Positions 1 through 64,000 of a stretch of 64,000 nt of DNA are shown piece after piece (positions within the stretch are counted from its first letter, which is position 1; each line of letters opens with the position of its first letter). The translations under genes and the position numbers were made by a program. The notes below the pieces were generated by a model. The model saw nothing but the letters and a program-made list of their open reading frames with translations, ran no database searches and had not been told where the DNA came from. The stretch covers positions 310,001 to 374,000 of the IMG/VR virus record IMGVR_UViG_3300032770_000001; one strand, given 5' to 3'.

Positions 1-34
1 TCAGGGCACCAGCTTCCGAATTCGCCGCAATGAA

Positions 35-271
35 GTGAAGTTGCTCAAGAACCAGAAAACCAAGACCGCTTTCGAACAACCACGTCTCGGTCAGAAGGTG
101 TATTTCAGCAGCATTGCGCACGGCAAGGGCGCACGCCGCGACACCATCTATGCATTGGTAAATGAGGCCGACACCGGGGAATTGACTTTGAGCGCCACGC
201 TGGACGATTGCCTGTTGAGAATCAATGAGCGTGGTTGGGTGATCGTAGATCGCCCGAAAAGTTTGTCGTAG
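35..271 (+). CDS. hypothetical protein (may extend beyond window start)
   Basis: ORF in the + strand gene run, followed by a hairpin. Confidence 0.55.
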   Translation: MKLLKNQKTKTAFEQPRLGQKVYFSSIAHGKGARRDTIYALVNEADTGELTLSATLDDCLLRINERGWVIVDRPKSLS

Positions 272-346
272 CGTTCTTGCCAAGAACGTTCCCTCCGAAC
301 CAATGTGATTTTGAGCGATAACGTTTCGCCACGTTGGACTACGACA

Positions 347-380
347 AGGGGCAGGTTGCCAAACCTGCCCCAACAGTTTA
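347..380 (+). terminator. GC-rich hairpin, possible intrinsic terminator
   Basis: GGGGCAGGTT-gcca-AACCTGCCCC 10-bp stem in an intergenic gap; weak T tail. Confidence 0.5.
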
Positions 381-390
381 GGATAAAGTC

Positions 391-666
391 ATGTTGAAGA
401 AGCTATCGGTAGCAGCGCAGGAATCGCAGTTCGAACAAACCCTCACCGACTACTGGAGGAAATTCGGTATCGGCACGGACACGATGGGCATTGGACATTG
501 CTCGTTTTGCGGCAACCGGGGCATCATCGATTCACGCAGCATCACGACACCAGCCGGACAAGTTTGCGGTCGTCTGAACTGGTGCATCTGCCCCAACGGA
601 CAGACCATGCGGCGTCAGACCAAGCAGATGTTCCCGGACGAAGCACAGTGGGATCGAGCGAGGTAG
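391..666 (+). CDS. Cys-rich hypothetical protein
   Basis: AGGA upstream; CxxC and CxC motifs; abuts next gene. Confidence 0.7.
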   Translation: MLKKLSVAAQESQFEQTLTDYWRKFGIGTDTMGIGHCSFCGNRGIIDSRSITTPAGQVCGRLNWCICPNGQTMRRQTKQMFPDEAQWDRAR

Positions 667-667
667 C

Positions 668-871
668 ATGGGTTGGCCTACAGGCTTTCAGTTTTCGATG
701 GCACCGTGGGGATACACGATCATCATCGACCGGGTGCCGGACACGTCAATGGGAAGTGTGCGATACAAGTGCCACTACGACCGCTGCACTCAGGATTTCA
801 TTTTCCCGTTGGATAGCTCTCAAGAGTCGGCGCAGCAAGTCATGCGGAAACACGTAGACGAGAAACACTGA
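668..871 (+). CDS. small hypothetical protein (possible C2H2-like Zn binding)
   Basis: C-x4-C...H-x4-H pattern; tight gene packing. Confidence 0.6.
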   Translation: MGWPTGFQFSMAPWGYTIIIDRVPDTSMGSVRYKCHYDRCTQDFIFPLDSSQESAQQVMRKHVDEKH

Positions 872-880
872 GGAGGCTCC

Positions 881-1393
881 ATGCAGGGTGAAGAGAAGCG
901 CATCTACGTAGTCGTAGCCAACACGGTCCAGCATCCCCTATTCGAGGGACGCCGAGGCGAGGACACGCGCACTATTGTGCAGGTTCCCGGTCGGCAGATT
1001 GCTCAGGCGTGCCACGCCGTTCGCCGCATGGGGCACTACATGGTCATCCGTGCGGTTCTCGGTCTGTTCGAGGATATTCGGGGCGGCAAGTTCCGCAACT
1101 TGAAGAATCGTCTTGACACCATCCGGGCGACCATCGCCCATGAATTGCATTACGAGCCCATCACGACTATCGTGCTCTCATGCCGCGACAGTTTCGAACT
1201 GGAGCACGTCTACGATCTGCTTCGGATCGCGGGTGTGGACGTTTTCATGTTCTTCGACACCAACCCGGCTGTTTACGGCGAGGGCGAGGTTCGCACCGCG
1301 TTCGCCACAGACCCGATTGATCCCTCCAAGACGGTGGGAGTCATCGATTATCTCCCTCTATGGAGCCCGGAAGTGACTGGAAACAAAGGGTAA
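881..1393 (+). CDS. peptidyl-tRNA hydrolase Pth2-like protein
   Basis: GAGGAGG RBS; 'IYVVV...PGRQIAQACHA' resembles the PTH2 'GKxAAQxxHA' motif; 'TIVL...D...TAFATDP' and C-terminal 'LPLW' fit the PTH2 layout. Confidence 0.65.
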   Translation: MQGEEKRIYVVVANTVQHPLFEGRRGEDTRTIVQVPGRQIAQACHAVRRMGHYMVIRAVLGLFEDIRGGKFRNLKNRLDTIRATIAHELHYEPITTIVLSCRDSFELEHVYDLLRIAGVDVFMFFDTNPAVYGEGEVRTAFATDPIDPSKTVGVIDYLPLWSPEVTGNKG

Positions 1394-1402
1394 ACAGGCT
1401 CA

Positions 1403-1445
1403 AAAATCCTACCTTTTTCGACTCGTTGACTGGTAGAATGTAGGC
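1403..1445 (+). promoter_or_regulatory. phage promoter (AAATCCTA...TGGTAGAAT extended -10), probably leaderless
   Basis: near-identical to 7679-7720; TAGAAT lies 6 nt before the ATG with no SD. Confidence 0.65.
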
Positions 1446-1766
1446 ATGGACAACAGCGTACCGCAAACGATTCTCCAGCAGTTAGGCGGCAGCCGCTTTC
1501 GCACCATGACCGGGGCGCACAGCTTCACCGCTGACGGCAACAGCTTGATCTTCAAACTGCCCCGCACGTCCAACAAAAAGCGCATCGCTGGCGTCAAGAT
1601 CACCCTGACGCCGCAAGACGAGTACGACATGGAGTTCTTCGCGTTCCGTGGTTCGCTGTCGAAGGGCAACTACCGCTGCGAGACAGTCGCCAAGCACGAT
1701 GGTATCTATTGCGACATGTTGCAGGACATCTTCACGCAGGAGACCGGGCTGGACACCCACCTATAA
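1446..1766 (+). CDS. conserved phage hypothetical protein
   Basis: 'TILQQLGGxRFxxMTGA' N-terminus recognisable from other phage ORFs. Confidence 0.75.
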   Translation: MDNSVPQTILQQLGGSRFRTMTGAHSFTADGNSLIFKLPRTSNKKRIAGVKITLTPQDEYDMEFFAFRGSLSKGNYRCETVAKHDGIYCDMLQDIFTQETGLDTHL

Positions 1767-1768
1767 AC

Positions 1769-2047
1769 ATGACTGGACGACTCCAACTCGAATTAGATCG
1801 CGAGACACAGCGGCACGAGAAAAAGGTCGCTGAACTGGCAAACCGTTGCCTGCAAGACTTCAAGGACGAATGGAAGCAGGGCAGCAAGGTGCGGCTGACC
1901 TTCGGCATGGGCGACGTGCTGGTCGAGGTCAACAACCTTCCGGTAGACGAAGAGGACTATCCGGAGATCGAGCAAGTCATCATGGACGTGTGCGAGATCA
2001 CGGATGATTTCCGTATCGCCTGCCCGGACAACTTGGAGATCAATTGA
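1769..2047 (+). CDS. hypothetical protein
   Basis: ATG directly after upstream stop; acidic protein. Confidence 0.65.
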   Translation: MTGRLQLELDRETQRHEKKVAELANRCLQDFKDEWKQGSKVRLTFGMGDVLVEVNNLPVDEEDYPEIEQVIMDVCEITDDFRIACPDNLEIN

Positions 2048-2307
2048 CGAGCAAAGAACTCAAGGCGGCGAAAGAGAGGCGGGAGCGCCCGAAGCGCAAG
2101 GCGGCTAAAAAGCTGCACGACGCCGGGTACTACCTGTACACCAGCACCGTCCCTGAGTCTACGCTGACGCCTGCCATGCGCATCCTGCGCATCTGCGAAC
2201 AGGCGGCACGCCGGGGCTGGATGTACCCGGAAGAGATCACGAAAATGGCGAAGCTGACTGGAAGGGAGCATAAGGATGCCGCAGCCGTACAAACTGGCGG
2301 AAGATAG
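2044..2307 (+). CDS. hypothetical protein
   Basis: TTGA overlap with upstream stop; GGAG RBS. Confidence 0.6.
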   Translation: MTSKELKAAKERRERPKRKAAKKLHDAGYYLYTSTVPESTLTPAMRILRICEQAARRGWMYPEEITKMAKLTGREHKDAAAVQTGGR

Positions 2308-2470
2308 ACAGGACGAACTGGCTCTGACCACGGAGTTCTTCATCGACGCCCCGGATGGGCGGATGTCGGTGCGACTGCCAAATTTCATCGCCCGGAAAGA
2401 ACAGGAACGCCTTGCTGCCGTGGTCGTGTCGGCATTGAATGTAGACGCTCGTTACAGGAAGGGACAATGA
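2276..2470 (+). CDS. hypothetical protein
   Basis: AAGGA upstream; couples to next gene by ATGA. Confidence 0.55.
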   Translation: MPQPYKLAEDRQDELALTTEFFIDAPDGRMSVRLPNFIARKEQERLAAVVVSALNVDARYRKGQ

Positions 2471-2826
2471 ATCATTTCGACGAGTTCTCCAATTTCATCG
2501 GCAATCTGGAGTGGGCATCCATAGAGTTCAAAACCGAACTCCTGCGCAAGTTGAATGCCGCCGCGTCCGAAGCATACGAACGAGGCAAACAGGCTGCTCT
2601 GGATACGCACGTCTGTCACATCGACGACCCGCTGACCAAGAAGTCGCTCAAGATGCAGAAAGGCGTCAAGGGCCTGACCACGGCTGAAAAAGCACGCATC
2701 CAGAAGATCGCACGCCGGGGCGAGATGATTAACGCGATCAAGCTATGCCGCGAATTGTGTTTCGTCGGATTGTTCGACGCTAAGAAGTTCGTGGAGAAGA
2801 TTCGAGATCAGAGGAAAACGTTTTGA
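2467..2826 (+). CDS. protein with ribosomal L7/L12 C-terminal-like domain
   Basis: 'INAIKLCRELCFVGLFDAKKFVE' matches the L7/L12 CTD pattern 'IxAIKxxRExTGxGLKEAKxxVE'. Confidence 0.65.
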   Translation: MNHFDEFSNFIGNLEWASIEFKTELLRKLNAAASEAYERGKQAALDTHVCHIDDPLTKKSLKMQKGVKGLTTAEKARIQKIARRGEMINAIKLCRELCFVGLFDAKKFVEKIRDQRKTF

Positions 2827-3002
2827 CAGATACAGCCGACCTCGTCTTTCGCCTGCGCAAACGCGCTGAGATCAGGCGGCAGATAACCACTCGTAAGAGT
2901 GTGCAGGAAGGTAAACCTGATCGCATCGCCGACCTTCTGGAAGAGGCGGCGAACGAGATTGTTCGGTTGCAAAAAGAATTGGAGACCCATGAAAAGAGGT
3001 AA
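2823..3002 (+). CDS. conserved small phage protein (59 aa, absent from ORF track)
   Basis: TTG start after GAGG RBS; MTDTADLVFRLRKRAEIRRQITTRKSVQEGKPDRIADLLEEAANEI...; fills the gap exactly. Confidence 0.7.
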   Translation: MTDTADLVFRLRKRAEIRRQITTRKSVQEGKPDRIADLLEEAANEIVRLQKELETHEKR

Positions 3003-3003
3003 C

Positions 3004-3213
3004 ATGGAACGCATTTACGACACCGTCATTCGCTCTATTCGAGCCTTCAAGCCGTACTTCATGGTCGGCAACCGTCACATCGGCTGCGGTCACCGTCACC
3101 GCACGGCTCAGGCGGCACGCAACTGCTTCAAACGGCACGGACTGAGCGCGGGACAATACCGCATCTACCGGGTCGCCACACGCCCGGACATCACCGCACT
3201 GGATCGCGTATGA
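3004..3213 (+). CDS. hypothetical protein
   Basis: GAGGT RBS; CGHxH motif. Confidence 0.6.
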   Translation: MERIYDTVIRSIRAFKPYFMVGNRHIGCGHRHRTAQAARNCFKRHGLSAGQYRIYRVATRPDITALDRV

Positions 3214-3530
3214 ACCACAAAGTCGCAATGATGGAAGTAGAAGTCAACAAGCTGACACGGCAACTCGCGCTGGCTAAGAGCGACCTCGAACAGGTGCGCC
3301 GAACGTGCCGTCACCAGTGGGGCAAGACTCAATACACCCCCGACATTCAGGAAGCTTACACGATTCCCGCCGACCCTCCGGGTACGATGGGCGTTGACTG
3401 GCGTCCGGAATGCCACGTTCCTCGCCAAGTCACGCCGAAGTGGACGCGCACCTGCGAAGAGTGTGGCTTGAAAGAAGAAACGCAGCAGACTGAGGACAAG
3501 ATCGAAAAAATTCTGGTATTCAGGAGATAG
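3210..3530 (+). CDS. hypothetical protein (CxH...CxxC)
   Basis: ATGA overlap; Zn-ligand pattern. Confidence 0.65.
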   Translation: MNHKVAMMEVEVNKLTRQLALAKSDLEQVRRTCRHQWGKTQYTPDIQEAYTIPADPPGTMGVDWRPECHVPRQVTPKWTRTCEECGLKEETQQTEDKIEKILVFRR

Positions 3531-3532
3531 TC

Positions 3533-3898
3533 ATGCTCGAAACCATCAACACTCTGGCGAACTCACTGGTCGAAAAGGCTCCGCAATATCTGCGGATCGC
3601 GTTCAACGAAGAAGACCGCACAAAAGACCCGCAGCCTGAGGCTGCTCACTTCCTCAAGTTCAATCTCGACGGCGACGAACGCCGCATGGGTCGCGACCTC
3701 GAACTCTACAATTTCATGTCGGAAGTTGCCGGGGAGCAGTCGGCTCTGGCTACGCTACTCGAAGAACTGGTACTGCCACTCAAGGGCTATTCCCGCGAGG
3801 CTTTTGATGCTGGTATCGCTTTCCTGCGGGAACGTGGTACGATCTATGGTGAATTGCAGGCGGATTGGAACAATCTGCTTGACTCGGTCAGCAAATAG
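3533..3898 (+). CDS. hypothetical protein
   Basis: AGGAG RBS; tight packing. Confidence 0.7.
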   Translation: MLETINTLANSLVEKAPQYLRIAFNEEDRTKDPQPEAAHFLKFNLDGDERRMGRDLELYNFMSEVAGEQSALATLLEELVLPLKGYSREAFDAGIAFLRERGTIYGELQADWNNLLDSVSK

Positions 3899-3905
3899 GA
3901 GACTC

Positions 3906-4517
3906 ATGAAAAAGCCAGTTATCACCCCCGCAGCCATCGCCGCACTTGCCGATGGCAATACGGCCAATTTTATCGCCGCCCTCACACCGGGCGGTATCGA
4001 AGCGCAGGAAGCCGCTGGACAGCGCGATATGGTCGCCAACACCCGCCTGCCCAAAGAGATCATCCACAGCACTGACGTGAACCCCATCGTCCTCGCATCG
4101 AAGGGCTTTGAGTTCCTCGGCGACTATGACGATCTGTTCTACAGCGTCAAGTTGCCTGCCGGGTGGAAGCTGGTTCCGACCGACCATTCCATGTGGAGCG
4201 ATCTGGTTGACGACAAGGGCCGCGTCCGTGCGAACATCTTCTACAAAGCGGCGTTCTACGACCGCTCTGCGCACATGAGTTTCAATCCCCGCTTCTACGT
4301 CAACAGCGAGTACGAGGGCGGCAGCTATGCCCCGGACGCTCGTAAACGATACTTTGTGACCGACCGCCTCAACCCCGACAATCCGCCGTTCCGTGGCGAG
4401 TTCTTCACACGTCAGCGCGACAACTGGGGTCAGGACACCGAGGAGAGCAACAAGGTCTACGCTTGGTTGAAAACGAACTACCCGGACTACGAAAAGTCGT
4501 TCGCATACTGGGACTGA
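3906..4517 (+). CDS. conserved phage hypothetical protein
   Basis: AGGAG RBS before MKKPV; 'GGIEAQEAAGQ...LPxGW...TDHSMWS...FYKAAFYDR' conserved-looking motifs. Confidence 0.75.
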   Translation: MKKPVITPAAIAALADGNTANFIAALTPGGIEAQEAAGQRDMVANTRLPKEIIHSTDVNPIVLASKGFEFLGDYDDLFYSVKLPAGWKLVPTDHSMWSDLVDDKGRVRANIFYKAAFYDRSAHMSFNPRFYVNSEYEGGSYAPDARKRYFVTDRLNPDNPPFRGEFFTRQRDNWGQDTEESNKVYAWLKTNYPDYEKSFAYWD

Positions 4518-4529
4518 ATCGGAGGGTTT

Positions 4530-4979
4530 ATGGCTTGCAAGATTACCGACTTTGACGAGAGTTTGCCTGTAGACTTCGTGTTCGGCAGCAACGAACTCGG
4601 ACAGCACGGCGGCGGTGCCGCTGGCGTGGCATGGCGCGAGTACGGCGCACGGTATGCGGGTCACGGCGGTGCCGGACAGGGCTTCGGTCCGCAGGGGAAT
4701 TGTTTCGGTATTCCGACTTGCTCCAAAACCTGCAACCAGCCGGATCACGACATCGAGTACGACAAGCTGAAATACTACATCCAGTGCTTCCTGCTGTGGG
4801 CTCGATTGCAGATGGGCAGACGACAATTCAAGGTCACGCAGATCGGATGCGGACTCGCCGGGTGGAAGTCGGAAGAAGTCGCACCCCTGTTCAACGACGC
4901 CCCGCCGAACTGCTTCTATGATACGGCATGGCACGAGTTCCTCGGCGATGAGAAGAAGTATTGGGGGCACGTCGGATAG
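4530..4979 (+). CDS. macrodomain-like protein (FVFGSN family)
   Basis: 'FVFGSNxxGxHGGGAA' and 'TQIGCGLAG' parallel the macrodomain N-x6-GGG and IGxGxxG loops. Confidence 0.65.
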   Translation: MACKITDFDESLPVDFVFGSNELGQHGGGAAGVAWREYGARYAGHGGAGQGFGPQGNCFGIPTCSKTCNQPDHDIEYDKLKYYIQCFLLWARLQMGRRQFKVTQIGCGLAGWKSEEVAPLFNDAPPNCFYDTAWHEFLGDEKKYWGHVG

Positions 4980-5011
4980 AATCAGGGAGTGATCGATCAT
5001 GGGAGGTCGTG

Positions 5012-5344
5012 ATGAAAACAATACTGCTGGCAGTTGGTTTGTTGCTTATGTCGTCCGTGTGTTGGGGTCAATCAGTCCTCGGCGGTGGTGGACTTCAAGG
5101 GCCGACAAGCAACACTTACGTGATGCCGGATCATCCGCAGCACGCTGATTATCATGCCATGTCTTCGGAGACGACGCTGGTCGGCGGCGGCTCGATTACC
5201 GTAGCTTCCGGCGAACAACCGCTGTGGCAGTTCGGCTCCGACAAGGTAGAAGAGCCCCTCGGCGATGTCGCCCGTCGTTACCGCCTATACGATGGACGCG
5301 AGAAAGCACGCATTCGTTGGGAAGCGCAGGGCGAGAAAAAGTAA
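5012..5344 (+). CDS. secreted/periplasmic hypothetical protein
   Basis: signal peptide MKTILLAVGLLLMSSVCWG; C-terminal 'PLGDVARRYR'. Confidence 0.7.
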   Translation: MKTILLAVGLLLMSSVCWGQSVLGGGGLQGPTSNTYVMPDHPQHADYHAMSSETTLVGGGSITVASGEQPLWQFGSDKVEEPLGDVARRYRLYDGREKARIRWEAQGEKK

Positions 5345-5550
5345 TGCATTTCTGGTTCCAACATTACGTGCTCTCGACCCTCGCGGTCTATTTGTTCTTC
5401 GCGGTGCTCTATGGGCGCAAATTCAACCAGATCAAGAAAGCACCAAACGTTTGCACTTTGATTGTCGGCGGCTTGCTCTGGTTCCCGATTGTGCTGGTGT
5501 GGGTGTACGGTGGGCTCTGGCGCGATATCAAATCTTGGAGAAAATCATGA
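5344..5550 (+). CDS. small membrane protein
   Basis: two hydrophobic segments; TAATG overlap. Confidence 0.6.
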   Translation: MHFWFQHYVLSTLAVYLFFAVLYGRKFNQIKKAPNVCTLIVGGLLWFPIVLVWVYGGLWRDIKSWRKS

Positions 5551-6380
5551 AGCCACACTTCATATTCCCCTGCGATCCACTCAACGACCGCCGTGTTGAT
5601 GCGGTGTTTGCCGATCAACATGATGCGCTGCTGGCGGCTGGCTTTAATTGCTCGGTTGTCGATCTGGACGATCCACGGATCACGTTCGGCAAAAACAAGC
5701 AGGCTGTGCTACGGGAGTTGTGTGTCTACCGTGGCTGGATGCTGGGCGAAAAAGAGTACGAGAGACTGTTGCACACCATCCAGACCTATGGCGGCTACCC
5801 TATCACCGACGAAAATTCGTATCTGGTCACGCATCACCTGCCGAACTGGTATCAGTATCTTCACGATGTGACGCCGGAGACGATGATACTGCCGAACGGA
5901 ACCTACAACATCGCCGATCTGCCGGAACTGGTACGAGGTCTCTTGCCGCAGTGGGGCGGCATCGTTGTGAAAGATTACGTGAAGTCCCTCAAGACCGGGT
6001 ACGGGCATATCATCAACGAGAACCCCGATATCCTGCCGAAGATCATTGAGCAGATGGTTCAATATCGCGGACGTATCGAAGGCGGATTGTGCTTGCGTCG
6101 ATTCGAACAGTTTATCCCGGACAGCGAGAAGCGGTTCTTTTGTGTCAACGGGCACGCCTACACTGCGGCTCTGGACTCGAACATCCGCGTCATGGCGGAA
6201 TCGACGTACCTTGCTCTGGCGGCGGAAGTCGCAACCCGCATCCCGTCCCATTTCTTCTCGGTGGATATCGCTCTCACCGAGAACCTGACTCCTCGCGTCG
6301 TCGAAATCGGGGATGGACAGGTGTCTGATCTGGTGGGCTGGACGCCGGAAGAATTTGCTGCTATGTGGATAGGACAATGA
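5547..6380 (+). CDS. ATP-grasp domain protein (R2K-like clade)
   Basis: 'YRGWML','HHLPNWY','VKDYVKSLK','EKRFF','FFSVDIA','VVEIGDGQVS'. Confidence 0.8.
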   Translation: MKPHFIFPCDPLNDRRVDAVFADQHDALLAAGFNCSVVDLDDPRITFGKNKQAVLRELCVYRGWMLGEKEYERLLHTIQTYGGYPITDENSYLVTHHLPNWYQYLHDVTPETMILPNGTYNIADLPELVRGLLPQWGGIVVKDYVKSLKTGYGHIINENPDILPKIIEQMVQYRGRIEGGLCLRRFEQFIPDSEKRFFCVNGHAYTAALDSNIRVMAESTYLALAAEVATRIPSHFFSVDIALTENLTPRVVEIGDGQVSDLVGWTPEEFAAMWIGQ

Positions 6381-6673
6381 CAGAAGAACTCTTTTGGTCT
6401 ACTCTCGACGCCTCCCCCATCGGAACTGTAATGCAGCACTCCAGTGGGAGGAAAATCAGAAAAACCAGCAATTCCAGTTACGAGATCGAGTTAACCCCTG
6501 AGCAAGCGGAAAGACTCCGGGAGCACATTCGATCAGGCAAGCCTACCAAGTATCCGTGCAAGAAATGCAGCACGCTCATGCATGAGATGGATGTCATGCC
6601 AGACGGAACCCGTACACTTCGTTGCTCTGGTTGTAACTGGTGGGTCCTCACGAGAGAATCTGACCCGGAATGA
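6377..6673 (+). CDS. Zn-ribbon hypothetical protein
   Basis: CxxC...CxxC at C-terminus. Confidence 0.6.
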   Translation: MTEELFWSTLDASPIGTVMQHSSGRKIRKTSNSSYEIELTPEQAERLREHIRSGKPTKYPCKKCSTLMHEMDVMPDGTRTLRCSGCNWWVLTRESDPE

Positions 6674-6846
6674 AATTTGATACAGACGGCATTTGCGATG
6701 TGTGCCGCATCATAGACAACGATACTTCCCAAAAGAAAGTCTACTGGTGTAATCTGTGTAGAGCATGGATTTGCAAGACCTGTGAGCCTAACGGCGTCCG
6801 GCGTGCAGAAGCCATGTGGCTTCGAGCAACTGGTCAGAAGAAATGA
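6670..6846 (+). CDS. small Cys-rich protein (58 aa, absent from ORF track)
   Basis: MKFDTDGICDVC...WCNLC...ICKTC; ATGA overlaps at both ends. Confidence 0.6.
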   Translation: MKFDTDGICDVCRIIDNDTSQKKVYWCNLCRAWICKTCEPNGVRRAEAMWLRATGQKK

Positions 6847-6995
6847 TAAATAGAATAGTATTTCGAGCCATTGCTTTTTTGATTCTTGTTGGCATCATAG
6901 TCGATGCGAGTAAGACGAACGGGCTCCAATGGGTGAGCATTCTCGGCGCGGTTATGGCGGCTTTCTTCTGGGAAATTGGTGAGCTATTCAAATGA
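6843..6995 (+). CDS. small membrane protein (50 aa, absent from ORF track)
   Basis: MINRIVFRAIAFLILVGIIV...; ATGA overlaps. Confidence 0.55.
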   Translation: MINRIVFRAIAFLILVGIIVDASKTNGLQWVSILGAVMAAFFWEIGELFK

Positions 6996-7300
6996 GTTTC
7001 TACGTGCACATCCCCACTCCTAAGGTCAAGACGTACTACATGACCTGCTCAGCCTGTCCCTCACAATGGGAAGGCACCCTCGAAGGCGGCGGACACCTGT
7101 ACATCCGATATCGTTGGGGCGGCATCAGCCTGTACGTCGGTAAAGACCTTCAGGATTGCTTCGAACAAGGGCCGATCTTCACCAACGATTTTGCCGACAG
7201 CTTGGACGGCGTCATGGATGATGAGACCATGAAATTTGCAACCGGGCACATCCTCGATTGGTCGGAAGCAGAACGCATCCCGGTGCCGGAGGAAGAGTGA
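6992..7300 (+). CDS. conserved phage hypothetical protein
   Basis: 'TCSACPSQWEG...YIRYRWG' motif. Confidence 0.7.
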   Translation: MSFYVHIPTPKVKTYYMTCSACPSQWEGTLEGGGHLYIRYRWGGISLYVGKDLQDCFEQGPIFTNDFADSLDGVMDDETMKFATGHILDWSEAERIPVPEEE

Positions 7301-7680
7301 TCCTCGATTTCGACAAGCCGAAGAAAGCACGATCCACCGAAGAGCACAACGAGATATACAGCGCCGACTGTCCGGCAGCAGGCACCTACGTCCCCAATAT
7401 GTCGGATGCCGACATGCTCAAATGGAAGGCGAAGGTGATCGGCGGCAAAGACCCCCGCGTCGAAATCCGTAAGAGTGTCCGGGGCGTTGACCCCACGTTG
7501 ATCCGGGAGGACAACTTCAGCATCTACAACGGGCACTGTTCGGCTCAGGTGCTCATAATCGTGCGACCGAACAAGGTCATCATGTCATCCAATGGCAGGA
7601 TGGTGTTTGACGGCAAGGTCTGGGAAGAGCTATCTAAAGCCGTCGAAGAAGCCCGTAAAGCACTGAAAACTAAGGCGTAA
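7297..7680 (+). CDS. hypothetical protein
   Basis: GTGA overlap, GGAGG RBS; 'GTYVPNMS...WKAK'. Confidence 0.7.
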   Translation: MILDFDKPKKARSTEEHNEIYSADCPAAGTYVPNMSDADMLKWKAKVIGGKDPRVEIRKSVRGVDPTLIREDNFSIYNGHCSAQVLIIVRPNKVIMSSNGRMVFDGKVWEELSKAVEEARKALKTKA

Positions 7681-7720
7681 ATCCTAACCAAAACCACTCC
7701 CGTACTGGTAGAATATAGGC
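7679..7720 (+). promoter_or_regulatory. phage promoter (AAATCCTA...TGGTAGAAT), probably leaderless
   Basis: shares ACTGGTAGAATrTAGGC-ATG with 1403-1445. Confidence 0.65.
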
Positions 7721-8527
7721 ATGGCGACTGGCATCAAGGCGCAGCTTCCTACCAACATCAGTCTCGATGGGTTGCAGCGTCTCGCCTCGGATTCGGATTG
7801 GGGCTGGCATTTCAAATACAATGGCGACCGCCGCACGGTCAAGAAAGAAGCCGGACACATTCAGGATTTCAACCGGGACGGCGCACCCGGCAAAGGTCTG
7901 CCGCAGCATATCGTTGACGCCCTCCTCAATCACCCTCTCCCGCAATTTCTGATCGACGTGGAGTTCGTTCATTTCGGGCGGCACGATACGATCTACGTGT
8001 TCGACTCGCTGATTCTCGGCGACGAGTTCGTTGCGGTCGAGCCGTTCGAGTATCGCGAAGCCCGGTACCATGCTGAATTCGACAATTATGCTTCCTGCAT
8101 AGTTCCGGTGTTCACCGCCCGGACGCCGGAAGAAAAAACCCGGATGTTCGTACAGACGGCTCAGGACGGCATCGAAGGCATCGTGGCGCACAAGATGAGT
8201 GCAGCTTACGAAGAGGGTCGTTCAACGAATGTTTTCAAGTTCAAATTCATCAAGCAACTCGACGCCGTATGCATGGGCGACGATCCCAAGGGCAAAGACA
8301 GCGTTCGCCTCGGCTGCTATGACGAGCACGGCAAGTTGCATGAGATTTGCGGAGCCCGGATTATTGGCATCCACCCGACAAAAGGTCAGGTGGTTGAGAT
8401 CAGATACAACAAGGGCACCAAGAAACGGCACGTGATGGAGATTCACATCGAACGCATCCGGGACGACAAGAAGCCCCGCGAATGTACTCTCGATCAAATC
8501 GTGGTCAACGCCGACTTTAGGAGATAA
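7721..8527 (+). CDS. minimal ATP-dependent DNA ligase
   Basis: motif I KYNGDR, III 'LIDVE', IIIa 'YVFD', IV 'EGIV', V 'KFK', OB-fold end 'RIRDDK'. Confidence 0.8.
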   Translation: MATGIKAQLPTNISLDGLQRLASDSDWGWHFKYNGDRRTVKKEAGHIQDFNRDGAPGKGLPQHIVDALLNHPLPQFLIDVEFVHFGRHDTIYVFDSLILGDEFVAVEPFEYREARYHAEFDNYASCIVPVFTARTPEEKTRMFVQTAQDGIEGIVAHKMSAAYEEGRSTNVFKFKFIKQLDAVCMGDDPKGKDSVRLGCYDEHGKLHEICGARIIGIHPTKGQVVEIRYNKGTKKRHVMEIHIERIRDDKKPRECTLDQIVVNADFRR

Positions 8528-8529
8528 CC

Positions 8530-8769
8530 GTGGACGAATTTAATGGGCACCAGAATCCGGAAACGTTCAACACTAACGGTCTGACCGAACATCAGTTACA
8601 GGTCGCCGCCCTTTGCGTCAACATGGCGGAAGGTGAACAGCGCCCGTGGGCAAGTGCGGAGAACCTGCAATTTTTCGTGAGGGATTTCGTTCGCGAATCC
8701 ATTCAGAGCGCCATTGACGGCAACAAGCTGACCGAAGCTGGCGTCGAAGTGGCGAGGAGCATCTTATGA
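8530..8769 (+). CDS. hypothetical protein
   Basis: AGGAG RBS. Confidence 0.6.
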   Translation: MDEFNGHQNPETFNTNGLTEHQLQVAALCVNMAEGEQRPWASAENLQFFVRDFVRESIQSAIDGNKLTEAGVEVARSIL

Positions 8770-8969
8770 ACAGCGCCGAACGTGCCGAACAATTCGAGAT
8801 TCTGTATACTGCTTACATCGCCAAGCTGCGTCGGCTGGATGAACTGCAAGCACAGGGTCGTTACGGTTTCCAACTGCGGATGCCGAAGAAGGCACTGGCG
8901 ATTGCGATGAAAAATTTGCGGGAGTTCGGTAAGAAACATGGTGTAGAAGTCGAGTCTCTGTTCTACTAA
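8766..8969 (+). CDS. hypothetical protein
   Basis: GAGGAG RBS, ATGA overlap. Confidence 0.6.
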   Translation: MNSAERAEQFEILYTAYIAKLRRLDELQAQGRYGFQLRMPKKALAIAMKNLREFGKKHGVEVESLFY

Positions 8970-9041
8970 GGCTATGGCAACGGCGAGATTGATTCTCTGG
9001 ATTCTTGTGGTTTTAGCGGTCATTCGACTAAGGGAGACTTT

Positions 9042-9404
9042 ATGAACATCGACATTCTGGATGACGAGATTTTCTCAGACATCGCCCGGAACTGCGGCTA
9101 TGATCTGGACAACGAGAATGAACTGGAGGCGGCAACCGCACAGATCGTGAAGATGTCGCCGGAAGAGGCATGGGAGCGATACTGCGTGTGGAACGGACTA
9201 CTAGGTAGCTTCCACTACTCGCTACGGGAAGCGTACCAGAACATTTTTGAAGCGTGCAATCCCGATGCCCTGACGGTCGAGGATTATGACACAATCATGG
9301 CTGCCCTGAGTCTGGCGCAGTCAGGCGCGAATCCGACAGCTTACCTTGCACTGGCAACCGTTCGCAGCAAAGTGAGCAAGATGCAGGAAAAGGTGATGGC
9401 ATGA
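9042..9404 (+). CDS. hypothetical protein
   Basis: AGGGAG RBS. Confidence 0.65.
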   Translation: MNIDILDDEIFSDIARNCGYDLDNENELEAATAQIVKMSPEEAWERYCVWNGLLGSFHYSLREAYQNIFEACNPDALTVEDYDTIMAALSLAQSGANPTAYLALATVRSKVSKMQEKVMA

Positions 9405-9658
9405 GCAGAGTGAAAAAACCAAAGCGCGTGAAGTGTCCGATCTGCAAAGCCCCCGGCATCGCAGCCGAGCGGGTGAGTACCGAGCCGATCAAGCATGTCG
9501 ATCTGCTCACGCCCCTGAAAGACCTCGTCCGCTGCATCCGGGACGGGCAACTCGGCGACTTCTCGCCGCTCATGGACGAGATTTTCGATGCGGAGCACGC
9601 GATCCGCATGGCGGAAGCCAGAATGAAGCTTTTGAAGGGCATCGACTATGGCGACTAA
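9401..9658 (+). CDS. hypothetical protein
   Basis: ATGA overlap; CPIC. Confidence 0.6.
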   Translation: MSRVKKPKRVKCPICKAPGIAAERVSTEPIKHVDLLTPLKDLVRCIRDGQLGDFSPLMDEIFDAEHAIRMAEARMKLLKGIDYGD

Positions 9659-9929
9659 GGCAATCTCATACCATTACGTGAAGGTGCTGCACCCAAGCAA
9701 CAAGGGGAAGGCGATTTACCTTGAGTTGCCGAAATTCATCGACAAGGGTGACATGCAATTCATCGCCGGGTATGAGTTCAAGTTGGACGCCAATGGAGAG
9801 CCGAAGCTGGCATCCAAGAAGGGTGATATCATGCACCTGATGCAGCTTGGCGAGGGCGTAAAGATTATCGGTCTGGAAGCGAACAAGTTCTACGGTAATC
9901 TTGAAGAGAAGGACAAGGTGGAATTCTAA
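9648..9929 (+). CDS. hypothetical protein
   Basis: gene packing. Confidence 0.6.
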   Translation: MATKAISYHYVKVLHPSNKGKAIYLELPKFIDKGDMQFIAGYEFKLDANGEPKLASKKGDIMHLMQLGEGVKIIGLEANKFYGNLEEKDKVEF

Positions 9930-10442
9930 ATGAAAAATCGAAAGTTCAGTGCGGATGAAATGAAGCAGGTACACGCCGAAGAACGGCGGATGCTGGCATT
10001 TATCGCCAAGCGGAACGAGGAGTTCATCAAGGCGAAGAAGGCTGGTGAGCCGGAAGTCGGCATCTTCTGGCTGCTCCCGAACGGCAAGGTGTGGATGGAT
10101 GGCACGCCTGTGTCGATGGCGGCAAGCTACGGCGATCTCAAGATTCACGAGGGTACTCACACGCAGTATTGGGACTCTCTCCAGCGCAACGGCATCGCCC
10201 CGGCTGATGTGGAATACGAAGAGTATCCGCGTGGTCGCGTGGCATACGACACCAAGAAGCGTCAGTTCTTCCTGTTCGCCGACGCCTGCATCCTCAAGGA
10301 CAAGGCTGCGGTGAGCCGCATCATGAACCAATTCCGTCTCCCATCGAACACGAAGAAAGAAAAAGACCCGCACTATCGTTGCCCGAAGTGCATGAGCAGC
10401 GGACGTTCAAAGAAACAGCAAGAAAAAGATTGGGACATCTAG
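9930..10442 (+). CDS. conserved hypothetical protein
   Basis: 'VGIFW...EYEEYPRGRV...DxHYRCxxC'. Confidence 0.75.
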   Translation: MKNRKFSADEMKQVHAEERRMLAFIAKRNEEFIKAKKAGEPEVGIFWLLPNGKVWMDGTPVSMAASYGDLKIHEGTHTQYWDSLQRNGIAPADVEYEEYPRGRVAYDTKKRQFFLFADACILKDKAAVSRIMNQFRLPSNTKKEKDPHYRCPKCMSSGRSKKQQEKDWDI

Positions 10443-10450
10443 GAGGGATT

Positions 10451-10915
10451 ATGAAGCTGATGCAAAGGAACCTCGGTATCTCGGCACAGATTTGGGCAGT
10501 GCTCGAAGTTCTCAGTGGGGGCGATTATGTGCTTCCCAAGATTCCTCACGAGTCAGAAGTGACGGCACAGTACGACATCGAAACCCGCCCGTTCTACAAC
10601 GTGCCGGGACGAGCGCACGGCTTCGTCACCAACGTGCATCACTTCAACAACAACGAGTTCACCCTGTTCTTCACCATCACCGAAGCTGGTGGTGGGGATA
10701 CGATCTGCGTTTGCGACTGGACCGGAAAGCGGCGGTACCTCCAGCCCGTGCTGACCAATGATGGTCGCCCGGAAAACTGCCGCATGGCGGAATTCCAGTA
10801 CGGCAACGTGGGCGCAGTTCTGGAGTATGTTCAGACTCTCATCGCCAATTTTATCCTCAAGGAACCGTCCGCTGAGATCGCTGTCCCCGGCATGTTGGGC
10901 GTGGGGGTGCGTTAA
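10451..10915 (+). CDS. hypothetical protein
   Basis: AGGAGG RBS. Confidence 0.65.
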   Translation: MKLMQRNLGISAQIWAVLEVLSGGDYVLPKIPHESEVTAQYDIETRPFYNVPGRAHGFVTNVHHFNNNEFTLFFTITEAGGGDTICVCDWTGKRRYLQPVLTNDGRPENCRMAEFQYGNVGAVLEYVQTLIANFILKEPSAEIAVPGMLGVGVR

Positions 10916-11754
10916 TGGCGAAGCGCATCAAAGTCAAGGCTCCTGAGACGTGGGATGAGTTTCTCGCGTATGAGTGGGATCAATTCAACTGCCACTATCG
11001 CGACTACCACCCGACGCCTGCGAACTACATCTTCAAGCCGGGGGAGGAAGTTGCCTTCGGGTCGATGGAGGAGTGCCGGGTCGAAGCTACGTTCCCGTTC
11101 AACGGCATGGAGCACTGCATCGTGCTCCTGAGCTACCATGATCGGGGATCGGTGTATGGCAAGCCGTTTGACAACAAGCGGCGGCTGCCGCGTCTGACGT
11201 TCTGGTTCAACGTAGACCCGGTCTCGACGGTCACCGACACCGATTTCGGTCGGGATCGTATCAACACCGACTATTCGCAGACGAGCCTCGACAGCCTGAT
11301 CCACATGGCGTACAGCCGGGGCTTGATCGACAGCCCGGAGTACCAGCGCGATTACGTGTGGACGCTGCAAGATAAGCAGCGGCTCATCAAGTCGATCTTC
11401 GACCGCATGGACATCGGCAAATTCATCCTGCTTGAACGCGAGTACCCGGAGAATCGTCTGGAGATCATCGACGGTAAGCAGCGGTTCAACGCGATACTCG
11501 GCTTCTACGAGGGGCGCTACGAATACGAAGGCAAGACGTGGTTCCAGCTTTCGTGGCGTGACAAACAGCGATTCACTGACATCATGGTGCACACCGCCAA
11601 GATTCAGGAGTCACGTGTAAAGAAGTCCGACATCCTGTGGCTCTTCCTCGCCATCAACCGTGGCGGCGTGCCTCAGACCGAGGAGCACATCGCCAAAGCG
11701 CGTCGGCTGTACGAAGAGGCGCTGAAAGAGGAAGCCAATGCCAAGAAAAAGTAA
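10915..11754 (+). CDS. DUF262 (ParB-like, GmrSD N-terminal) domain protein
   Basis: 'PEYQRDYVW...LIKSI...IIDGKQR...FLAINRGG'. Confidence 0.85.
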   Translation: MAKRIKVKAPETWDEFLAYEWDQFNCHYRDYHPTPANYIFKPGEEVAFGSMEECRVEATFPFNGMEHCIVLLSYHDRGSVYGKPFDNKRRLPRLTFWFNVDPVSTVTDTDFGRDRINTDYSQTSLDSLIHMAYSRGLIDSPEYQRDYVWTLQDKQRLIKSIFDRMDIGKFILLEREYPENRLEIIDGKQRFNAILGFYEGRYEYEGKTWFQLSWRDKQRFTDIMVHTAKIQESRVKKSDILWLFLAINRGGVPQTEEHIAKARRLYEEALKEEANAKKK

Positions 11755-12127
11755 GGCTCAGAAGCCGGAATTGAAGGTGCCGAAAGTCGAGGACGGCGAC
11801 TGGACACCCGGCTCGTTCGGCTGGTACATCCATCAAGCCAACGTGATCGCCTCATTGAACTGTGAACAGAACAGTCTTGGGGCGATCTATCTGGCGAAAG
11901 TAGTCGAAAGGGCAAAGGGGCTTGGCAAGACCAAAGCCCCGCAACGCAAGAAGCGATACCAGCACTTCGCCATCATCAGCCAGTACCCGGAGATTGGGCA
12001 GATGGGCTGTACGACGGCATCTTCGCTGGCTGAGGCGACAACGGACATCCATCAGGAGGAGCCCGGTGCGATCCTGAAACGCATTGCCAAGAAAGATTGC
12101 CGGGTGTGCAAGGAATTCGGAAGTTAA
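11738..12127 (+). CDS. hypothetical protein
   Basis: GAGG RBS; packing. Confidence 0.6.
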   Translation: MPRKSKAQKPELKVPKVEDGDWTPGSFGWYIHQANVIASLNCEQNSLGAIYLAKVVERAKGLGKTKAPQRKKRYQHFAIISQYPEIGQMGCTTASSLAEATTDIHQEEPGAILKRIAKKDCRVCKEFGS

Positions 12128-12411
12128 TGAACTGGACGAAGAGTGAGACAATTGGGGGAGTGAGATACACCCGGTCCGACGGCGCGGTCGTGAAGTGGGA
12201 CAACTCATCCCCGCATCCCAACCCGGCAGAGCCTACGGCACGGATGTGGACGGCATGGGAGCCTGATCCCTCCCAGAAAGCCCTTCTAATGCACCGAGGG
12301 CGCTGGCGTAGGGCTCAGGACGGCACTAGGGTACGGTTGGGCTTCCCCCGGCGTTGGAAAACAGCACAGGCGGCAATGGATGCCGTAGACAGGGAGTATC
12401 CACTTGGGTAG
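12127..12411 (+). CDS. hypothetical protein
   Basis: TAATG overlap. Confidence 0.6.
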   Translation: MNWTKSETIGGVRYTRSDGAVVKWDNSSPHPNPAEPTARMWTAWEPDPSQKALLMHRGRWRRAQDGTRVRLGFPRRWKTAQAAMDAVDREYPLG

Positions 12412-12991
12412 GATTATCTGCATCGGACGGCGTGCCACGGGAGTCGATGATGACACCCGTGCTGTCCATTACATCGGCGACTGGCTCCAGAGGATGGGGC
12501 GGCTGGCGGACGTAGGCAAGCGCATTCAGAGCGGCGACCTCGACCTGTATGACATGAGCACCCTGCCGGAAAAGGGTGACGGCATAGCCGCCATTGAACG
12601 GTATCGGGATATCGACATGGTACTGGCGATCCACCTGTTCGGGATCGATTTCGGAACTGGATTGAACAGTCCCGCTCTGTACCAGATGACCAACTATTAC
12701 TATAACCGTCGTAACTGGCAACTGCTGGACATCTGCCGGGAGCGCGGGGTAAGATTGATCGCTTGGGGAGATCAACCGAAATTTCACCCGGCCTGCTATC
12801 CCGACGTTCAGCAGACTCAATTGGTTGGCTCCTGCTATCTCTACGAACCGGAGGTCAAACATGCACGCCAAAGAAAGGGAACTGGAAAGGTTGCTGGAAG
12901 AGCACGGCTTCGAACTGCAAAGGGGACACAAGCATCTGGTGTACAGGAACCCCGCAGGGCTCGTGCTCACCATGTCCAACTCGCCAAGTGA
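12404..12991 (+). CDS. hypothetical protein
   Basis: TTG start after AGGGAG; C-terminus overlaps next gene by ~130 nt. Confidence 0.55.
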   Translation: MGRIICIGRRATGVDDDTRAVHYIGDWLQRMGRLADVGKRIQSGDLDLYDMSTLPEKGDGIAAIERYRDIDMVLAIHLFGIDFGTGLNSPALYQMTNYYYNRRNWQLLDICRERGVRLIAWGDQPKFHPACYPDVQQTQLVGSCYLYEPEVKHARQRKGTGKVAGRARLRTAKGTQASGVQEPRRARAHHVQLAK

Positions 12992-13424
12992 CATCAACGC
13001 CCGGAATCAAGCCCTGCGCGATCTGCAAAAGATGCTCGGTATGCGACCGGGTGTCGCAATCGTGGGTAGTCGCCGGGAGAAACGTAGGAAATCGTGCCCG
13101 ATAAAAATCGATTTCACCCGGATCGAGACGAATGTGATTTCGCATCGTCCGTCGCTTGCCGATCAACTGGAGAAAGTCCGGGCAGAGTTGAAACTGGAAG
13201 GCAAGACCGAAACCGGACGGACACCGACTCAACCAGAGTTGCAGATCAACCAACCGCATCAAGAGCGGAGATATTTCGCCGAGGTCACGGTCTGCCGAGA
13301 GATTTTCGATATCATCCTCCGGGCTGGCGATGAGGGTATGAGCATCATGCTCAAGGACGAATCCAGCCATCGGGTGCAATTCGTCCGACGCCCGACCGCA
13401 ACCCAGAAAAGGGGGAGTAAATAG
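12861..13424 (+). CDS. HicA-like (dsRBD-fold) domain protein with C-terminal extension
   Basis: GGAGG RBS; 'LERLLEEHGFELQRGHKHLVYRNP...SPSD' fits the HicA pattern. Confidence 0.65.
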   Translation: MHAKERELERLLEEHGFELQRGHKHLVYRNPAGLVLTMSNSPSDINARNQALRDLQKMLGMRPGVAIVGSRREKRRKSCPIKIDFTRIETNVISHRPSLADQLEKVRAELKLEGKTETGRTPTQPELQINQPHQERRYFAEVTVCREIFDIILRAGDEGMSIMLKDESSHRVQFVRRPTATQKRGSK

Positions 13425-13670
13425 ATGGCAAGCATTAACGTATCGGAAAAAGAGTTCCACGCGGTCGCTAGTGCGGCAAACGATGCGCTGGACAAAAACG
13501 AGGTTGAGGCCGCTTACACGCTGGACGATCTCGCCCGGAAGATAAACGCCGCTTTATCGAAGAACACGGCGCGACGAGCATTAGGTAACTATCCGGCAGT
13601 CGGCGGGAGCCTGCCAAAATTTGAGGTTGAATCGCCGCTGGAATCAAACGGTCGGCGACCGAAGAAATGA
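13425..13670 (+). CDS. hypothetical protein
   Basis: GGAG RBS; packing. Confidence 0.6.
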   Translation: MASINVSEKEFHAVASAANDALDKNEVEAAYTLDDLARKINAALSKNTARRALGNYPAVGGSLPKFEVESPLESNGRRPKK

Positions 13671-14713
13671 AAGATCAATACGACTTTTCGGGTGGTGAAC
13701 GCGGTAAGTATGTGCGTCAGGCGTTCAAAGACTTGGTGTTCCACCGAGATTACAACAAGTGTGTCAACTGCGGTCTTCCCGGCGTGGACGCGCATCACAT
13801 CATGGAGCGGAGGCTATTTCCCGATGGCGGATATTATATCGATAATGGGGTTACAGTCTGTTCGACCTGTCATCAAGCGGCAGAAGCTACACTCATCGGA
13901 TGCGATGTACTTCGTCAAAAGGCAGGCATCCACAACGTGGTTTTACCGCCCCATCTCGCGACCGATACCGACTACGACAAATGGGGAAACCCGATCCTTC
14001 CGAGCGGCTATCGGCTCCGTGGTGAACTTTTTGATGACGAAGCTGTTCAGAAAGTCCTCCGGCCTGTCCTCCACATGTTCATCAACCGGGTCAAATACCC
14101 CCGGACATACCACTTCCTGTGGTCACCGGGGCTCCAGAATGATGACCGCCAATTGCCAAGCACTGAAGGATGGCAGGGCCGACAGGTGGTCATAACCGAA
14201 AAGATGGACGGCGAGGGCACCACGTTCTACCATGACGGCCTGCACGCCCGGAGTGTGGACGACATGGAGCCGCACCCGTCCCGGACGTTCATTAAGGCGA
14301 TTCATGCCGCCTGCAAATTCGACATCCCGGACAACTATCGGGTCTGCGGTGAAAATCTGACCGCTGTGCACAGCATCAAATACACCGATCTCCCATCGTA
14401 TTTCATGGTGTTCTCGATTTGGAACGGACTCACCTGCCTGTCATGGGAAGAGACGATGGAATGGTCGGCTCTACTCGGCCTGCGTACCGTCCCCGTGCTC
14501 TATTGGGGAGAATACAGCGACGATGTCTGTAAGGCGATGTGCGATTTGCTAAACCCCACCACGCAAGAGGGTTTAGTGGTGCGTCCGGCTGCCCGTTTTC
14601 ACTATAGAGATTTTCCCAAAGTTGTGGGAAAATACGTAAGGAAGTCCCATGTGCAGACCGACGAGCACTGGATGCGGAAGGAAGTAGAATTCAATGGTCT
14701 CGCAAAATCCTAG
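13667..14713 (+). CDS. HNH endonuclease - RNA ligase (Rnl2-like) fusion
   Basis: 'RD..KCVNC..DAHHI..NGVTVCSTCH' HNH; 'KYPRTYH..TEKMDG..GEN..EGLVVR..KYVRKSH' ligase motifs. Confidence 0.85.
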   Translation: MKDQYDFSGGERGKYVRQAFKDLVFHRDYNKCVNCGLPGVDAHHIMERRLFPDGGYYIDNGVTVCSTCHQAAEATLIGCDVLRQKAGIHNVVLPPHLATDTDYDKWGNPILPSGYRLRGELFDDEAVQKVLRPVLHMFINRVKYPRTYHFLWSPGLQNDDRQLPSTEGWQGRQVVITEKMDGEGTTFYHDGLHARSVDDMEPHPSRTFIKAIHAACKFDIPDNYRVCGENLTAVHSIKYTDLPSYFMVFSIWNGLTCLSWEETMEWSALLGLRTVPVLYWGEYSDDVCKAMCDLLNPTTQEGLVVRPAARFHYRDFPKVVGKYVRKSHVQTDEHWMRKEVEFNGLAKS

Positions 14714-14942
14714 CGACATCCGGCATTATATGGCTCTGCGCAATACCGTAGCCGCCCGGTGCTGGAACATCCCGGCTTCGGAGAAGTACGGGACTCCGAC
14801 GACATTCATCGTCGAGGACGAACGCGGTCAGGTGACGCTGGACAACAGTGCCGAAGGTTACCACCCGACTACGCCCCGCGAATTGTTGCTGTTGACGGCA
14901 TTCAAAATTTGGCTGCACAAAACGGAGCAATGTGGATTATGA
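14694..14942 (+). CDS. hypothetical protein
   Basis: ORF in run; start uncertain. Confidence 0.45.
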   Translation: MVSQNPSDIRHYMALRNTVAARCWNIPASEKYGTPTTFIVEDERGQVTLDNSAEGYHPTTPRELLLLTAFKIWLHKTEQCGL

Positions 14943-15136
14943 GCCTCTGCGAACGAGATGATGACTACCGCACATTCCGGGAACTGACGCCTGCCGAAGA
15001 AGCCGCATGGCGTCTATACTGCGACGAAACCAAGGGCGACATGGACGTGCGTGACTTCTGGGACGATCTGTCGCCTCGCGTCAAGGCGCACTATCTGAAT
15101 AAGGTGCACAATGGGTACCAGCGGCAATTGCGGTGA
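14939..15136 (+). CDS. hypothetical protein
   Basis: ATGA overlap. Confidence 0.5.
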   Translation: MSLCERDDDYRTFRELTPAEEAAWRLYCDETKGDMDVRDFWDDLSPRVKAHYLNKVHNGYQRQLR

Positions 15137-15317
15137 AGACTGTCCCGGCTGCCAGTCGATTAAGCAGTTCGAGGAACGACCGAACGGATGCACCTGTCCA
15201 GCACCGCACGAATCCGCTTTGCGGTACTGTTCGATTCATTGCTGCTGCTGGATGAACGCTGAGATCAACCTGTACGGACTTTGCCGACGTTGTGGGAAGT
15301 ATCCGCTCTACCACTAA
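15111..15317 (+). CDS. Cys-rich small protein
   Basis: 11 Cys in 68 aa; TAATG coupling to SET gene. Confidence 0.5.
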   Translation: MGTSGNCGEDCPGCQSIKQFEERPNGCTCPAPHESALRYCSIHCCCWMNAEINLYGLCRRCGKYPLYH

Positions 15318-15844
15318 TGAAACCGAAGATCAACCCGGACTATTGCTACTACAAGCTGCGTCTCGTCAAGTCTCCCGTTCACGGCTGGGGCGTCGTCGCC
15401 GCCGAAACCATCCCCAAGGGCAGATTCGTGATCGAATACACCGGGGAAGTCATGAACCGGAAGCGGCACAAAGAAGTCTCCGCAAAGCGAAAGCGTTGCT
15501 ACATCTACACCCTTGACAAATACTGGTCACTGGACGGGTTGGTGGGGGGCAGCGGAGCGGAGCGAGTCAATCATTCCTGCGACCCTAATCTTCGAGCAGA
15601 CATCCGGGGGCACCGGGTTTTCTTCGTCTCCAGACGAAAGATCAAGAAGGGTGAAGAACTCTCAGTGGATTATTACTACAACTGGGATTTGAAAGACCTG
15701 AGCCTGTGCATGTGCAAAGCAAAGAACTGTCGTGGTACAATAAACTTCCCACCGCACGGGATCAGAAACACCCCGGCATATTTGGCATTGAGGGAACGAC
15801 TTGAATCGCAAAGGAAAAGGGTTGAGAAGCGTGCCATACTTTGA
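15317..15844 (+). CDS. SET-domain lysine methyltransferase with post-SET
   Basis: 'SPVHGWGV','IEYTGE','NHSCDPN','GEELSVDY','CMCKAKNCRG'. Confidence 0.9.
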   Translation: MKPKINPDYCYYKLRLVKSPVHGWGVVAAETIPKGRFVIEYTGEVMNRKRHKEVSAKRKRCYIYTLDKYWSLDGLVGGSGAERVNHSCDPNLRADIRGHRVFFVSRRKIKKGEELSVDYYYNWDLKDLSLCMCKAKNCRGTINFPPHGIRNTPAYLALRERLESQRKRVEKRAIL

Positions 15845-16331
15845 AGACATTACACTCTACGTAGACGTGGACGATACATGGATCGCTCACATGGTCGAAG
15901 GTTCCGGCTTCGATCTCAGACCGAACGCCATGACCCAGCTACGTGGGCTGACAATGTTGTACGATGTCCAATGGCTCACCTGTTGGCCTCCGGAACCGTT
16001 GCGAGAGCTTCTGCATGGATTGTACGCCCCCGATGTATGGATGTACTCAAACTACTGCGCGTGGCGGACTCGCATGGAACTCAACAAGGGCGACAAAGTC
16101 GATGCCGTATTGAATGGCAACCCAAACTGGTACTGGATCGAAGACCCGCTTCCAAAGGATGAGTTTACTAAATTGGTCGAGGCCGGGGTGCAGGATCGAT
16201 ACATTCGTGTCGAGCCGCATGGAACATGGGGATTTCTCGACGCAATTCACAAACTTTTTGCCCTCACAAGTGTTGATTCTAAAGTGCTTTGGGCTGCTGG
16301 AATCAACCCTAAATGGTTCGAAAAATTCTGA
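15831..16331 (+). CDS. HAD-like phosphatase (RNA-repair-associated type)
   Basis: 'LYVDVDDT' DxD motif, 'WLTCW', 'WIED'. Confidence 0.6.
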   Translation: MPYFEDITLYVDVDDTWIAHMVEGSGFDLRPNAMTQLRGLTMLYDVQWLTCWPPEPLRELLHGLYAPDVWMYSNYCAWRTRMELNKGDKVDAVLNGNPNWYWIEDPLPKDEFTKLVEAGVQDRYIRVEPHGTWGFLDAIHKLFALTSVDSKVLWAAGINPKWFEKF

Positions 16332-16353
16332 CGAAAAATCTCAGCGTTTTCTG

Positions 16354-16382
16354 TTGACTTCCTACGACACCCGTTATATACT
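16354..16382 (+). promoter_or_regulatory. sigma70-type promoter
   Basis: TTGACT-17 nt-TATACT in the intergenic region. Confidence 0.7.
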
Positions 16383-16432
16383 TTTCTTGGTGTTAAATCG
16401 GGCACAACTTGTGCCTCTTGTGGAGCTAGTCC

Positions 16433-17689
16433 ATGGCTAATGGAAATGGAACTGGTGCCAAGCTCAAGTTTGAGCCCAAGTTCCCGCTGTTGCGTTACCC
16501 GCTCGATGCTCAGTATCCCACCCTCAACCCCGACAATTACCCCTTGTGGAAGGAACCGAAGGATTTCAAGAACCTTCGCTCTGAATTCGTCGCCTGCACC
16601 GCAAAAGAAGCCCTCGAAATGCTCAAGCGTGCAAACCCGGCGAACATTGTCCGCCGCAAAGAAGGACAGGTCAATCAGATTCGCGGCTGGATCAACGAGC
16701 GCATTTTCGGCGTTCAGGATACCATCGAGTTCGACTGGAACGGCGTGTTGCAGAATGGTCATCACCGTCTGGAAGCCATCTCCAAATCAGACGGCATCGT
16801 CCTGCTGCACATCGTGTACGGCGTCAATCCGGAGAACTACTCCCGCTATGACGATGTGTACAAGCGCACCGCCGCCAACATTCTCGGCATCGGCTTGAAG
16901 CTGGAGAAGGGCGAAGCTGATGATTGCGCTGCCGCCTCCAAGTGGACGACCGTCTACTGGGATGGCACCGCGCTCGAATCCCGTCAGGGTGTTCATGGTC
17001 GTAAGCGCATCGGCTACCTCAAAGCGAAGCCGGACATGATCGAACACAACGCCGATCTCGATGCGCTGGTGAAGCGCACCAAGGCGGAACTACCTTGCCC
17101 GAAGAGCATCCTGCTTACGTTGCTCACTCTCGGCTGCGAGGTTGCCAACGGTAAGACTTTGACTCGCGACTTCATCAAGGGGGTTGTAACGGGTGAAACC
17201 GCACTCGGTACCCCGGCACGCGAATACCGCGAATTCCTGCTCCGCAACAAGGACACCAAGAAAAAGCGCGTGTACACGAGCCTGAAACTCGGTCTTGGAC
17301 TGATCGCTCTGCGTGCTCATCTGGAGGGAGAAGAGAACATGGAACCGCTGCGCATGAACTCGTACAACCCCAAAAAGGGTGTGCCGCGTTTGTCCGCACA
17401 GCAGGATTCGTTCTTCAAGGAATTGGCGGAAGAGGCACGTATCCGTGCCAAGAACAATCTTCTGACCAAGGTCAACCCGACGAACCGCAACTCGACCCCG
17501 TTGACTGACTTCGGGTTCTTCGGGAAGCGCGTTCTCAAGGCATTCGGCAAGTTCAACATCCACACTCTCGGCGATCTGGCACTCGTGAACAACGACGTGA
17601 CATTGCGCAAGATGGTGAACAAGAACGACTTCGATCAGGTGAAGGACTTCGTCACTTCGATGGAATTGCCGACCGTTCGCGTGAACTAA
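16433..17689 (+). CDS. ParB-like N-terminal domain protein with C-terminal RNAP alpha-CTD-like segment
   Basis: 'GVLQNGHHRLEAI' ParB-like motif; 'PLTDFGFFGKRVLKAFGKFNIHTLGDL' resembles alpha-CTD. Confidence 0.6.
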   Translation: MANGNGTGAKLKFEPKFPLLRYPLDAQYPTLNPDNYPLWKEPKDFKNLRSEFVACTAKEALEMLKRANPANIVRRKEGQVNQIRGWINERIFGVQDTIEFDWNGVLQNGHHRLEAISKSDGIVLLHIVYGVNPENYSRYDDVYKRTAANILGIGLKLEKGEADDCAAASKWTTVYWDGTALESRQGVHGRKRIGYLKAKPDMIEHNADLDALVKRTKAELPCPKSILLTLLTLGCEVANGKTLTRDFIKGVVTGETALGTPAREYREFLLRNKDTKKKRVYTSLKLGLGLIALRAHLEGEENMEPLRMNSYNPKKGVPRLSAQQDSFFKELAEEARIRAKNNLLTKVNPTNRNSTPLTDFGFFGKRVLKAFGKFNIHTLGDLALVNNDVTLRKMVNKNDFDQVKDFVTSMELPTVRVN

Positions 17690-17710
17690 CGCGGTCGATT
17701 AGAGACATAG

Positions 17711-17746
17711 ATGGGCTCGGCTAAACGGCTGAGCCCATTTTCTTTT
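17711..17746. terminator. intrinsic terminator between convergent genes
   Basis: ATGGGCTCGGC...GCTGAGCCCAT followed by TTTCTTTT. Confidence 0.7.
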
Positions 17747-18182
17747 GTACGGCACGAGCGTAAGTCACGCCGGGAAGAGTACCGCCCGACCAATTCACTT
17801 CGCCAACCACACGCATTCCGTTACGCTCATAGAAATCACGTGCCGTTCGATTATCGGCACGGACGCTGAGATATAAATCGCCCTGCGATGGTTCCACAAT
17901 CTCTTCGAAGAACTGCTGGAAGACCCGCCGTCCGGCTCCGTTGAATTGACCGCTGTTGAGAATTTGATGGAGCATGATCGAGCCAGCCGGAATTAACAGG
18001 TTGCCGACCCATGTGCGCTTCTTGTATTGCTGAAAGGTGATGACCACGCCGTCTTGATAGATGCATTGCTTCTTCTCGATGCGACGTTTTAGAGCGTCCT
18101 GCCGCACGTGCGGAAAGATATCTTTGAACTTCTGGAAGTGCCCGTAGATGTCTTTCAGGTCGTCGAGTGTTGCATATCGCAT
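17721..18182 (-). CDS. GNAT acetyltransferase
   Basis: 'MRYAT..D','LHQI..GAG','LSVRADN..ARDFYERNGM'; TAATG-coupled to the MTase. Confidence 0.8.
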   Translation of the reverse strand: MRYATLDDLKDIYGHFQKFKDIFPHVRQDALKRRIEKKQCIYQDGVVITFQQYKKRTWVGNLLIPAGSIMLHQILNSGQFNGAGRRVFQQFFEEIVEPSQGDLYLSVRADNRTARDFYERNGMRVVGEVNWSGGTLPGVTYARAVQKKMGSAV

Positions 18183-19459
18183 TAGCGTTTCTCCCACACG
18201 AACAATGGTTCGTATTTGTAGCCAGTCTTACCGCCTGTGGCCGTAGTCTGGCTGCCCATGATTTTGCTCAGCCCGTAATCCATGCGTCCGATCCAATGCC
18301 ATTCGTTGCTGAGATCACGGTCGATGTGCTTTACTAATTCATCAGTCAGTTCCGGGTAAGTCTTGACATCGGCGATGTTGATCGCGAGAAGTCCACCCGG
18401 TTTGAGGGCATAGTGACAGTTCGCCAAGGTATCAGTCATGAAACCGTACAACCAGCCGTTCTTTCCCTCGTACTTCATGTAGCTCTGCGTCGGCTCGTCG
18501 GAATACTTCTCGGTGTCGAAGTACGGTGGGCTGGTGAAGCAGAGATCGACCCCGCCCTGAGGCAGTTTGTCTCGCATCTCCAGCGTCTCGCTGCCGAGTT
18601 TGTAGATGTCGATCTGGAGATCGCGGTTTGGGTCAAGGGTCTTGAAATCCCGGACCATGCGCTCCAGTCCATCGAAGGTTTCCGATGCCGGATCACAGCC
18701 GATATATCGTTTCACTCGCTGGCAACGCATAGCTCCAAGCAAGCGACCGCCGAAACCACAGGACATATCCCACACGATGCTGCCGTTGACGTGCTCCAGC
18801 AGACGATCATAGATACCAGCCGCCGAGACCGGGCGGAAATTACTAACGCACTGCGTCCCGGTGAAAGTCTTGAGTTGCTTGCGAATGCCTGAGTTAGTGA
18901 TCCGGGCTCCATGCTCCAGACGCTTCTGAATCACTTTCATGAATATGGACTTGGTTCGAAAGGCTTTGTCCGGTGTCATCATCTTCCCGCACACCACTTT
19001 GGAATAGTGCGGGTGATACGTCCACGCCAACTCCAGAGCGTGCATCCCACCGGACTGCTCGAAGCAGAGGTTCGGCCATGTTCCGGTAATTTTGGTCGCA
19101 TAATCAAAAGCAAGGAACTCGTTGTAGCTTGCTTGCTTTTCCTCGTCAGTCAACTGGTAATCCATGACCGGATGACCCATCGTATCGAGTTTGTAGTAGT
19201 GAAGGCAGATCGCATTCTTGAAATCTTCCGTCCACTCATCGCCCGGAACGTCGTAGTCGTGTCCACGCCACGTGATGTCTTTCTGATGGGCTTGGCTCTT
19301 GTGAGGCTTGCGAGTGCCGCGCCAATATTTCATGTTGACGTGGATCGGCATGTGCCACTCGCCACATTCCTCACACAAAACGGTCCGGTGATCTAGGGTG
19401 CAGTCGGGGCAAACGGCTGGGTATTTTTCAACGACAGCCGGAGCGGGAGAAGAAGTCAT
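18182..19459 (-). CDS. DNA amino (N6-A/N4-C) methyltransferase
   Basis: SAM motif 'WDMSCGFGGRLLG', catalytic 'FTSPPYF', 'LKPGG'. Confidence 0.85.
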   Translation of the reverse strand: MTSSPAPAVVEKYPAVCPDCTLDHRTVLCEECGEWHMPIHVNMKYWRGTRKPHKSQAHQKDITWRGHDYDVPGDEWTEDFKNAICLHYYKLDTMGHPVMDYQLTDEEKQASYNEFLAFDYATKITGTWPNLCFEQSGGMHALELAWTYHPHYSKVVCGKMMTPDKAFRTKSIFMKVIQKRLEHGARITNSGIRKQLKTFTGTQCVSNFRPVSAAGIYDRLLEHVNGSIVWDMSCGFGGRLLGAMRCQRVKRYIGCDPASETFDGLERMVRDFKTLDPNRDLQIDIYKLGSETLEMRDKLPQGGVDLCFTSPPYFDTEKYSDEPTQSYMKYEGKNGWLYGFMTDTLANCHYALKPGGLLAINIADVKTYPELTDELVKHIDRDLSNEWHWIGRMDYGLSKIMGSQTTATGGKTGYKYEPLFVWEKR

Positions 19460-19507
19460 ATTAGGCTAATACCAGCTTTCCAACCCTTTTTATGAGGGTT
19501 GACCCGG

Positions 19508-22204
19508 ATGGCTGACGCATTCCAGATTCGTAAGATTACAGTTCCCGCTAACCTATTGACTAATCCGGACATCGCAGAGAATGCGGTGGGTGCCGTTTCA
19601 GTCTCAACTGGGTCTGCCGACGCTGGTAAAATCGTTCTCCTCGATGCTTCCGGTCAGATCGACCCTACAATGGGCGGCGGCGGTGGATCGACTACATGGG
19701 CATCGATCACCAGCGGCATCAACACCGGACAGAACCTTCAGGTTGGTAACGGTAGCGTCATCAACTACACGGGCACCGGGCTCATTAACGCCAACGAAGT
19801 CGGTGGTATACAGGTGGTCAACGGCAGCGTCCCTACGCACGCCGGAATGCTTTTGATCTCTCAGCCCGGAAACTCCACAATGGCATGGGCTGATCCTCAG
19901 GTCCAAGGTCTTTATGATGCCGGGTCTACGATCTCCCCGGCTCCGGCATACGTCGCCCCAACTAACATCCAACCTGTGATGATTGGTGGTTCGGATTATG
20001 CCGGAACCGCCAAACTTCAAACATGGAAGGTGGACTCCAGCGGTCTAGGCTACGTTAGCGTGACCGGATCGGTCACCGTGTCCGGATCGGTGTCCGTTTC
20101 GAACTTCCCGGCGACTCAGACTGTAGTCGGCAACCTGACTCATAACAACGCGGCACCGGGGGCAAACAACATCGGCGTCCTCCCGGCAGTGGCGTCCACT
20201 AGCGTGCCGACCTATAACAACGGCGATCAAGTCCTCCTATCGACCGACCTATCCGGTCAACTTCGCGTCACCAGTGCGGGTTCATTTACCCCGGCACTGA
20301 CCGCAGACCGTACCGCAACAGGCACGATCACTTCGAGCCAGAATGTCATGGTTTCGACGGCTGGCGGCGGTACCTGCGTCTTCAATATCACAGGTACATG
20401 GACTGGAACCATCGTCTTTGAGGGCAGCATCGATGGAACGAACTGGGTAACAGCCAATGTCTCCCCATTCCAGTTCGGTAACCTCGTCAGTTCCGCCACG
20501 GCAAACGGGCAGTGGTTGCTCAACGTTGGCGGTCTGAACTCATTCCGTGTACGCGGCAACACCGTCGCGACGGGTACCGCAAACGTCTGGATCGAGGTCG
20601 GCGCAGGCAACAATGCCCTCGTCATCAGCGACATCATTCAGGGCTCGGTCAGCATCAGCAACTTCCCGGCTACCCAAACTGTATCCGGCAACGTCACATC
20701 GGCACAAGGCTCCCCAAACACTGCCGCCAATTCATGGCCCGTAGAAGTCACTGATGGAACCAACATCTTGATGACTTCATCGCACCCCGGTTCCGTAAAC
20801 ATCCAGCAGATCGCAGGCTCGACCGTCGCAACAGCGACGAGCGGCATCATGAAAATCGGCGTCACGGACGCTACAGGCACGTCAATCAACAGTACCAGCG
20901 ACTCCGGAACTGCGGGTCTCAACGTACACGTCACCAACACTGGTGGATTGGGCGGCACCCAGTACGTTGAAGGCACCAACATCGGCGCAACTGGCACTGG
21001 CACATTGTCTATCGCCAAGAACCCATCCAATGCAGCGGAAGCAATCCACGTCGATGCCTCGAACAACCTGCTGACGAACATCAACGTAGCACTGCCTGCC
21101 GGAACCAACATCATCGGTAAGGTGGAAGTCACGGATGGCACCAACGTTCTGGGTACGACCTCGCACCCGGTTATTACGCAAGACATATCTGACGGCACGC
21201 CGGGTTCGACTGTCCCCGCAACCGCCATGTTTATGGCTGGCAAGGACAACGCCACGGGCTTCCTGCATGGATTGTCCACGGACTCCAGCGGCGTCCTGAA
21301 CGTAAACGCAAGCGTCAGCGGCTCGTTCACCCCAGCTTTGACGGCTGATCGCACCGCAAGCGGGACGCTCACCACAATCAACGGCGCTATTACACTCAGC
21401 ACTCAGGGTGTCAGCGGCGTCGTGTTCAACATTGTCAATGACACCACGGCATGGGCAGGCACCATTGTATTCGAGGCGTCACCTGATGGTGTCAACTGGT
21501 ATCCCGTCAACGCTTTTGCAAAATTCCCATCAGGAGCAGCAACCCAGACCACAACAACAAACGGTCAATGGTCGCTTCCCGCTGGTGGATTGAATTCTTT
21601 CCGTGTCCGTGCAAGTACGGCAATCACAGGCGGCACGGGAGCCAAGGTTTGGATCGAAGCTGGCGCAGGACCGCTGATCGTAGAAGTAGCACAAACCACG
21701 GCAGGCAACTTGAATGCTACGGTTACGCAGGGTACGGCAAATTCAGTCGCTAACGGTTGGCCTGTCAAGATCACAGACGGAACCAACGTCCTCGGCACGT
21801 CCGGCAATCCAGTGGTGGTCAACGTCAACAACTCACCGACCGTTACACTGGCGGCAGGCACCAACAACATCGGCTATACCAGCTTCCAGCTACCGACGCT
21901 TTCGCGTCTGACACGGGCAGCTATCAACTTCAGTTCATCTGGGAATAACACCTTGATCGCCGGGGTAGGCGGTCAGACGATCCGCGTTTTCCGCATTGCA
22001 TATAACTGCGGCGGCTCCACGCAGATCACATGGCTGGATGGCATTACAGCCATGAGCGGTCCACTTAGCTTCAGCAGCGGGGGCGGTGAGATTCTCGACT
22101 TCGACGGCGATCCGTGGTTCGTAACGAGCACCGGAAACGGTCTCGCCTTTAATTCGTCCAACGCTGTCCAAGTTGGCGGAACGGTGTGGTACACGCAAAG
22201 CTGA
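19508..22204 (+). CDS. putative virion fibre/decoration protein with internal repeats
   Basis: T/S/G/N-rich beta protein; duplicated ~115-aa unit; repeated VTDGTN motifs. Confidence 0.7.
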   Translation: MADAFQIRKITVPANLLTNPDIAENAVGAVSVSTGSADAGKIVLLDASGQIDPTMGGGGGSTTWASITSGINTGQNLQVGNGSVINYTGTGLINANEVGGIQVVNGSVPTHAGMLLISQPGNSTMAWADPQVQGLYDAGSTISPAPAYVAPTNIQPVMIGGSDYAGTAKLQTWKVDSSGLGYVSVTGSVTVSGSVSVSNFPATQTVVGNLTHNNAAPGANNIGVLPAVASTSVPTYNNGDQVLLSTDLSGQLRVTSAGSFTPALTADRTATGTITSSQNVMVSTAGGGTCVFNITGTWTGTIVFEGSIDGTNWVTANVSPFQFGNLVSSATANGQWLLNVGGLNSFRVRGNTVATGTANVWIEVGAGNNALVISDIIQGSVSISNFPATQTVSGNVTSAQGSPNTAANSWPVEVTDGTNILMTSSHPGSVNIQQIAGSTVATATSGIMKIGVTDATGTSINSTSDSGTAGLNVHVTNTGGLGGTQYVEGTNIGATGTGTLSIAKNPSNAAEAIHVDASNNLLTNINVALPAGTNIIGKVEVTDGTNVLGTTSHPVITQDISDGTPGSTVPATAMFMAGKDNATGFLHGLSTDSSGVLNVNASVSGSFTPALTADRTASGTLTTINGAITLSTQGVSGVVFNIVNDTTAWAGTIVFEASPDGVNWYPVNAFAKFPSGAATQTTTTNGQWSLPAGGLNSFRVRASTAITGGTGAKVWIEAGAGPLIVEVAQTTAGNLNATVTQGTANSVANGWPVKITDGTNVLGTSGNPVVVNVNNSPTVTLAAGTNNIGYTSFQLPTLSRLTRAAINFSSSGNNTLIAGVGGQTIRVFRIAYNCGGSTQITWLDGITAMSGPLSFSSGGGEILDFDGDPWFVTSTGNGLAFNSSNAVQVGGTVWYTQS
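20275..21670 (+). repeat. two copies of a ~115-aa domain (approx. 20275-20610 and 21316-21670)
   Basis: 'GSFTPALTADRTA..W.GTIVFE.S.DG.NW..NGQW...GGLNSFRVR..VWIE.GAG' occurs twice. Confidence 0.85.
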
Positions 22205-22205
22205 T

Positions 22206-23405
22206 ATGAGTCAAATTCTTGGTGGTAGCGGACAATCAGTAGCACTGGAAACCAATGGCGTGTTAAACGCCATCCAGACCTTGCTTAACCTGATCGCTGG
22301 CGGCAACATCACGTTGACACCAGACGGATTTGGCGGGGTGACCATTGCTGCGTCTGTATCGAACATTCCACAGATCGTCCAAAGCAACCAGAACAGCAGC
22401 GGTTCCGCGTCCAGTCTCACAAAAGCATTCACCAGCGGCAACGTTGCAACTAATGCGATCCTCGTCATCGCTCAATGGTCGGGCACCAGCAACACGCTGA
22501 GCGTGGCGGACACGAATCTGAACAACTACACCACACTGCGTGGTCCGGACAACAACGGTGCGGATGGGAGCGGCGGTTCACGTCAGCAGATTTTCTTGGC
22601 AACCAATATCGCGGCTGGCGCGAACTCGGTCACGATCACGCCTAGCTCCAGCACCCGCATGATGATGGTCATCATCGAAATCAGCAACTTGTCCGTTCTC
22701 TCCACGCTGGACACGAGCAACTGGAATGACAGTGTTTCAACCGTGACTTCGTTGAGCAGCGGCAACGTCACCACAACGCAAGCCGTGGACTTGCTGATTG
22801 GTTATGCTGGCACCCAGTCACAGGCGGCTGCCTTGACGGGTGAGGTTGGCTGGACGGTACTTGAAAATACGAGTGACGGTACAAACACAGAAGCCTTGCT
22901 CGTTCAAAGTCAAGTTCAAACTTCAACCGGGACTTATGACAGCACGGCGACAGCATCTCCGGCGACAACTTACGGTATGGGCATCGTCGCCCTCCGTGCC
23001 GCCATCAGCAGTACATCACCGAACGCCGCCATCGCCACATTTACCACGACCTCGCTCGCTAATGGGGCAACCGCAAACGGAACTGTCGCTATGGCGAAGA
23101 CCTGTGCGCTCCTGCATGTCACGGTGTCACAGGCTGCTCGCGTTCGGCTGTATATCAACTCAGCCGCAAGAACTGCTGATGCCAGCCGCAGCAATCAGAC
23201 ACCGCCGACACCGGGCACACAACATGGCGTGCTCGTGGATTTGTACCTCGATACTGGAGACAAATTCACATGGCAGATGTCGCCGATAGCTCTGGTGTAC
23301 AACTATGATGCCACTCAAAGTACGAATATCTACTACGCAGTGACTAATTTAGGGAGCACAGGCACGATCACGGTGAACCTAACCTACGTGCCGATGGAGT
23401 CGTAA
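22206..23405 (+). CDS. putative virion structural/fibre protein
   Basis: T/S-rich; shares a beta domain with the next gene. Confidence 0.65.
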   Translation: MSQILGGSGQSVALETNGVLNAIQTLLNLIAGGNITLTPDGFGGVTIAASVSNIPQIVQSNQNSSGSASSLTKAFTSGNVATNAILVIAQWSGTSNTLSVADTNLNNYTTLRGPDNNGADGSGGSRQQIFLATNIAAGANSVTITPSSSTRMMMVIIEISNLSVLSTLDTSNWNDSVSTVTSLSSGNVTTTQAVDLLIGYAGTQSQAAALTGEVGWTVLENTSDGTNTEALLVQSQVQTSTGTYDSTATASPATTYGMGIVALRAAISSTSPNAAIATFTTTSLANGATANGTVAMAKTCALLHVTVSQAARVRLYINSAARTADASRSNQTPPTPGTQHGVLVDLYLDTGDKFTWQMSPIALVYNYDATQSTNIYYAVTNLGSTGTITVNLTYVPMES

Positions 23406-23409
23406 GGTA

Positions 23410-25491
23410 ATGAAGGCAACAGCTTTAATGGTGTACGACAATACGACAGCAGCCAACTTCAAACAGTGGGCTTGGGGACAGGGAAGCTGGCCTTCGCCGA
23501 CCTCCTACGGTATTAGCACGTTCATCAGTGCAGCAGGGTTTATCCAGACTGGAAATACGAGCACCTTCGGCGGCACGCTGGAACGTAGCAATATCATCGG
23601 CGATGGTCAAACGGTGTGGAACAACGTCACTTTCAACGTGACTGCCACTCAATCCACGTCTTCAGTCGCGACCTACACTTTTTCCGGATTGACTGGCGGA
23701 CCAATCCGTGTCGGACAGTATCTTGCTTCGATCTCCGGCACGACCAACGATGGCGGGGCTTTCAACGTTACGATCCCAACGCAGGTGGTAGTAGTCACGG
23801 GCGTCACGTATACGTCTACAACCACTGGCACCTTCACCACGGCATGGACGAGCGGTGTGCAGAGCTTGCAAGCTGAGAGCGGCACCGGACAGATTACATC
23901 CAACGCCGGATCGTTCTTTATCACCAGCAGCACCACCAGTCCGGCAAACAACTCCGCTATCGGTACCACATCAAACGCTGCCTATCAGACGACGTTCAAA
24001 GGGTACTGGCAGAACGGTACTTCGTACAGTGTCGGGGATGTGGTGATCTGGGTCAGCACTGGGACGGGAACGGGTGCAACCATTGGAAACTTCGTTTGCA
24101 TTTCGGCAACGAGCAGCACATCACCACCGACAACCAACACCCCTAACGCCAACTGGCAGCAGTACAACTATGAAATCTGGCAGACCGCTGATAGTGCGCT
24201 GCCGACATTCGTGCAGGCGAATCAACTTGTCGCCTCAGTCGCTTTTACTCCGGTGCAGTATTCGGCACCGAACGTGTTGGGTAACACTCTGATCGCTTTT
24301 GGACGCTTCACCAGTGGCTCAGGTGCTCCGGCAATTACGGACACACTCGGCAACACGTGGGTTCAACTTTTCAGTGTCACCAACGGGGCGGACACCAACG
24401 TAGCGTGGGCAGCATACAACTGCAAAGCAGGAGCGAATTTCGTAACATTCTCCCAGCCAACGCAGGGCAGTTTGCAGGCAGTCATAGCTGAATATTCGGG
24501 CGTGACGACAGTGACACCGCTCGATCAGACGACCAATGCTACGGGCACGAGTGCTACCGCAAACTCAGGTAACGTAACAACGCTCGTCGCGAATGAGTTG
24601 ATTCTTGGTTTCATCTCGAACTCATCCACCAACGGCTTGACTATCACGCCGGGGTCTGGTTTCTCGGCTCGTCAAACAGTCAACGGCAACACCTATTTGG
24701 AAGACAAGACCGTGACGACCACAGGCACGTACAACGCTTCAGCGGGTCTGGGGTCATCTGTGCCATGGTTCGCCGCCGTTGTGACCCTAAAAGGCACACA
24801 ATTGCCGACATACTACTTCAAGTTTGAGTACGGCAACCGCGCTACCAGTTGTCCGGCTATCGTATTTCAGACTGGCACAGCAATCACGGCTACAGGATCG
24901 CTCAGCACGTCTGGTTTACGCGGATTCCGCGAAGTTATCAACTTCACTCAGACGACAGCGCAGGGCTCAACTCAATTCGAAACGGATTTCTATGCGGACA
25001 GTACCCCCGGTCTGACGGGCGGCAAATTTGCCATGCTCATGTGGCGCACAGCATCATCCGGCACGTCGCAATTCAATTTCGGCTGGGAGCGCAGCAAAGA
25101 CAACTTCGGTGTGGATACGGGACTGTACATGACGTACCTGTATTCAATTTCCACAGCGTCTTCGTGGGTTCAGTCTTCGGTGTTCGCGTCTGGCGGCACC
25201 AACTTCGGCACGCGGACAACGACGACACCATTCTCGATCTTCATGGGCAACAACACGAGCTTGCAGGTCGGCAACAACTTGCCTGTATCGCCATGTTTCC
25301 CCAATGTTGGTTATTTCGGGAATCCGTTAACAATTTTCCTTGGCTTGGCAAACCAAGATACGAACGAGGGTGTGGCTTTCGCCACGACGGTGTATGGAAC
25401 AACGCGCACGTACCTCATGACTAAAATTGCATCCGCCGCATCATATTTCGGTTCCGCTGGTCAATCCGGTATGGCGATGAGATGGGAGTAA
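23410..25491 (+). CDS. putative virion fibre protein (paralog A)
   Basis: T/S/G-rich; YNYEIW and terminal MRWE shared with the next gene. Confidence 0.65.
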   Translation: MKATALMVYDNTTAANFKQWAWGQGSWPSPTSYGISTFISAAGFIQTGNTSTFGGTLERSNIIGDGQTVWNNVTFNVTATQSTSSVATYTFSGLTGGPIRVGQYLASISGTTNDGGAFNVTIPTQVVVVTGVTYTSTTTGTFTTAWTSGVQSLQAESGTGQITSNAGSFFITSSTTSPANNSAIGTTSNAAYQTTFKGYWQNGTSYSVGDVVIWVSTGTGTGATIGNFVCISATSSTSPPTTNTPNANWQQYNYEIWQTADSALPTFVQANQLVASVAFTPVQYSAPNVLGNTLIAFGRFTSGSGAPAITDTLGNTWVQLFSVTNGADTNVAWAAYNCKAGANFVTFSQPTQGSLQAVIAEYSGVTTVTPLDQTTNATGTSATANSGNVTTLVANELILGFISNSSTNGLTITPGSGFSARQTVNGNTYLEDKTVTTTGTYNASAGLGSSVPWFAAVVTLKGTQLPTYYFKFEYGNRATSCPAIVFQTGTAITATGSLSTSGLRGFREVINFTQTTAQGSTQFETDFYADSTPGLTGGKFAMLMWRTASSGTSQFNFGWERSKDNFGVDTGLYMTYLYSISTASSWVQSSVFASGGTNFGTRTTTTPFSIFMGNNTSLQVGNNLPVSPCFPNVGYFGNPLTIFLGLANQDTNEGVAFATTVYGTTRTYLMTKIASAASYFGSAGQSGMAMRWE

Positions 25492-25496
25492 ATTAG

Positions 25497-27182
25497 ATGG
25501 CAACTGTACAATCATTCTTACCATACTCGAACGCAACCGTATCGAACTACACCACATGGGCACAAGGCGTGGGTTCTGCTCTCAGCACGCTCGGTTGGTC
25601 GAAAGTGGCCGATCCTGCTGGTGTGACATGGGCAAATGTTGTGTCCTTGACGAACGTTGCGCAGTACGGTCTTCCACTGGCAGGCACCGTTCTTTATGGA
25701 GGAGCATGGGCGGCGGGAACGAGCTACACTGGCGGGACTGTCACCCTTTCAACTACTTCTGCAAGCAGTTTCAGTGTGGTTACTGATTCCGGACTAACGT
25801 ATGCTTGCGTGCTCGGCACTCAGAGTGGCCCGGTCACTGGCTCAGGCGTGCAGGCACTACAAAACTCAGCCGCTACTCTCACGATTACGGCAGTCGCCGC
25901 TGCATCGAGCGGTATCGCTGTCTACACTGTGTCAAGCGGCGTCACTGCTTCAATGATCGGTCAACAGTTTGTAGCGAGCATAGGCGGAAGTAACCTCGCC
26001 GGGAACAACGCGGGTACTTTTGTTTGCACAGCCACTTCCGGCACCACATCCATCACGCTCGGCAACCCCAATGCCACGGCACAAGCCTCAGTTACAGGCG
26101 GTACCCCAACGCTCGTTTCTTCCACGTCAGTCATGAGCTTTATCAATTTGAACAACAGCACGGCGAACTGGGTAAACCTAACCAACAACAACTCTCCATC
26201 CAACGGATTCACGACTGTCAATGCTTTGGTGGGACATCTGCTCACAGTAGCGGGATACAGCGGAGGCGCAAGCGGCAACAATGGGACGTATACGGTCACA
26301 TCCAATGCCGCGATATCCGATATCTCAGCCAACTCTTGCTTCTGCTGCACATTTACGGGCACCAACGCTACCCAAACGAACATCACGGTTACCGAAGCCA
26401 CGCACCCGGCAAGTGACCCCATTCACTGGATGCCATACAACTATGAGATTTGGAAAAGTAACGGGCCGCTAAGTACAGCCGCTCCGATCTATATCAAAAT
26501 CGTTTATGCAGCAGCTATAGCTACGGCGTTAGCTTCGCAGGGTGCTACGTCCCAAACGCCTGCAATGATTTTTGACTTCGGCAGCGCAAACCCCACTACT
26601 GGACAGCTTGGAGGCAACCACGTCGGCGAGCAGGTTCACGGTTTCAACTCTGCGAGCGGCGTCGGGGCTTTTTATGAGTGTGATTTCTGCGCTCCAAATG
26701 GAGATGAGATCGCTTTTATCATGTGGCGCAACGCCGCCGCGACTAGCGTCAGCATCCCTACGGTTGTTTTCATAGATCGCACGAAAGATCAGAGTGGTAA
26801 TGCTCTCGGCACGTTCTTTACCGTTGGTTTTGTGACCGCCAATACGTCTCAACGAGAATACACCGTCTTCAATCAACAAACGGGTGGTGTGATAAATTAC
26901 CAACCGAACTTGGGCAACGCTCTGGGTTGGACATTTCCGATTTTTCCGGTCACGGGAGGAGCGTATCAAGGATTGACACCCGTGTTGCCGATTTTCCCGA
27001 TTCCGGGCTATGTCGCAAATCCTTGTCTGATGGCTGTAGCGATGAAACAAAACGACTTCACGGATGGGCAGCTAGTCAACGCTGTGTTCTATGGCGGGAG
27101 CCACACATTCTTAATGAGCAAGAGCAACACCGTGGATCAACCTCAGCTTAACGCCGCGTATCCCGGCATCCGGTGGGAGTGA
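25497..27182 (+). CDS. putative virion fibre protein (paralog B)
   Basis: same N-terminal, YNYEIW and C-terminal IRWE motifs as 23410..25491. Confidence 0.65.
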   Translation: MATVQSFLPYSNATVSNYTTWAQGVGSALSTLGWSKVADPAGVTWANVVSLTNVAQYGLPLAGTVLYGGAWAAGTSYTGGTVTLSTTSASSFSVVTDSGLTYACVLGTQSGPVTGSGVQALQNSAATLTITAVAAASSGIAVYTVSSGVTASMIGQQFVASIGGSNLAGNNAGTFVCTATSGTTSITLGNPNATAQASVTGGTPTLVSSTSVMSFINLNNSTANWVNLTNNNSPSNGFTTVNALVGHLLTVAGYSGGASGNNGTYTVTSNAAISDISANSCFCCTFTGTNATQTNITVTEATHPASDPIHWMPYNYEIWKSNGPLSTAAPIYIKIVYAAAIATALASQGATSQTPAMIFDFGSANPTTGQLGGNHVGEQVHGFNSASGVGAFYECDFCAPNGDEIAFIMWRNAAATSVSIPTVVFIDRTKDQSGNALGTFFTVGFVTANTSQREYTVFNQQTGGVINYQPNLGNALGWTFPIFPVTGGAYQGLTPVLPIFPIPGYVANPCLMAVAMKQNDFTDGQLVNAVFYGGSHTFLMSKSNTVDQPQLNAAYPGIRWE

Positions 27183-27183
27183 T

Positions 27184-28149
27184 ATGCCGTTATCTATTTC
27201 CAACAACGTTTCGGAAAACCTGCAATCATCGTTCAGCAACGTTCTGACCTACACAACGTCGGCTGTCACCATGACTGTGGGTGATGTGGTTTTCGCATTC
27301 ACATCGTGGGGAAACAACGTCGCCGGAACGAACAACACGGGGGACATAACGGCGTTCTCGGATTCACAAGGCAACACGTGGACACGTATCGGTTCGACGT
27401 TCTATACCTCCGGAACTACTGTTGGAAAAACCGGACTGGCGGTTTTCTATAGCCACATCACCAACGGAGGTTCATCGACTTTTTCCGTCACCATTAGTGC
27501 TGGTACGTGGAATGTTGGGTCGAGCACACTCCGATTCGGATGTGCCGGATACAGCAACGTTTTCACTCCATTTTTCGATGCGGCGTCCAGCGGAGCCACG
27601 GGGACTGGAACGACGCTCACTACAAACAGTGTCACCCCCACTTTCAATTACGACGCTTTACTCATGTTTGGTACGAATGGAGCGAACGAAGCTCAAAGTA
27701 TTGCAGCGCCGAATAGTGCGTGGACGCAACGGTTTTCCGGGTCGAGTGGTTTATTTCTTCAGGAGATGCCTTACGTAGGACTCGGTTACAGCGTAGGTGC
27801 GACTTCTGGATTTTACACGGGCTTTCTTTCTACATCATTTGCATTTCAGGGCACGATCTCCGGTTCTGTAGATTGGGCGGCGGTTATCATCGCCATTCCC
27901 TCTATACAAGTTGCAGGAATGGCGATGAGCGATACGGTTGAAGTTTCAGCAGGAGATGTTCAACCATTCAAACAACTTTATTTCCAAGGCGATATCTTCT
28001 TGGATGGATACACCGGGGTCAACTTCATGAAAAACGTTTTCGTACTGCCCCGCGATCACTGGGATACCGCTTTGAGCACACCATACAGCGGTCAGTTGTT
28101 CCCGACCGGAGCCGGACAGGGCACGCCGGGACAGGTCTATCCTTTCTAA
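27184..28149 (+). CDS. putative virion structural protein
   Basis: T/S/G-rich; 'SDSQGNTW' domain related to upstream genes. Confidence 0.6.
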   Translation: MPLSISNNVSENLQSSFSNVLTYTTSAVTMTVGDVVFAFTSWGNNVAGTNNTGDITAFSDSQGNTWTRIGSTFYTSGTTVGKTGLAVFYSHITNGGSSTFSVTISAGTWNVGSSTLRFGCAGYSNVFTPFFDAASSGATGTGTTLTTNSVTPTFNYDALLMFGTNGANEAQSIAAPNSAWTQRFSGSSGLFLQEMPYVGLGYSVGATSGFYTGFLSTSFAFQGTISGSVDWAAVIIAIPSIQVAGMAMSDTVEVSAGDVQPFKQLYFQGDIFLDGYTGVNFMKNVFVLPRDHWDTALSTPYSGQLFPTGAGQGTPGQVYPF

Positions 28150-28172
28150 AAATTCTGTGGTACTGTTTATTT

Positions 28173-28805
28173 GTGATCGATTTCCTAGACTTTCCGGATA
28201 AAACACCCATCATCCTGACGATGCCGAGCTATCAGGCGGAAGTCCGGCTATTGATGAAGTCTTTAATGGCCCGCTATCATGAGCCCCACCGCCACTACCA
28301 CACCTTCGCTCACATCCAATACGGGTTCCAGCGGTATGCTGAACTGGTGGGCGATGCCATGAGAGCGACTACGTTCATGGCGTGGTGCTACCACGACTCT
28401 GTCTATGATCCACACGCGGATGACAACGAGGATCGTAGCGCCAAGGTTTTCATGGAGGACAACAAAATCCTCGGCTTCGCCATGGAAGACACCGAGCGAA
28501 TCGTCGATCTGATCCTATCGACAACACACACCGGGGAAACCAACGTCGTCACCGATATTGATCTGTCCGGACTGGGTGCACCGCTCGAAGTTTATCAAGA
28601 AAACACCCGGCGAATCCGGATGGAGTACAGCTTTGCGACCGCAGAACAGTGGGCAGCGGGGCGCACGGCGTTCCTGAAGAGCTTCATCAAACGGGCTGAA
28701 GAAGGAACTCTCTACAACACGCGGGAATTCGCGGCGGCGTATACCGCACGGGCTCTCGACAACATGAAGGCTGAAGTCGAAAATAACGGGTATTTCTGCC
28801 TTTAG
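28173..28805 (+). CDS. HD-superfamily metal-dependent phosphohydrolase
   Basis: 'YHEPHRHYHTFAHI','YHDSVYDP','DNEDRSA','DIDLS','IRMEY'. Confidence 0.85.
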   Translation: MIDFLDFPDKTPIILTMPSYQAEVRLLMKSLMARYHEPHRHYHTFAHIQYGFQRYAELVGDAMRATTFMAWCYHDSVYDPHADDNEDRSAKVFMEDNKILGFAMEDTERIVDLILSTTHTGETNVVTDIDLSGLGAPLEVYQENTRRIRMEYSFATAEQWAAGRTAFLKSFIKRAEEGTLYNTREFAAAYTARALDNMKAEVENNGYFCL

Positions 28806-28826
28806 AATCAACACATTACGGGTTAG

Positions 28827-28853
28827 CTAAAATCCTGAAGACGAGGTAGAATA
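28827..28853 (+). promoter_or_regulatory. phage promoter (AAAATCCT...GGTAGAAT)
   Basis: third copy of the motif seen at 1403 and 7679. Confidence 0.55.
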
Positions 28854-28883
28854 AGGGTAGGAGGCGGACTATCCGCACTGACT

Positions 28884-29546
28884 ATGACACCTGATCTTCC
28901 GGTAATGTCGGTTCCAATCAACGTAACCAGTCTCCCTACGCGAGCCAAGAACGTTTTGAAACGTCTCGACGCGAAGACCGTGGGAGACATCACCAAACTG
29001 AAGCGTTCGGAGATTCTCCGAGCGAAATGGGCAGGCAAGAAAGTGCTTGCCTACATCGAAGAATTCTTATCCATGAGAGGACTCACCTTGACACCAGAAG
29101 AAAACGGCCCGGTTGTTGAAAAGGGCTTTCCATTGCTCAACGCATTCAACTCCATCGAAAAACAAATCTTCGACTACTTCGGCTATCGTGAAGACTGGGT
29201 CAAGATTCCGATGGAGGATCGCACCGAAATGTACTGGATGCTCCAACAGAACGACAACGGCGGCGGTTCCGTCACCTATTTCGAGGAGCCCATCACTGAA
29301 GAAATCCTCAATGACGGTAAGTGCTATCGCGACTCGATCTACACACAGCGTTTCCTGCCGAAGTGGGTTTATCCCGGCAAGGATTACACCATGATCGTCG
29401 TGGATACGCACACCGATGGCAACAAGTTCCTCGCGATCTTCGACAACAAAAAACAGGTCACCATGTCAGCCGGACTTGTATCGGCGAATCGCCGTTGGGA
29501 TTTATACGGCGACCACGGCGTCCCGTTGGATATGGTCGAAAAGTAA
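28884..29546 (+). CDS. RNA polymerase alpha-CTD-like domain fused to a phage domain
   Basis: 'PINVTSLPTRAKNVLKRLDAKTVGDI...GKKVLAYIEEFL..GLTL'. Confidence 0.75.
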   Translation: MTPDLPVMSVPINVTSLPTRAKNVLKRLDAKTVGDITKLKRSEILRAKWAGKKVLAYIEEFLSMRGLTLTPEENGPVVEKGFPLLNAFNSIEKQIFDYFGYREDWVKIPMEDRTEMYWMLQQNDNGGGSVTYFEEPITEEILNDGKCYRDSIYTQRFLPKWVYPGKDYTMIVVDTHTDGNKFLAIFDNKKQVTMSAGLVSANRRWDLYGDHGVPLDMVEK

Positions 29547-29980
29547 TGGTCTGGCTCAAGTACCCTCCCGACCCATTGCTTACGCAGGAGCAATGGTGCG
29601 AACTCGCCGAAAACGGTACGGACGATCAGTTGTGGGAAGCGATCTGTGCGGCAAGTTCACATGATCTGCTTCTCCACCACGTGTTTCAATCCGTGACGCG
29701 AATGGACGGTCGCGACGGGAGGATATACGAGTGCGTACCGCGACACCGCATCCTGATGATCGCGCTTTATCACATGATGCTGCGGAATCGGAAACTGGAA
29801 GAGCAGTACAAAGATTTGCTGGATCGCCAACCGCCTCCGATGTTGACGATGAAAGTGCTCAAGGCTAGGAAGAAAAATGAAAAAGGCGATGAGATCACTG
29901 TGCTTGAAGTTACGCCCGACAGGAGTAAAATTGTCGCTCCTGCTGGTGATGTTCGCACTGATGATCGTAGCGGGAGTTAA
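29546..29980 (+). CDS. hypothetical protein
   Basis: TAATG coupling (MVWLKYP). Confidence 0.6.
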   Translation: MVWLKYPPDPLLTQEQWCELAENGTDDQLWEAICAASSHDLLLHHVFQSVTRMDGRDGRIYECVPRHRILMIALYHMMLRNRKLEEQYKDLLDRQPPPMLTMKVLKARKKNEKGDEITVLEVTPDRSKIVAPAGDVRTDDRSGS

Positions 29981-30281
29981 AAATCGGATCGGTGTTTGTG
30001 TCGTGCTGACCGTCCTGATGATCGCGGTCGGAGCGAATGGGGAAACTTTTCCCGAAGTGCAGGAATCGAAAGAATTAGACATAAGTCGCGATGAACGTGA
30101 TCGTCTGGTGGGCGATTACAGCACCTACAACCCGGCTTTCCGCTACTACCGGGCGGGAAATAACAAATGCGATACCTGCAAATTAGAGTTTAGAGATCAC
30201 CCGGTGGTTCGTATGCCGGAGAAAAGATTTTACGGTTGTGAGCTATTCGTTCTTTGCAACACAGATCGCGTGAAATTGTAA
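29961..30281 (+). CDS. hypothetical protein, possible signal/TM segment
   Basis: hydrophobic N-terminus, CxxC; start uncertain. Confidence 0.45.
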   Translation: MIVAGVKNRIGVCVVLTVLMIAVGANGETFPEVQESKELDISRDERDRLVGDYSTYNPAFRYYRAGNNKCDTCKLEFRDHPVVRMPEKRFYGCELFVLCNTDRVKL

Positions 30282-30359
30282 GTCTGACAGGCTTTTCGAG
30301 GAGTCTAATTTAACTAAAGGAAGGAAGTCGGCTTTTCCTTTCTTAAGAAAGGTTCCAAG

Positions 30360-31571
30360 ATGTTCGGAGGCACTGGAGTGGGTAGACAACAACTCAACAC
30401 CAAACTTGACCCCAACAAACGGTCAAACGACGCAAAGGAATTCGAATCAGCTTTACGCCGCAGAATCGTTGGTCAAGATCAGGCGATTGAGAAGGTCGTC
30501 GAAATCTACCAAATGTTTCTGGCAGGTTTGAACCCTCCCGGTCGCCCGGTAGGAAACCTGCTCTTTCTTGGGCCGACAGGCTCCGGCAAGACTCGCGTAG
30601 TCGAGGCAATGGCTGAATCACTTTTCGGTGATGCGCGTGCTTGCATTAAGATCGACTGCGCAGAATTCCAACACTCACACGAAATCGCGAAGTTGATTGG
30701 TTCTCCTCCGGGATATCTCGGTCACCGTGAAACTCATCCTCTACTCACGCAGGAAGCCCTGAACCAATGGTTCACAGAGAAGCTGAAGCTTTCGATCCTG
30801 CTCTTCGACGAGATCGAGAAGGCGTCGGACTCGCTCTGGCAGTTGCTCCTCGGCATTCTCGACAAAGCAACCTTGACGCTCGGCGACAATCGTCGCGTAG
30901 ACCTGAGCCAGTGCATCATCGTCATGACCTCAAACCTTGGGGCTGGCGAGATGCAGGAAATGCTCTTGGGTGGTGTCGGGTTCCACATTAAAGACGGTGG
31001 AAACATCGTTGTGGATGAGCGTCTCGACGACAAGATTCAGCGCACGGCGGTTGAGGCGGCACGCCGCAAGTTCACGCCCGAATTCATGAACCGCATCGAC
31101 AAAACGGTCGTGTTCAAGACACTCCGCGAGGAGCACCTACGAGAGATTCTCCGTATCGAACTCGGCATGGTGCAACAGCGCATCCTGATGGCGGCTGGCA
31201 CGAACCAGTTCGTGTTTGAAGTCACGGATAAGGTTAAGGGCGATCTACTCAAGGAAGGCATGGACCCGAAGTACGGTGCCCGTCACCTGAAACGTGCCAT
31301 CGAACGTAAGATCGTTCATCCTCTTGCCAATTTGGTTGCGACTGGACAAACGAAGTTGGGCGACTTCATCAAGATCGACGTGGACAAAGATGGTGAATAC
31401 ACGTTCGTCAAAGAAGCCGAAAACGCGATGGTTCCAGTTCTGATGGAACGCTACGCCGCCACGGGCTCGACCGTGTCCGGCACGGTGGTACGTTCCGGCA
31501 TCCGCAAGGGCGACCCCGGCAGCAATCAAGGCGGTCCGCCCGTATCCGGCGTTCCCGGCTCCGGCTGGTAA
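30360..31571 (+). CDS. stand-alone ClpA/ClpB D2-type AAA+ ATPase
   Basis: 'IVGQ', Walker A GPTGSGKT, pore loop GSPPGYLG, Walker B LLFDEIEKA, 'MTSNLG', 'PEFMNRID', 'YGARHLKRAI'; no N-domain or D1. Confidence 0.9.
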   Translation: MFGGTGVGRQQLNTKLDPNKRSNDAKEFESALRRRIVGQDQAIEKVVEIYQMFLAGLNPPGRPVGNLLFLGPTGSGKTRVVEAMAESLFGDARACIKIDCAEFQHSHEIAKLIGSPPGYLGHRETHPLLTQEALNQWFTEKLKLSILLFDEIEKASDSLWQLLLGILDKATLTLGDNRRVDLSQCIIVMTSNLGAGEMQEMLLGGVGFHIKDGGNIVVDERLDDKIQRTAVEAARRKFTPEFMNRIDKTVVFKTLREEHLREILRIELGMVQQRILMAAGTNQFVFEVTDKVKGDLLKEGMDPKYGARHLKRAIERKIVHPLANLVATGQTKLGDFIKIDVDKDGEYTFVKEAENAMVPVLMERYAATGSTVSGTVVRSGIRKGDPGSNQGGPPVSGVPGSGW

Positions 31572-31590
31572 TTAGCTTCAAAAGCAGACT

Positions 31591-31627
31591 ATGCGGCTCT
31601 TCAATAGAGAGCCGCATTTCGCTTTTT
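31591..31627 (+). terminator. intrinsic terminator
   Basis: ATGCGGCTCT...AGAGCCGCAT followed by TTCGCTTTTT. Confidence 0.7.
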
Positions 31628-31637
31628 GGAGACTAAA

Positions 31638-32066
31638 ATGGCATTCAACCTCGCATGGGTACCGCTTCGCAATAGCAAAACTTGGGTCATGAAACAGATC
31701 GAGGACTGCAAGAACGTCCCGGAGGTCAACTCCCGGTTGATGTTCCTTGCCACGTCTATGGCGATCATCCTATGCATGATAATTCTCACCATCGGATTGT
31801 TTTACAGCGACCGCATCAAAGAGGTTTACGAGGGTGGTATGGCCGTCCTGCTCGGCGGACACGGTGTGTCGGCTTGGGGTCGCAGCAAGACCAAGGGCGA
31901 CGGCGGCGGTGACAATGGGAATGGGAACGGTGGGGGAGATCAACCTGACCCGAACGCTCAACCCGATCCAAACGCCCAGCAACCCGTCCCAGCGGCTCCG
32001 GCACCTGCACCAGCCCCGGCACCTGCACCCGCACCTGCGACCGGATCAGCGGGAGACAAGGGCTAA
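31638..32066 (+). CDS. holin-like membrane protein with G/N, PDPNAQ and PA-repeat tail
   Basis: GGAG RBS; one or two TM segments; low-complexity tail. Confidence 0.5.
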   Translation: MAFNLAWVPLRNSKTWVMKQIEDCKNVPEVNSRLMFLATSMAIILCMIILTIGLFYSDRIKEVYEGGMAVLLGGHGVSAWGRSKTKGDGGGDNGNGNGGGDQPDPNAQPDPNAQQPVPAAPAPAPAPAPAPAPATGSAGDKG

Positions 32067-32333
32067 TTTCTTGGCCTTCTTTTTCTCGGCACGCACACGG
32101 GCGACGTGCTGCTCGACCGCCCACATGTAGAGTCCATGAAAAGAGAACTCGTATTTCTGACGAGTTCCTTTCAGCCGCACGCTACCATGCCAGCCGTTGT
32201 CTACATCTACGATCACGCTGCGCATCAAAGGACGGCGACGTGGTTTCTTCTCTATCGTCACTGTGCCCCATGAACGAACTTCAGCATCAGTTTCGAAACT
32301 GAGCCGCGTCTTACGTGTTGAAACCTTAGTCAT
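32046..32333 (-). CDS. basic hypothetical protein
   Basis: GGAGGG RBS before MTKVST. Confidence 0.65.
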   Translation of the reverse strand: MTKVSTRKTRLSFETDAEVRSWGTVTIEKKPRRRPLMRSVIVDVDNGWHGSVRLKGTRQKYEFSFHGLYMWAVEQHVARVRAEKKKAKKLALVSR

Positions 32334-32437
32334 GTTTCCCTCCGACTTACACGTATAGAATATCATGCTCGATTTTCGAAACATGCGTTTTAGCCAGTGT
32401 TCATGCTGGTTTGCGTAAGATAAGTTATTTAGATTGA

Positions 32438-35400
32438 CTACGAAGATTTTTCGCTTGACAAAAATTCCGCTGAAGTCTTGGTATCTTCATCCCACTCAGG
32501 TTCCCACTTCTCGTACTTTATGAAAATGTGAACGCCTATCGTCTTCACACCCGCCTTCAAAGCAGCGAGCCAGCGGTGGTGCCCGTCCCGTATTTGGTAC
32601 TTGCCGTCCTTTTCAGGCCAAACTGCAATCGCCTTGAACTTGCTTCCGCCCTGTTTCATACGTCTCGCAAAGCGATTGACTTTCTCCGCGTAATGAGTCT
32701 GACCCTGACGTGACATCTGCTCCCCGCCTTCGATCTTCTCAATCGGAACCAACGTAACGTTCGGATCGTAATGGAAGTCCCGGTCATCATTGATGTCCGG
32801 ATCGGGCACCCATGTCACTTCGGGTGCTTTACCCGCAACCTTGGTACGCTTCAGAATCTTGATCTGCTGCGGAGAGAACACGCAGTAGCTCTTACCGCCG
32901 AACTCCGGACTGTTGCCTTCGTCGAGAATCGCGCCATCATACTTCAGGAACCGCAGGGCGTCCATCACGGGCTTGGAATCGATCAGCTTCCACTCCATGC
33001 CGGGATCGGTGACCTCTAGCATGTCGATGTTGATGCCCATCTCTTTCCAGTCCTGTTCGTTTAACTGACCCTCGGTGTACGCACGCAGGGCTTCAAGCAA
33101 TGTACGGGTAGCGTGCTCCGGAGGCGTGGTGCCCATCGGAAGCGGCTGAACATCGACATCCTCATCAATCCAGTTTGGGTTGGTGAAGTCCACCGGGTTG
33201 TTCATGGTGATCTGACAGGTCAGAACGTACTTGTCTCGTTTGTTGCCCGGATTTCCGGCACGGTTCTCAGCCCAATTGACGGCGGTCTGATAGTCCGGCG
33301 TGAAGAAGTAGGCATTGCTGCCGACCGTGACCTCAGCCAATCCCCAGAGTGTGCGCTTCCCAGTTGTAGGTGCGAACTCATTGAAGACGTGCGGAGTGCC
33401 GTGATACATAGTCATTGTCTTGGCAGTCTTTACGGAGCCCTCTTTATAATCTCTCTGCAACCGACGCTGTAGCTCCTGCTTGTGGTACTTGTTGGCGGTG
33501 TAGGGGCTGATCTCAGGCTCAACGATGCCCTTCACTTTGACCTGATTGGGTTTGAACACGATGTAGTCATCGTTGCCGAGAGTCTCATGATGGAGTTCAA
33601 TGACATTCTTGATAATCACCCCATCGTAGCCCCTTTCGTGGGCGAATGAGACGATGCTATCCGTATCGACCTCGTCTCCGTTGAACCAACCCTTCATTGC
33701 TTTTGGCGTCGGAATGGAATAATACCCGTTGTTTTTGGCGTCCACAACGAACGGCTTGTTGATCGTCAGATAGCATTCGTACACGAACGAACCGTATGCT
33801 TGCGCTACCAGTGGATCGGTGCAGAAAAATTTTCCCACCCGGTACTTGGGATCGTTGTGGATGTTATCTGACCACTTGTAGGTGCCGTGGTAAACAGGGC
33901 CGTACTGCTTCGCAACCTTGCCATGCGTGGGATCGAGTTTCAACTGCACACGATAAAGTCCACCATGAACTTTGTCGAGCAACACGGAGTGACCGCGTGA
34001 TTCCCACCACCGTTTGTACTTCAAAGCATCGCTCTTGTTCAGGAGTCCCTCGTCCGACCATCGCTGTTTCTTCGCAGCGGTATGTTCAGTCGGATGCCCC
34101 CAAACCTTCATCATCAGGTGTCCACCCGCAACCATGTCAATGTCTTCGAAATCGTTGTTTTCATACCACTGAATCAGGTTGAACCCCTTAGCTTGCTCCT
34201 CAGCAGTGTCGGCTACCAATAAGCAAAGTTTGGCTCCCCGCGACTCGGCCTCATCGAGAAATTTGTAAAGCAGATCATTTCCGTGTCCCTGACCCCGTGC
34301 GCTATCGTACACGTTGATATTGTTCAGGACAGCGAAATAATCGTATTGCCGTATGTCAGCGACTAACTCTTCGTTCGTGTAATTGAAACGGTCGAGCCAA
34401 TTTTGTAGTTGCTCAGCCGTCGTACTGGCAACGTATCCTTCAGCGGTGCCGAAATCCGTACTTACAACAATCTCCCGCACACCCGCCGCTGTCTTAGATG
34501 CCGTCTTGTTAAACTCATCCAGATCGAGAACCACAACCGCAGGAATGGACTTGGCTCCTAGAATCTTCAGAGCATCGTAGCGATGCGAACCTTCCACGAT
34601 GAACGGACCACCGGGGTCAACGCCAACGATCAGGGGCATCAATTCACCCGACTGTTTGATCTCTTCCGCCAGTTGTTTGGTACGCGGCGTCACATCGGGC
34701 GGCATATCGAACTCATCGAACGGCACTTCCCGGATGCCGTCGAGGATCAGGTAGTTCGGGAAAGTCGCGGCGATGGAACTCATGTTGTCCACCTGATCGA
34801 GAACCGTGCGACCATCTACAACCTGACCTGCCTCCGGGTATTTGACGTTGAACTGAGCTTCCAGATCGTCTTCACTGGAGCCCGTCGTCTCGGATGATCC
34901 CTTCCCGAACGGACGATTCTTCTGCTGCCACAATCCGAACCCAGCAGGGCTCCGGTCGCTGTGGGGGACGACATAATGTCCGACCACTTCCTCGGCGTAC
35001 ATATACATCGCCGTAGCCAAACCTTGACGCCGATACTCAGGTTCGACTTCGGTGTTCGCGGACTGGAGCTTATTGTTTCGCAGAACAAAATCAACGGAAC
35101 CTGCGTACTTTCCCTGCGCGGTCAGCCCTTTCTGAGTCGTATCAAAGGCGCGAACGGTGACTAAATTCCAATTGTTCTCATCGATTTCCAGATCAGGATC
35201 GGTTGGATCGCCATATTCATGGTAGCCGTACTCCAGTTCAAGTTTGAAGTTTTTGTACATGCCGCTACCGTAATCAACATCAACAGGTCCGGCTCCGGTC
35301 TTCTCACCGTCTTCCCAGCCACGCAGATCGATCAGGTACGCCTTAATCATCTGCCCCAGTTCTTTGGCGGCTGCGGTACGGTGATTGCCGTCGAACACAA

Positions 35401-38400
35401 ACAACCCCTCATCGGTATCGATGAATAGGGGGTGAGCCAGATGTTCCTCACTGGCATTCGCCTTCGGCTCGTTGATAAGCTCCGGGTTCTGAAGGAAGTA
35501 ATCGTAATCCGCAGTCACCAGTACGGATTGATCGGTCTTCACGATACTCGGATCGAACTCGTCCAATGGGGCATTGGCAATGTCCTGCTTGCGCTGCTCC
35601 CACGGCTTGCGAGCCCACTCGTCGATCACCAATGGACGTTCGCCGACATAGTCTAGCGTGGTCGGCATCTTGTCGTCGCCTTCCGGCGAAGATGCTCTTT
35701 TGGAATAGGTACGCTGACCACTTAGATTGTAGTTTTGTTTGTAGTCAGCATCGTTGATGTTACCGATTCGTATTTCGCGGACGATATCGTCTAAAGGCGC
35801 GGGTGTGCTTCCGTAGGGCTCGTAATCTTCAAATTGATCCGATGTGGCATCGATATAAGTGTTGTCGATAATTACCCAGCTATGTGGAATACCATTACTG
35901 TACCCATAAGCGATGGATGGACTGTATCCTGCATTTTCCAAGGCATCATAAACAGCGTCGGAAACTGGTTCACAATCTCCATTTTGAGCACGGCGACTAC
36001 CTATCACGCTTTCACGAGCATCCAAAACAATTTCTCGAATATCGGATAGGGACGCCTGTTTCTTTTGCCCGCCTGCGTGCTTTTCGATGATGTCCTTGGA
36101 GTTCTTAAACAGGGCGATGAGGCCGGGGTGGAAACTGCCGGAATCCTCTTCCATCATCTTGTTGATCTCATCCAGCGTGAACCACTCCAGTCCAGTGGTC
36201 TCCCAGTGGTGCTCACTCTGCGGGTGGAAGCTAAACTCGGTGCCCACCAGCCCAATGAAATTGTGGTAGCTGAAGCTGCCGGAACTGAACACGTAAGCCG
36301 GGATCATTGTGACGCCGCCGCCGTATCCCGTTTCCTCTTTCAGTTCGGCCTTGGCCGACTGCGCCAAACCCATACCCTCTTTGACTGCCCCGCCAATAGT
36401 GCCCCAACAGTCGCCGATGTGCACGTCCGGTGAACGCCACGCGAAACAGATACGCTTGGTGGTTGTGCAGATCGGCAGAACGCCTGATGCGGCGTTGCCC
36501 TCTCCAGCCCAAAAGCCCTCATCGTTAAAACCCTCGGCGAGCTTAATGCTAAAGTAGGGCAGCTTGTCTCGTTTATCCCGCTTCTTGGTCACGGGATAGC
36601 GTTGCGAGATGCGCTTCCACGCGGCCTTGGCTTCCGGCGTCTGATCGATACTCGAATTGAATTCTTTGTAGCCCCGCTTCTTGGCTTCAACGATAGCCAT
36701 ATCGTAGAGTTTCTGACCCAGACCTGTGCCACGGTAGGCATCCTCAACGTTGATATCGTAGACGTATGGACCTGCGATGACGGCTCCCTCGGTGCCGATG
36801 TCGATAAAACCGACCGGGCCTTCATACTGAGCGAAAGGACGAGGCATACGGTCTGGTGCCCATGCTCTAATCGTCCAACCACCGTACTCGTTATCGTTTT
36901 CTTCTGTTTCAAAGGTCAGTTTGGAGACATCGCCCTTCGGCACTTCCGATCCGGTCTTCGGGGTCGAGCCCAGCACGATGTAGTAGAGACCCCAGTCGTC
37001 GTCGAAATCGGTCTGGTAACGCTTCTTCAGTTTCTCCCAAACACTTGCCGCTTGCGGACTGTGGTCAATACCCTCATACAGGCGCTCATAACCAAGCTCG
37101 GCAGCTTTTGCAATCCCGGCCTGATAAATTCGCAGGCCGATACCTTGACCCTGAAGGTGTTGAGCGACAGAAGCGGCATCTACCATCAAGCTGTTCTTTG
37201 GAGCACGGGGATTGCCGGGTGCGTCTTCCATCAGTTGGAGGAACACAACACCAACACGTTGTCCCCCCAGTTTCGCGTAGGCTTCCACCCCTTTCGGAAT
37301 TTCCTCGGCGATAACCTCAACCCCATCGGCCAACGCAGCCGTCTTGACGCGACCGACAATACTACACGTGCGGAACGCCCGATCATTCACTTTATCCAAT
37401 TCGAATTTATCGACCTTGAATTGGTACCCACGCCCTAACACGATTTCCTTCTGATAGCCGCCGATGTCCAGATGCCCGGTGCCCTTTGGGACGTTGATGA
37501 TTAACACATCATACTTTTTAAGTCCGATATGCTTCGCAAGCTGATCGAGCCATGCTGGATCACCGTCTAGTGTGCAAGATACAAACCCACGATCAATGAA
37601 ACGGCTACCTTCGTTTGCCATCACAGCATTATCAGGAACAATGCGGTAGACTGTGGTAGCTTCAGGCAGAGGGTTGCTCTCAATGGCTTCATCCAAATCT
37701 AATACGGTCTGCCGATCATTCGTATCGAGATCGTCGTCCTTACGTTTACGTAGCGCCTCGTTGGTATCAACGAACATAACACCTGTGGAATAGTCTTTCT
37801 TCAGCCTATCCACATCATCCTTCACAGCGGAAGTCTTCGTCTGCTCAAGGTACGCCTTAGCTTCATCCGGACGATTCTGAAGACGCCACTTTGCACTGCG
37901 GAGATACGCCTTCTGTGTGCGTTCCGGCAGTTGCTCCCACGATGTTGCTTCGCCGCCACTCAACCAGTCTATGCTTGGAGAACCGAATAGAATCTTCGCC
38001 AGAGCCTCAACAACCTTGGGATCGTTCGGATCGTACTCTTTTGCCGGGGCTGCGGAAGCTTGAGTGGTTTCTTCCTGTCCGGCAACGGGTTTACCCTTGG
38101 CGTCAAGGAAGACAACGTCACGGTCGTAAACGTTGTAATCGGTGCCGCCTTTCTGCCACTTTACTTCAAGCAGACGAGTCGCACCACCGTAATATTGCTG
38201 ACCCACGTCCGGTGCCAAGTTGCGAATCTGCCGGATCACGCCTTTCATGCCATCGGCTTTACGCTGAACCTTAGAACCGATGTCACCCGGCTTCGTCATC
38301 GAAGGATCAACTTCATAGACGCGGGAAGGATCGAATACCACGATCTGATCGCCGTCGAGCAATTTGTGCAAGCCCTTACCCTTGAACCATACGGCATCAT

Positions 38401-41400
38401 ATTTCGACTTCAGGTTTTCGGTCAGCTTCTTGGTCGCCGCGACACGATCCTTCTTCGCCAGTTCAGGATCGTAACCTTGACTGATCCACCATTTCATCAT
38501 GGTCTTCGGGGCACCGAAATTGATGGTCTCCAGACGCGGCACATCGAGATAGTACATCTTCATTCCGCGAGTGGTGCCGCCTGCGAACGTCTTTGCGATA
38601 GACTTGACAGTCGTGAAATAGACGCCATAACCCAGATGGTGAACAGGTGCCGGAATGCCTTCGTGGTACGCCTGATTCTGATAACCGTGCTGGATGTCGC
38701 CGGAGCCTTCTTCGCCCTCGTAGACCACAAAACCCTGATCGCCAATAGCTTCGCGGCGGTCTTCGGTGGTGCCATGATACACCGGGCCGAATAGTTTGCG
38801 GTCGATAGCATCCTGCTGGCTGATGCGATTCATCTTCGCCATCTTGTCAAACACCACACTTGGAATCATCTTCTGAGCCGTAGCCTCTTTGTGTGACAGC
38901 TTAAAGCTCGCAGTCTGCGGTTGCTGTTCAGGCTGAACCTGTTCGACCTCGGTGGGCTCTACGGGCTCTTCCTTCTCCTCAGGCTTGACATACGTATTTG
39001 CGGGCTGTTGCTCACCCGGCTTGAGCCACATGATTTTGTACCCCATGCGCTCATCCCATTGCTTTTTGAAATCCTCAGGCACAGTGCCGTAGTGCACAAC
39101 GATGGGCATCATGCTGCCCTTTTCCTCACGGAAGGCTTCCGGGTCGTTGTAGTAGAACATGAGGTCGCGACCCTCGCGAATCTCCATCACGCATGTGATC
39201 TTGTTGCTGCCGCTATAACCAATGGGCTGCATCGAGCGAGCGTTCTGGAATGACCAGCCGCCTTTCTGCTGAATACGGAGCATGGAACGCAGGGTGCGAG
39301 TCAACTGCTCGGCGGCATTACGAAACACCGCTTCTCCCTGTTCGGTCGTCGGGATCACCGTATCTTTCGGTGGAACCTCAACATCATCGCCCATAACGCG
39401 GCGATAGGTGCGGGTGTAGTCGTAGTTACGGGCGTCGTACCCGTCCTTTTCGATTCGCTTTTGGTCAGACTTGAATGCGTGAGATGTGCGGCGAGTAATA
39501 GACGCCGTGAACACGCCCGGTAGAAGTTCACGAACACGTTTCTCAAGGTTTGCGTCCATCGTTAACTGCGACTCTTCGAGCCGACGCTTGATGGTCGCGA
39601 CGACGCGATCCACATACCGCTGTTGAGAATCAGCGTAAGCCTGCTTCATCGAGTCGGGCGCATTGGGCAGGGTCATCATGAAATGCTCGCCGATCAGGAA
39701 CTCAGAATCATTACCGTGCTCAAACGGAGCATCCAACCACGAAACGATGCTGTCCTCGTCGAGGAATAACGAGTTCGGCTGTCCTTCAACAACCACCATC
39801 ACCATACGATAATCGCCTGCGCTTCTGTTATGGCGAGGAGCGCCGAGAGCCGTCATCAGGTTGCGAGTCAAATAGATTCCGCCGTATGCCTGACGGCTGG
39901 GGCTCGTCATCCCGGCACTGGGATCATCCGCCCACTCTTTGCTCTTACCTTCGGGAACCAAACCTTCGCTCAAAATCGGGCGCAGGTTCTTGATGTCGGT
40001 GCCGTGGTAGTAAATCTGACGGTCAGCGGATTGTTTCTCACGTGGGGACGGAGAGATGTAATTGATGAATGTGTGCATCTCCATCAAAGCGTTCTCTTGG
40101 AACCGAAGCACTGACTGAATCGTGTGTTGTTCGCCGCCGAACTCGTTTTTATAGTCAGCGTACCACTCCTCAGCTTTCGTCAGATTTTCGGCTGCACTCG
40201 TCAACCGCTCCTGCAACATGTTCACATCTTTGCGCTTGGAGGTCTTGAGATACTGCTGGCAGTGGTTAAGCAATGTGAGTAGACGGGGCTGCTGCATCTC
40301 CACAACCGACTCGGCGACCGCAGGTTCGTTTGTGCGGAAGCGAGATGGGTGATGCAGGATAGTATCGTGCTCTGCAAGCAAGGAAGCATAACTCGTAACT
40401 GATCCACGTGGAGCAAATCCGTACCCCGGCTTCCAATCGACCTTGCGGTTTTTCGACGGACCTTTGCGATGAATGATCTTGATCTGCTGCTTGATAAGCG
40501 GTGCCAGACCTTCTGGCAGGCCGAACATGTTGCGCACCTGACCCTTATCATCGATCCAGAAAATCGCGTATTGACCTTCTTCGAACTGTCCGCCAGCCCA
40601 CTGGCTATCCAGAATTCGTTCGCTGAAGATATAGCTGTGATGCCAGTCCTTGCCGTCGCATTCGGCGAAGTCGTGGACTTCCTCGATCACGCCGTCCAGA
40701 ACTGAAGCGGCACCCATAACAAACGGCTTGCCTTTCCACGTGGCGTTATCCCCAGTGACGGCAGCCGCAGCCGCGTACTTCTTGAACGCCTTCGGCGTCC
40801 AGTAAATCTTGTAGTACCCGCCGTACTGATCTTTGGGGTCGTTGTTCGGCTCCTCAACCTTGGAGCAAACGCACTCAGCGACGGGCATCGCGTCGAAAGT
40901 AAAATAGACGGTTTCGCCAGCCAGCAAGATCGGGCGTCCCTTGTAAGCGTAGAACCGCTCCTGTGTCTCTGGGACCTCCCGGAAGAACCCCTCGCGGAAA
41001 TCGGACGGAACTTCGATGTACATCGCCTTCTTTAGCAGGCTGCCAGTCTTGGCATAGGGGTCTACAGTGCCCTGTAATTGCACAGCAAGGCCGCTGTACG
41101 TGCGCCATTCTCCCAAGGCGGACTCACGTGTGCCCAGAGCCCCCGGACGCGGCGTAAAGCTCAGAATCGCGATCTGATCGTCCGGCACTTGACCCAATGC
41201 CTCTACGTTCGAACTGAAAAAGAGAGGATTGAGCGGTCCACCCGCGTTCTCGCGAGCCGCGCACCATGTTTTGTAAAAGTCGAAGGATCGCTCCCGAAGT
41301 TCGGCTTCGGACATCGGCACCTTCCAGTACGACCAGCGGCGATTCCCCTCCGCATCCGTCCAACCATCACCCACGGGTTCGGCATTCGGCATCTCTTCCT

Positions 41401-43417
41401 GCGTCTTGCCCCGGTAGGATGAACTGCTCTCGATCTTTTTGCCCTCAATGAGTGCTTGTAGGTGGATGGGATAAGGTTTGCCGGGTCTCCAGTCCTTGTC
41501 CTGCGTCAAGTACGCCCCGCCCCACGTCACAGCTTCGTACAACCATGAACGCTGTGCTCCCACGCCCTTCTGTGCCATTTCAAGCATCTGAGGCACGGTA
41601 AGCTGCCCGGAGGCAACCTTCTTGCCCTCCACGACCGCAAGGTAAATTCCTTTGGCTATTTCGATGTCCTCAGTAAAGCTAATCGCCATACTGGTGCCGC
41701 CGCCCAACCCAGTACCTTCCGCCATCTGAAGTTGATAGCGAGTCTTCAGACCGCCCGACTGAACCGCAGATAGAGCGGTGGTCACATGGTAGAGAGTCTG
41801 TGGCAGGGGCTTGAATTGGCCCGGCATATAGAGCCCACGTTCCTTAGCGACCGTAGGATCAAGCCGTCCCTCGGAGATCGCCGCCAAAGCCGACTGCTCC
41901 CAATCCTGACGCCGCTTGTGACGTTCACGATTCTGTTCATCGGTCTCTTGCTCGAATATTTCTTGTCCCTTTTCGTCCTTGACGATCTTGGGATACGGGG
42001 CATACTCTTCCCGATTTTGTTCCCACGGCTCACCTGCCGCCGTAATCATCGTACCGGGTTGAACCTCATTTGGCTCTTCGTCATCCAGCTTGATAAGCTT
42101 CAACTGTGCTCCGTCACGCAGAGTGACTTCGTATTCATCGGGATTCTCAAAGTTCGCCACGAACGTCTGCCAAGGATCGACATCATTCTCGCTCTGAACT
42201 TCAGCGGTGATGGTCACCAGACGACCCTTCTTACCGCCCCCGCTCTGCCCCGACCAAAGCGAGGAGCCGCCCCAGTAAGCATCCGCCGCATCCGGGTTGG
42301 TCGTCCAGAATACTCCGGCACCATCCAGTTGGGGCTTTTGACCTTTTGGAACCTCAAGGGCTCGGTAGACGATCAGTGGAAATTCAAGGGTGTTAACCTG
42401 ACCGACCGCCTCGTCATACTTCCACTCCAGTTCCATGCGTTCGTCTTTGCTGCGAGGCAGCGGAAGCCCGTACTTCTGCTTGTAGAACTCTTTCAATGGT
42501 GGGGCATTGAATCTAATGCTGCCAGTCTTGGATGCGGTCGCAGGTTGGGCTTCGGCTTGAGGCTGTTGTTTGATAATCCCATTCTCGTCCCAAGGCAACT
42601 CCTGTTTCTGTTTCACCACAGGAGGCTTGTGCACTTTTGTATCGTAGTAGCTGCGAAGTGCCTGCTGGTATTGAGCCCAGTTGTTGACCACCCAACTTGT
42701 GACATCGCTCAGATCGTCGCTTTCGTAAATTGGGCGATCTTTGGCGTTCACAGGCAACTGCCACGTGCCGTAGTTGTTCATGATCGGCACGATGTCACGA
42801 GCCTCGGAGCCACGGAATATCACCTGAGGCTCATCGTCACCCGTGTGCCAGACCCGGATTCCGGACGCCCGGAAGAGAACTGCGTGCTTGCCGTACTTGG
42901 AACTGCCGCTGCGTGCGCCTGAGTAACGCATGAAATCGGAGAGTAAATAGGCGAAGTTGAAACCACCGGACTTTTTAGCGGCATCGCTGAACCATGTGGT
43001 TAAAGCGACACGATCCATATCGTCCATGCCGTACTTGAATCCGCTGGAAGCGATACCATCGGGATCATCGGTGAAGTGGATGAGCCACTGATTCTTGACC
43101 ATCCCCTCATAGCTCAACGTCAGATAGCTCGGTGCGTCGGCGGGGTTAGCGGATAGGATGGAGTTGGCTTCTTCCTCTTTGAAGCCCTGCATGAGTTTTT
43201 GGGAAAAGACGGACAAGTCCATGTCCATGACGGTATCGACGAGCGTCTCCGGATCATCTTCCTGCGGGAGCTTGTCCGCTTCATCGCTGTTTTGGACGTA
43301 GGCTACGAAATCCTGAGGGAACTTGAATACCATGTCCCGTGCGATGTCGGCATCGCTCATGGTCAGGTATTGTTTCAGCCAGTTAATCTCTTCGCCAAGA
43401 TAAGCCTGTTTTTCCAT
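32438..43417 (-). CDS. giant polyvalent protein (3659 aa): ~8 ART-like, 4 GNAT, 3 ParB-like, NUDIX, transglutaminase-like and unknown modules
   Basis: multiple YHGT/YHVT/VYR ART starts; GNAT RGxGxG loops; Nudix box GGAVKEGMGLAQSAKAELKEETG; DGxHR ParB motifs; C..H..D triad. Confidence 0.85.
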   Translation of the reverse strand: MEKQAYLGEEINWLKQYLTMSDADIARDMVFKFPQDFVAYVQNSDEADKLPQEDDPETLVDTVMDMDLSVFSQKLMQGFKEEEANSILSANPADAPSYLTLSYEGMVKNQWLIHFTDDPDGIASSGFKYGMDDMDRVALTTWFSDAAKKSGGFNFAYLLSDFMRYSGARSGSSKYGKHAVLFRASGIRVWHTGDDEPQVIFRGSEARDIVPIMNNYGTWQLPVNAKDRPIYESDDLSDVTSWVVNNWAQYQQALRSYYDTKVHKPPVVKQKQELPWDENGIIKQQPQAEAQPATASKTGSIRFNAPPLKEFYKQKYGLPLPRSKDERMELEWKYDEAVGQVNTLEFPLIVYRALEVPKGQKPQLDGAGVFWTTNPDAADAYWGGSSLWSGQSGGGKKGRLVTITAEVQSENDVDPWQTFVANFENPDEYEVTLRDGAQLKLIKLDDEEPNEVQPGTMITAAGEPWEQNREEYAPYPKIVKDEKGQEIFEQETDEQNRERHKRRQDWEQSALAAISEGRLDPTVAKERGLYMPGQFKPLPQTLYHVTTALSAVQSGGLKTRYQLQMAEGTGLGGGTSMAISFTEDIEIAKGIYLAVVEGKKVASGQLTVPQMLEMAQKGVGAQRSWLYEAVTWGGAYLTQDKDWRPGKPYPIHLQALIEGKKIESSSSYRGKTQEEMPNAEPVGDGWTDAEGNRRWSYWKVPMSEAELRERSFDFYKTWCAARENAGGPLNPLFFSSNVEALGQVPDDQIAILSFTPRPGALGTRESALGEWRTYSGLAVQLQGTVDPYAKTGSLLKKAMYIEVPSDFREGFFREVPETQERFYAYKGRPILLAGETVYFTFDAMPVAECVCSKVEEPNNDPKDQYGGYYKIYWTPKAFKKYAAAAAVTGDNATWKGKPFVMGAASVLDGVIEEVHDFAECDGKDWHHSYIFSERILDSQWAGGQFEEGQYAIFWIDDKGQVRNMFGLPEGLAPLIKQQIKIIHRKGPSKNRKVDWKPGYGFAPRGSVTSYASLLAEHDTILHHPSRFRTNEPAVAESVVEMQQPRLLTLLNHCQQYLKTSKRKDVNMLQERLTSAAENLTKAEEWYADYKNEFGGEQHTIQSVLRFQENALMEMHTFINYISPSPREKQSADRQIYYHGTDIKNLRPILSEGLVPEGKSKEWADDPSAGMTSPSRQAYGGIYLTRNLMTALGAPRHNRSAGDYRMVMVVVEGQPNSLFLDEDSIVSWLDAPFEHGNDSEFLIGEHFMMTLPNAPDSMKQAYADSQQRYVDRVVATIKRRLEESQLTMDANLEKRVRELLPGVFTASITRRTSHAFKSDQKRIEKDGYDARNYDYTRTYRRVMGDDVEVPPKDTVIPTTEQGEAVFRNAAEQLTRTLRSMLRIQQKGGWSFQNARSMQPIGYSGSNKITCVMEIREGRDLMFYYNDPEAFREEKGSMMPIVVHYGTVPEDFKKQWDERMGYKIMWLKPGEQQPANTYVKPEEKEEPVEPTEVEQVQPEQQPQTASFKLSHKEATAQKMIPSVVFDKMAKMNRISQQDAIDRKLFGPVYHGTTEDRREAIGDQGFVVYEGEEGSGDIQHGYQNQAYHEGIPAPVHHLGYGVYFTTVKSIAKTFAGGTTRGMKMYYLDVPRLETINFGAPKTMMKWWISQGYDPELAKKDRVAATKKLTENLKSKYDAVWFKGKGLHKLLDGDQIVVFDPSRVYEVDPSMTKPGDIGSKVQRKADGMKGVIRQIRNLAPDVGQQYYGGATRLLEVKWQKGGTDYNVYDRDVVFLDAKGKPVAGQEETTQASAAPAKEYDPNDPKVVEALAKILFGSPSIDWLSGGEATSWEQLPERTQKAYLRSAKWRLQNRPDEAKAYLEQTKTSAVKDDVDRLKKDYSTGVMFVDTNEALRKRKDDDLDTNDRQTVLDLDEAIESNPLPEATTVYRIVPDNAVMANEGSRFIDRGFVSCTLDGDPAWLDQLAKHIGLKKYDVLIINVPKGTGHLDIGGYQKEIVLGRGYQFKVDKFELDKVNDRAFRTCSIVGRVKTAALADGVEVIAEEIPKGVEAYAKLGGQRVGVVFLQLMEDAPGNPRAPKNSLMVDAASVAQHLQGQGIGLRIYQAGIAKAAELGYERLYEGIDHSPQAASVWEKLKKRYQTDFDDDWGLYYIVLGSTPKTGSEVPKGDVSKLTFETEENDNEYGGWTIRAWAPDRMPRPFAQYEGPVGFIDIGTEGAVIAGPYVYDINVEDAYRGTGLGQKLYDMAIVEAKKRGYKEFNSSIDQTPEAKAAWKRISQRYPVTKKRDKRDKLPYFSIKLAEGFNDEGFWAGEGNAASGVLPICTTTKRICFAWRSPDVHIGDCWGTIGGAVKEGMGLAQSAKAELKEETGYGGGVTMIPAYVFSSGSFSYHNFIGLVGTEFSFHPQSEHHWETTGLEWFTLDEINKMMEEDSGSFHPGLIALFKNSKDIIEKHAGGQKKQASLSDIREIVLDARESVIGSRRAQNGDCEPVSDAVYDALENAGYSPSIAYGYSNGIPHSWVIIDNTYIDATSDQFEDYEPYGSTPAPLDDIVREIRIGNINDADYKQNYNLSGQRTYSKRASSPEGDDKMPTTLDYVGERPLVIDEWARKPWEQRKQDIANAPLDEFDPSIVKTDQSVLVTADYDYFLQNPELINEPKANASEEHLAHPLFIDTDEGLFVFDGNHRTAAAKELGQMIKAYLIDLRGWEDGEKTGAGPVDVDYGSGMYKNFKLELEYGYHEYGDPTDPDLEIDENNWNLVTVRAFDTTQKGLTAQGKYAGSVDFVLRNNKLQSANTEVEPEYRRQGLATAMYMYAEEVVGHYVVPHSDRSPAGFGLWQQKNRPFGKGSSETTGSSEDDLEAQFNVKYPEAGQVVDGRTVLDQVDNMSSIAATFPNYLILDGIREVPFDEFDMPPDVTPRTKQLAEEIKQSGELMPLIVGVDPGGPFIVEGSHRYDALKILGAKSIPAVVVLDLDEFNKTASKTAAGVREIVVSTDFGTAEGYVASTTAEQLQNWLDRFNYTNEELVADIRQYDYFAVLNNINVYDSARGQGHGNDLLYKFLDEAESRGAKLCLLVADTAEEQAKGFNLIQWYENNDFEDIDMVAGGHLMMKVWGHPTEHTAAKKQRWSDEGLLNKSDALKYKRWWESRGHSVLLDKVHGGLYRVQLKLDPTHGKVAKQYGPVYHGTYKWSDNIHNDPKYRVGKFFCTDPLVAQAYGSFVYECYLTINKPFVVDAKNNGYYSIPTPKAMKGWFNGDEVDTDSIVSFAHERGYDGVIIKNVIELHHETLGNDDYIVFKPNQVKVKGIVEPEISPYTANKYHKQELQRRLQRDYKEGSVKTAKTMTMYHGTPHVFNEFAPTTGKRTLWGLAEVTVGSNAYFFTPDYQTAVNWAENRAGNPGNKRDKYVLTCQITMNNPVDFTNPNWIDEDVDVQPLPMGTTPPEHATRTLLEALRAYTEGQLNEQDWKEMGINIDMLEVTDPGMEWKLIDSKPVMDALRFLKYDGAILDEGNSPEFGGKSYCVFSPQQIKILKRTKVAGKAPEVTWVPDPDINDDRDFHYDPNVTLVPIEKIEGGEQMSRQGQTHYAEKVNRFARRMKQGGSKFKAIAVWPEKDGKYQIRDGHHRWLAALKAGVKTIGVHIFIKYEKWEPEWDEDTKTSAEFLSSEKSS

Positions 43418-43436
43418 CTTGAGTCCCTACAAAGGT

Positions 43437-46400
43437 TTAGGAAGGCTTCTTTTCGACTTTTTCCTGTTCAACAAAGTCCGGGCCTTCAGTTGGCTGAGCC
43501 GGAGCGACTTGCACATCCTGCAACTTTTTCTTTTTGTACACCGTATCCCGGTCGATGCCCAACTGCTTGCAGATCGGGCAGCTACGCGAGAGTCCGCCCT
43601 GATTCTTCAACCGCCGTTCGAAAGCACGGGTGACGGGCTTTTCTGGAGGGGCTCCCCAGATTTTGGCGACCGTGAATGTAAGCCCTTTTCCATGAAGAGC
43701 TTCTATCAGTTTTACGCCTGACGTGTTGTTGTAGTGTTCTTGGATGCGCGTTTGCGCGTCTTTAGCCCAGCCGAGATAGTGCCCAGCGTGGAACTTCCCG
43801 GTGGTAGCATCGGGACGGCTGGATGGAACCGTCTGACCCTGTCCGATGAGGAAGTGGAGGAGATACACCTGACCCGGCTCATTCATCTTGGCGGTCTTTG
43901 GCATAGTGTACGATTCTACATCCTTTTCGACTTCATCCAAAGAGTAGCCAATCGGACCGCCTTCCCAGTCCACGTAACCCTCTTCTTCGCTCAGGACGAC
44001 CTCCATATCTGACCATGAGCCTGCTTTGATCGGCTGCCACTGATCGTGCCAGTACATCTCGATCCGGCTCGGCGGAATGACTTCCTTGACCCATGCCTCA
44101 CGGAACTCTTCTTTTTCCTTAAGCTCATGGACGTTGTAAATCTCAGGTTCTCCAGTCTCCATTGCCATCTCTGGTGGAATGGTGACGCGGAGACAAATCG
44201 GAATAGACGCCTTGCCGTAAGCTTCCAGCGTATCGCGGAACACGATCTCGGCGTAGTACATTGCTCCACCGGGAGTCGGTGCGAAGAACGTCTTATCGTA
44301 ACTGAATTGACCCAACGATCCACCCCATTGCGGATTTTGTGATGGCTTGAGCCCGTTCTTGGCGATAGAGTTAATATTCTTGGCAGCCGTTGCGTGATAG
44401 AACACACGAGGCTCATTCGCTACTTTTGCCGTGACCATCTTGACGGGGGGCTCGATCCAGTTGTCGCCCTCGTACTGGATGCCTTCGAGTTCGAACTGCG
44501 TGCCCTCTTTCAATCGAACCTCTTTTTCCTCGTCCCCAGTGGACGGCATCATGTTGGCACTCAGCGTACCTTCCCAATCCACATCATTCTCGGTGATTAC
44601 GGCGTGCAGCGTGACGCTCGGTCCACCAGTACCCCAATGACATTCAGCGGCGTTCTCATCCCACGACCAGTACACGCCGACGCCTTTGTACTGGATCGAT
44701 TGGAGCCCTTGTTGGTATTCTTCCATCGGTGTGCCGGGAAACAGATGTTGTTGCGCCGGAGCCGGATATTCTCTGCCTCTGGTTTTTGAACCGACCTCCG
44801 GAACGGAAATGCAACGGTACACGTCCATCGGGAACACCCAGCGGTTGTAAGAAGCCACTAGCTCGTTGTACTTGTCTTCGTACTCATCTCTGGCACGTCT
44901 AATCATTTCCTGCTCACGCTGCCGCTGGTTTTTGATGTCCAGATCGTACCCGTATTGTTCTTCGAGTTGAACATCATAAGCGCCAAGAAGTCCCTTCATT
45001 CCGCCCTGCCGACGCAGCCACGTATTAAACGGGGCGAAACGTGCAGCCGAGGTTTTGCCCTGTCCGGACAAACGACTCAAAGTACGGCTGCCGCCCTCAA
45101 CAAACCAGCTTGCCAGATCGCTACGCTGATGCACCACGTTCAAAATTTTGTCAATGATCTGAAGCTTCTGTTCCGGCGATTGCGCCTTCTCCAGTTGGTC
45201 AGCCAGACCCCACAGCGGTTTCATGGCGTAATCGCTGATGCGCCAGTTGCCTTTTTCGTCATCGAAGAACGACGGCACCTGCTCCCAGTAGTCTTCCGGC
45301 AACTGAGCATCCAACATGTCCTGCGCATAAGCACGGGGATTTCCCGTCTCATGTCCAGTGAAGAATGTGTTGATTTGAAGTTTGTAGATGTTTTTGGTAA
45401 TCAACCACGCAATGTCATCAAGACCCTTCTCATCACGCACGTGCCCAGTTTTTGCCCAGTCATTCCAAATCTTGATGAGGCGACCAGCGGGGACAAGCTC
45501 CCACTTCATACGGTATTCCTTGTCGCCGAGATGATCGTTGTACTCGTTCAAAATCTGAAACTCAAGGTCGCTGTACAGTTCGGAATCAAACGCAACTTTG
45601 CGGGAGCCCGTCTTGCCGCTGAAATGTTTGATCGCCCAGCTAAGCGCCTTGGCTTCATCCTTGGCACCGAAGCTCTCCAGCTTTTGAACTTCTTCCTGAG
45701 TCTTCTGCTGTGGATACATCTCATCCCAATTCTCGACAATGTATCGAGCGAAGTAGTGCCACGGTTCATGGATCGCAATAAACTGGCTCGGCGGTACGTC
45801 GCCATTCATGATGACGTGGCGATACCCCTTTGCCCACTCATCCAATTCCTCTTGTGTAGGCTCAACATCATGAATCATGCGATTGCTGTTGGGGTCTTGA
45901 CGCCAGCCCTTATCCGGATAGTTGGCACGTTGACTGATCTGATCTGGTTTCGCCCAAAATTCGACGAATATGTTATTGTGCTCAGGCGGATAACTTGACG
46001 CCCAAACACCAGCCGATGGCTGCGGTCTGCCGGAACCGTCATCTCCGCGAGCCTTGGACGCGAGCAATCCCTGCGAGCGGATGCTTGCCAGATTCGCGTA
46101 ACTCTTAGTGTAATGGTACAGGCGAACGGTGCCCGGTGGTATTGGTGCGGTACCCGGCTCAGGTGCAAGCTCGGACTCACTGTTCACAGAAGCATGTTTG
46201 AGGGTGCCTTCATCCATCGGCTCTTCCCACCACAACTGCGTGCGACGAAGCTTGGGGAATGCTTGACCACCGATGCCCTCAAAGCCGTGCTGCGGCACCA
46301 TGTCATACTGATCGGCGTAAGCCAGCTTGGGTTTCTGGAGCCCCTCCTGAATATATCCTTCCTCATCCACCTGTGACATCGGATCGATGTTCGCACTGTA

Positions 46401-47225
46401 GATTGAAACCCAGCTAGAACCGTTCCAAACTTCAATATCATCCGGCATCAACGTGCCGTTATAGTAGAACGCTTCGGAGCCGGAATCATCAGTGCCGATG
46501 TCGTCCAACTTGAGCTTCCAGTCAGCCTGCTCACGCATACGCAGTACGCACGGAATCAAACCCTCTTCACCGGGTTCGTCAGAATTGTGGTAAGCGAACT
46601 CTTCGGCACGCATGACCCAAAACGAGACGCCTTTGGCGTCGGTCAGGAAGACTTTGCCAGCTTTGTGACCAGCGAGTGCCGGACCTCCGATACCGGATTC
46701 CGCACCGGGCGTTAATCCACCGGAGGCGATGCTATCCAGATTCTTCAAGTAGGTGACGTGGTAGATGTACTTGCCGGGGGAGGCGTATTCATAGCCCTGA
46801 TCGTCATAATCAAACGCGAATTTCTCGGTAAGTTGCCGACCAGCCGTGGGGATGTACTCGTATTTCCACATGCCTTCAATCTGCACTTCATTCAGTTTAT
46901 CGTTTGGAACGAAGAAACCGTCTTCCTTGTGCTCAGTGGTCTGTACGGCATCTTCCGGCACCCGCACTTTGATGATTGCCATCTCCGGCTTGCGGTTCTT
47001 GATTTCAGACCACGGCTTGCCGGAATCGGTCAGCTTCTTCCAGAATTTGCCTTCGGCGACCGAAGCATAAGCCTCGGAATACTTCAGATCGTCATAGAAG
47101 TAGATTCCATCACGTCCTTGCGGTGCGTAGTAGTTTCTCCAAAAACCCTGATCGATGGGCTTGAATCCTTCCGCTTTAATCTTCTCCGCAATTTCGACGG
47201 ACGTGACGTGGTAGAGGGTCAACAT
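43437..47225 (-). CDS. polyvalent protein (1262 aa): ~5 ART-like modules, an unknown module and a C-terminal GIY-YIG-like nuclease
   Basis: LYHVT, IYHVT, LYHYT, VYRC, FYHAT ART starts; 'VYLLHF..HYLGW..RIQEH..ERRLK..CPIC'. Confidence 0.8.
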   Translation of the reverse strand: MLTLYHVTSVEIAEKIKAEGFKPIDQGFWRNYYAPQGRDGIYFYDDLKYSEAYASVAEGKFWKKLTDSGKPWSEIKNRKPEMAIIKVRVPEDAVQTTEHKEDGFFVPNDKLNEVQIEGMWKYEYIPTAGRQLTEKFAFDYDDQGYEYASPGKYIYHVTYLKNLDSIASGGLTPGAESGIGGPALAGHKAGKVFLTDAKGVSFWVMRAEEFAYHNSDEPGEEGLIPCVLRMREQADWKLKLDDIGTDDSGSEAFYYNGTLMPDDIEVWNGSSWVSIYSANIDPMSQVDEEGYIQEGLQKPKLAYADQYDMVPQHGFEGIGGQAFPKLRRTQLWWEEPMDEGTLKHASVNSESELAPEPGTAPIPPGTVRLYHYTKSYANLASIRSQGLLASKARGDDGSGRPQPSAGVWASSYPPEHNNIFVEFWAKPDQISQRANYPDKGWRQDPNSNRMIHDVEPTQEELDEWAKGYRHVIMNGDVPPSQFIAIHEPWHYFARYIVENWDEMYPQQKTQEEVQKLESFGAKDEAKALSWAIKHFSGKTGSRKVAFDSELYSDLEFQILNEYNDHLGDKEYRMKWELVPAGRLIKIWNDWAKTGHVRDEKGLDDIAWLITKNIYKLQINTFFTGHETGNPRAYAQDMLDAQLPEDYWEQVPSFFDDEKGNWRISDYAMKPLWGLADQLEKAQSPEQKLQIIDKILNVVHQRSDLASWFVEGGSRTLSRLSGQGKTSAARFAPFNTWLRRQGGMKGLLGAYDVQLEEQYGYDLDIKNQRQREQEMIRRARDEYEDKYNELVASYNRWVFPMDVYRCISVPEVGSKTRGREYPAPAQQHLFPGTPMEEYQQGLQSIQYKGVGVYWSWDENAAECHWGTGGPSVTLHAVITENDVDWEGTLSANMMPSTGDEEKEVRLKEGTQFELEGIQYEGDNWIEPPVKMVTAKVANEPRVFYHATAAKNINSIAKNGLKPSQNPQWGGSLGQFSYDKTFFAPTPGGAMYYAEIVFRDTLEAYGKASIPICLRVTIPPEMAMETGEPEIYNVHELKEKEEFREAWVKEVIPPSRIEMYWHDQWQPIKAGSWSDMEVVLSEEEGYVDWEGGPIGYSLDEVEKDVESYTMPKTAKMNEPGQVYLLHFLIGQGQTVPSSRPDATTGKFHAGHYLGWAKDAQTRIQEHYNNTSGVKLIEALHGKGLTFTVAKIWGAPPEKPVTRAFERRLKNQGGLSRSCPICKQLGIDRDTVYKKKKLQDVQVAPAQPTEGPDFVEQEKVEKKPS

Positions 47226-50200
47226 TACTCAAACTCCTCCGGGATCAACGTTTCAAGTGCAGGCAATCCCTCGACACCATGCGTGCGCTCCGGGATGTTG
47301 GCGTAGCCATTGTTCTCCAGACCTTCACCGTAATCCCCGCTGTCGTAACGAGTGTCACTCAGAGGCGGCGTTTTATGGGACGAAGATTTGTCAAACGTCA
47401 TCAGGAACGGCCCTTGCTTCAACTTTTCCAAATCAGAGCCAACCAGCGTGCCGAGGTATTCCAAGTCTTCCGGCTTGCACAAGAAGTTGGTGTACTGCTG
47501 CCACGAGTGTTGAACCGCTTCTTCCTTCGTGTAAGAAAGATTAGTCACCTTGGATGGTTCCGACATCAACCGTTCCCAGCCTTTGATAACGTTCTCCACC
47601 TGTTCCTGATGGTGGGAACCTTGGAAGTTTTTAATGCGAGCCACGACCACGGCAGGCTCGCCAGAGATGCGGCTGTTCTTTACGTCACGAGTTGACCACT
47701 TGCCAGTGACGTATGCCTCGATCTGAGCCGCGACCTCACCACCTTGTCCGGCAAAACGGGTCGCAACCTCACCCGCAGGGGTGGTGCTGACCAAGTGGTG
47801 TTCCATCGAATAGCTACGCTCCAGCGACTCCAACGCCTTTTGACGCTTGCGTGGAATCTGATCGATAGTCTTGCCATACTTCGACAGAACCTCGTTGAGA
47901 ATCTCTATGAACTCCAGACCACGGAAGCCATCCTTGGCAATGATCCGGGCGATATCCACCGTGGTGCCGTGATAGACGATCCCCGCACGCCAGTCCTGCT
48001 TAAGCTGCTCCCATGCGTCTGCTGCGGCAGTTTTCTTCGAATTGACTCTACGCAAACTGAGTTGTTCCGGGGTCAGGTCTGGGATGGTCTGCGCCCACGT
48101 AGAGCCGTGGAATGTACCTAGTGGAACCCATGCCTCATAAAGCACGAGCCCACGAGCTTTCAATCCCCGGTCGCGTCCGGCTTGCTGCATTGCCGTGGCA
48201 CCATCCTGCGCCAAGAATGAGCCTTTGCGTAATCCTTCGCGGTCGATGATAGCGGCGGTCGCGGACGGTGTCGCGTGATACAGGCGGACGCGGTTGTTCT
48301 CGATGGGAAGTTTGTTGCGTTCTGCCCAATCACGATTCTTCTCTTCCTGCGTCCACTCCGCGTAGGGTTTGCTGTTTGCTTTCTTGTTCCAAGGATAGTT
48401 CGCCATGTAGTATGCGTATTCTTTCGTGGCAGCTTCTTCCTTTTGTTCACGGGTGAATGGCGCTTTTACTGGGTAGTTCGGGTCTTTCCACACCGCTTCC
48501 GGGATAACAATGGAGTGGTCTTCAGTAATCGGCAGCATTCCGATTCTTGAAAGGTCTGGGTCGTATCCTACAAACTTTTTTGGGTAATGCGTGACGTGAG
48601 CGTGCCCCTTCGAACCGTCCTGCATCTTCCCTTCTGTATCCCACAGCCGCACTTCGACGCTGAAGTTGTTCACGTCGGAGTCAGGCGTCACCTGAATCGT
48701 GACGGTGTCTTTGTAGAACAGCATCTTGCCGTTCTTGAACTCTTTCACCTTGTCCCACATTGCGCCTGCGATCTTGCTGCCGACTTTCTGGATGAAACTA
48801 CCATCCGGAACCACAGCGGAGATCGAGCCCTCATCTTCGCTCACATTCTTGTAGTAGACACCGCGACGAGCCTGACCACGGGTGATTTGACCTCGCATGA
48901 TGCTGTTGGCTTTGAAGTCCTGTCTCGGATCGTTGGGGGTGTTCACCATATCGCCCACAATCTTCACCGGAAAGATGTCCGGCTTCATTGTCGGAGCGAC
49001 CTGAGTACCATCGGAAAACTTTGCTTTATTCGCCCAATCGCCGGGATAGAAATCCTCATCCGGTAGGGGTGTACCCTGTCCCCCTGCGCTATAGCCAGTC
49101 GGGAAAATTCCGTGCTTAGCCAGAGACTTCTTGCCCATGAGTAAAGTCTTGCCGTACTCTCGCGTGCCGTCCCATTCACCCTGTGCCGGGTATCCGATAC
49201 GGGCCGTCAATGCATCCTTTGCGGCTTGGAATGTACCGATGTGCAGCCCATACGCCGCACCACGCAACTCGCCGGATGGCGAACCGTGGTAGTAGGTGGT
49301 GTTATCGACGAACTTCGCCCCAGTCTTTCCTTTCGGTGCGCCCTTGCTGGCTTCGGCAATCCACGCTTCCTGTCCGGCATCGATCATCGCTTTTAGCATA
49401 TTCAAAGTGCTGCGAGCACCATCGAAGTCCCAATTTCCCAACGAAACGGCGGCGTCACGAGCGAGAGTCTGTGGGCGGTTATAAACGCGAAGCGCAGCAT
49501 GAGCTTCAGCATACCGTTTGCTCACTGCCTTAAAATCAGCGATGGCCTCATCCAATGTCTTACCCTTGAGTTTGCCATCTTTCTGCACTCCATAGTTGCC
49601 ACGCATGTTACCTTGCATCTCACGTTCGAAGCCATACGCATTTTCGAGTACACGCAGAACTTTCTCGGTCTTCTCTTTCACGCTGCCGTAACCAAATGAG
49701 CCGTTGATGATGGCGACCCGCTCATTCATGCGGTGGGTGAGATCGCCACAGTGCTCCACCACGAAGCTGTATACTCCGGCTCCGAGTGGGTGGTGTTGGA
49801 TGCGGAGCATGGCGTGCTCCGGGGCCCCACGTTGTTCGTCTGCCAACTCGATAAATGCGGCATACTCTTTCACACGAGCCTCACGCATTTCAGTGTAAGT
49901 CTGGAAGTGTTGCTTCTCTTCAGGATCAGTGATTTCAGCACCGACCTTAGAGATGTCAGCGTTCGGAGCTTCAGCCCAGAGTTTAGCCAGTTTCTCTTCC
50001 ACGTCCTTACTGCGTGCCAAGTTCCAGCCGTTGAATTGTCCGATTTTCGCTTTGCCACGACCGAAGTCGGGATCGTCAGTCTGCACCAGACGATATTCAC
50101 CGCCCTCCCAATTGAGTTTGCTCAGATAATCCATCGCTTGACGACTGAGGTTAAACGCATACTGCCAGCCAAGGCGGACACCGCGAGGGCCGTACTTGAA

Positions 50201-51694
50201 TTCGTTGATGAGAACGTAAACGTTACGTCTCGGCTGAACGATCTCGTTCTTGTCGATCAGCATCTTCTCGGTCACGAAGTTGGCACCATACTTTGCGTTG
50301 AAACGACGGGCAATTGCACGCCATCCCGAACCGTGACCATAGCCACGATATTGGAGCATCTTGTAGGCATCGAGACCCATACGCAGCACCTTCGGACGCT
50401 CATTCAGAAGCAGGTCTTCGTGATGTGCAAGTTCGTGTGCAACCACACGAGGCAGGAGTTTGTCATTACCGACCATGTCGCTCTGAATTGAAATTGTAGT
50501 GTTCTCATCAGCGTAGACCTGACCGTTCGCATCCTGCCCATACCGCCAGTGACAGTCACCACCAGTGGGCTCAGCGGCACGATTGACAATCTTGATCGTT
50601 GGACGCGGTAGACCCGGCGATAGCACCGCCATCATCTCGGTGACAACGTTCTGCACTTTGCCATAGGGGTCTTCTTCGGCTGCCAATTTCGGTGACTTGG
50701 AAGCGTGCATTCCCATTGCACGTTCAAGCTGCACGACTTCCTGCGTCTCACTCTTACGAGACAAGGCGACTTCACGCACCATGAAACTGATGCCCTTCAA
50801 GCCGTCGAGACCTTCATATTTTTGCGAGACATCCGGCTTGACATACGCCAACGTGATGTGTGGTTGATAATCCGGGAAGTTATCCGGGCGATTGCCGATT
50901 TCGGCATCGATCTTTTCTTTGAGTGTTTTGAGTCCGGAACCTACAACCTCGATCACAATCGGGGCGGTACCTTCCGACGCTTCGGACGGAGTGAACACGT
51001 GGAGCTTGCCGAACGTGACTGGAAACGGAGTCACGCCCTGAACCGCACGACGGAGTCCTTCGGCGTCCTCATCCACACCGTACTTAAGTGTGATGTGCGC
51101 CTGCATCTCACGTCCCTTGCCTGCTAAGTCTTCATCTGGAATCAGAGCCTTGCTGAACTGCTCCAGCTTCCCGGCGATATTGTCCGGAACATTGACCTGT
51201 GTCGATGCGTTGGAATACGCAGCGAACTTCGGTGTGCGGAACGTCTTCGCCTGCGACATGGGCACCATCACCGATACGCGGGGGTAGCCCATGTCGCGAA
51301 GCACAGCAAAGCGGTGCCGACCATTGGTAAAGCTTACGCCGCCACGGTCATCGTAATCGTTATAGGAAATCAGCGGGGCTTCAATCGGAGTGCCGGGGTT
51401 GTCCTTGAGCCATTTCTGGAACCGCTCGTAACGTCCGTGGATGGCATTCTCGGTGCCGCCCGGTCCGACGTAGAATCCGGGCGGATCGCTTGCCTTCCAC
51501 TCCGCATCAAGTTTTGCGGTATCAACGTTGACTAGGACGTAGTCTTTACTGCCCCGCATGTGGGACGGGCGGGTGAACTTAATTGGCGGCAGGTCAGCGG
51601 GATTTCCGCTTGGCTTTGAGGGCTGCGATGGCGTAGCGTGATTTTCTTCCGGCGTATCTGACGCGGCGGTGATTTTTTGCAGAAGTGGATTCAT
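47225..51694 (-). CDS. polyvalent protein (~1489 aa): ParB-like, 2H phosphoesterase, SprT-like metalloprotease, 3 ART-like and unknown modules
   Basis: 'FTNGRHR'; HITL x2; 'HELAHH..GHG..W'; YYHGS, LYHAT, VYHGT; start chosen at MNPLLQKITA. Confidence 0.8.
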   Translation of the reverse strand: MNPLLQKITAASDTPEENHATPSQPSKPSGNPADLPPIKFTRPSHMRGSKDYVLVNVDTAKLDAEWKASDPPGFYVGPGGTENAIHGRYERFQKWLKDNPGTPIEAPLISYNDYDDRGGVSFTNGRHRFAVLRDMGYPRVSVMVPMSQAKTFRTPKFAAYSNASTQVNVPDNIAGKLEQFSKALIPDEDLAGKGREMQAHITLKYGVDEDAEGLRRAVQGVTPFPVTFGKLHVFTPSEASEGTAPIVIEVVGSGLKTLKEKIDAEIGNRPDNFPDYQPHITLAYVKPDVSQKYEGLDGLKGISFMVREVALSRKSETQEVVQLERAMGMHASKSPKLAAEEDPYGKVQNVVTEMMAVLSPGLPRPTIKIVNRAAEPTGGDCHWRYGQDANGQVYADENTTISIQSDMVGNDKLLPRVVAHELAHHEDLLLNERPKVLRMGLDAYKMLQYRGYGHGSGWRAIARRFNAKYGANFVTEKMLIDKNEIVQPRRNVYVLINEFKYGPRGVRLGWQYAFNLSRQAMDYLSKLNWEGGEYRLVQTDDPDFGRGKAKIGQFNGWNLARSKDVEEKLAKLWAEAPNADISKVGAEITDPEEKQHFQTYTEMREARVKEYAAFIELADEQRGAPEHAMLRIQHHPLGAGVYSFVVEHCGDLTHRMNERVAIINGSFGYGSVKEKTEKVLRVLENAYGFEREMQGNMRGNYGVQKDGKLKGKTLDEAIADFKAVSKRYAEAHAALRVYNRPQTLARDAAVSLGNWDFDGARSTLNMLKAMIDAGQEAWIAEASKGAPKGKTGAKFVDNTTYYHGSPSGELRGAAYGLHIGTFQAAKDALTARIGYPAQGEWDGTREYGKTLLMGKKSLAKHGIFPTGYSAGGQGTPLPDEDFYPGDWANKAKFSDGTQVAPTMKPDIFPVKIVGDMVNTPNDPRQDFKANSIMRGQITRGQARRGVYYKNVSEDEGSISAVVPDGSFIQKVGSKIAGAMWDKVKEFKNGKMLFYKDTVTIQVTPDSDVNNFSVEVRLWDTEGKMQDGSKGHAHVTHYPKKFVGYDPDLSRIGMLPITEDHSIVIPEAVWKDPNYPVKAPFTREQKEEAATKEYAYYMANYPWNKKANSKPYAEWTQEEKNRDWAERNKLPIENNRVRLYHATPSATAAIIDREGLRKGSFLAQDGATAMQQAGRDRGLKARGLVLYEAWVPLGTFHGSTWAQTIPDLTPEQLSLRRVNSKKTAAADAWEQLKQDWRAGIVYHGTTVDIARIIAKDGFRGLEFIEILNEVLSKYGKTIDQIPRKRQKALESLERSYSMEHHLVSTTPAGEVATRFAGQGGEVAAQIEAYVTGKWSTRDVKNSRISGEPAVVVARIKNFQGSHHQEQVENVIKGWERLMSEPSKVTNLSYTKEEAVQHSWQQYTNFLCKPEDLEYLGTLVGSDLEKLKQGPFLMTFDKSSSHKTPPLSDTRYDSGDYGEGLENNGYANIPERTHGVEGLPALETLIPEEFE

Positions 51695-52127
51695 CCCATT
51701 CCTTACGAACAACTTGCAGCGGTCTGACCGTAGGCCAATAGGCAATTCGGCAGACCTTCCGCTTGGTCTTTTTGCCCTCATTTAGGACTTCAATAGCACA
51801 GATACCCATGACCATCTCCTGACTGTCTTGGGAGTGTTCTAGGTCCGTGTCACCGAAGCGCGTGTCCTTACAATTCGGGTGCGTGTGAATCGTCCCTAAG
51901 AATGAATACCCGGCTTCTTTGGCGTCGTCCTCATGATCGTCAAGCTCCTGATCGTCGTAGGACAGCGTCTTCATGGACTGGGTAAAGTCCATAGGGATGA
52001 AAGCACAGATATATAGGGTATCACCGCGAATCTCGCCCCACAAGGCTTCCATGTGTTCCAGCGGGAAAGCGTAGAGGGAGCGGCGGCGAAACTTCGCCTC
52101 TTCCTTCTTGTCTACTACTATTTTCAT
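51594..52127 (-). CDS. JAB/MPN-like metallopeptidase
   Basis: 'PLEHMEALWG' and 'GTIHTHP..GDTD' approximate the JAMM E...HxH-x7-S-x2-D motif (Ser position is Gly). Confidence 0.7.
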   Translation of the reverse strand: MKIVVDKKEEAKFRRRSLYAFPLEHMEALWGEIRGDTLYICAFIPMDFTQSMKTLSYDDQELDDHEDDAKEAGYSFLGTIHTHPNCKDTRFGDTDLEHSQDSQEMVMGICAIEVLNEGKKTKRKVCRIAYWPTVRPLQVVRKEWDESTSAKNHRRVRYAGRKSRYAIAALKAKRKSR

Positions 52128-52159
52128 GAAGGGTGCGACCGACACGTTGTTTTCCCCGC

Positions 52160-53731
52160 TTACTTTTTGAGAGCTTCGACTTTGAGTTCCTGCGCTCGCT
52201 GATAAACCTTCGAGCGTACATCTGATGGAAGAACCGCTAAAGTATTGTACGGCTTTCCCGGCACGATCTCATCCATCGCCTGATGGACATACCCCATATC
52301 GCCTGTCGGTTGGTCCGGGAATTTGTAGCCTGCTCGCTCCCACATCTCACGGTAGTTATCGGCTTTCTTGGCGATAGCGCGAACTGCCTTGAAGAAGGGC
52401 TGAGACGAAGCGTACACGGGAACCCCACCAATGTCGAGCGGCGGTTTCCCCTGCATCACCGGATCAGCGATAGCTTCGGCTGCGCACTTGACATCGTCCA
52501 ATGTCAGTGAAGCTACCTTACCTGCGGAACGGTCTTTCAAATTATCGGCAAGGGCGGCGGCGATCTCGAAGCGGAGGTCCTCGGAGGTACGTCCCTCAAT
52601 GGCTTCCTGCAACTTCTCAAGCTGCTGCTCACCTGCCTGTACGATTTGGTTCAGGTCGTTGAGCAACTTCAACTCTTGGGGAGTAAGTTTGCCCTTTTCG
52701 GGCTTGTAGAGGAGATCATGCGTGACCTCAGCCCATGCGTGCATCAGCACGGAGGCGACTTGAATTTCAACCTGCGTGTCGGCATAACGAAGTTCTTTTT
52801 TGCGGAGAGTTTCAGGACGCAACCGGACGAGGTAGTGGGTTGCAACGTAACCCAGCGTATCGCCCTCTTCTGGTTGACTCGATTCAGGAAAGTGTTTGGG
52901 CTCCCGCACCGAGACGAACAATTGATTGATAATCGTCCCGACGTGGTCGCGGTCGGCAGGCATGTATAAAGCCACGCGACATCCGGCGAGATCGACGATG
53001 TCATCGTAAATTTCGCGGAAGCTCTGGTAGTGCTTTTTCTTATCCCGCTTGAACAGCTTCTTTTCAAGACGAGACGGACGCTTGGCACGCGAGGAAACGA
53101 CGGCTTTGATGCCTGCCTCCTGTAATGCCTGATCGAGCTTGTCCTGCACGAGGCTAGCGCACTCCTGATAGAAGTCAACCTCGTGCTCATAGTTCTTCAA
53201 AAATGCTTCGATCACCGTGTATTTACGATCCGCATTCTGATCGGCGGTTTTGCGGGACTTAGGGTTTTGTAACAGTTCCGCAACAATCGAGGAAGTTTTC
53301 TGCTCATCCTGTTCTTCCTGATGCTCTTTCACGATGTCGAACAGGTAGTCAAACTTGACCTCGGAGATATCCCCCAGATACTTTTCCGGTACATGCTCCA
53401 GATAGGTCTTTTCCGCCTCTTCGAGAGTGTCGAAACCGAGCAGAATTTTGTACTCGTCAAACTCGCCGGAATCATCGATTTGTTCGACAATATAGGCATA
53501 TTCGGCATCTTTGTCCGGACCGATATAGATATCAACTTTCTCCTGATCGCCAACTCCAGTGGTGTCCGGGATGTAGCCGTAATCTGCTTTCATCTCAGTT
53601 TTGAAGGTCTTACCTTCAGGCGTGGTGCCGACGCGGGTGCTTCCTGCGGGCCATTCAATGATGACCGGAAGTCCTTGAAATTCAGTGCTGTGCTCCTGCG
53701 GGAGCTTGTCGGCTGTGATCGATTTCATCAA
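52160..53731 (-). CDS. inorganic pyrophosphatase-like - RelA/SpoT synthetase fusion (polyvalent protein)
   Basis: 'IEWPAGSTR..DYGYI..GD..VDIYIG..FDEYKILLGF'; 'SRAK..DLAGCRV..GYVATHY..EIQV...HAWAEVTHDLLYK'. Confidence 0.85.
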   Translation of the reverse strand: MMKSITADKLPQEHSTEFQGLPVIIEWPAGSTRVGTTPEGKTFKTEMKADYGYIPDTTGVGDQEKVDIYIGPDKDAEYAYIVEQIDDSGEFDEYKILLGFDTLEEAEKTYLEHVPEKYLGDISEVKFDYLFDIVKEHQEEQDEQKTSSIVAELLQNPKSRKTADQNADRKYTVIEAFLKNYEHEVDFYQECASLVQDKLDQALQEAGIKAVVSSRAKRPSRLEKKLFKRDKKKHYQSFREIYDDIVDLAGCRVALYMPADRDHVGTIINQLFVSVREPKHFPESSQPEEGDTLGYVATHYLVRLRPETLRKKELRYADTQVEIQVASVLMHAWAEVTHDLLYKPEKGKLTPQELKLLNDLNQIVQAGEQQLEKLQEAIEGRTSEDLRFEIAAALADNLKDRSAGKVASLTLDDVKCAAEAIADPVMQGKPPLDIGGVPVYASSQPFFKAVRAIAKKADNYREMWERAGYKFPDQPTGDMGYVHQAMDEIVPGKPYNTLAVLPSDVRSKVYQRAQELKVEALKK

Positions 53732-54004
53732 AAATGCCTTATTTACTGGGGTTTTGTACGTTGGATGCTCGGAACTACTCCGAGGCTCCTACCTAAGGAT
53801 ACGAAAAGCGACCCGATTTCCTGCACCCTTTCTAAATAATTTCACGCGGGATTTCCACAGCAGGCGGTATTACTGATTGTGGTGAACTGCACTCCGAATG
53901 CAAAGGCCATTGCGCCACATTCGTCGAACTGCACAATTTCGGGGGCAGGCCACTTTAGCAACTACACGTTGCATTAGTAGTCCATCCATCTCGGAGGAAG
54001 CTTC

Positions 54005-55222
54005 TTGGCAAAGAAACAAGTTTCAAAGAAACCCTCGAAACAAACTCTCATCGCTGAAGCACAACGTTTAGCAACACAGACTGACGAACTCACACGAGAT
54101 TTTTTCCGCAACAAGAGTGAGTTCAAAGACCAGTGGAACATTTACTGGCCGACCTTCCAAGCATTTCTGGCCGAAGCGAAGGTAGTCTCGAAAGTGGCTA
54201 AACCGTCGCCCGATAAGCAGATTGATCTTGAGATCGAGAAAGTCCGTGATCGCAAGTCGAACCTGAAGGACAAGTACGCAGCCGCAATTCATCGCGCAGA
54301 AAAAGCCGAAGAGACATTAAATCTCTTGCAAGACCTCCGCAGCAAGACTTCCCAGAATCTCACCATACTGCCAAAAGTTTCCAGTGGCACTGGAGAATCT
54401 GTCGCTGTCATGTGCGCCTCGGACTGGCATACTGAAGAAAACGTCAGCGGCGGGGACGTGGCCTATCTTAACGAATACAATTTGGAGATCGCCGACAAGC
54501 GCATCACCAAGTTCTTCCAAGGTCAGGTCCGTCTAGCCGACATCATGCGTCGTGACCAGAACATTCTCACGACTGTCCTGTTCCTCGGCGGCGATTTCAT
54601 CACCAACACCATTCACGAAGATGCGGCAGAGAGCAACAACCTTTTGCCTGCCGACGCGATCTGGTGGGCTCAGGAACGCATTATCGCTGGCATCCGCTTC
54701 ATTCTGGAGAACATGCCGAAGCAGGGTGAACTCATCATCGTCTGTCACGGCGGAAACCACGGGCGCATGACTAAGAAACAGCGCCACGCAACGGAACTCG
54801 GCAACTCACTGGAGCAGTTGATGTACCGTGAAATCAAGCTGATTCTGGCTGACGAGAAACGCATTACGTGGCAGATCGCCGAGGGCTATCACACCTTTGT
54901 GAAGCTCTACGGCGGTGCTTACACGATTCGTTTCCACCATGGTCACAACATCAGCTACGGCGGCGGCATCGGCGGTATCACGATCCCGGTCAACAAAGCA
55001 ATCGCTGGCTGGAATCAAGGCCATACCGTCAATCTTGACGTGTTCGGCCACTTCCACCAATACATCGACGCTGGCAACTTCGTTGCGAACGGCTCTCTGA
55101 TTGGCTACAACGCATACGCTGTGGCGATCAAAGCGGCCTTCGAGAAGCCGACGCAAGCGTTCTTCCTCATCAACAAGAAATACAATTCGAAGACGATGGC
55201 TACGCCCATCTTCGTCGAATAA
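54005..55222 (+). CDS. calcineurin-like metallophosphoesterase
   Basis: GGAGG RBS, TTG start; 'SDWH','GGD','GNHGR','HHGH','GHFH'. Confidence 0.85.
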   Translation: MAKKQVSKKPSKQTLIAEAQRLATQTDELTRDFFRNKSEFKDQWNIYWPTFQAFLAEAKVVSKVAKPSPDKQIDLEIEKVRDRKSNLKDKYAAAIHRAEKAEETLNLLQDLRSKTSQNLTILPKVSSGTGESVAVMCASDWHTEENVSGGDVAYLNEYNLEIADKRITKFFQGQVRLADIMRRDQNILTTVLFLGGDFITNTIHEDAAESNNLLPADAIWWAQERIIAGIRFILENMPKQGELIIVCHGGNHGRMTKKQRHATELGNSLEQLMYREIKLILADEKRITWQIAEGYHTFVKLYGGAYTIRFHHGHNISYGGGIGGITIPVNKAIAGWNQGHTVNLDVFGHFHQYIDAGNFVANGSLIGYNAYAVAIKAAFEKPTQAFFLINKKYNSKTMATPIFVE

Positions 55223-55882
55223 TCACTCTTCGCGGGGTGCTGCCTTGGAAACGGTCAGGTCTTTCTTGGACTTGACCGTTTTCTTTTCGTCTTCTTCGCG
55301 ACGTTTCTTCATGTCAATGCACTCGCCGCAGGGACGCCCGCACTTCCAGTAGCCGTCCTTCGAGGGTTTGTAGTCTCCGTAATGTTTGCGCACGTTCTTG
55401 GCAAGATTGACGAGCGCCTCGTCAAAAGTGCTGCCGCCAGTATCCAGATCGATGTCGTGGGACGAAAGCTTAATCGTGGTCTTGTCCCAGTCCTTGTAGA
55501 ACTCCTGATAGTATTTTTCGGACGTGGATCGAGCACCTGAAGCTGCAAACCCGTAGTAGACGGGGCCGAACTCCAGCCAGCACTCGACGTATTTGTTCTT
55601 GCTGCGATCATCATCGATACGACCATGACCACCGGGCTTGTTGGTTTTGGTGTAGAAGATGTCCAGATTCTCTTCGATGGCGGCGACGGTGCAGTGACGC
55701 CAATAGCGATAACATTTACCGTCTGGATCACGCTGAATCAGGTAGTGTTTCGCTTCGAGTTCGTCGGCTTCTGCCGGGGTGATTTCGCTGCGCTCCATGC
55801 GCTGTAGCTTTGGGTGCTCACGTAGGAACCAGAACGCATCGTATGCGTTAGCGATTTTGTGCCATTGTTTCTTCTTTGCCAT
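55223..55882 (-). CDS. hypothetical protein
   Basis: GGAG RBS before MAKKKQW. Confidence 0.7.
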   Translation of the reverse strand: MAKKKQWHKIANAYDAFWFLREHPKLQRMERSEITPAEADELEAKHYLIQRDPDGKCYRYWRHCTVAAIEENLDIFYTKTNKPGGHGRIDDDRSKNKYVECWLEFGPVYYGFAASGARSTSEKYYQEFYKDWDKTTIKLSSHDIDLDTGGSTFDEALVNLAKNVRKHYGDYKPSKDGYWKCGRPCGECIDMKKRREEDEKKTVKSKKDLTVSKAAPREE

Positions 55883-56000
55883 GTTTGATCTCCAGTTTAA
55901 CATTGCGACGTTTGTTACGCCAGTATTGCTTTTTGCGGAATGGGCGAAGGTGCACCGCCCACTCCCCAGATTCTTTACGCTCAGGACGTTTGGCTGCCAT
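55848..56000 (-). CDS. small basic protein
   Basis: MAAKRPERK...; AAGGGA upstream. Confidence 0.45.
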   Translation of the reverse strand: MAAKRPERKESGEWAVHLRPFRKKQYWRNKRRNVKLEIKHGKEETMAQNR

Positions 56001-56175
56001 TTCCCTTGCCTTTTCCTTTCTTCTTTTTGATGCCACTGACTTTGCCCTTGCGAGCACGAGAGCCTTGACATGCGTTGCGGTAAACGTTCTTCTTGCGTGC
56101 CTCTTTGGGACGCATAGAACAGAAAATACAACCGGGCTGATGACCATGACGATTAGCGTGTGCGTTTCCGGCCAT
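55981..56175 (-). CDS. small basic protein
   Basis: starts 3 nt after upstream stop; CxxC. Confidence 0.5.
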   Translation of the reverse strand: MAGNAHANRHGHQPGCIFCSMRPKEARKKNVYRNACQGSRARKGKVSGIKKKKGKGKGNGSQTS

Positions 56176-56178
56176 GGC

Positions 56179-56652
56179 TTAATCCCAGAGGTTGAAGTAG
56201 TATTCGTGAAAGAGCTTCATGCCCTCGTCGAATACCTTCTGATCTTCGTCGCGGTTGTCCCAATTGGACATCTCGTTGAGGCGGTGTGCTGCCTCAAACC
56301 CGGCGATCATTTTGTTGATGATGGTGTCCCAGTTTTTCTCGGCAATTTCGTGAGCTTCTTTGGTGGGATTGCCACAGGGCTTGATGTACTCCGGCCCTTC
56401 AGGGAAGCAGGCGAATGGAGTACCGATCTTAGTGTCGCGGAGGCGACGGAGAGCATCGGGCATCCAAGTGTTGAGGTACCAGTCGAGAGACCAGACATCG
56501 CGGTCAGCCCAGCCGCGAGAGCCGCGCTGGATGAACCATTTGATCTCTTTGTAGATGCGACGGGGCGTGCTGAAGCGACCCCAGCGGAAAAAGCGATAGA
56601 TTGCCCAGTACGCAGACACGTACCAAGCGTCTTTGGGTGTAGATGTAGCCAT
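56179..56652 (-). CDS. conserved phage hypothetical protein
   Basis: GAGGAGG RBS; 'QRGSRGWADRDVWSLD...YFNLWD'. Confidence 0.75.
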   Translation of the reverse strand: MATSTPKDAWYVSAYWAIYRFFRWGRFSTPRRIYKEIKWFIQRGSRGWADRDVWSLDWYLNTWMPDALRRLRDTKIGTPFACFPEGPEYIKPCGNPTKEAHEIAEKNWDTIINKMIAGFEAAHRLNEMSNWDNRDEDQKVFDEGMKLFHEYYFNLWD

Positions 56653-56808
56653 GCAAGGAACCCTCCTCAGAGTTCACTAATGAAACTTTTGCATGGTTAC
56701 CCCCTTTGAATGAGTGAGTTAGAAATGGTGAGGCAGGTGTCTTAGCTCTGTAATCCGCCTCTTCTCTCTACAATACTACCAGCTAGTCAGAAAATTTGGT
56801 TAATCGGC

Positions 56809-56844
56809 GAAAATAAAGGGGGCTTAGTGGTGAGCAGCCCCCTC
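56809..56844 (-). terminator. intrinsic terminator
   Basis: minus strand AGGGGGCT..AGCCCCCT followed by TTATTTT. Confidence 0.7.
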
Positions 56845-56954
56845 GTTTAGGTGACGCATACCGTGCCAGCCGGGTCATCCCGGAACCGGGTAGCCCTTCT
56901 GATGGCTTGCGGTAGCCAATATGAATAGTCTGTTGTTAAAGGTTTCAGTAGTTG

Positions 56955-57854
56955 TTACGAGTGGTGGTCAAGCGGCTCTTCGCCATGCTGCACTTTACGC
57001 TCGCGGTACTCGTGAATGTGATCCTCGTACCATTTGAAGCCCTCATCGAGCAGCTTGCGCATGATCTGCGGCTTCCCGGTCGCCCAATAGTAGCGCCACG
57101 ACAAGCGGTTATTCACCGCCGAATCATTCTGCCCATCCCAGCGGCGATCCTTCCACACGAAATCCTGCACCCCGTTGTTGCCGATTTGGGGATGCCAAAT
57201 GTGTAAGATTTGACCGGGCATGGTTTTGTGCGGAGCCCAGAGCGTGTCCATCGCTCGCATGGCGGCGTGGTCTTCACCGCCCCAGCCACGAAAGCGCGGG
57301 TCCCAGCCGCCCACCGCGTCGAACGCTTCACGGGGCATGATCTGGCACATCGCTCCGTACCAGTGTCCTTTGTCAGGCTCCCCCTTGTAGTAATGATCCT
57401 CGTTCGGAGGAGTAGGAAACTCCACCGGATGCTGAGGATCGGATGCCAAAATAAGTTCCGACGCAGCTTGTGTCAGACGGTAGAATTTACGATAGGGCAC
57501 GAACCACAACTTGTGCCCCTTCTTACGTGCCAGACGAATCTCTTCAACGCAAGCGAGGAGATCGTTGATTGCCATGTAACCATCGGCATCGATCAGCACC
57601 AGCACATCGCCCTTGGATTTGGCGACACCGTTGTTGATCGCCACACATTTGGAGAAAGGCACATTAAGATCGGGGTCTTCTCCCATGATGATCTCGGCAC
57701 CGGGAAGCTGTGCCTTCCAATACTTTTTCAGCCAGATGACGTTGCGAGCACGCGGATGCGTCGGATTAGGGCAGCGGAACGGAATGATGATGCTAATCCC
57801 GCGACCCTTCCGGAATTTCCCGAAGAACTCCATAATTGCGGCTAACCAAGTCAT
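56955..57854 (-). CDS. GT-A fold glycosyltransferase (GT2/GT7C-like)
   Basis: 'ISIIIPFR','NNG','IDAD','GGWDPRFRGWGGED','HIWH'. Confidence 0.85.
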   Translation of the reverse strand: MTWLAAIMEFFGKFRKGRGISIIIPFRCPNPTHPRARNVIWLKKYWKAQLPGAEIIMGEDPDLNVPFSKCVAINNGVAKSKGDVLVLIDADGYMAINDLLACVEEIRLARKKGHKLWFVPYRKFYRLTQAASELILASDPQHPVEFPTPPNEDHYYKGEPDKGHWYGAMCQIMPREAFDAVGGWDPRFRGWGGEDHAAMRAMDTLWAPHKTMPGQILHIWHPQIGNNGVQDFVWKDRRWDGQNDSAVNNRLSWRYYWATGKPQIMRKLLDEGFKWYEDHIHEYRERKVQHGEEPLDHHS

Positions 57855-58615
57855 TGTAGCAGCTTTCCTAACTCTCGATAAGCGTCGTAGATGGCAAATT
57901 TCACGTCCTCGACATGGAAGCGGCTCGGTGATTCTACGACCCCAGTCTTAAACTCCATTTGAATTGACGCACTATAATCGCGAAACTTGAAGTCCCCGCC
58001 GTCTCTGTCCATCGTCTTGGGAACTTCCACACGACGGGGGATTCCAAATCCATCCGCAACGATCATGCCATGCAGTGACGATGTCACAATCTTTTTACAA
58101 GCACCAATCTGACGAATCACGTCCAAAGGTTTCTGCTGCGGGTCAATGATTTTGATCTTAGTGCCCTGCGGCATGTTCATAAATCGCGGCACCAATTCCT
58201 TGTCTGTCCAATGAGCCACAATCCCCAAATCCCACTGTTTCTCCTGAGCCCCAACCAATTCGTCCGCCAGAATTCCGGGGTCACCGATGGCTGGGTTGCC
58301 CGGTACGCCTTTAGCCGTAAGCGGGCCACGGACGGCGAGAATTTTGGCTGTGACTCCCGATCTGTACTGCACCAGATGGAGACGGGAGTTTTCCATCAAA
58401 CGACCTGACCCTAAAATGTACCCATCCCAGAGCGGTGGAATGTGCTCCAGAATTGATCCTATGGATGCGATTTTTGAATGACTGACCGTACCCCATTCAG
58501 TCTTGACGTAAGCGAAGCGTTCGAGCAACAGCGGAGCGAGTTGGTCACCGAAATTCGGAACCTCGTTCCACCAGTAAGCTTTAATTGCAGGCTGTTTCTT
58601 GAATGGATTTTTCAC
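57851..58615 (-). CDS. polysaccharide pyruvyltransferase family protein
   Basis: 'NFGDQL','IGSI','AVRGPLT','GDPG','TSSLHG..AD.FGIP','FKF.DY'. Confidence 0.85.
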   Translation of the reverse strand: MKNPFKKQPAIKAYWWNEVPNFGDQLAPLLLERFAYVKTEWGTVSHSKIASIGSILEHIPPLWDGYILGSGRLMENSRLHLVQYRSGVTAKILAVRGPLTAKGVPGNPAIGDPGILADELVGAQEKQWDLGIVAHWTDKELVPRFMNMPQGTKIKIIDPQQKPLDVIRQIGACKKIVTSSLHGMIVADGFGIPRRVEVPKTMDRDGGDFKFRDYSASIQMEFKTGVVESPSRFHVEDVKFAIYDAYRELGKLLQ

Positions 58616-58685
58616 TTCTTCCCCTCACTTACGAGAGGGGTAGCCCCGCAGAAAATTCACTGACAAAAAAATTTTGGAAAGTCCA

Positions 58686-58712
58686 ATAAAAACGGGGTTC
58701 CGAAGAACCCCG
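58686..58712 (-). terminator. intrinsic terminator
   Basis: minus strand CGGGGTTC-TTCG-GAACCCCG followed by TTTTTT. Confidence 0.8.
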
Positions 58713-58736
58713 CTAGGCCAGAAATTTTAGGGAGGA

Positions 58737-59408
58737 TTAGTCGCCTTCGCCGGGAGCAGCGAATCCGGTTTCGATGGCTTGTTCCTCGGCAGTGTAGCTG
58801 TCGCCATCCGACAGCGTGACTGTTGGCGGCTCGGTGAACTGAGCTTCAACTTCGTTGCCGTTGAGAGTCAGTTCGGCTTCGCCTTCAACAGTTGTGCCAT
58901 CCTCAGCGGTGAGCTTCACGTTGGCGACTGCATCAGGAACATCCTCAGGCTCGTCAGTGTGAACGTGCTTGAAGTCTTTCGGCAGCTTGCAATCTTCGCG
59001 TGTGCACTCAGGCGTCTCCGTTGGAGCAGGCTTGACCTGCTGTGCTTGGGGCACCTGTTGCGGGTCACTGATCTCATAAGTGAAGACAAACGCCTCGGTC
59101 TCTTCCGGCTTCGTGCAACCTTCCGGCAGTTCCCACTTGATGAGGATGCGCTTGCCCTCGTACTTGGTCATCGTGTCCTTGTGAAGTTCGACCTTGTCGC
59201 CCTGCTTGGCAATCAGTGCGGCACACAAAGTGGATAGACGGCTGTTCTGCGTGTACAGTTCACGGGCTTGCGTAATGACTTGTCCAAGGGTCGTGCTGGG
59301 GTCAGTCTTCAGTGCTTCGAGTTCTGCTTCAAGTTGCTGGCAGTATTTCTGAAGCGGCTTCAGGTACATCTTGGTGATAGCTTTGTTGCGCTTGTTGTTG
59401 CGTCCCAT
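58737..59408 (-). CDS. hypothetical protein (coiled-coil, acidic tail)
   Basis: AGGA RBS; terminator downstream. Confidence 0.7.
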   Translation of the reverse strand: MGRNNKRNKAITKMYLKPLQKYCQQLEAELEALKTDPSTTLGQVITQARELYTQNSRLSTLCAALIAKQGDKVELHKDTMTKYEGKRILIKWELPEGCTKPEETEAFVFTYEISDPQQVPQAQQVKPAPTETPECTREDCKLPKDFKHVHTDEPEDVPDAVANVKLTAEDGTTVEGEAELTLNGNEVEAQFTEPPTVTLSDGDSYTAEEQAIETGFAAPGEGD

Positions 59409-59420
59409 AGTTTTCCTATC

Positions 59421-59576
59421 TTACGCTGTTTTCTCGATTGCTTCCACGATCTGCATTGGGTCCATGTCATCGAAGGTGTGCCCCTCGTACCATTGCTGAG
59501 CCAGTTCGATGCCTTTGATGACCTGTTCTTGGGTGTAGGTTACAACCGGGTCGAGAGTGTCGTCGCCGAATGCCAT
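59421..59576 (-). CDS. small acidic protein (51 aa, absent from ORF track)
   Basis: GAGGA RBS; MAFGDDTLDPVVTY... Confidence 0.6.
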   Translation of the reverse strand: MAFGDDTLDPVVTYTQEQVIKGIELAQQWYEGHTFDDMDPMQIVEAIEKTA

Positions 59577-59577
59577 G

Positions 59578-59742
59578 TTATTCCTCTTCTGAATCGCTAC
59601 AGTGAGCGAAGAGTAGTTTCCAGTTGTGCGTCAGATCGCTCTGTGCCATCTGGATCGCCTGCTGGATAGCTTCTTCCTCAGTCTCCGCTTCAACCGAGTA
59701 GTAGCTTTGAGCTTCGAGTTCGATGTCGAAACTTTTCAGCAT
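59578..59742 (-). CDS. small protein (54 aa, absent from ORF track)
   Basis: TAATG coupling; 'VEAETEEEA' motif common in small phage proteins. Confidence 0.6.
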   Translation of the reverse strand: MLKSFDIELEAQSYYSVEAETEEEAIQQAIQMAQSDLTHNWKLLFAHCSDSEEE

Positions 59743-60059
59743 TACTTGGTTTCTGCTTTCTTGGTTTTCTTCGCACGCGGCTTTGGAACCTTCTTGCCGT
59801 ATTGCGGGTTCTTGCTCATGACGCGGGTGACCGGGTCAACGAGCCATTGACGGTTATCGATTTCGCCGGGTTGCGGCGGTGCATTCGGATCGACCGGGCC
59901 GCCCTTTTGTCCGAAAAGGCGAACCTTGCTGTCGAATAGTGGTTGATACTGGCATTCGATCCCCAGTGTGTCCTCGAAGGTGTCAATCCCGGTTTTCTTC
60001 ACCGGGTTGCCGTCGTAGAGGAAGCGTCCGCCGACCGGAATTTTTTCCCAATTGGACAT
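59742..60059 (-). CDS. hypothetical protein
   Basis: AGGAG RBS before MSNWEK. Confidence 0.7.
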   Translation of the reverse strand: MSNWEKIPVGGRFLYDGNPVKKTGIDTFEDTLGIECQYQPLFDSKVRLFGQKGGPVDPNAPPQPGEIDNRQWLVDPVTRVMSKNPQYGKKVPKPRAKKTKKAETK

Positions 60060-60070
60060 GGTGTCTCCTG

Positions 60071-60277
60071 TTAAACGCTGAGGGTAGTGTTCGTCGGGTC
60101 GAAGTTGATGTTGAAGCTGCAACTGCGAGTGACGCCGTCGTACAGACCCTTGGCGATGTCGCGGACGACGCGCTCGGTCTCACCCTTAGTAAGACCACGG
60201 CTGCCCGTGTTCACTTTGGCTTTGACTTCGAGGCTGATTTCGCCATCGCGACCTTTTATGATGATAGTGCGTTTCAT
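60071..60277 (-). CDS. hypothetical protein
   Basis: GAGGT RBS. Confidence 0.6.
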   Translation of the reverse strand: MKRTIIIKGRDGEISLEVKAKVNTGSRGLTKGETERVVRDIAKGLYDGVTRSCSFNINFDPTNTTLSV

Positions 60278-60309
60278 GATGAATACCTCTTTCCTACAAT
60301 ACCGAATTC

Positions 60310-62067
60310 CTACATCAATTCTTCCACAATATCTGAAGTTTCTTTAGGTTTCTCAGGCTCCGACTCAGGGATCGGGACGCCGTGGTCCGTCAGGAACTTC
60401 TTAGCCAACAGTTTGATGTGATCCGGGTCAATCTGAAGCTTAGTGACCAAATCCTGATTCGGGTCTCGTATACCCTCCACTTGTTGCTTCTTCAGCCCCA
60501 GCACGTCCACGATGACCGGATCGCTGCCTTGCTCGGCAATCAGATAGTAAACGACCACGGGCTCATCCTGTCCATCGCGGTGAATACGACCGATGCATTG
60601 CTCGTGCACGCCGGGGCTCCAATCCAGTTCGCCGAAAACGGCGATGTGGCAGACATCCTGCAAACCATCCATTCCGGCTCCAGCCCGAAGGCTGATGATG
60701 AGCACCTTGGCTTGGCCGTCAATGAAGGCTTGCTTGGACTTTTCCTTTTGGGTGGGGGATTCCGACCCAGTGAACATGACCGGGTTGAGGTCCTTGAGCT
60801 TCTCTTTCCAAATCTCGTAGACTTCCCGGTGCCAACCATACAGTACCACCTGCTCGCCCTCTTCCACAAGCATCCGGACGAAGTCGGCAACGAAGGGGGC
60901 TTTGGCGATGCCAGTCGCCTGCCGGGTGAGCATGTCGAATTCCCCGGCTGCCTGCATTTTCTGACCGATGAAGCTTTGACCGCTTTGCAAAATGATCTTG
61001 GCAAGCTCGATAGCCTGACCGCGCAACTTTTGGAAGACTTCGGGGTTGCAGTCGATCTCGTGCGGAACTACAGTGACCTCCGGCAGTTCACGCTTCACTT
61101 CCTTACGAGTACGCCGTAGCATGAGTCCGGTCTGTCGGGCGAAAGTGCCGAATGCTGCCGGGTCTTTGATCGTGACCTTGTTGTACTCGTAGTCGCACCA
61201 TTCGCGGCGGAACTCCTCCCATTCACCGAGGGCGTCCGGGCAGAGCACGCTCAGGACGTTATAGATTTCCCCGCCGTAATTGTAGATCGGGGTCGCCGAC
61301 AGTCCGAGGCGGTAATCGCAATGCTTGGCGATGTGCTTTGCTGCACGGTATTTCCCGGTGTCGTCATGGCGTAGTTCTTGCACTTCATCGAAAACCACTG
61401 ACCGGATCAGACTCTTCTCGCCGCATAGGGTTTCCGCCCACCCAGCCAGCTTGTGGTAGTTGGAGATGATGACATCGGGGAACTCGCCCTTGGTGAACTT
61501 CAGGAGATCGTAAGGTGTACCTTTTCTCAGGACATGGCACTTCAGATCAGTGAACTTCGCCAGTTCTTTCTTCCATTGCGGCGGCAGGTGCGGTAGGGTA
61601 ACCACCAGCGCGGGGAGTGTGACGGGGCGGGTGAATCCGCAGAACGATGTGGCGGTCTTGCCGAGTCCTACGTCATCCGCCAATAGGAGCCCGTGAGCCG
61701 CCAGCCACAGTTCGGCTGCGGTTGCCTGATATTCACGGGCAGGCAACTTCATCTTGAATTCCTGCCGTTCCTTCATCCCGGCAAGAATAGATTCTACGAG
61801 GCTCTGCCGCTCCCGGTGCTTGTCAGCCTGCTCGTGGAGGAACTCTGAGGGCCGAACCTCCATGGGATATCTAACAAGGAACGCTTCAAGATCGCGACAG
61901 TTCTCCGGAGTTGCGGTGATCCGGAGAAGATCGAACTGGTAGACATCAACCTTTGCGAACCATCGCTTAAAGCGTAGGGCAACGTGCGGCTCCGTTTTGA
62001 CTTCCCAGATACGGAGCGCCTTGTTGTACGTGCAGGTGCCATATAATTTAACTCCAGTCGTCGCCAT
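60310..62067 (-). CDS. SNF2-family (SF2) helicase/ATPase
   Basis: 'LADDVGLGKT','FDEVQ','LSATP','GMDGLQ','QCIGRIHRDGQ'. Confidence 0.9.
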   Translation of the reverse strand: MATTGVKLYGTCTYNKALRIWEVKTEPHVALRFKRWFAKVDVYQFDLLRITATPENCRDLEAFLVRYPMEVRPSEFLHEQADKHRERQSLVESILAGMKERQEFKMKLPAREYQATAAELWLAAHGLLLADDVGLGKTATSFCGFTRPVTLPALVVTLPHLPPQWKKELAKFTDLKCHVLRKGTPYDLLKFTKGEFPDVIISNYHKLAGWAETLCGEKSLIRSVVFDEVQELRHDDTGKYRAAKHIAKHCDYRLGLSATPIYNYGGEIYNVLSVLCPDALGEWEEFRREWCDYEYNKVTIKDPAAFGTFARQTGLMLRRTRKEVKRELPEVTVVPHEIDCNPEVFQKLRGQAIELAKIILQSGQSFIGQKMQAAGEFDMLTRQATGIAKAPFVADFVRMLVEEGEQVVLYGWHREVYEIWKEKLKDLNPVMFTGSESPTQKEKSKQAFIDGQAKVLIISLRAGAGMDGLQDVCHIAVFGELDWSPGVHEQCIGRIHRDGQDEPVVVYYLIAEQGSDPVIVDVLGLKKQQVEGIRDPNQDLVTKLQIDPDHIKLLAKKFLTDHGVPIPESEPEKPKETSDIVEELM

Positions 62068-62770
62068 AGTCTTGACGTTGAATCCACTGTCCCCACAGGC
62101 TTCGTTTGATGACCATCGCGTAGGTGAAAAGAGTGTCGTGGTTGGGGCTCCACATTTGCACATGCCCGTGGACGATCTGAACGTTCACGTCATAGTTCAA
62201 CTGCTTAAAGGTTTTCCACTCGCGTTTCGGTTCTCCGAAAGCTTTGTGAATCCCATGCGATGTGTTCCGGATATAGCCGCCGAACGAAAGCCGCAGGTCT
62301 GGATCGGTCAGGTAATTCTCAGGGTGTGACGCCGGGAAGCCGGGTGGGACATCGAATGCCACGCGAACCTCATCCATGTTGAACCCGCCTTTGGGCAAAG
62401 GCATCGTCCACGACACCGTGAACCAACCGTACTTGTGATCCGCCAGCGTGGTCAACAATTTACCGTCTTTGTCGTAGGCAACGGTGTCCGGGAATTTCGC
62501 ACGAAGCTGAGCCAACTGCTCGTCCATAGTGGGCGGCGGTGGAGGCGGAATATACTTCTTGCTGATCTTGAAGTCGTGTGTCTTGCTCAGGTTCTCCAGC
62601 GATTGGTTCGCTGCATCGTGCTCTTCGCAGCACGCCAGCCCCTCGCGGAAGGTGCCTTGGTCATCTGTCCAGAACGTCACGAAACAGCCGCAGGTGAACT
62701 CCAGTGTTCTGCCGAACGACGTTCCAGTGGTGCCATAGCCGTATTCGAGCTTACTGCACACGTTGTCCAT
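62048..62770 (-). CDS. Zn-binding N-domain + prokaryotic E2/UBC-like domain protein
   Basis: 'VAFDVPPGFPASHP..DPDLRL..WSPNHDTLFTY..IKRSL' resembles Prok-E2 family E; Pro linker. Confidence 0.55.
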   Translation of the reverse strand: MDNVCSKLEYGYGTTGTSFGRTLEFTCGCFVTFWTDDQGTFREGLACCEEHDAANQSLENLSKTHDFKISKKYIPPPPPPTMDEQLAQLRAKFPDTVAYDKDGKLLTTLADHKYGWFTVSWTMPLPKGGFNMDEVRVAFDVPPGFPASHPENYLTDPDLRLSFGGYIRNTSHGIHKAFGEPKREWKTFKQLNYDVNVQIVHGHVQMWSPNHDTLFTYAMVIKRSLWGQWIQRQDYGDDWS

Positions 62771-63681
62771 TAACTGCCTACCTTGGAGCCGTCCAGCCAC
62801 TCAAACTCGCCCTGTTCGCCAACTGGGAGATACTTGCTGCAACCACAACAAAACGTGGAGCCATAGAATTCAGGGTCGCGAGCATAAGTTTCAGCGATAG
62901 CCTGCCCCATACTGGTGATGGTGCCGCAGCCGGAGTTCAACTGTGCCTGTGTCCAGAAACGACCGACAAGATTGCTGTCTTCGCGCTCCGGATACTTTTC
63001 GTAAGCGACATAGTCCCACTTTGCGTACTGGATTTTCTCTTCGTCCGTCAAAGGACGAGTCGGATACTTGGGACGCACGCCGACGTGTTTGTAGGAGAGG
63101 CGCACCGGGCGAATAAACCCCTTCGAACGTTCAGTCTCGGATAGGACCCAATGATCTTTGTGCTGCCCGGTGACTGGGTCGATGGGTTGCGGGGCTGAGC
63201 CATATTTATCGACGTAGTCCGGATCAGCCGGACGCCCGGATGCGGTGACGCGACGGCTTTCGAAGCTCCCCTTGCCGGGATCGGCGGGACATTCTTCGGT
63301 CTTTTCCTTGGGGAAGATTTCGCCGTCCTCAAACAGAGCACGAATCTTCTCCTGCTCTTCATCAAGCTGCTTCTGGAGTTCCGGCGTCATGGCAACGTTG
63401 CCGCCCCAGCTATTTATGGATTCCATGCCACGGGCTTTTTCAGCGGGACAGGGGAGAAGCGGACGCCCGTCAGTTACAGTGTCGTTGCTGTGTCCGGTGA
63501 AGGCGATGCCCCACAGTTGACGAAGTTCTTGCCAGTCTGGATGACGATCACAGTATTCGCATTCGCCGGGGGCGTGCAGGACACGTTGATCGCAGTGTGG
63601 AACTTGACCGATATGTTCAAAGCGGCTCATACCAGTACAATACTCAAAGCCCTCTGAAATATTCTGCCATTTGTGGGGCAA
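62770..63681 (-). CDS. conserved phage hypothetical protein (two Zn-binding domains)
   Basis: 'PHCDQRVLHAPGECEYCD' and 'VLSE.ER.KGF.RPVR..CG..T.M...IAETYARDP.FYGSTFC..C'; start uncertain. Confidence 0.7.
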   Translation of the reverse strand: MPHKWQNISEGFEYCTGMSRFEHIGQVPHCDQRVLHAPGECEYCDRHPDWQELRQLWGIAFTGHSNDTVTDGRPLLPCPAEKARGMESINSWGGNVAMTPELQKQLDEEQEKIRALFEDGEIFPKEKTEECPADPGKGSFESRRVTASGRPADPDYVDKYGSAPQPIDPVTGQHKDHWVLSETERSKGFIRPVRLSYKHVGVRPKYPTRPLTDEEKIQYAKWDYVAYEKYPEREDSNLVGRFWTQAQLNSGCGTITSMGQAIAETYARDPEFYGSTFCCGCSKYLPVGEQGEFEWLDGSKVGS

Positions 63682-63940
63682 TGTCGATTACTTCTGTCCG
63701 GCAGCCGTTACAAACAAAACTCACGGTCGGACCGTTGCCAAGACCCGGCGACTCGTAGAGGAAGGTTGCGATCTTTGAACAGCGGTCGCTACCGTAAGCG
63801 CAGGGGATGTTCATATCCCGCGTTAGAGAAACGAATGCAAGAGATGGACATGGTAAATCGTCTTGCCGTTCATCTCCGCTGGCAGGCTTAGGTGTTTGCT
63901 GCGGGTCGTCACTAGGATCAAAGATTGAATTTCCGAACAC
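63644..63940 (-). CDS. hypothetical protein
   Basis: GGAG upstream of GTG; Cys motifs. Confidence 0.45.
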   Translation of the reverse strand: MFGNSIFDPSDDPQQTPKPASGDERQDDLPCPSLAFVSLTRDMNIPCAYGSDRCSKIATFLYESPGLGNGPTVSFVCNGCRTEVIDIAPQMAEYFRGL

Positions 63941-64000
63941 TTGCTATATCTCCAAAGCTGCCGCGTCACTAAAGACTGCGACGAATCCACCTTCACTTCA

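Follow-up and report, generated by a model that had tools for sequence, protein, structure and literature searches.

A 2H phosphoesterase module in a megaphage polyvalent protein related to both Acb1 and LigT

A discrete 2H module in a multi-module phage protein

We analyzed a 64,000-nucleotide window (positions 310,001 to 374,000) of virus record IMGVR_UViG_3300032770_000001, a wetland megaphage of ~456 kb (455,708 bp); positions below are those of the window, and the features are collected in Table 1. Megablast of 12 kb of the window against phages gave no match. The longest open reading frame at the locus, 47225–51781 on the minus strand, encodes 1518 aa (P0001, whose residue numbers are used here). 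Its likely start is M30 at 51694, giving 1489 aa: AAGGA lies 5 nt upstream of this ATG, and the orthologue P0005 aligns from residue 30 on with 65% identity. The database gene call (P0004) starts at M75 (51559) and comprises 1444 aa. The product is a multi-module, polyvalent protein of 1489–1518 aa, in which a 2H module and a zincin module are followed by further, unassigned modules. A plus-strand reading of 50710–51215 was rejected, as that frame is full of stops; the feature lies on the minus strand.

Two Pfam families recovered the 2H module, PF13563 (2_5_RNA_ligase2; 48.2 bits against a cut-off of 27, E = 1.5e-12, profile positions 2–149 of 152) and PF02834 (37.3 bits, cut-off 23.3). The first catalytic motif sits in AHITLKYG (residues 228–235; 51077–51100) and the second in YQPHITLAY (residues 305–313; 50843–50869). 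In an alignment of 65 diverse relatives (A1), the His of the second motif is invariant, and its Thr as well as the His and Thr of the first motif are each at least 90% conserved. The AF2 model is compact, with a pLDDT of 94.9 that falls to about 58 in the C-terminal residues, and 68 PDB chains reached Z ≥ 8 against it; the matches listed with Z ≥ 9.9 are 2H proteins. These results confirm a 2H phosphoesterase in which the HxT/HxT tetrad is complete and which has the 2H alpha+beta fold; judged by its tetrad, it is probably catalytically intact, and activity is predicted. The original prediction had described two HxT motifs in a ~165-aa module between KFAA and HAS/KLAA and had read them as a 2H phosphoesterase embedded in a polyprotein. 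The motifs and a discrete 2H module within a multi-module protein are borne out, the proposed interval of 50710–51215 agreeing with the module borders to within 2–3 nt.

Short linkers flank the module. KFAA, at its N-terminal border, fits an enriched interdomain motif, K-[TFLIVM]-[AGS]-[AGS], and is kept as KFAG in P0005; on the other side, HAS (residues 359–361) follows the module directly and KLAA leads into the zincin. All 12 of the 12 linker motifs in the neighboring 3659-aa protein fall outside detected domains, and the 2H–zincin junctions of relatives are 3–15 aa long with similar K-x-[AT]-[AS] strings. The zincin contains HELAHH (50420–50437) and scores 24.2 bits with the Pfam SprT-like model, just below the cut-off of 25.6; HELxHH and a further His are invariant in its alignment (A4), and its AF2 model (pLDDT 85) has the SPRTN protease (6mdx, Z 10.8) as best PDB match, followed by minigluzincins and Wss1. 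The conserved linker motifs, the adjacent zincin and gene fission in relatives make the label "polyprotein" plausible. We do not claim ART modules in the protein, the comparison of its C-terminal half with the neighbor's ART-PolyVal domain giving a BLAST E value of 0.07. BLAST of the N-terminal region against the neighbor's ParB domain was not significant either; a GRHR "ParB-like" hint in that region is a weak PHROG match only.

Table 1. Features of the window discussed in the text
Feature	Position	Strand	Basis or remark
HNH + RNA ligase gene	13667..14713	+	PF09414 96.5 bits; phrog_24030; not linked to 2H module
Giant polyvalent protein, 3659 aa: ART-PolyVal, ADPrib_exo_Tox, GNATs, NUDIX, ParB	32438..43417	-	domain matches
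Next polyvalent protein, 1262 aa, weak ART/KptA-like signatures	43437..47225	-	profile matches
Polyvalent (multi-effector) protein gene	47225..51694	-	ORF finding; likely start M30
SprT/Wss1-type zincin metallopeptidase module, residues 369-612	49946..50677	-	AF2 + PDB match; candidate processing peptidase
Linker KLAA, residues 365-368, between 2H and zincin	50678..50689	-	motif
2H phosphoesterase module, P0001 residues 189-358	50708..51217	-	PF13563, PF02834, AF2 model, VIA-align
Second catalytic HxT motif H308-I-T310, inside FPDYQPHITLAY	50852..50860	-	conservation in A1
First catalytic HxT motif H229-I-T231	51089..51097	-	conservation in A1
Linker KFAA, residues 185-188, N-terminal border of 2H module	51218..51229	-	motif enrichment, orthologue
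Prok-JAB metalloprotease-like gene, directly upstream	51594..52145	-	PF14464 29.8 bits, cut-off 25
InPase + RelA/SpoT nucleotidyltransferase gene, conserved upstream neighbor	52160..53731	-	PF18823 113 bits, PF04607 42.9 bits

Comparison with LigT/ThpR, Acb1 and viral 2H enzymes

The best structural match of the module was E. coli LigT (VIA-align; Z 16.3, rmsd 2.3, 152 of 174 residues), and LigT/ThpR and other CPDases gave Z 15–16.3 and rmsd 2.3–3.3 over about 150–159 residues; CPDases and Usb1 were also the top Foldseek matches. LigT/ThpR (E. coli, PDB 4QAK/5LDI) has the same size and N-terminal strand-helix layout as the module. ThpR, unlike Acb1, can be aligned with the N-terminal half of the module, and ThpR H43/T45 aligns with H229/T231. 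TIGR02258, the ThpR equivalog model, was the best NCBIfam match, but its 28.6 bits compare with a cut-off of 65.7 and with 149.8 bits for E. coli ThpR itself. The profile comparison of the family with ThpR by hhalign gave a probability of 92%. The Arg of HxTxxR (R130), invariant in the ThpR set (A3), is a Tyr in the module and in at least 90% of A1. Identity to LigT/ThpR is 18%, and the module differs from these enzymes in being phage-borne, fused and without RNA-repair neighbors. A3 is enterobacterial and narrow (one ThpR locus with an internal stop was replaced), so that its HMM scores understate the likeness to LigT in general, and Pfam, NCBIfam and structure were given the weight instead.

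Sequence comparison supports Acb1 as one of the nearest characterized relatives of the module. Acb1 (T4 gp57B; Erwinia phage FBB1, PDB 7T26/7T27; PF23474), an anti-CBASS nuclease that cleaves 3'3'-cGAMP, cA3 and related CBASS signals, is likewise a phage 2H fold with the HxT/HxT tetrad, and the two have the motif [FY]PDYxPHITL[AS]Y in common. Aligning the family with Acb1 by hhalign gave a probability of 96% (E 4e-9) over a stretch spanning both HxT motifs, the tetrad H44/T46/H113/T115 of Acb1 falling on H229/T231/H308/T310. Our Acb1 HMM matched all 65 family members (56 at E < 1e-3) and the Pfam Acb1 model 59 of 65; the closest ESM-Atlas clusters are viral and carry the Acb1 Pfam family on 48–62% of their members. 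Acb1 7t26 was the top PDB sequence match to the module, a weak one (E 0.13). The module itself reaches 25.8 bits with the Pfam Acb1 model, against a cut-off of 27 and 202.7 bits for T4 gp57B, and only over profile positions 68–116 of 144. VIA-align superposed its model on Acb1 at Z 13.1 (134 of 137 residues), and the modeled fold is thus closer to LigT/ThpR than to Acb1. The module is also ~25 residues larger than Acb1, with a LigT-like N-terminal half, and whereas Acb1 is encoded by a 150-aa gene beside 57A, the module is embedded in a 1500-aa protein.

The substrate pocket was compared with the published mechanism of Acb1, in which four aromatics, Y12, W74, F107 and W147, stack on the nucleobases (PMC9117128). 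Mapped by sequence, two of the four are kept: the W74 position is an invariant Phe in the family (F78), and F107 corresponds to F118 in FPDYxPHITL[AS]Y by an ungapped FBB1 alignment, hhalign being one column off. The region around Y12 does not align and is without an aromatic in the module. The C-terminal lid (EPLxLxW; E141, W147) is absent, the profile alignment stopping before it and the module ending in a low-confidence linker without Trp. In Acb1, E141 contacts the adenine, and Y12 and the lid (E141, W147) close over the cyclic dinucleotide. As Y12 and the lid are missing, the module may lack an Acb1-type pocket.

The Acb1-like label of the original prediction is therefore borne out in part: the profile similarity, the shared motif and the Pfam matches across the family stand, whereas the module is not an Acb1 family member by curated or structural criteria, and the structure comparison that had been proposed matches Acb1 but matches LigT better. 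The further suggestion of an activity against type III CRISPR found no support, and it does not follow from Acb1 because a ring larger than three bases does not fit into the Acb1 pocket (PMC9117128). The Acb1 and ThpR profiles do not detect each other, and the module family links to both; the family is related to Acb1 and LigT alike and falls within the curated limits of neither.

Viral 2H proteins were among the structural matches at Z 10.4–12.6, namely MHV ns2, rotavirus VP3 and the penguinpox cGAMP PDE. Coronavirus ns2, the rotavirus VP3 2'-5' PDE and the avipoxvirus cGAMP PDE are 2H folds of eukaryotic viruses directed against nucleotide second messengers; their identity to the module is 12–20%, with no evidence of a specific relationship. 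For the Burkholderia phage BCSR5 phosphodiesterase (PDB 9Q2Y/9Q2G), a literature search found no paper on the enzyme.

Family distribution and gene neighborhood

An HMMER search of 1.84e9 representatives identified 3139 homologues of the 2H module at E ≤ 1e-3. This exhaustive search was needed, a word-index search with the module alone having returned only two stand-alone homologues within its length window. Clustered at 50% identity, the family numbers more than 3000 clusters, and at least 480 viral contigs carry it; its members mostly lie inside phage polyvalent proteins of 500–5000 aa; the module belongs to a clade found almost only in such proteins. 2H domains in phage polyvalent proteins were described by Iyer, Burroughs, Anand, de Souza, and Aravind in 2017 (PMC5512222), who predicted virion delivery, zincin processing and a role of the 2H domain as an RNase or a degrader of defense (alarm) nucleotides (sections 20 and 33). 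As here, their 2H domains stand beside zincin, ART, GNAT, ParB, InPase and RelA/SpoT domains; the copy analyzed here belongs to a 456-kb wetland megaphage. The idea of a 2H domain acting against nucleotides is thus already published as a prediction, whereas that paper contains neither a link to Acb1 nor the linker motif K-T-small-small or the series of fissions and fusions.

The genes around the module form a conserved island of nucleotide-centered effectors, with InPase-RelA/SpoT, NUDIX, ParB, ART and GNAT and also JAB and a SprT-like zincin, and relatives encode the modules of this island as separate genes. The InPase-RelA/SpoT neighbor recurs in L128, L129, L130 and L212, with an InPase-only gene instead in L004; altogether, six independent contexts have an InPase (+RelA/SpoT) gene upstream of the 2H module. 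The JAB gene and the polyvalent gene share about 100 nt at the likely start of the latter, and in L212 a JAB gene lies directly upstream of a stand-alone 2H gene too. The orthologue of the 1262-aa polyvalent protein in L128 is 52–63% identical.

Several relatives point to the virion. Some lie in proteins that carry a lytic transglycosylase or internal-virion-protein domain at the N terminus, one relative is placed between connector and tail genes, and others are fusions with annotated capsid-morphogenesis or structural proteins. By likeness to these relatives, we infer that the polyvalent protein may be packaged in the virion. In the present genome, no virion gene was recognized beside the island, and Terminase_6N had no match, so that the structural module was not located.

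Possible roles of the module

The 2H fold does not reveal which substrate the enzyme acts on. As the best explanation, we tentatively favor, at somewhat less than an even chance, an intact 2H module that is delivered in the virion with the polyvalent protein and acts on host defense nucleotides. The protein would be a late product, packaged into the virion, injected together with the DNA and possibly cut at the short K-[T/hydrophobic]-small-small linkers. The 2H module, freed or tethered, would then use metal-independent acid-base catalysis via a 2',3'-cyclic phosphate intermediate, and its likeliest substrates would be small host defense nucleotides, either cyclic di- or trinucleotides of the CBASS type or signals with 2'-5' linkages. 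It would work as Acb1 does but be present from the moment of entry. Such an anti-signal activity is plausible. It draws on the kinship with Acb1, the recurrent InPase (+RelA/SpoT) neighbor, the virion-type relatives and the viral 2H enzymes directed against immune nucleotides; the better structural match to LigT-type CPDases, the missing Y12 and lid and the lack of a recognized virion gene beside the island speak against it. A more far-reaching version would make the polyvalent 2H clade the evolutionary bridge between LigT-type CPDases and Acb1, possibly the source of Acb1, and at the same time a virion-delivered degrader of immune nucleotides that the SprT-like zincin (or the upstream JAB protease) frees from a true polyprotein at conserved linkers, within an injected anti-nucleotide-signaling kit with InPase-RelA/SpoT, NUDIX and ParB; we regard this combination as distinctly unlikely.

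The main alternative, which we consider rather unlikely, is RNA end-healing: like LigT/ThpR- and Trl1-type CPDases, the module would open the 2',3'-cyclic phosphate ends that host anticodon nucleases, or metal-independent RNases of other kinds, leave when they cut tRNAs or mRNAs, and so feed the phage RNA ligase, a 2H to KptA to ligase route being described in PMC9503650 (section 3.7.3). The structural ranking of LigT/ThpR and other CPDases, the best NCBIfam match and the ThpR-like N-terminal half are consistent with such a role, and the genome does encode an RNA ligase. This gene, however, is on the other strand, 37 kb from the 2H module, and the six contexts show no RNA ligase, kinase or other repair gene linked to the module. 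The gene cluster also contains weak KptA-like signatures, but KptA had no match above threshold in the genome, the subthreshold signals lying inside the giant proteins. The TIGR02258 score below cut-off and the Tyr in place of the ThpR Arg also argue against it, and polyvalent-type 2H domains are described as never associating with RNA ligases (PMC5512222). Healing of such ends is already covered by a complete PNKP of the T4 type in the genome; with this and its RNA ligase, end-healing needs no 2H module.

An offensive or processing RNase, injected as an anti-host effector that trims or cleaves the 3' ends of host RNA in the manner of Usb1/Mpn1 with cyclic phosphates left behind, seems improbable. 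Human Usb1 is a strong structural match (Z 14.4–14.9 over 161–163 residues; Foldseek ranks 3 and 6–8), such a role was proposed for fusions of 2H with MuF or portal domains (PMC5512222, section 20), and the neighbors include host-modifying enzymes (ART, GNAT). Identity to Usb1 is only 13–15%, though, no RNA-binding module was detected beside the 2H module, and its conserved neighbors are nucleotide-centered rather than RNA-centered. We give still less credence to a role in NAD/ADP-ribose clean-up, in which the module, as plant and yeast CPDases do, would hydrolyze ADP-ribose 1''-2'' cyclic phosphate, or a cyclic phosphate related to it, from the KptA-like/ART modules of the cluster. The Arabidopsis Appr>p CPDase matched at Z 13.5, and the same codirectional cluster holds many ART-type modules, faint KptA-like matches and a NUDIX domain; yet every KptA-like match falls far short of its threshold, the 2H-bearing protein shows no significant ART-like similarity, and the closest conserved partner is InPase-RelA/SpoT, not ART. 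Inactive 2H domains exist in other families, but a catalytically silent module, serving the giant protein as a spacer that is structural or binds nucleotides or RNA, is highly improbable given a compact, confident model and a tetrad whose two His and two Thr persist in at least 90% of the 65 relatives.

The family ties Acb1 to LigT-type enzymes and may help to explain the origin of Acb1. For the favored action on defense nucleotides, a module of 170 aa is easy to express and assay, and the 2017 prediction is thus quickly decidable. If the module degrades CBASS-type signals, phages could bring ready-made anti-signaling enzymes that are in place before any phage gene expression, and this would extend to a very large uncharacterized family.

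The 2H module and its gene

The original prediction placed an Acb1-like 2H phosphoesterase, embedded in a polyprotein, at 50710-51215. The position holds but the strand does not: the plus strand there is stop-rich, and the feature lies on the minus strand, bounded by two K-x-A-A strings, within a single long open reading frame of 1518 aa (P0001). The start codon is likely M30, which is preceded by AAGGA at 5 nt and at which the alignment of an orthologue with 65% identity begins; the public gene call P0004 (1444 aa) begins at M75. The C-terminal tail, HKTPP[LM]SDTxY..., noted also for P0031, recurs directly after the 2H module of a relative and in the orthologue on the contig L128, and may be a targeting or terminal element common to these proteins.

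The window spans positions 310001-374000 of a single IMG/VR virus record of 455,708 bp, complete by CheckV, and DNA near-identical to that of this phage was found in four wetland metagenome runs. The module is the only 2H domain of the genome. Its gene sits in a minus-strand co-directional block with a SNF2 helicase, glycosyltransferases, the genes directly upstream listed in the table, a 1262-aa protein that comes after the 2H-bearing one, and a 3659-aa protein with ART-PolyVal, ADP-ribosyl exotoxin-like, GNAT, NUDIX and ParB modules. A JAB gene also lies directly upstream of the 2H gene in the relative L212. JAB proteases include Cap3 of CBASS, and a counter-CBASS or processing role of this neighbour is conceivable. 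Within P0001, the 2H module is directly followed by a zincin peptidase module, in which HELxHH and one more His are invariant in the alignment; its model (pLDDT 85) has the SPRTN protease as top PDB match (Z 10.8), with minigluzincins and Wss1 next.

Features of the window and of related loci
Feature	Position	Strand	Remark
GmrSD_N-domain phage protein	10915-11754	+	type IV restriction endonuclease N-terminal domain
HNH-RNA ligase	13667-14713		with PNKP, RNA-repair set apart from 2H module
SET-domain protein	15281-15844	+	lysine methyltransferase-like, 77 bits, phage-encoded
Five consecutive large ORFs	19499-28149	+	901, 410, 693, 561, 321 aa
RNA polymerase alpha C-terminal domain protein	28884-29546	+
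ClpB-like AAA+ ATPase	30360-31571	+	conserved upstream of the island in L129 and L130
Block with linker motif	32438-53731	-
P0001 frame	47225-51781	-
C-terminal tail	47225-47380	-	residues ~1466-1518
KLAA	50678-50689	-	residues 365-368
HAS	50699-50707	-	residues 359-361
2H module	50708-51217	-	residues 189-358
YQPHITLAY	50843-50869	-	residues 305-313
AHITLKYG	51077-51100	-	residues 228-235
KFAA	51218-51229	-	residues 185-188
Likely start, M30	51694	-
Prok-JAB gene	51594-52145	-	metalloprotease-like; directly upstream, overlaps likely start by ~100 nt
InPase + RelA/SpoT gene	52160-53731	-
T4-type PNKP (AAA_33 + HAD_PNKP)	G000:C1:212578-213762 (= L131:3579-4763)		full genome of the phage; peptide deformylase and MerC-like gene nearby
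Fusion/fission loci	L212 3822-11386; L004 3577-5286; L130 7961-14821; L128 5037-12469
3928-aa protein	L104 7253-19036

Between Acb1 and LigT

By curated Pfam thresholds the module belongs to the 2H superfamily, with 48.2 bits on 2_5_RNA_ligase2 (cut-off 27, almost the whole profile covered) and 37.3 bits on LigT_PEase (cut-off 23.3). It stays under the cut-offs of the Pfam Acb1 model (25.8 bits against 27, profile positions 68-116 of 144 only) and of the NCBIfam ThpR equivalog TIGR02258 (28.6 bits against 65.7). As controls, T4 gp57B gave 202.7 bits on Acb1 and only 13 on PF13563, and E. coli ThpR reached 79 and 52.9 bits with the models of LigT type. The module is both Acb1-like and LigT-like, and a curated member of neither.

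An exhaustive HMMER search retrieved 3139 representative homologues at E ≤ 1e-3 and 1346 at E ≤ 1e-10. Among the best 150 of the 3139, 116 are at least 500 aa long and 72 at least 1000 aa (maximum 5252 aa), only 14 being 260 aa or shorter. Relatives are encoded on 480 or more IMG/VR contigs, and for 72 of the best 80 the enclosing open frame is 500 aa or longer.

In profile-profile comparison, our alignment of 65 family members (A1) detected an alignment of nine Acb1 sequences with a probability of 96% (E 4e-9, 100 columns including both HxT motifs) and one of a narrow, enterobacterial set of nine ThpR sequences with 92% (E 7e-7, 107 columns that begin at the first strand and reach the second HxT). 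Since the Acb1 and ThpR profiles did not detect each other directly (probability 4%), the polyvalent-type 2H family bridges the two. The Acb1 HMM matched all 65 members of A1, 56 of them at E < 1e-3, and gave 23.9 bits on the window's module; the scores of the narrow ThpR set in this cross-scoring call for caution. The neighbours in ESM-Atlas are clusters of viral proteins, 48-62% of whose members carry the Acb1 Pfam family beside PF13563.

For the AlphaFold2 model computed from A1 (pLDDT 94.9), VIA-align and Foldseek put the matches in the same order. The refuting condition that the original prediction had set itself, greater closeness to LigT, is half borne out, on structure (Z 16.3 for LigT against 13.1 for Acb1). 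The top BFVD match is part of a 1030-aa uncultured-phage protein (TM 0.83), and the first Acb1-named proteins appear at rank 26. When compared with the residue features described for Acb1 (PMC9117128), the module has the catalytic tetrad, a family-invariant Phe at the place of W74, and Phe at that of F107, within the FPDYxPHITL[AS]Y motif common to both; Y12 has no counterpart and the C-terminal lid (EPLxLxW, with E141 and W147) is absent. The Arg of the ThpR HxTxxR is replaced by Tyr, as in Acb1.

VIA-align matches of the 2H model
Structure	Z	rmsd	Aligned
E. coli LigT 4QAK	16.3	2.3	152
Deinococcus CPDase	16.3	3.3	159
Thermus CPDase (1IUH)	16.0	3.3	157
Usb1	14.9	2.9	162
Arabidopsis CPDase	13.5	3.5	158
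Acb1 7T26	13.1	2.9	134/137
MHV ns2	12.6	2.8	138
Phage BCSR5 PDE	12.0	3.0	143
Penguinpox cGAMP PDE	11.7	3.1	148

Linker motif and rearrangement of the island

The KFAA and KLAA strings noted originally are instances of a recurrent K-[TFLIVM]-[AGS]-[AGS], present in the block also as KTGS, KTAA and KTSA. Relative to shuffles, it is three- to five-fold enriched in three of four block proteins and twofold in the fourth (observed/expected 12/3.4, 7/1.7, 2/1.0 and 2/0.4). None of the 12 copies in the 3659-aa protein falls within a detected domain, and seven are at most 28 residues from a domain border. Across 116 related proteins that are 500 aa or longer, KT[AGS][AGS] was observed 116 times against 43.6 expected. 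The motif often immediately follows the 2H module of relatives as PFGxxKTA[AS], the 2H-zincin junctions of 3-15 aa bear such K-type strings, and the ends of both models are of low confidence. The pattern agrees with flexible inter-domain linkers that are candidate processing sites.

The polyvalent island was found again on five contigs. The 2H-bearing protein is split into 811 and 844 aa in L128 (19 kb); L129 (244 kb) has the InPase-RelA/SpoT gene followed by a 2531-aa protein with zincin and 2H; in L130 (458 kb) the zincin has its own gene and 2H starts a 1606-aa protein; L004 (6 kb) has InPase, zincin and 2H as three genes; and L212 (438 kb) keeps the order of InPase-RelA/SpoT, JAB, 2H, ART, zincin and GNAT as separate genes. 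On other megaphage contigs the modules that the window has in fused form (2H, zincin, ART, GNAT), like the upstream InPase-RelA/SpoT and JAB, are separate same-order genes. The arrangement is a clear fusion/fission series, and the fissions show that each module is able to function as a protein of its own. With the linker motif, the adjacent zincin and the separate genes of relatives, a polyprotein with putative cleavage at the linkers is plausible.

Packaging, function and earlier prediction

We infer virion packaging solely from relatives and the arguments of PMC5512222. A 3928-aa protein on a 71-kb viral contig (L104) joins an N-terminal lytic transglycosylase or internal-virion-protein domain to this 2H module, and looks well suited to demonstrating virion delivery in a phage of smaller size. 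The relative Tunturi_5 gp321 lies between connector and tail genes, and BFVD relatives are fused to structural proteins and to proteins annotated as capsid-morphogenesis. Of the five large ORFs in the window, none matched in the Pfam search and one matched PHROGs, of unknown function; they may encode virion proteins, and would in that case be relevant to packaging.

Our tentative reading, which we put somewhat short of an even chance, is that the module is a 2H phosphodiesterase that would act on injection or early in infection and degrade small host defence nucleotides in the manner of Acb1. We favor it because its conserved partners centre on nucleotides (InPase, RelA/SpoT, NUDIX, ParB), because viral 2H enzymes take such a role repeatedly, because none of the six contexts (the window, L128, L129, L130, L004 and L212) has an RNA-repair partner beside the module, and because the genome already encodes its own PNKP and RNA ligase. 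The last two points count against an RNA end-healing enzyme, which we consider unlikely even with LigT as the top structural match. A Usb1-like RNase is less probable still, and an Appr>p clean-up enzyme serving ART or KptA-like modules is improbable. The second catalytic His is invariant in A1 and the first His and both Thr at least 90% conserved; a catalytically silent module is scarcely credible. Acb1 gives no ground for the anti-type III CRISPR activity proposed alongside anti-CBASS, since its pocket does not admit rings larger than three bases (PMC9117128).

A 2017 study (Iyer et al., PMC5512222) devoted a section to the 2H domains of polyvalent proteins, found them without association to RNA ligases, listed 2H, InPase, RelA/SpoT and DdrB-ParB as specific to the phage type, proposed virion delivery and zincin processing, and predicted that the 2H domains degrade defence-system nucleotides or act as RNases. 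As domain, delivery, processing and role are all covered there, the module is an instance of a kind already predicted; our literature search found no experimental test of that 2H prediction. New here are the linker motif, which that study does not describe, the fusion/fission series of the island's modules, and a measured place for the polyvalent 2H clade, intermediate between Acb1 and LigT.
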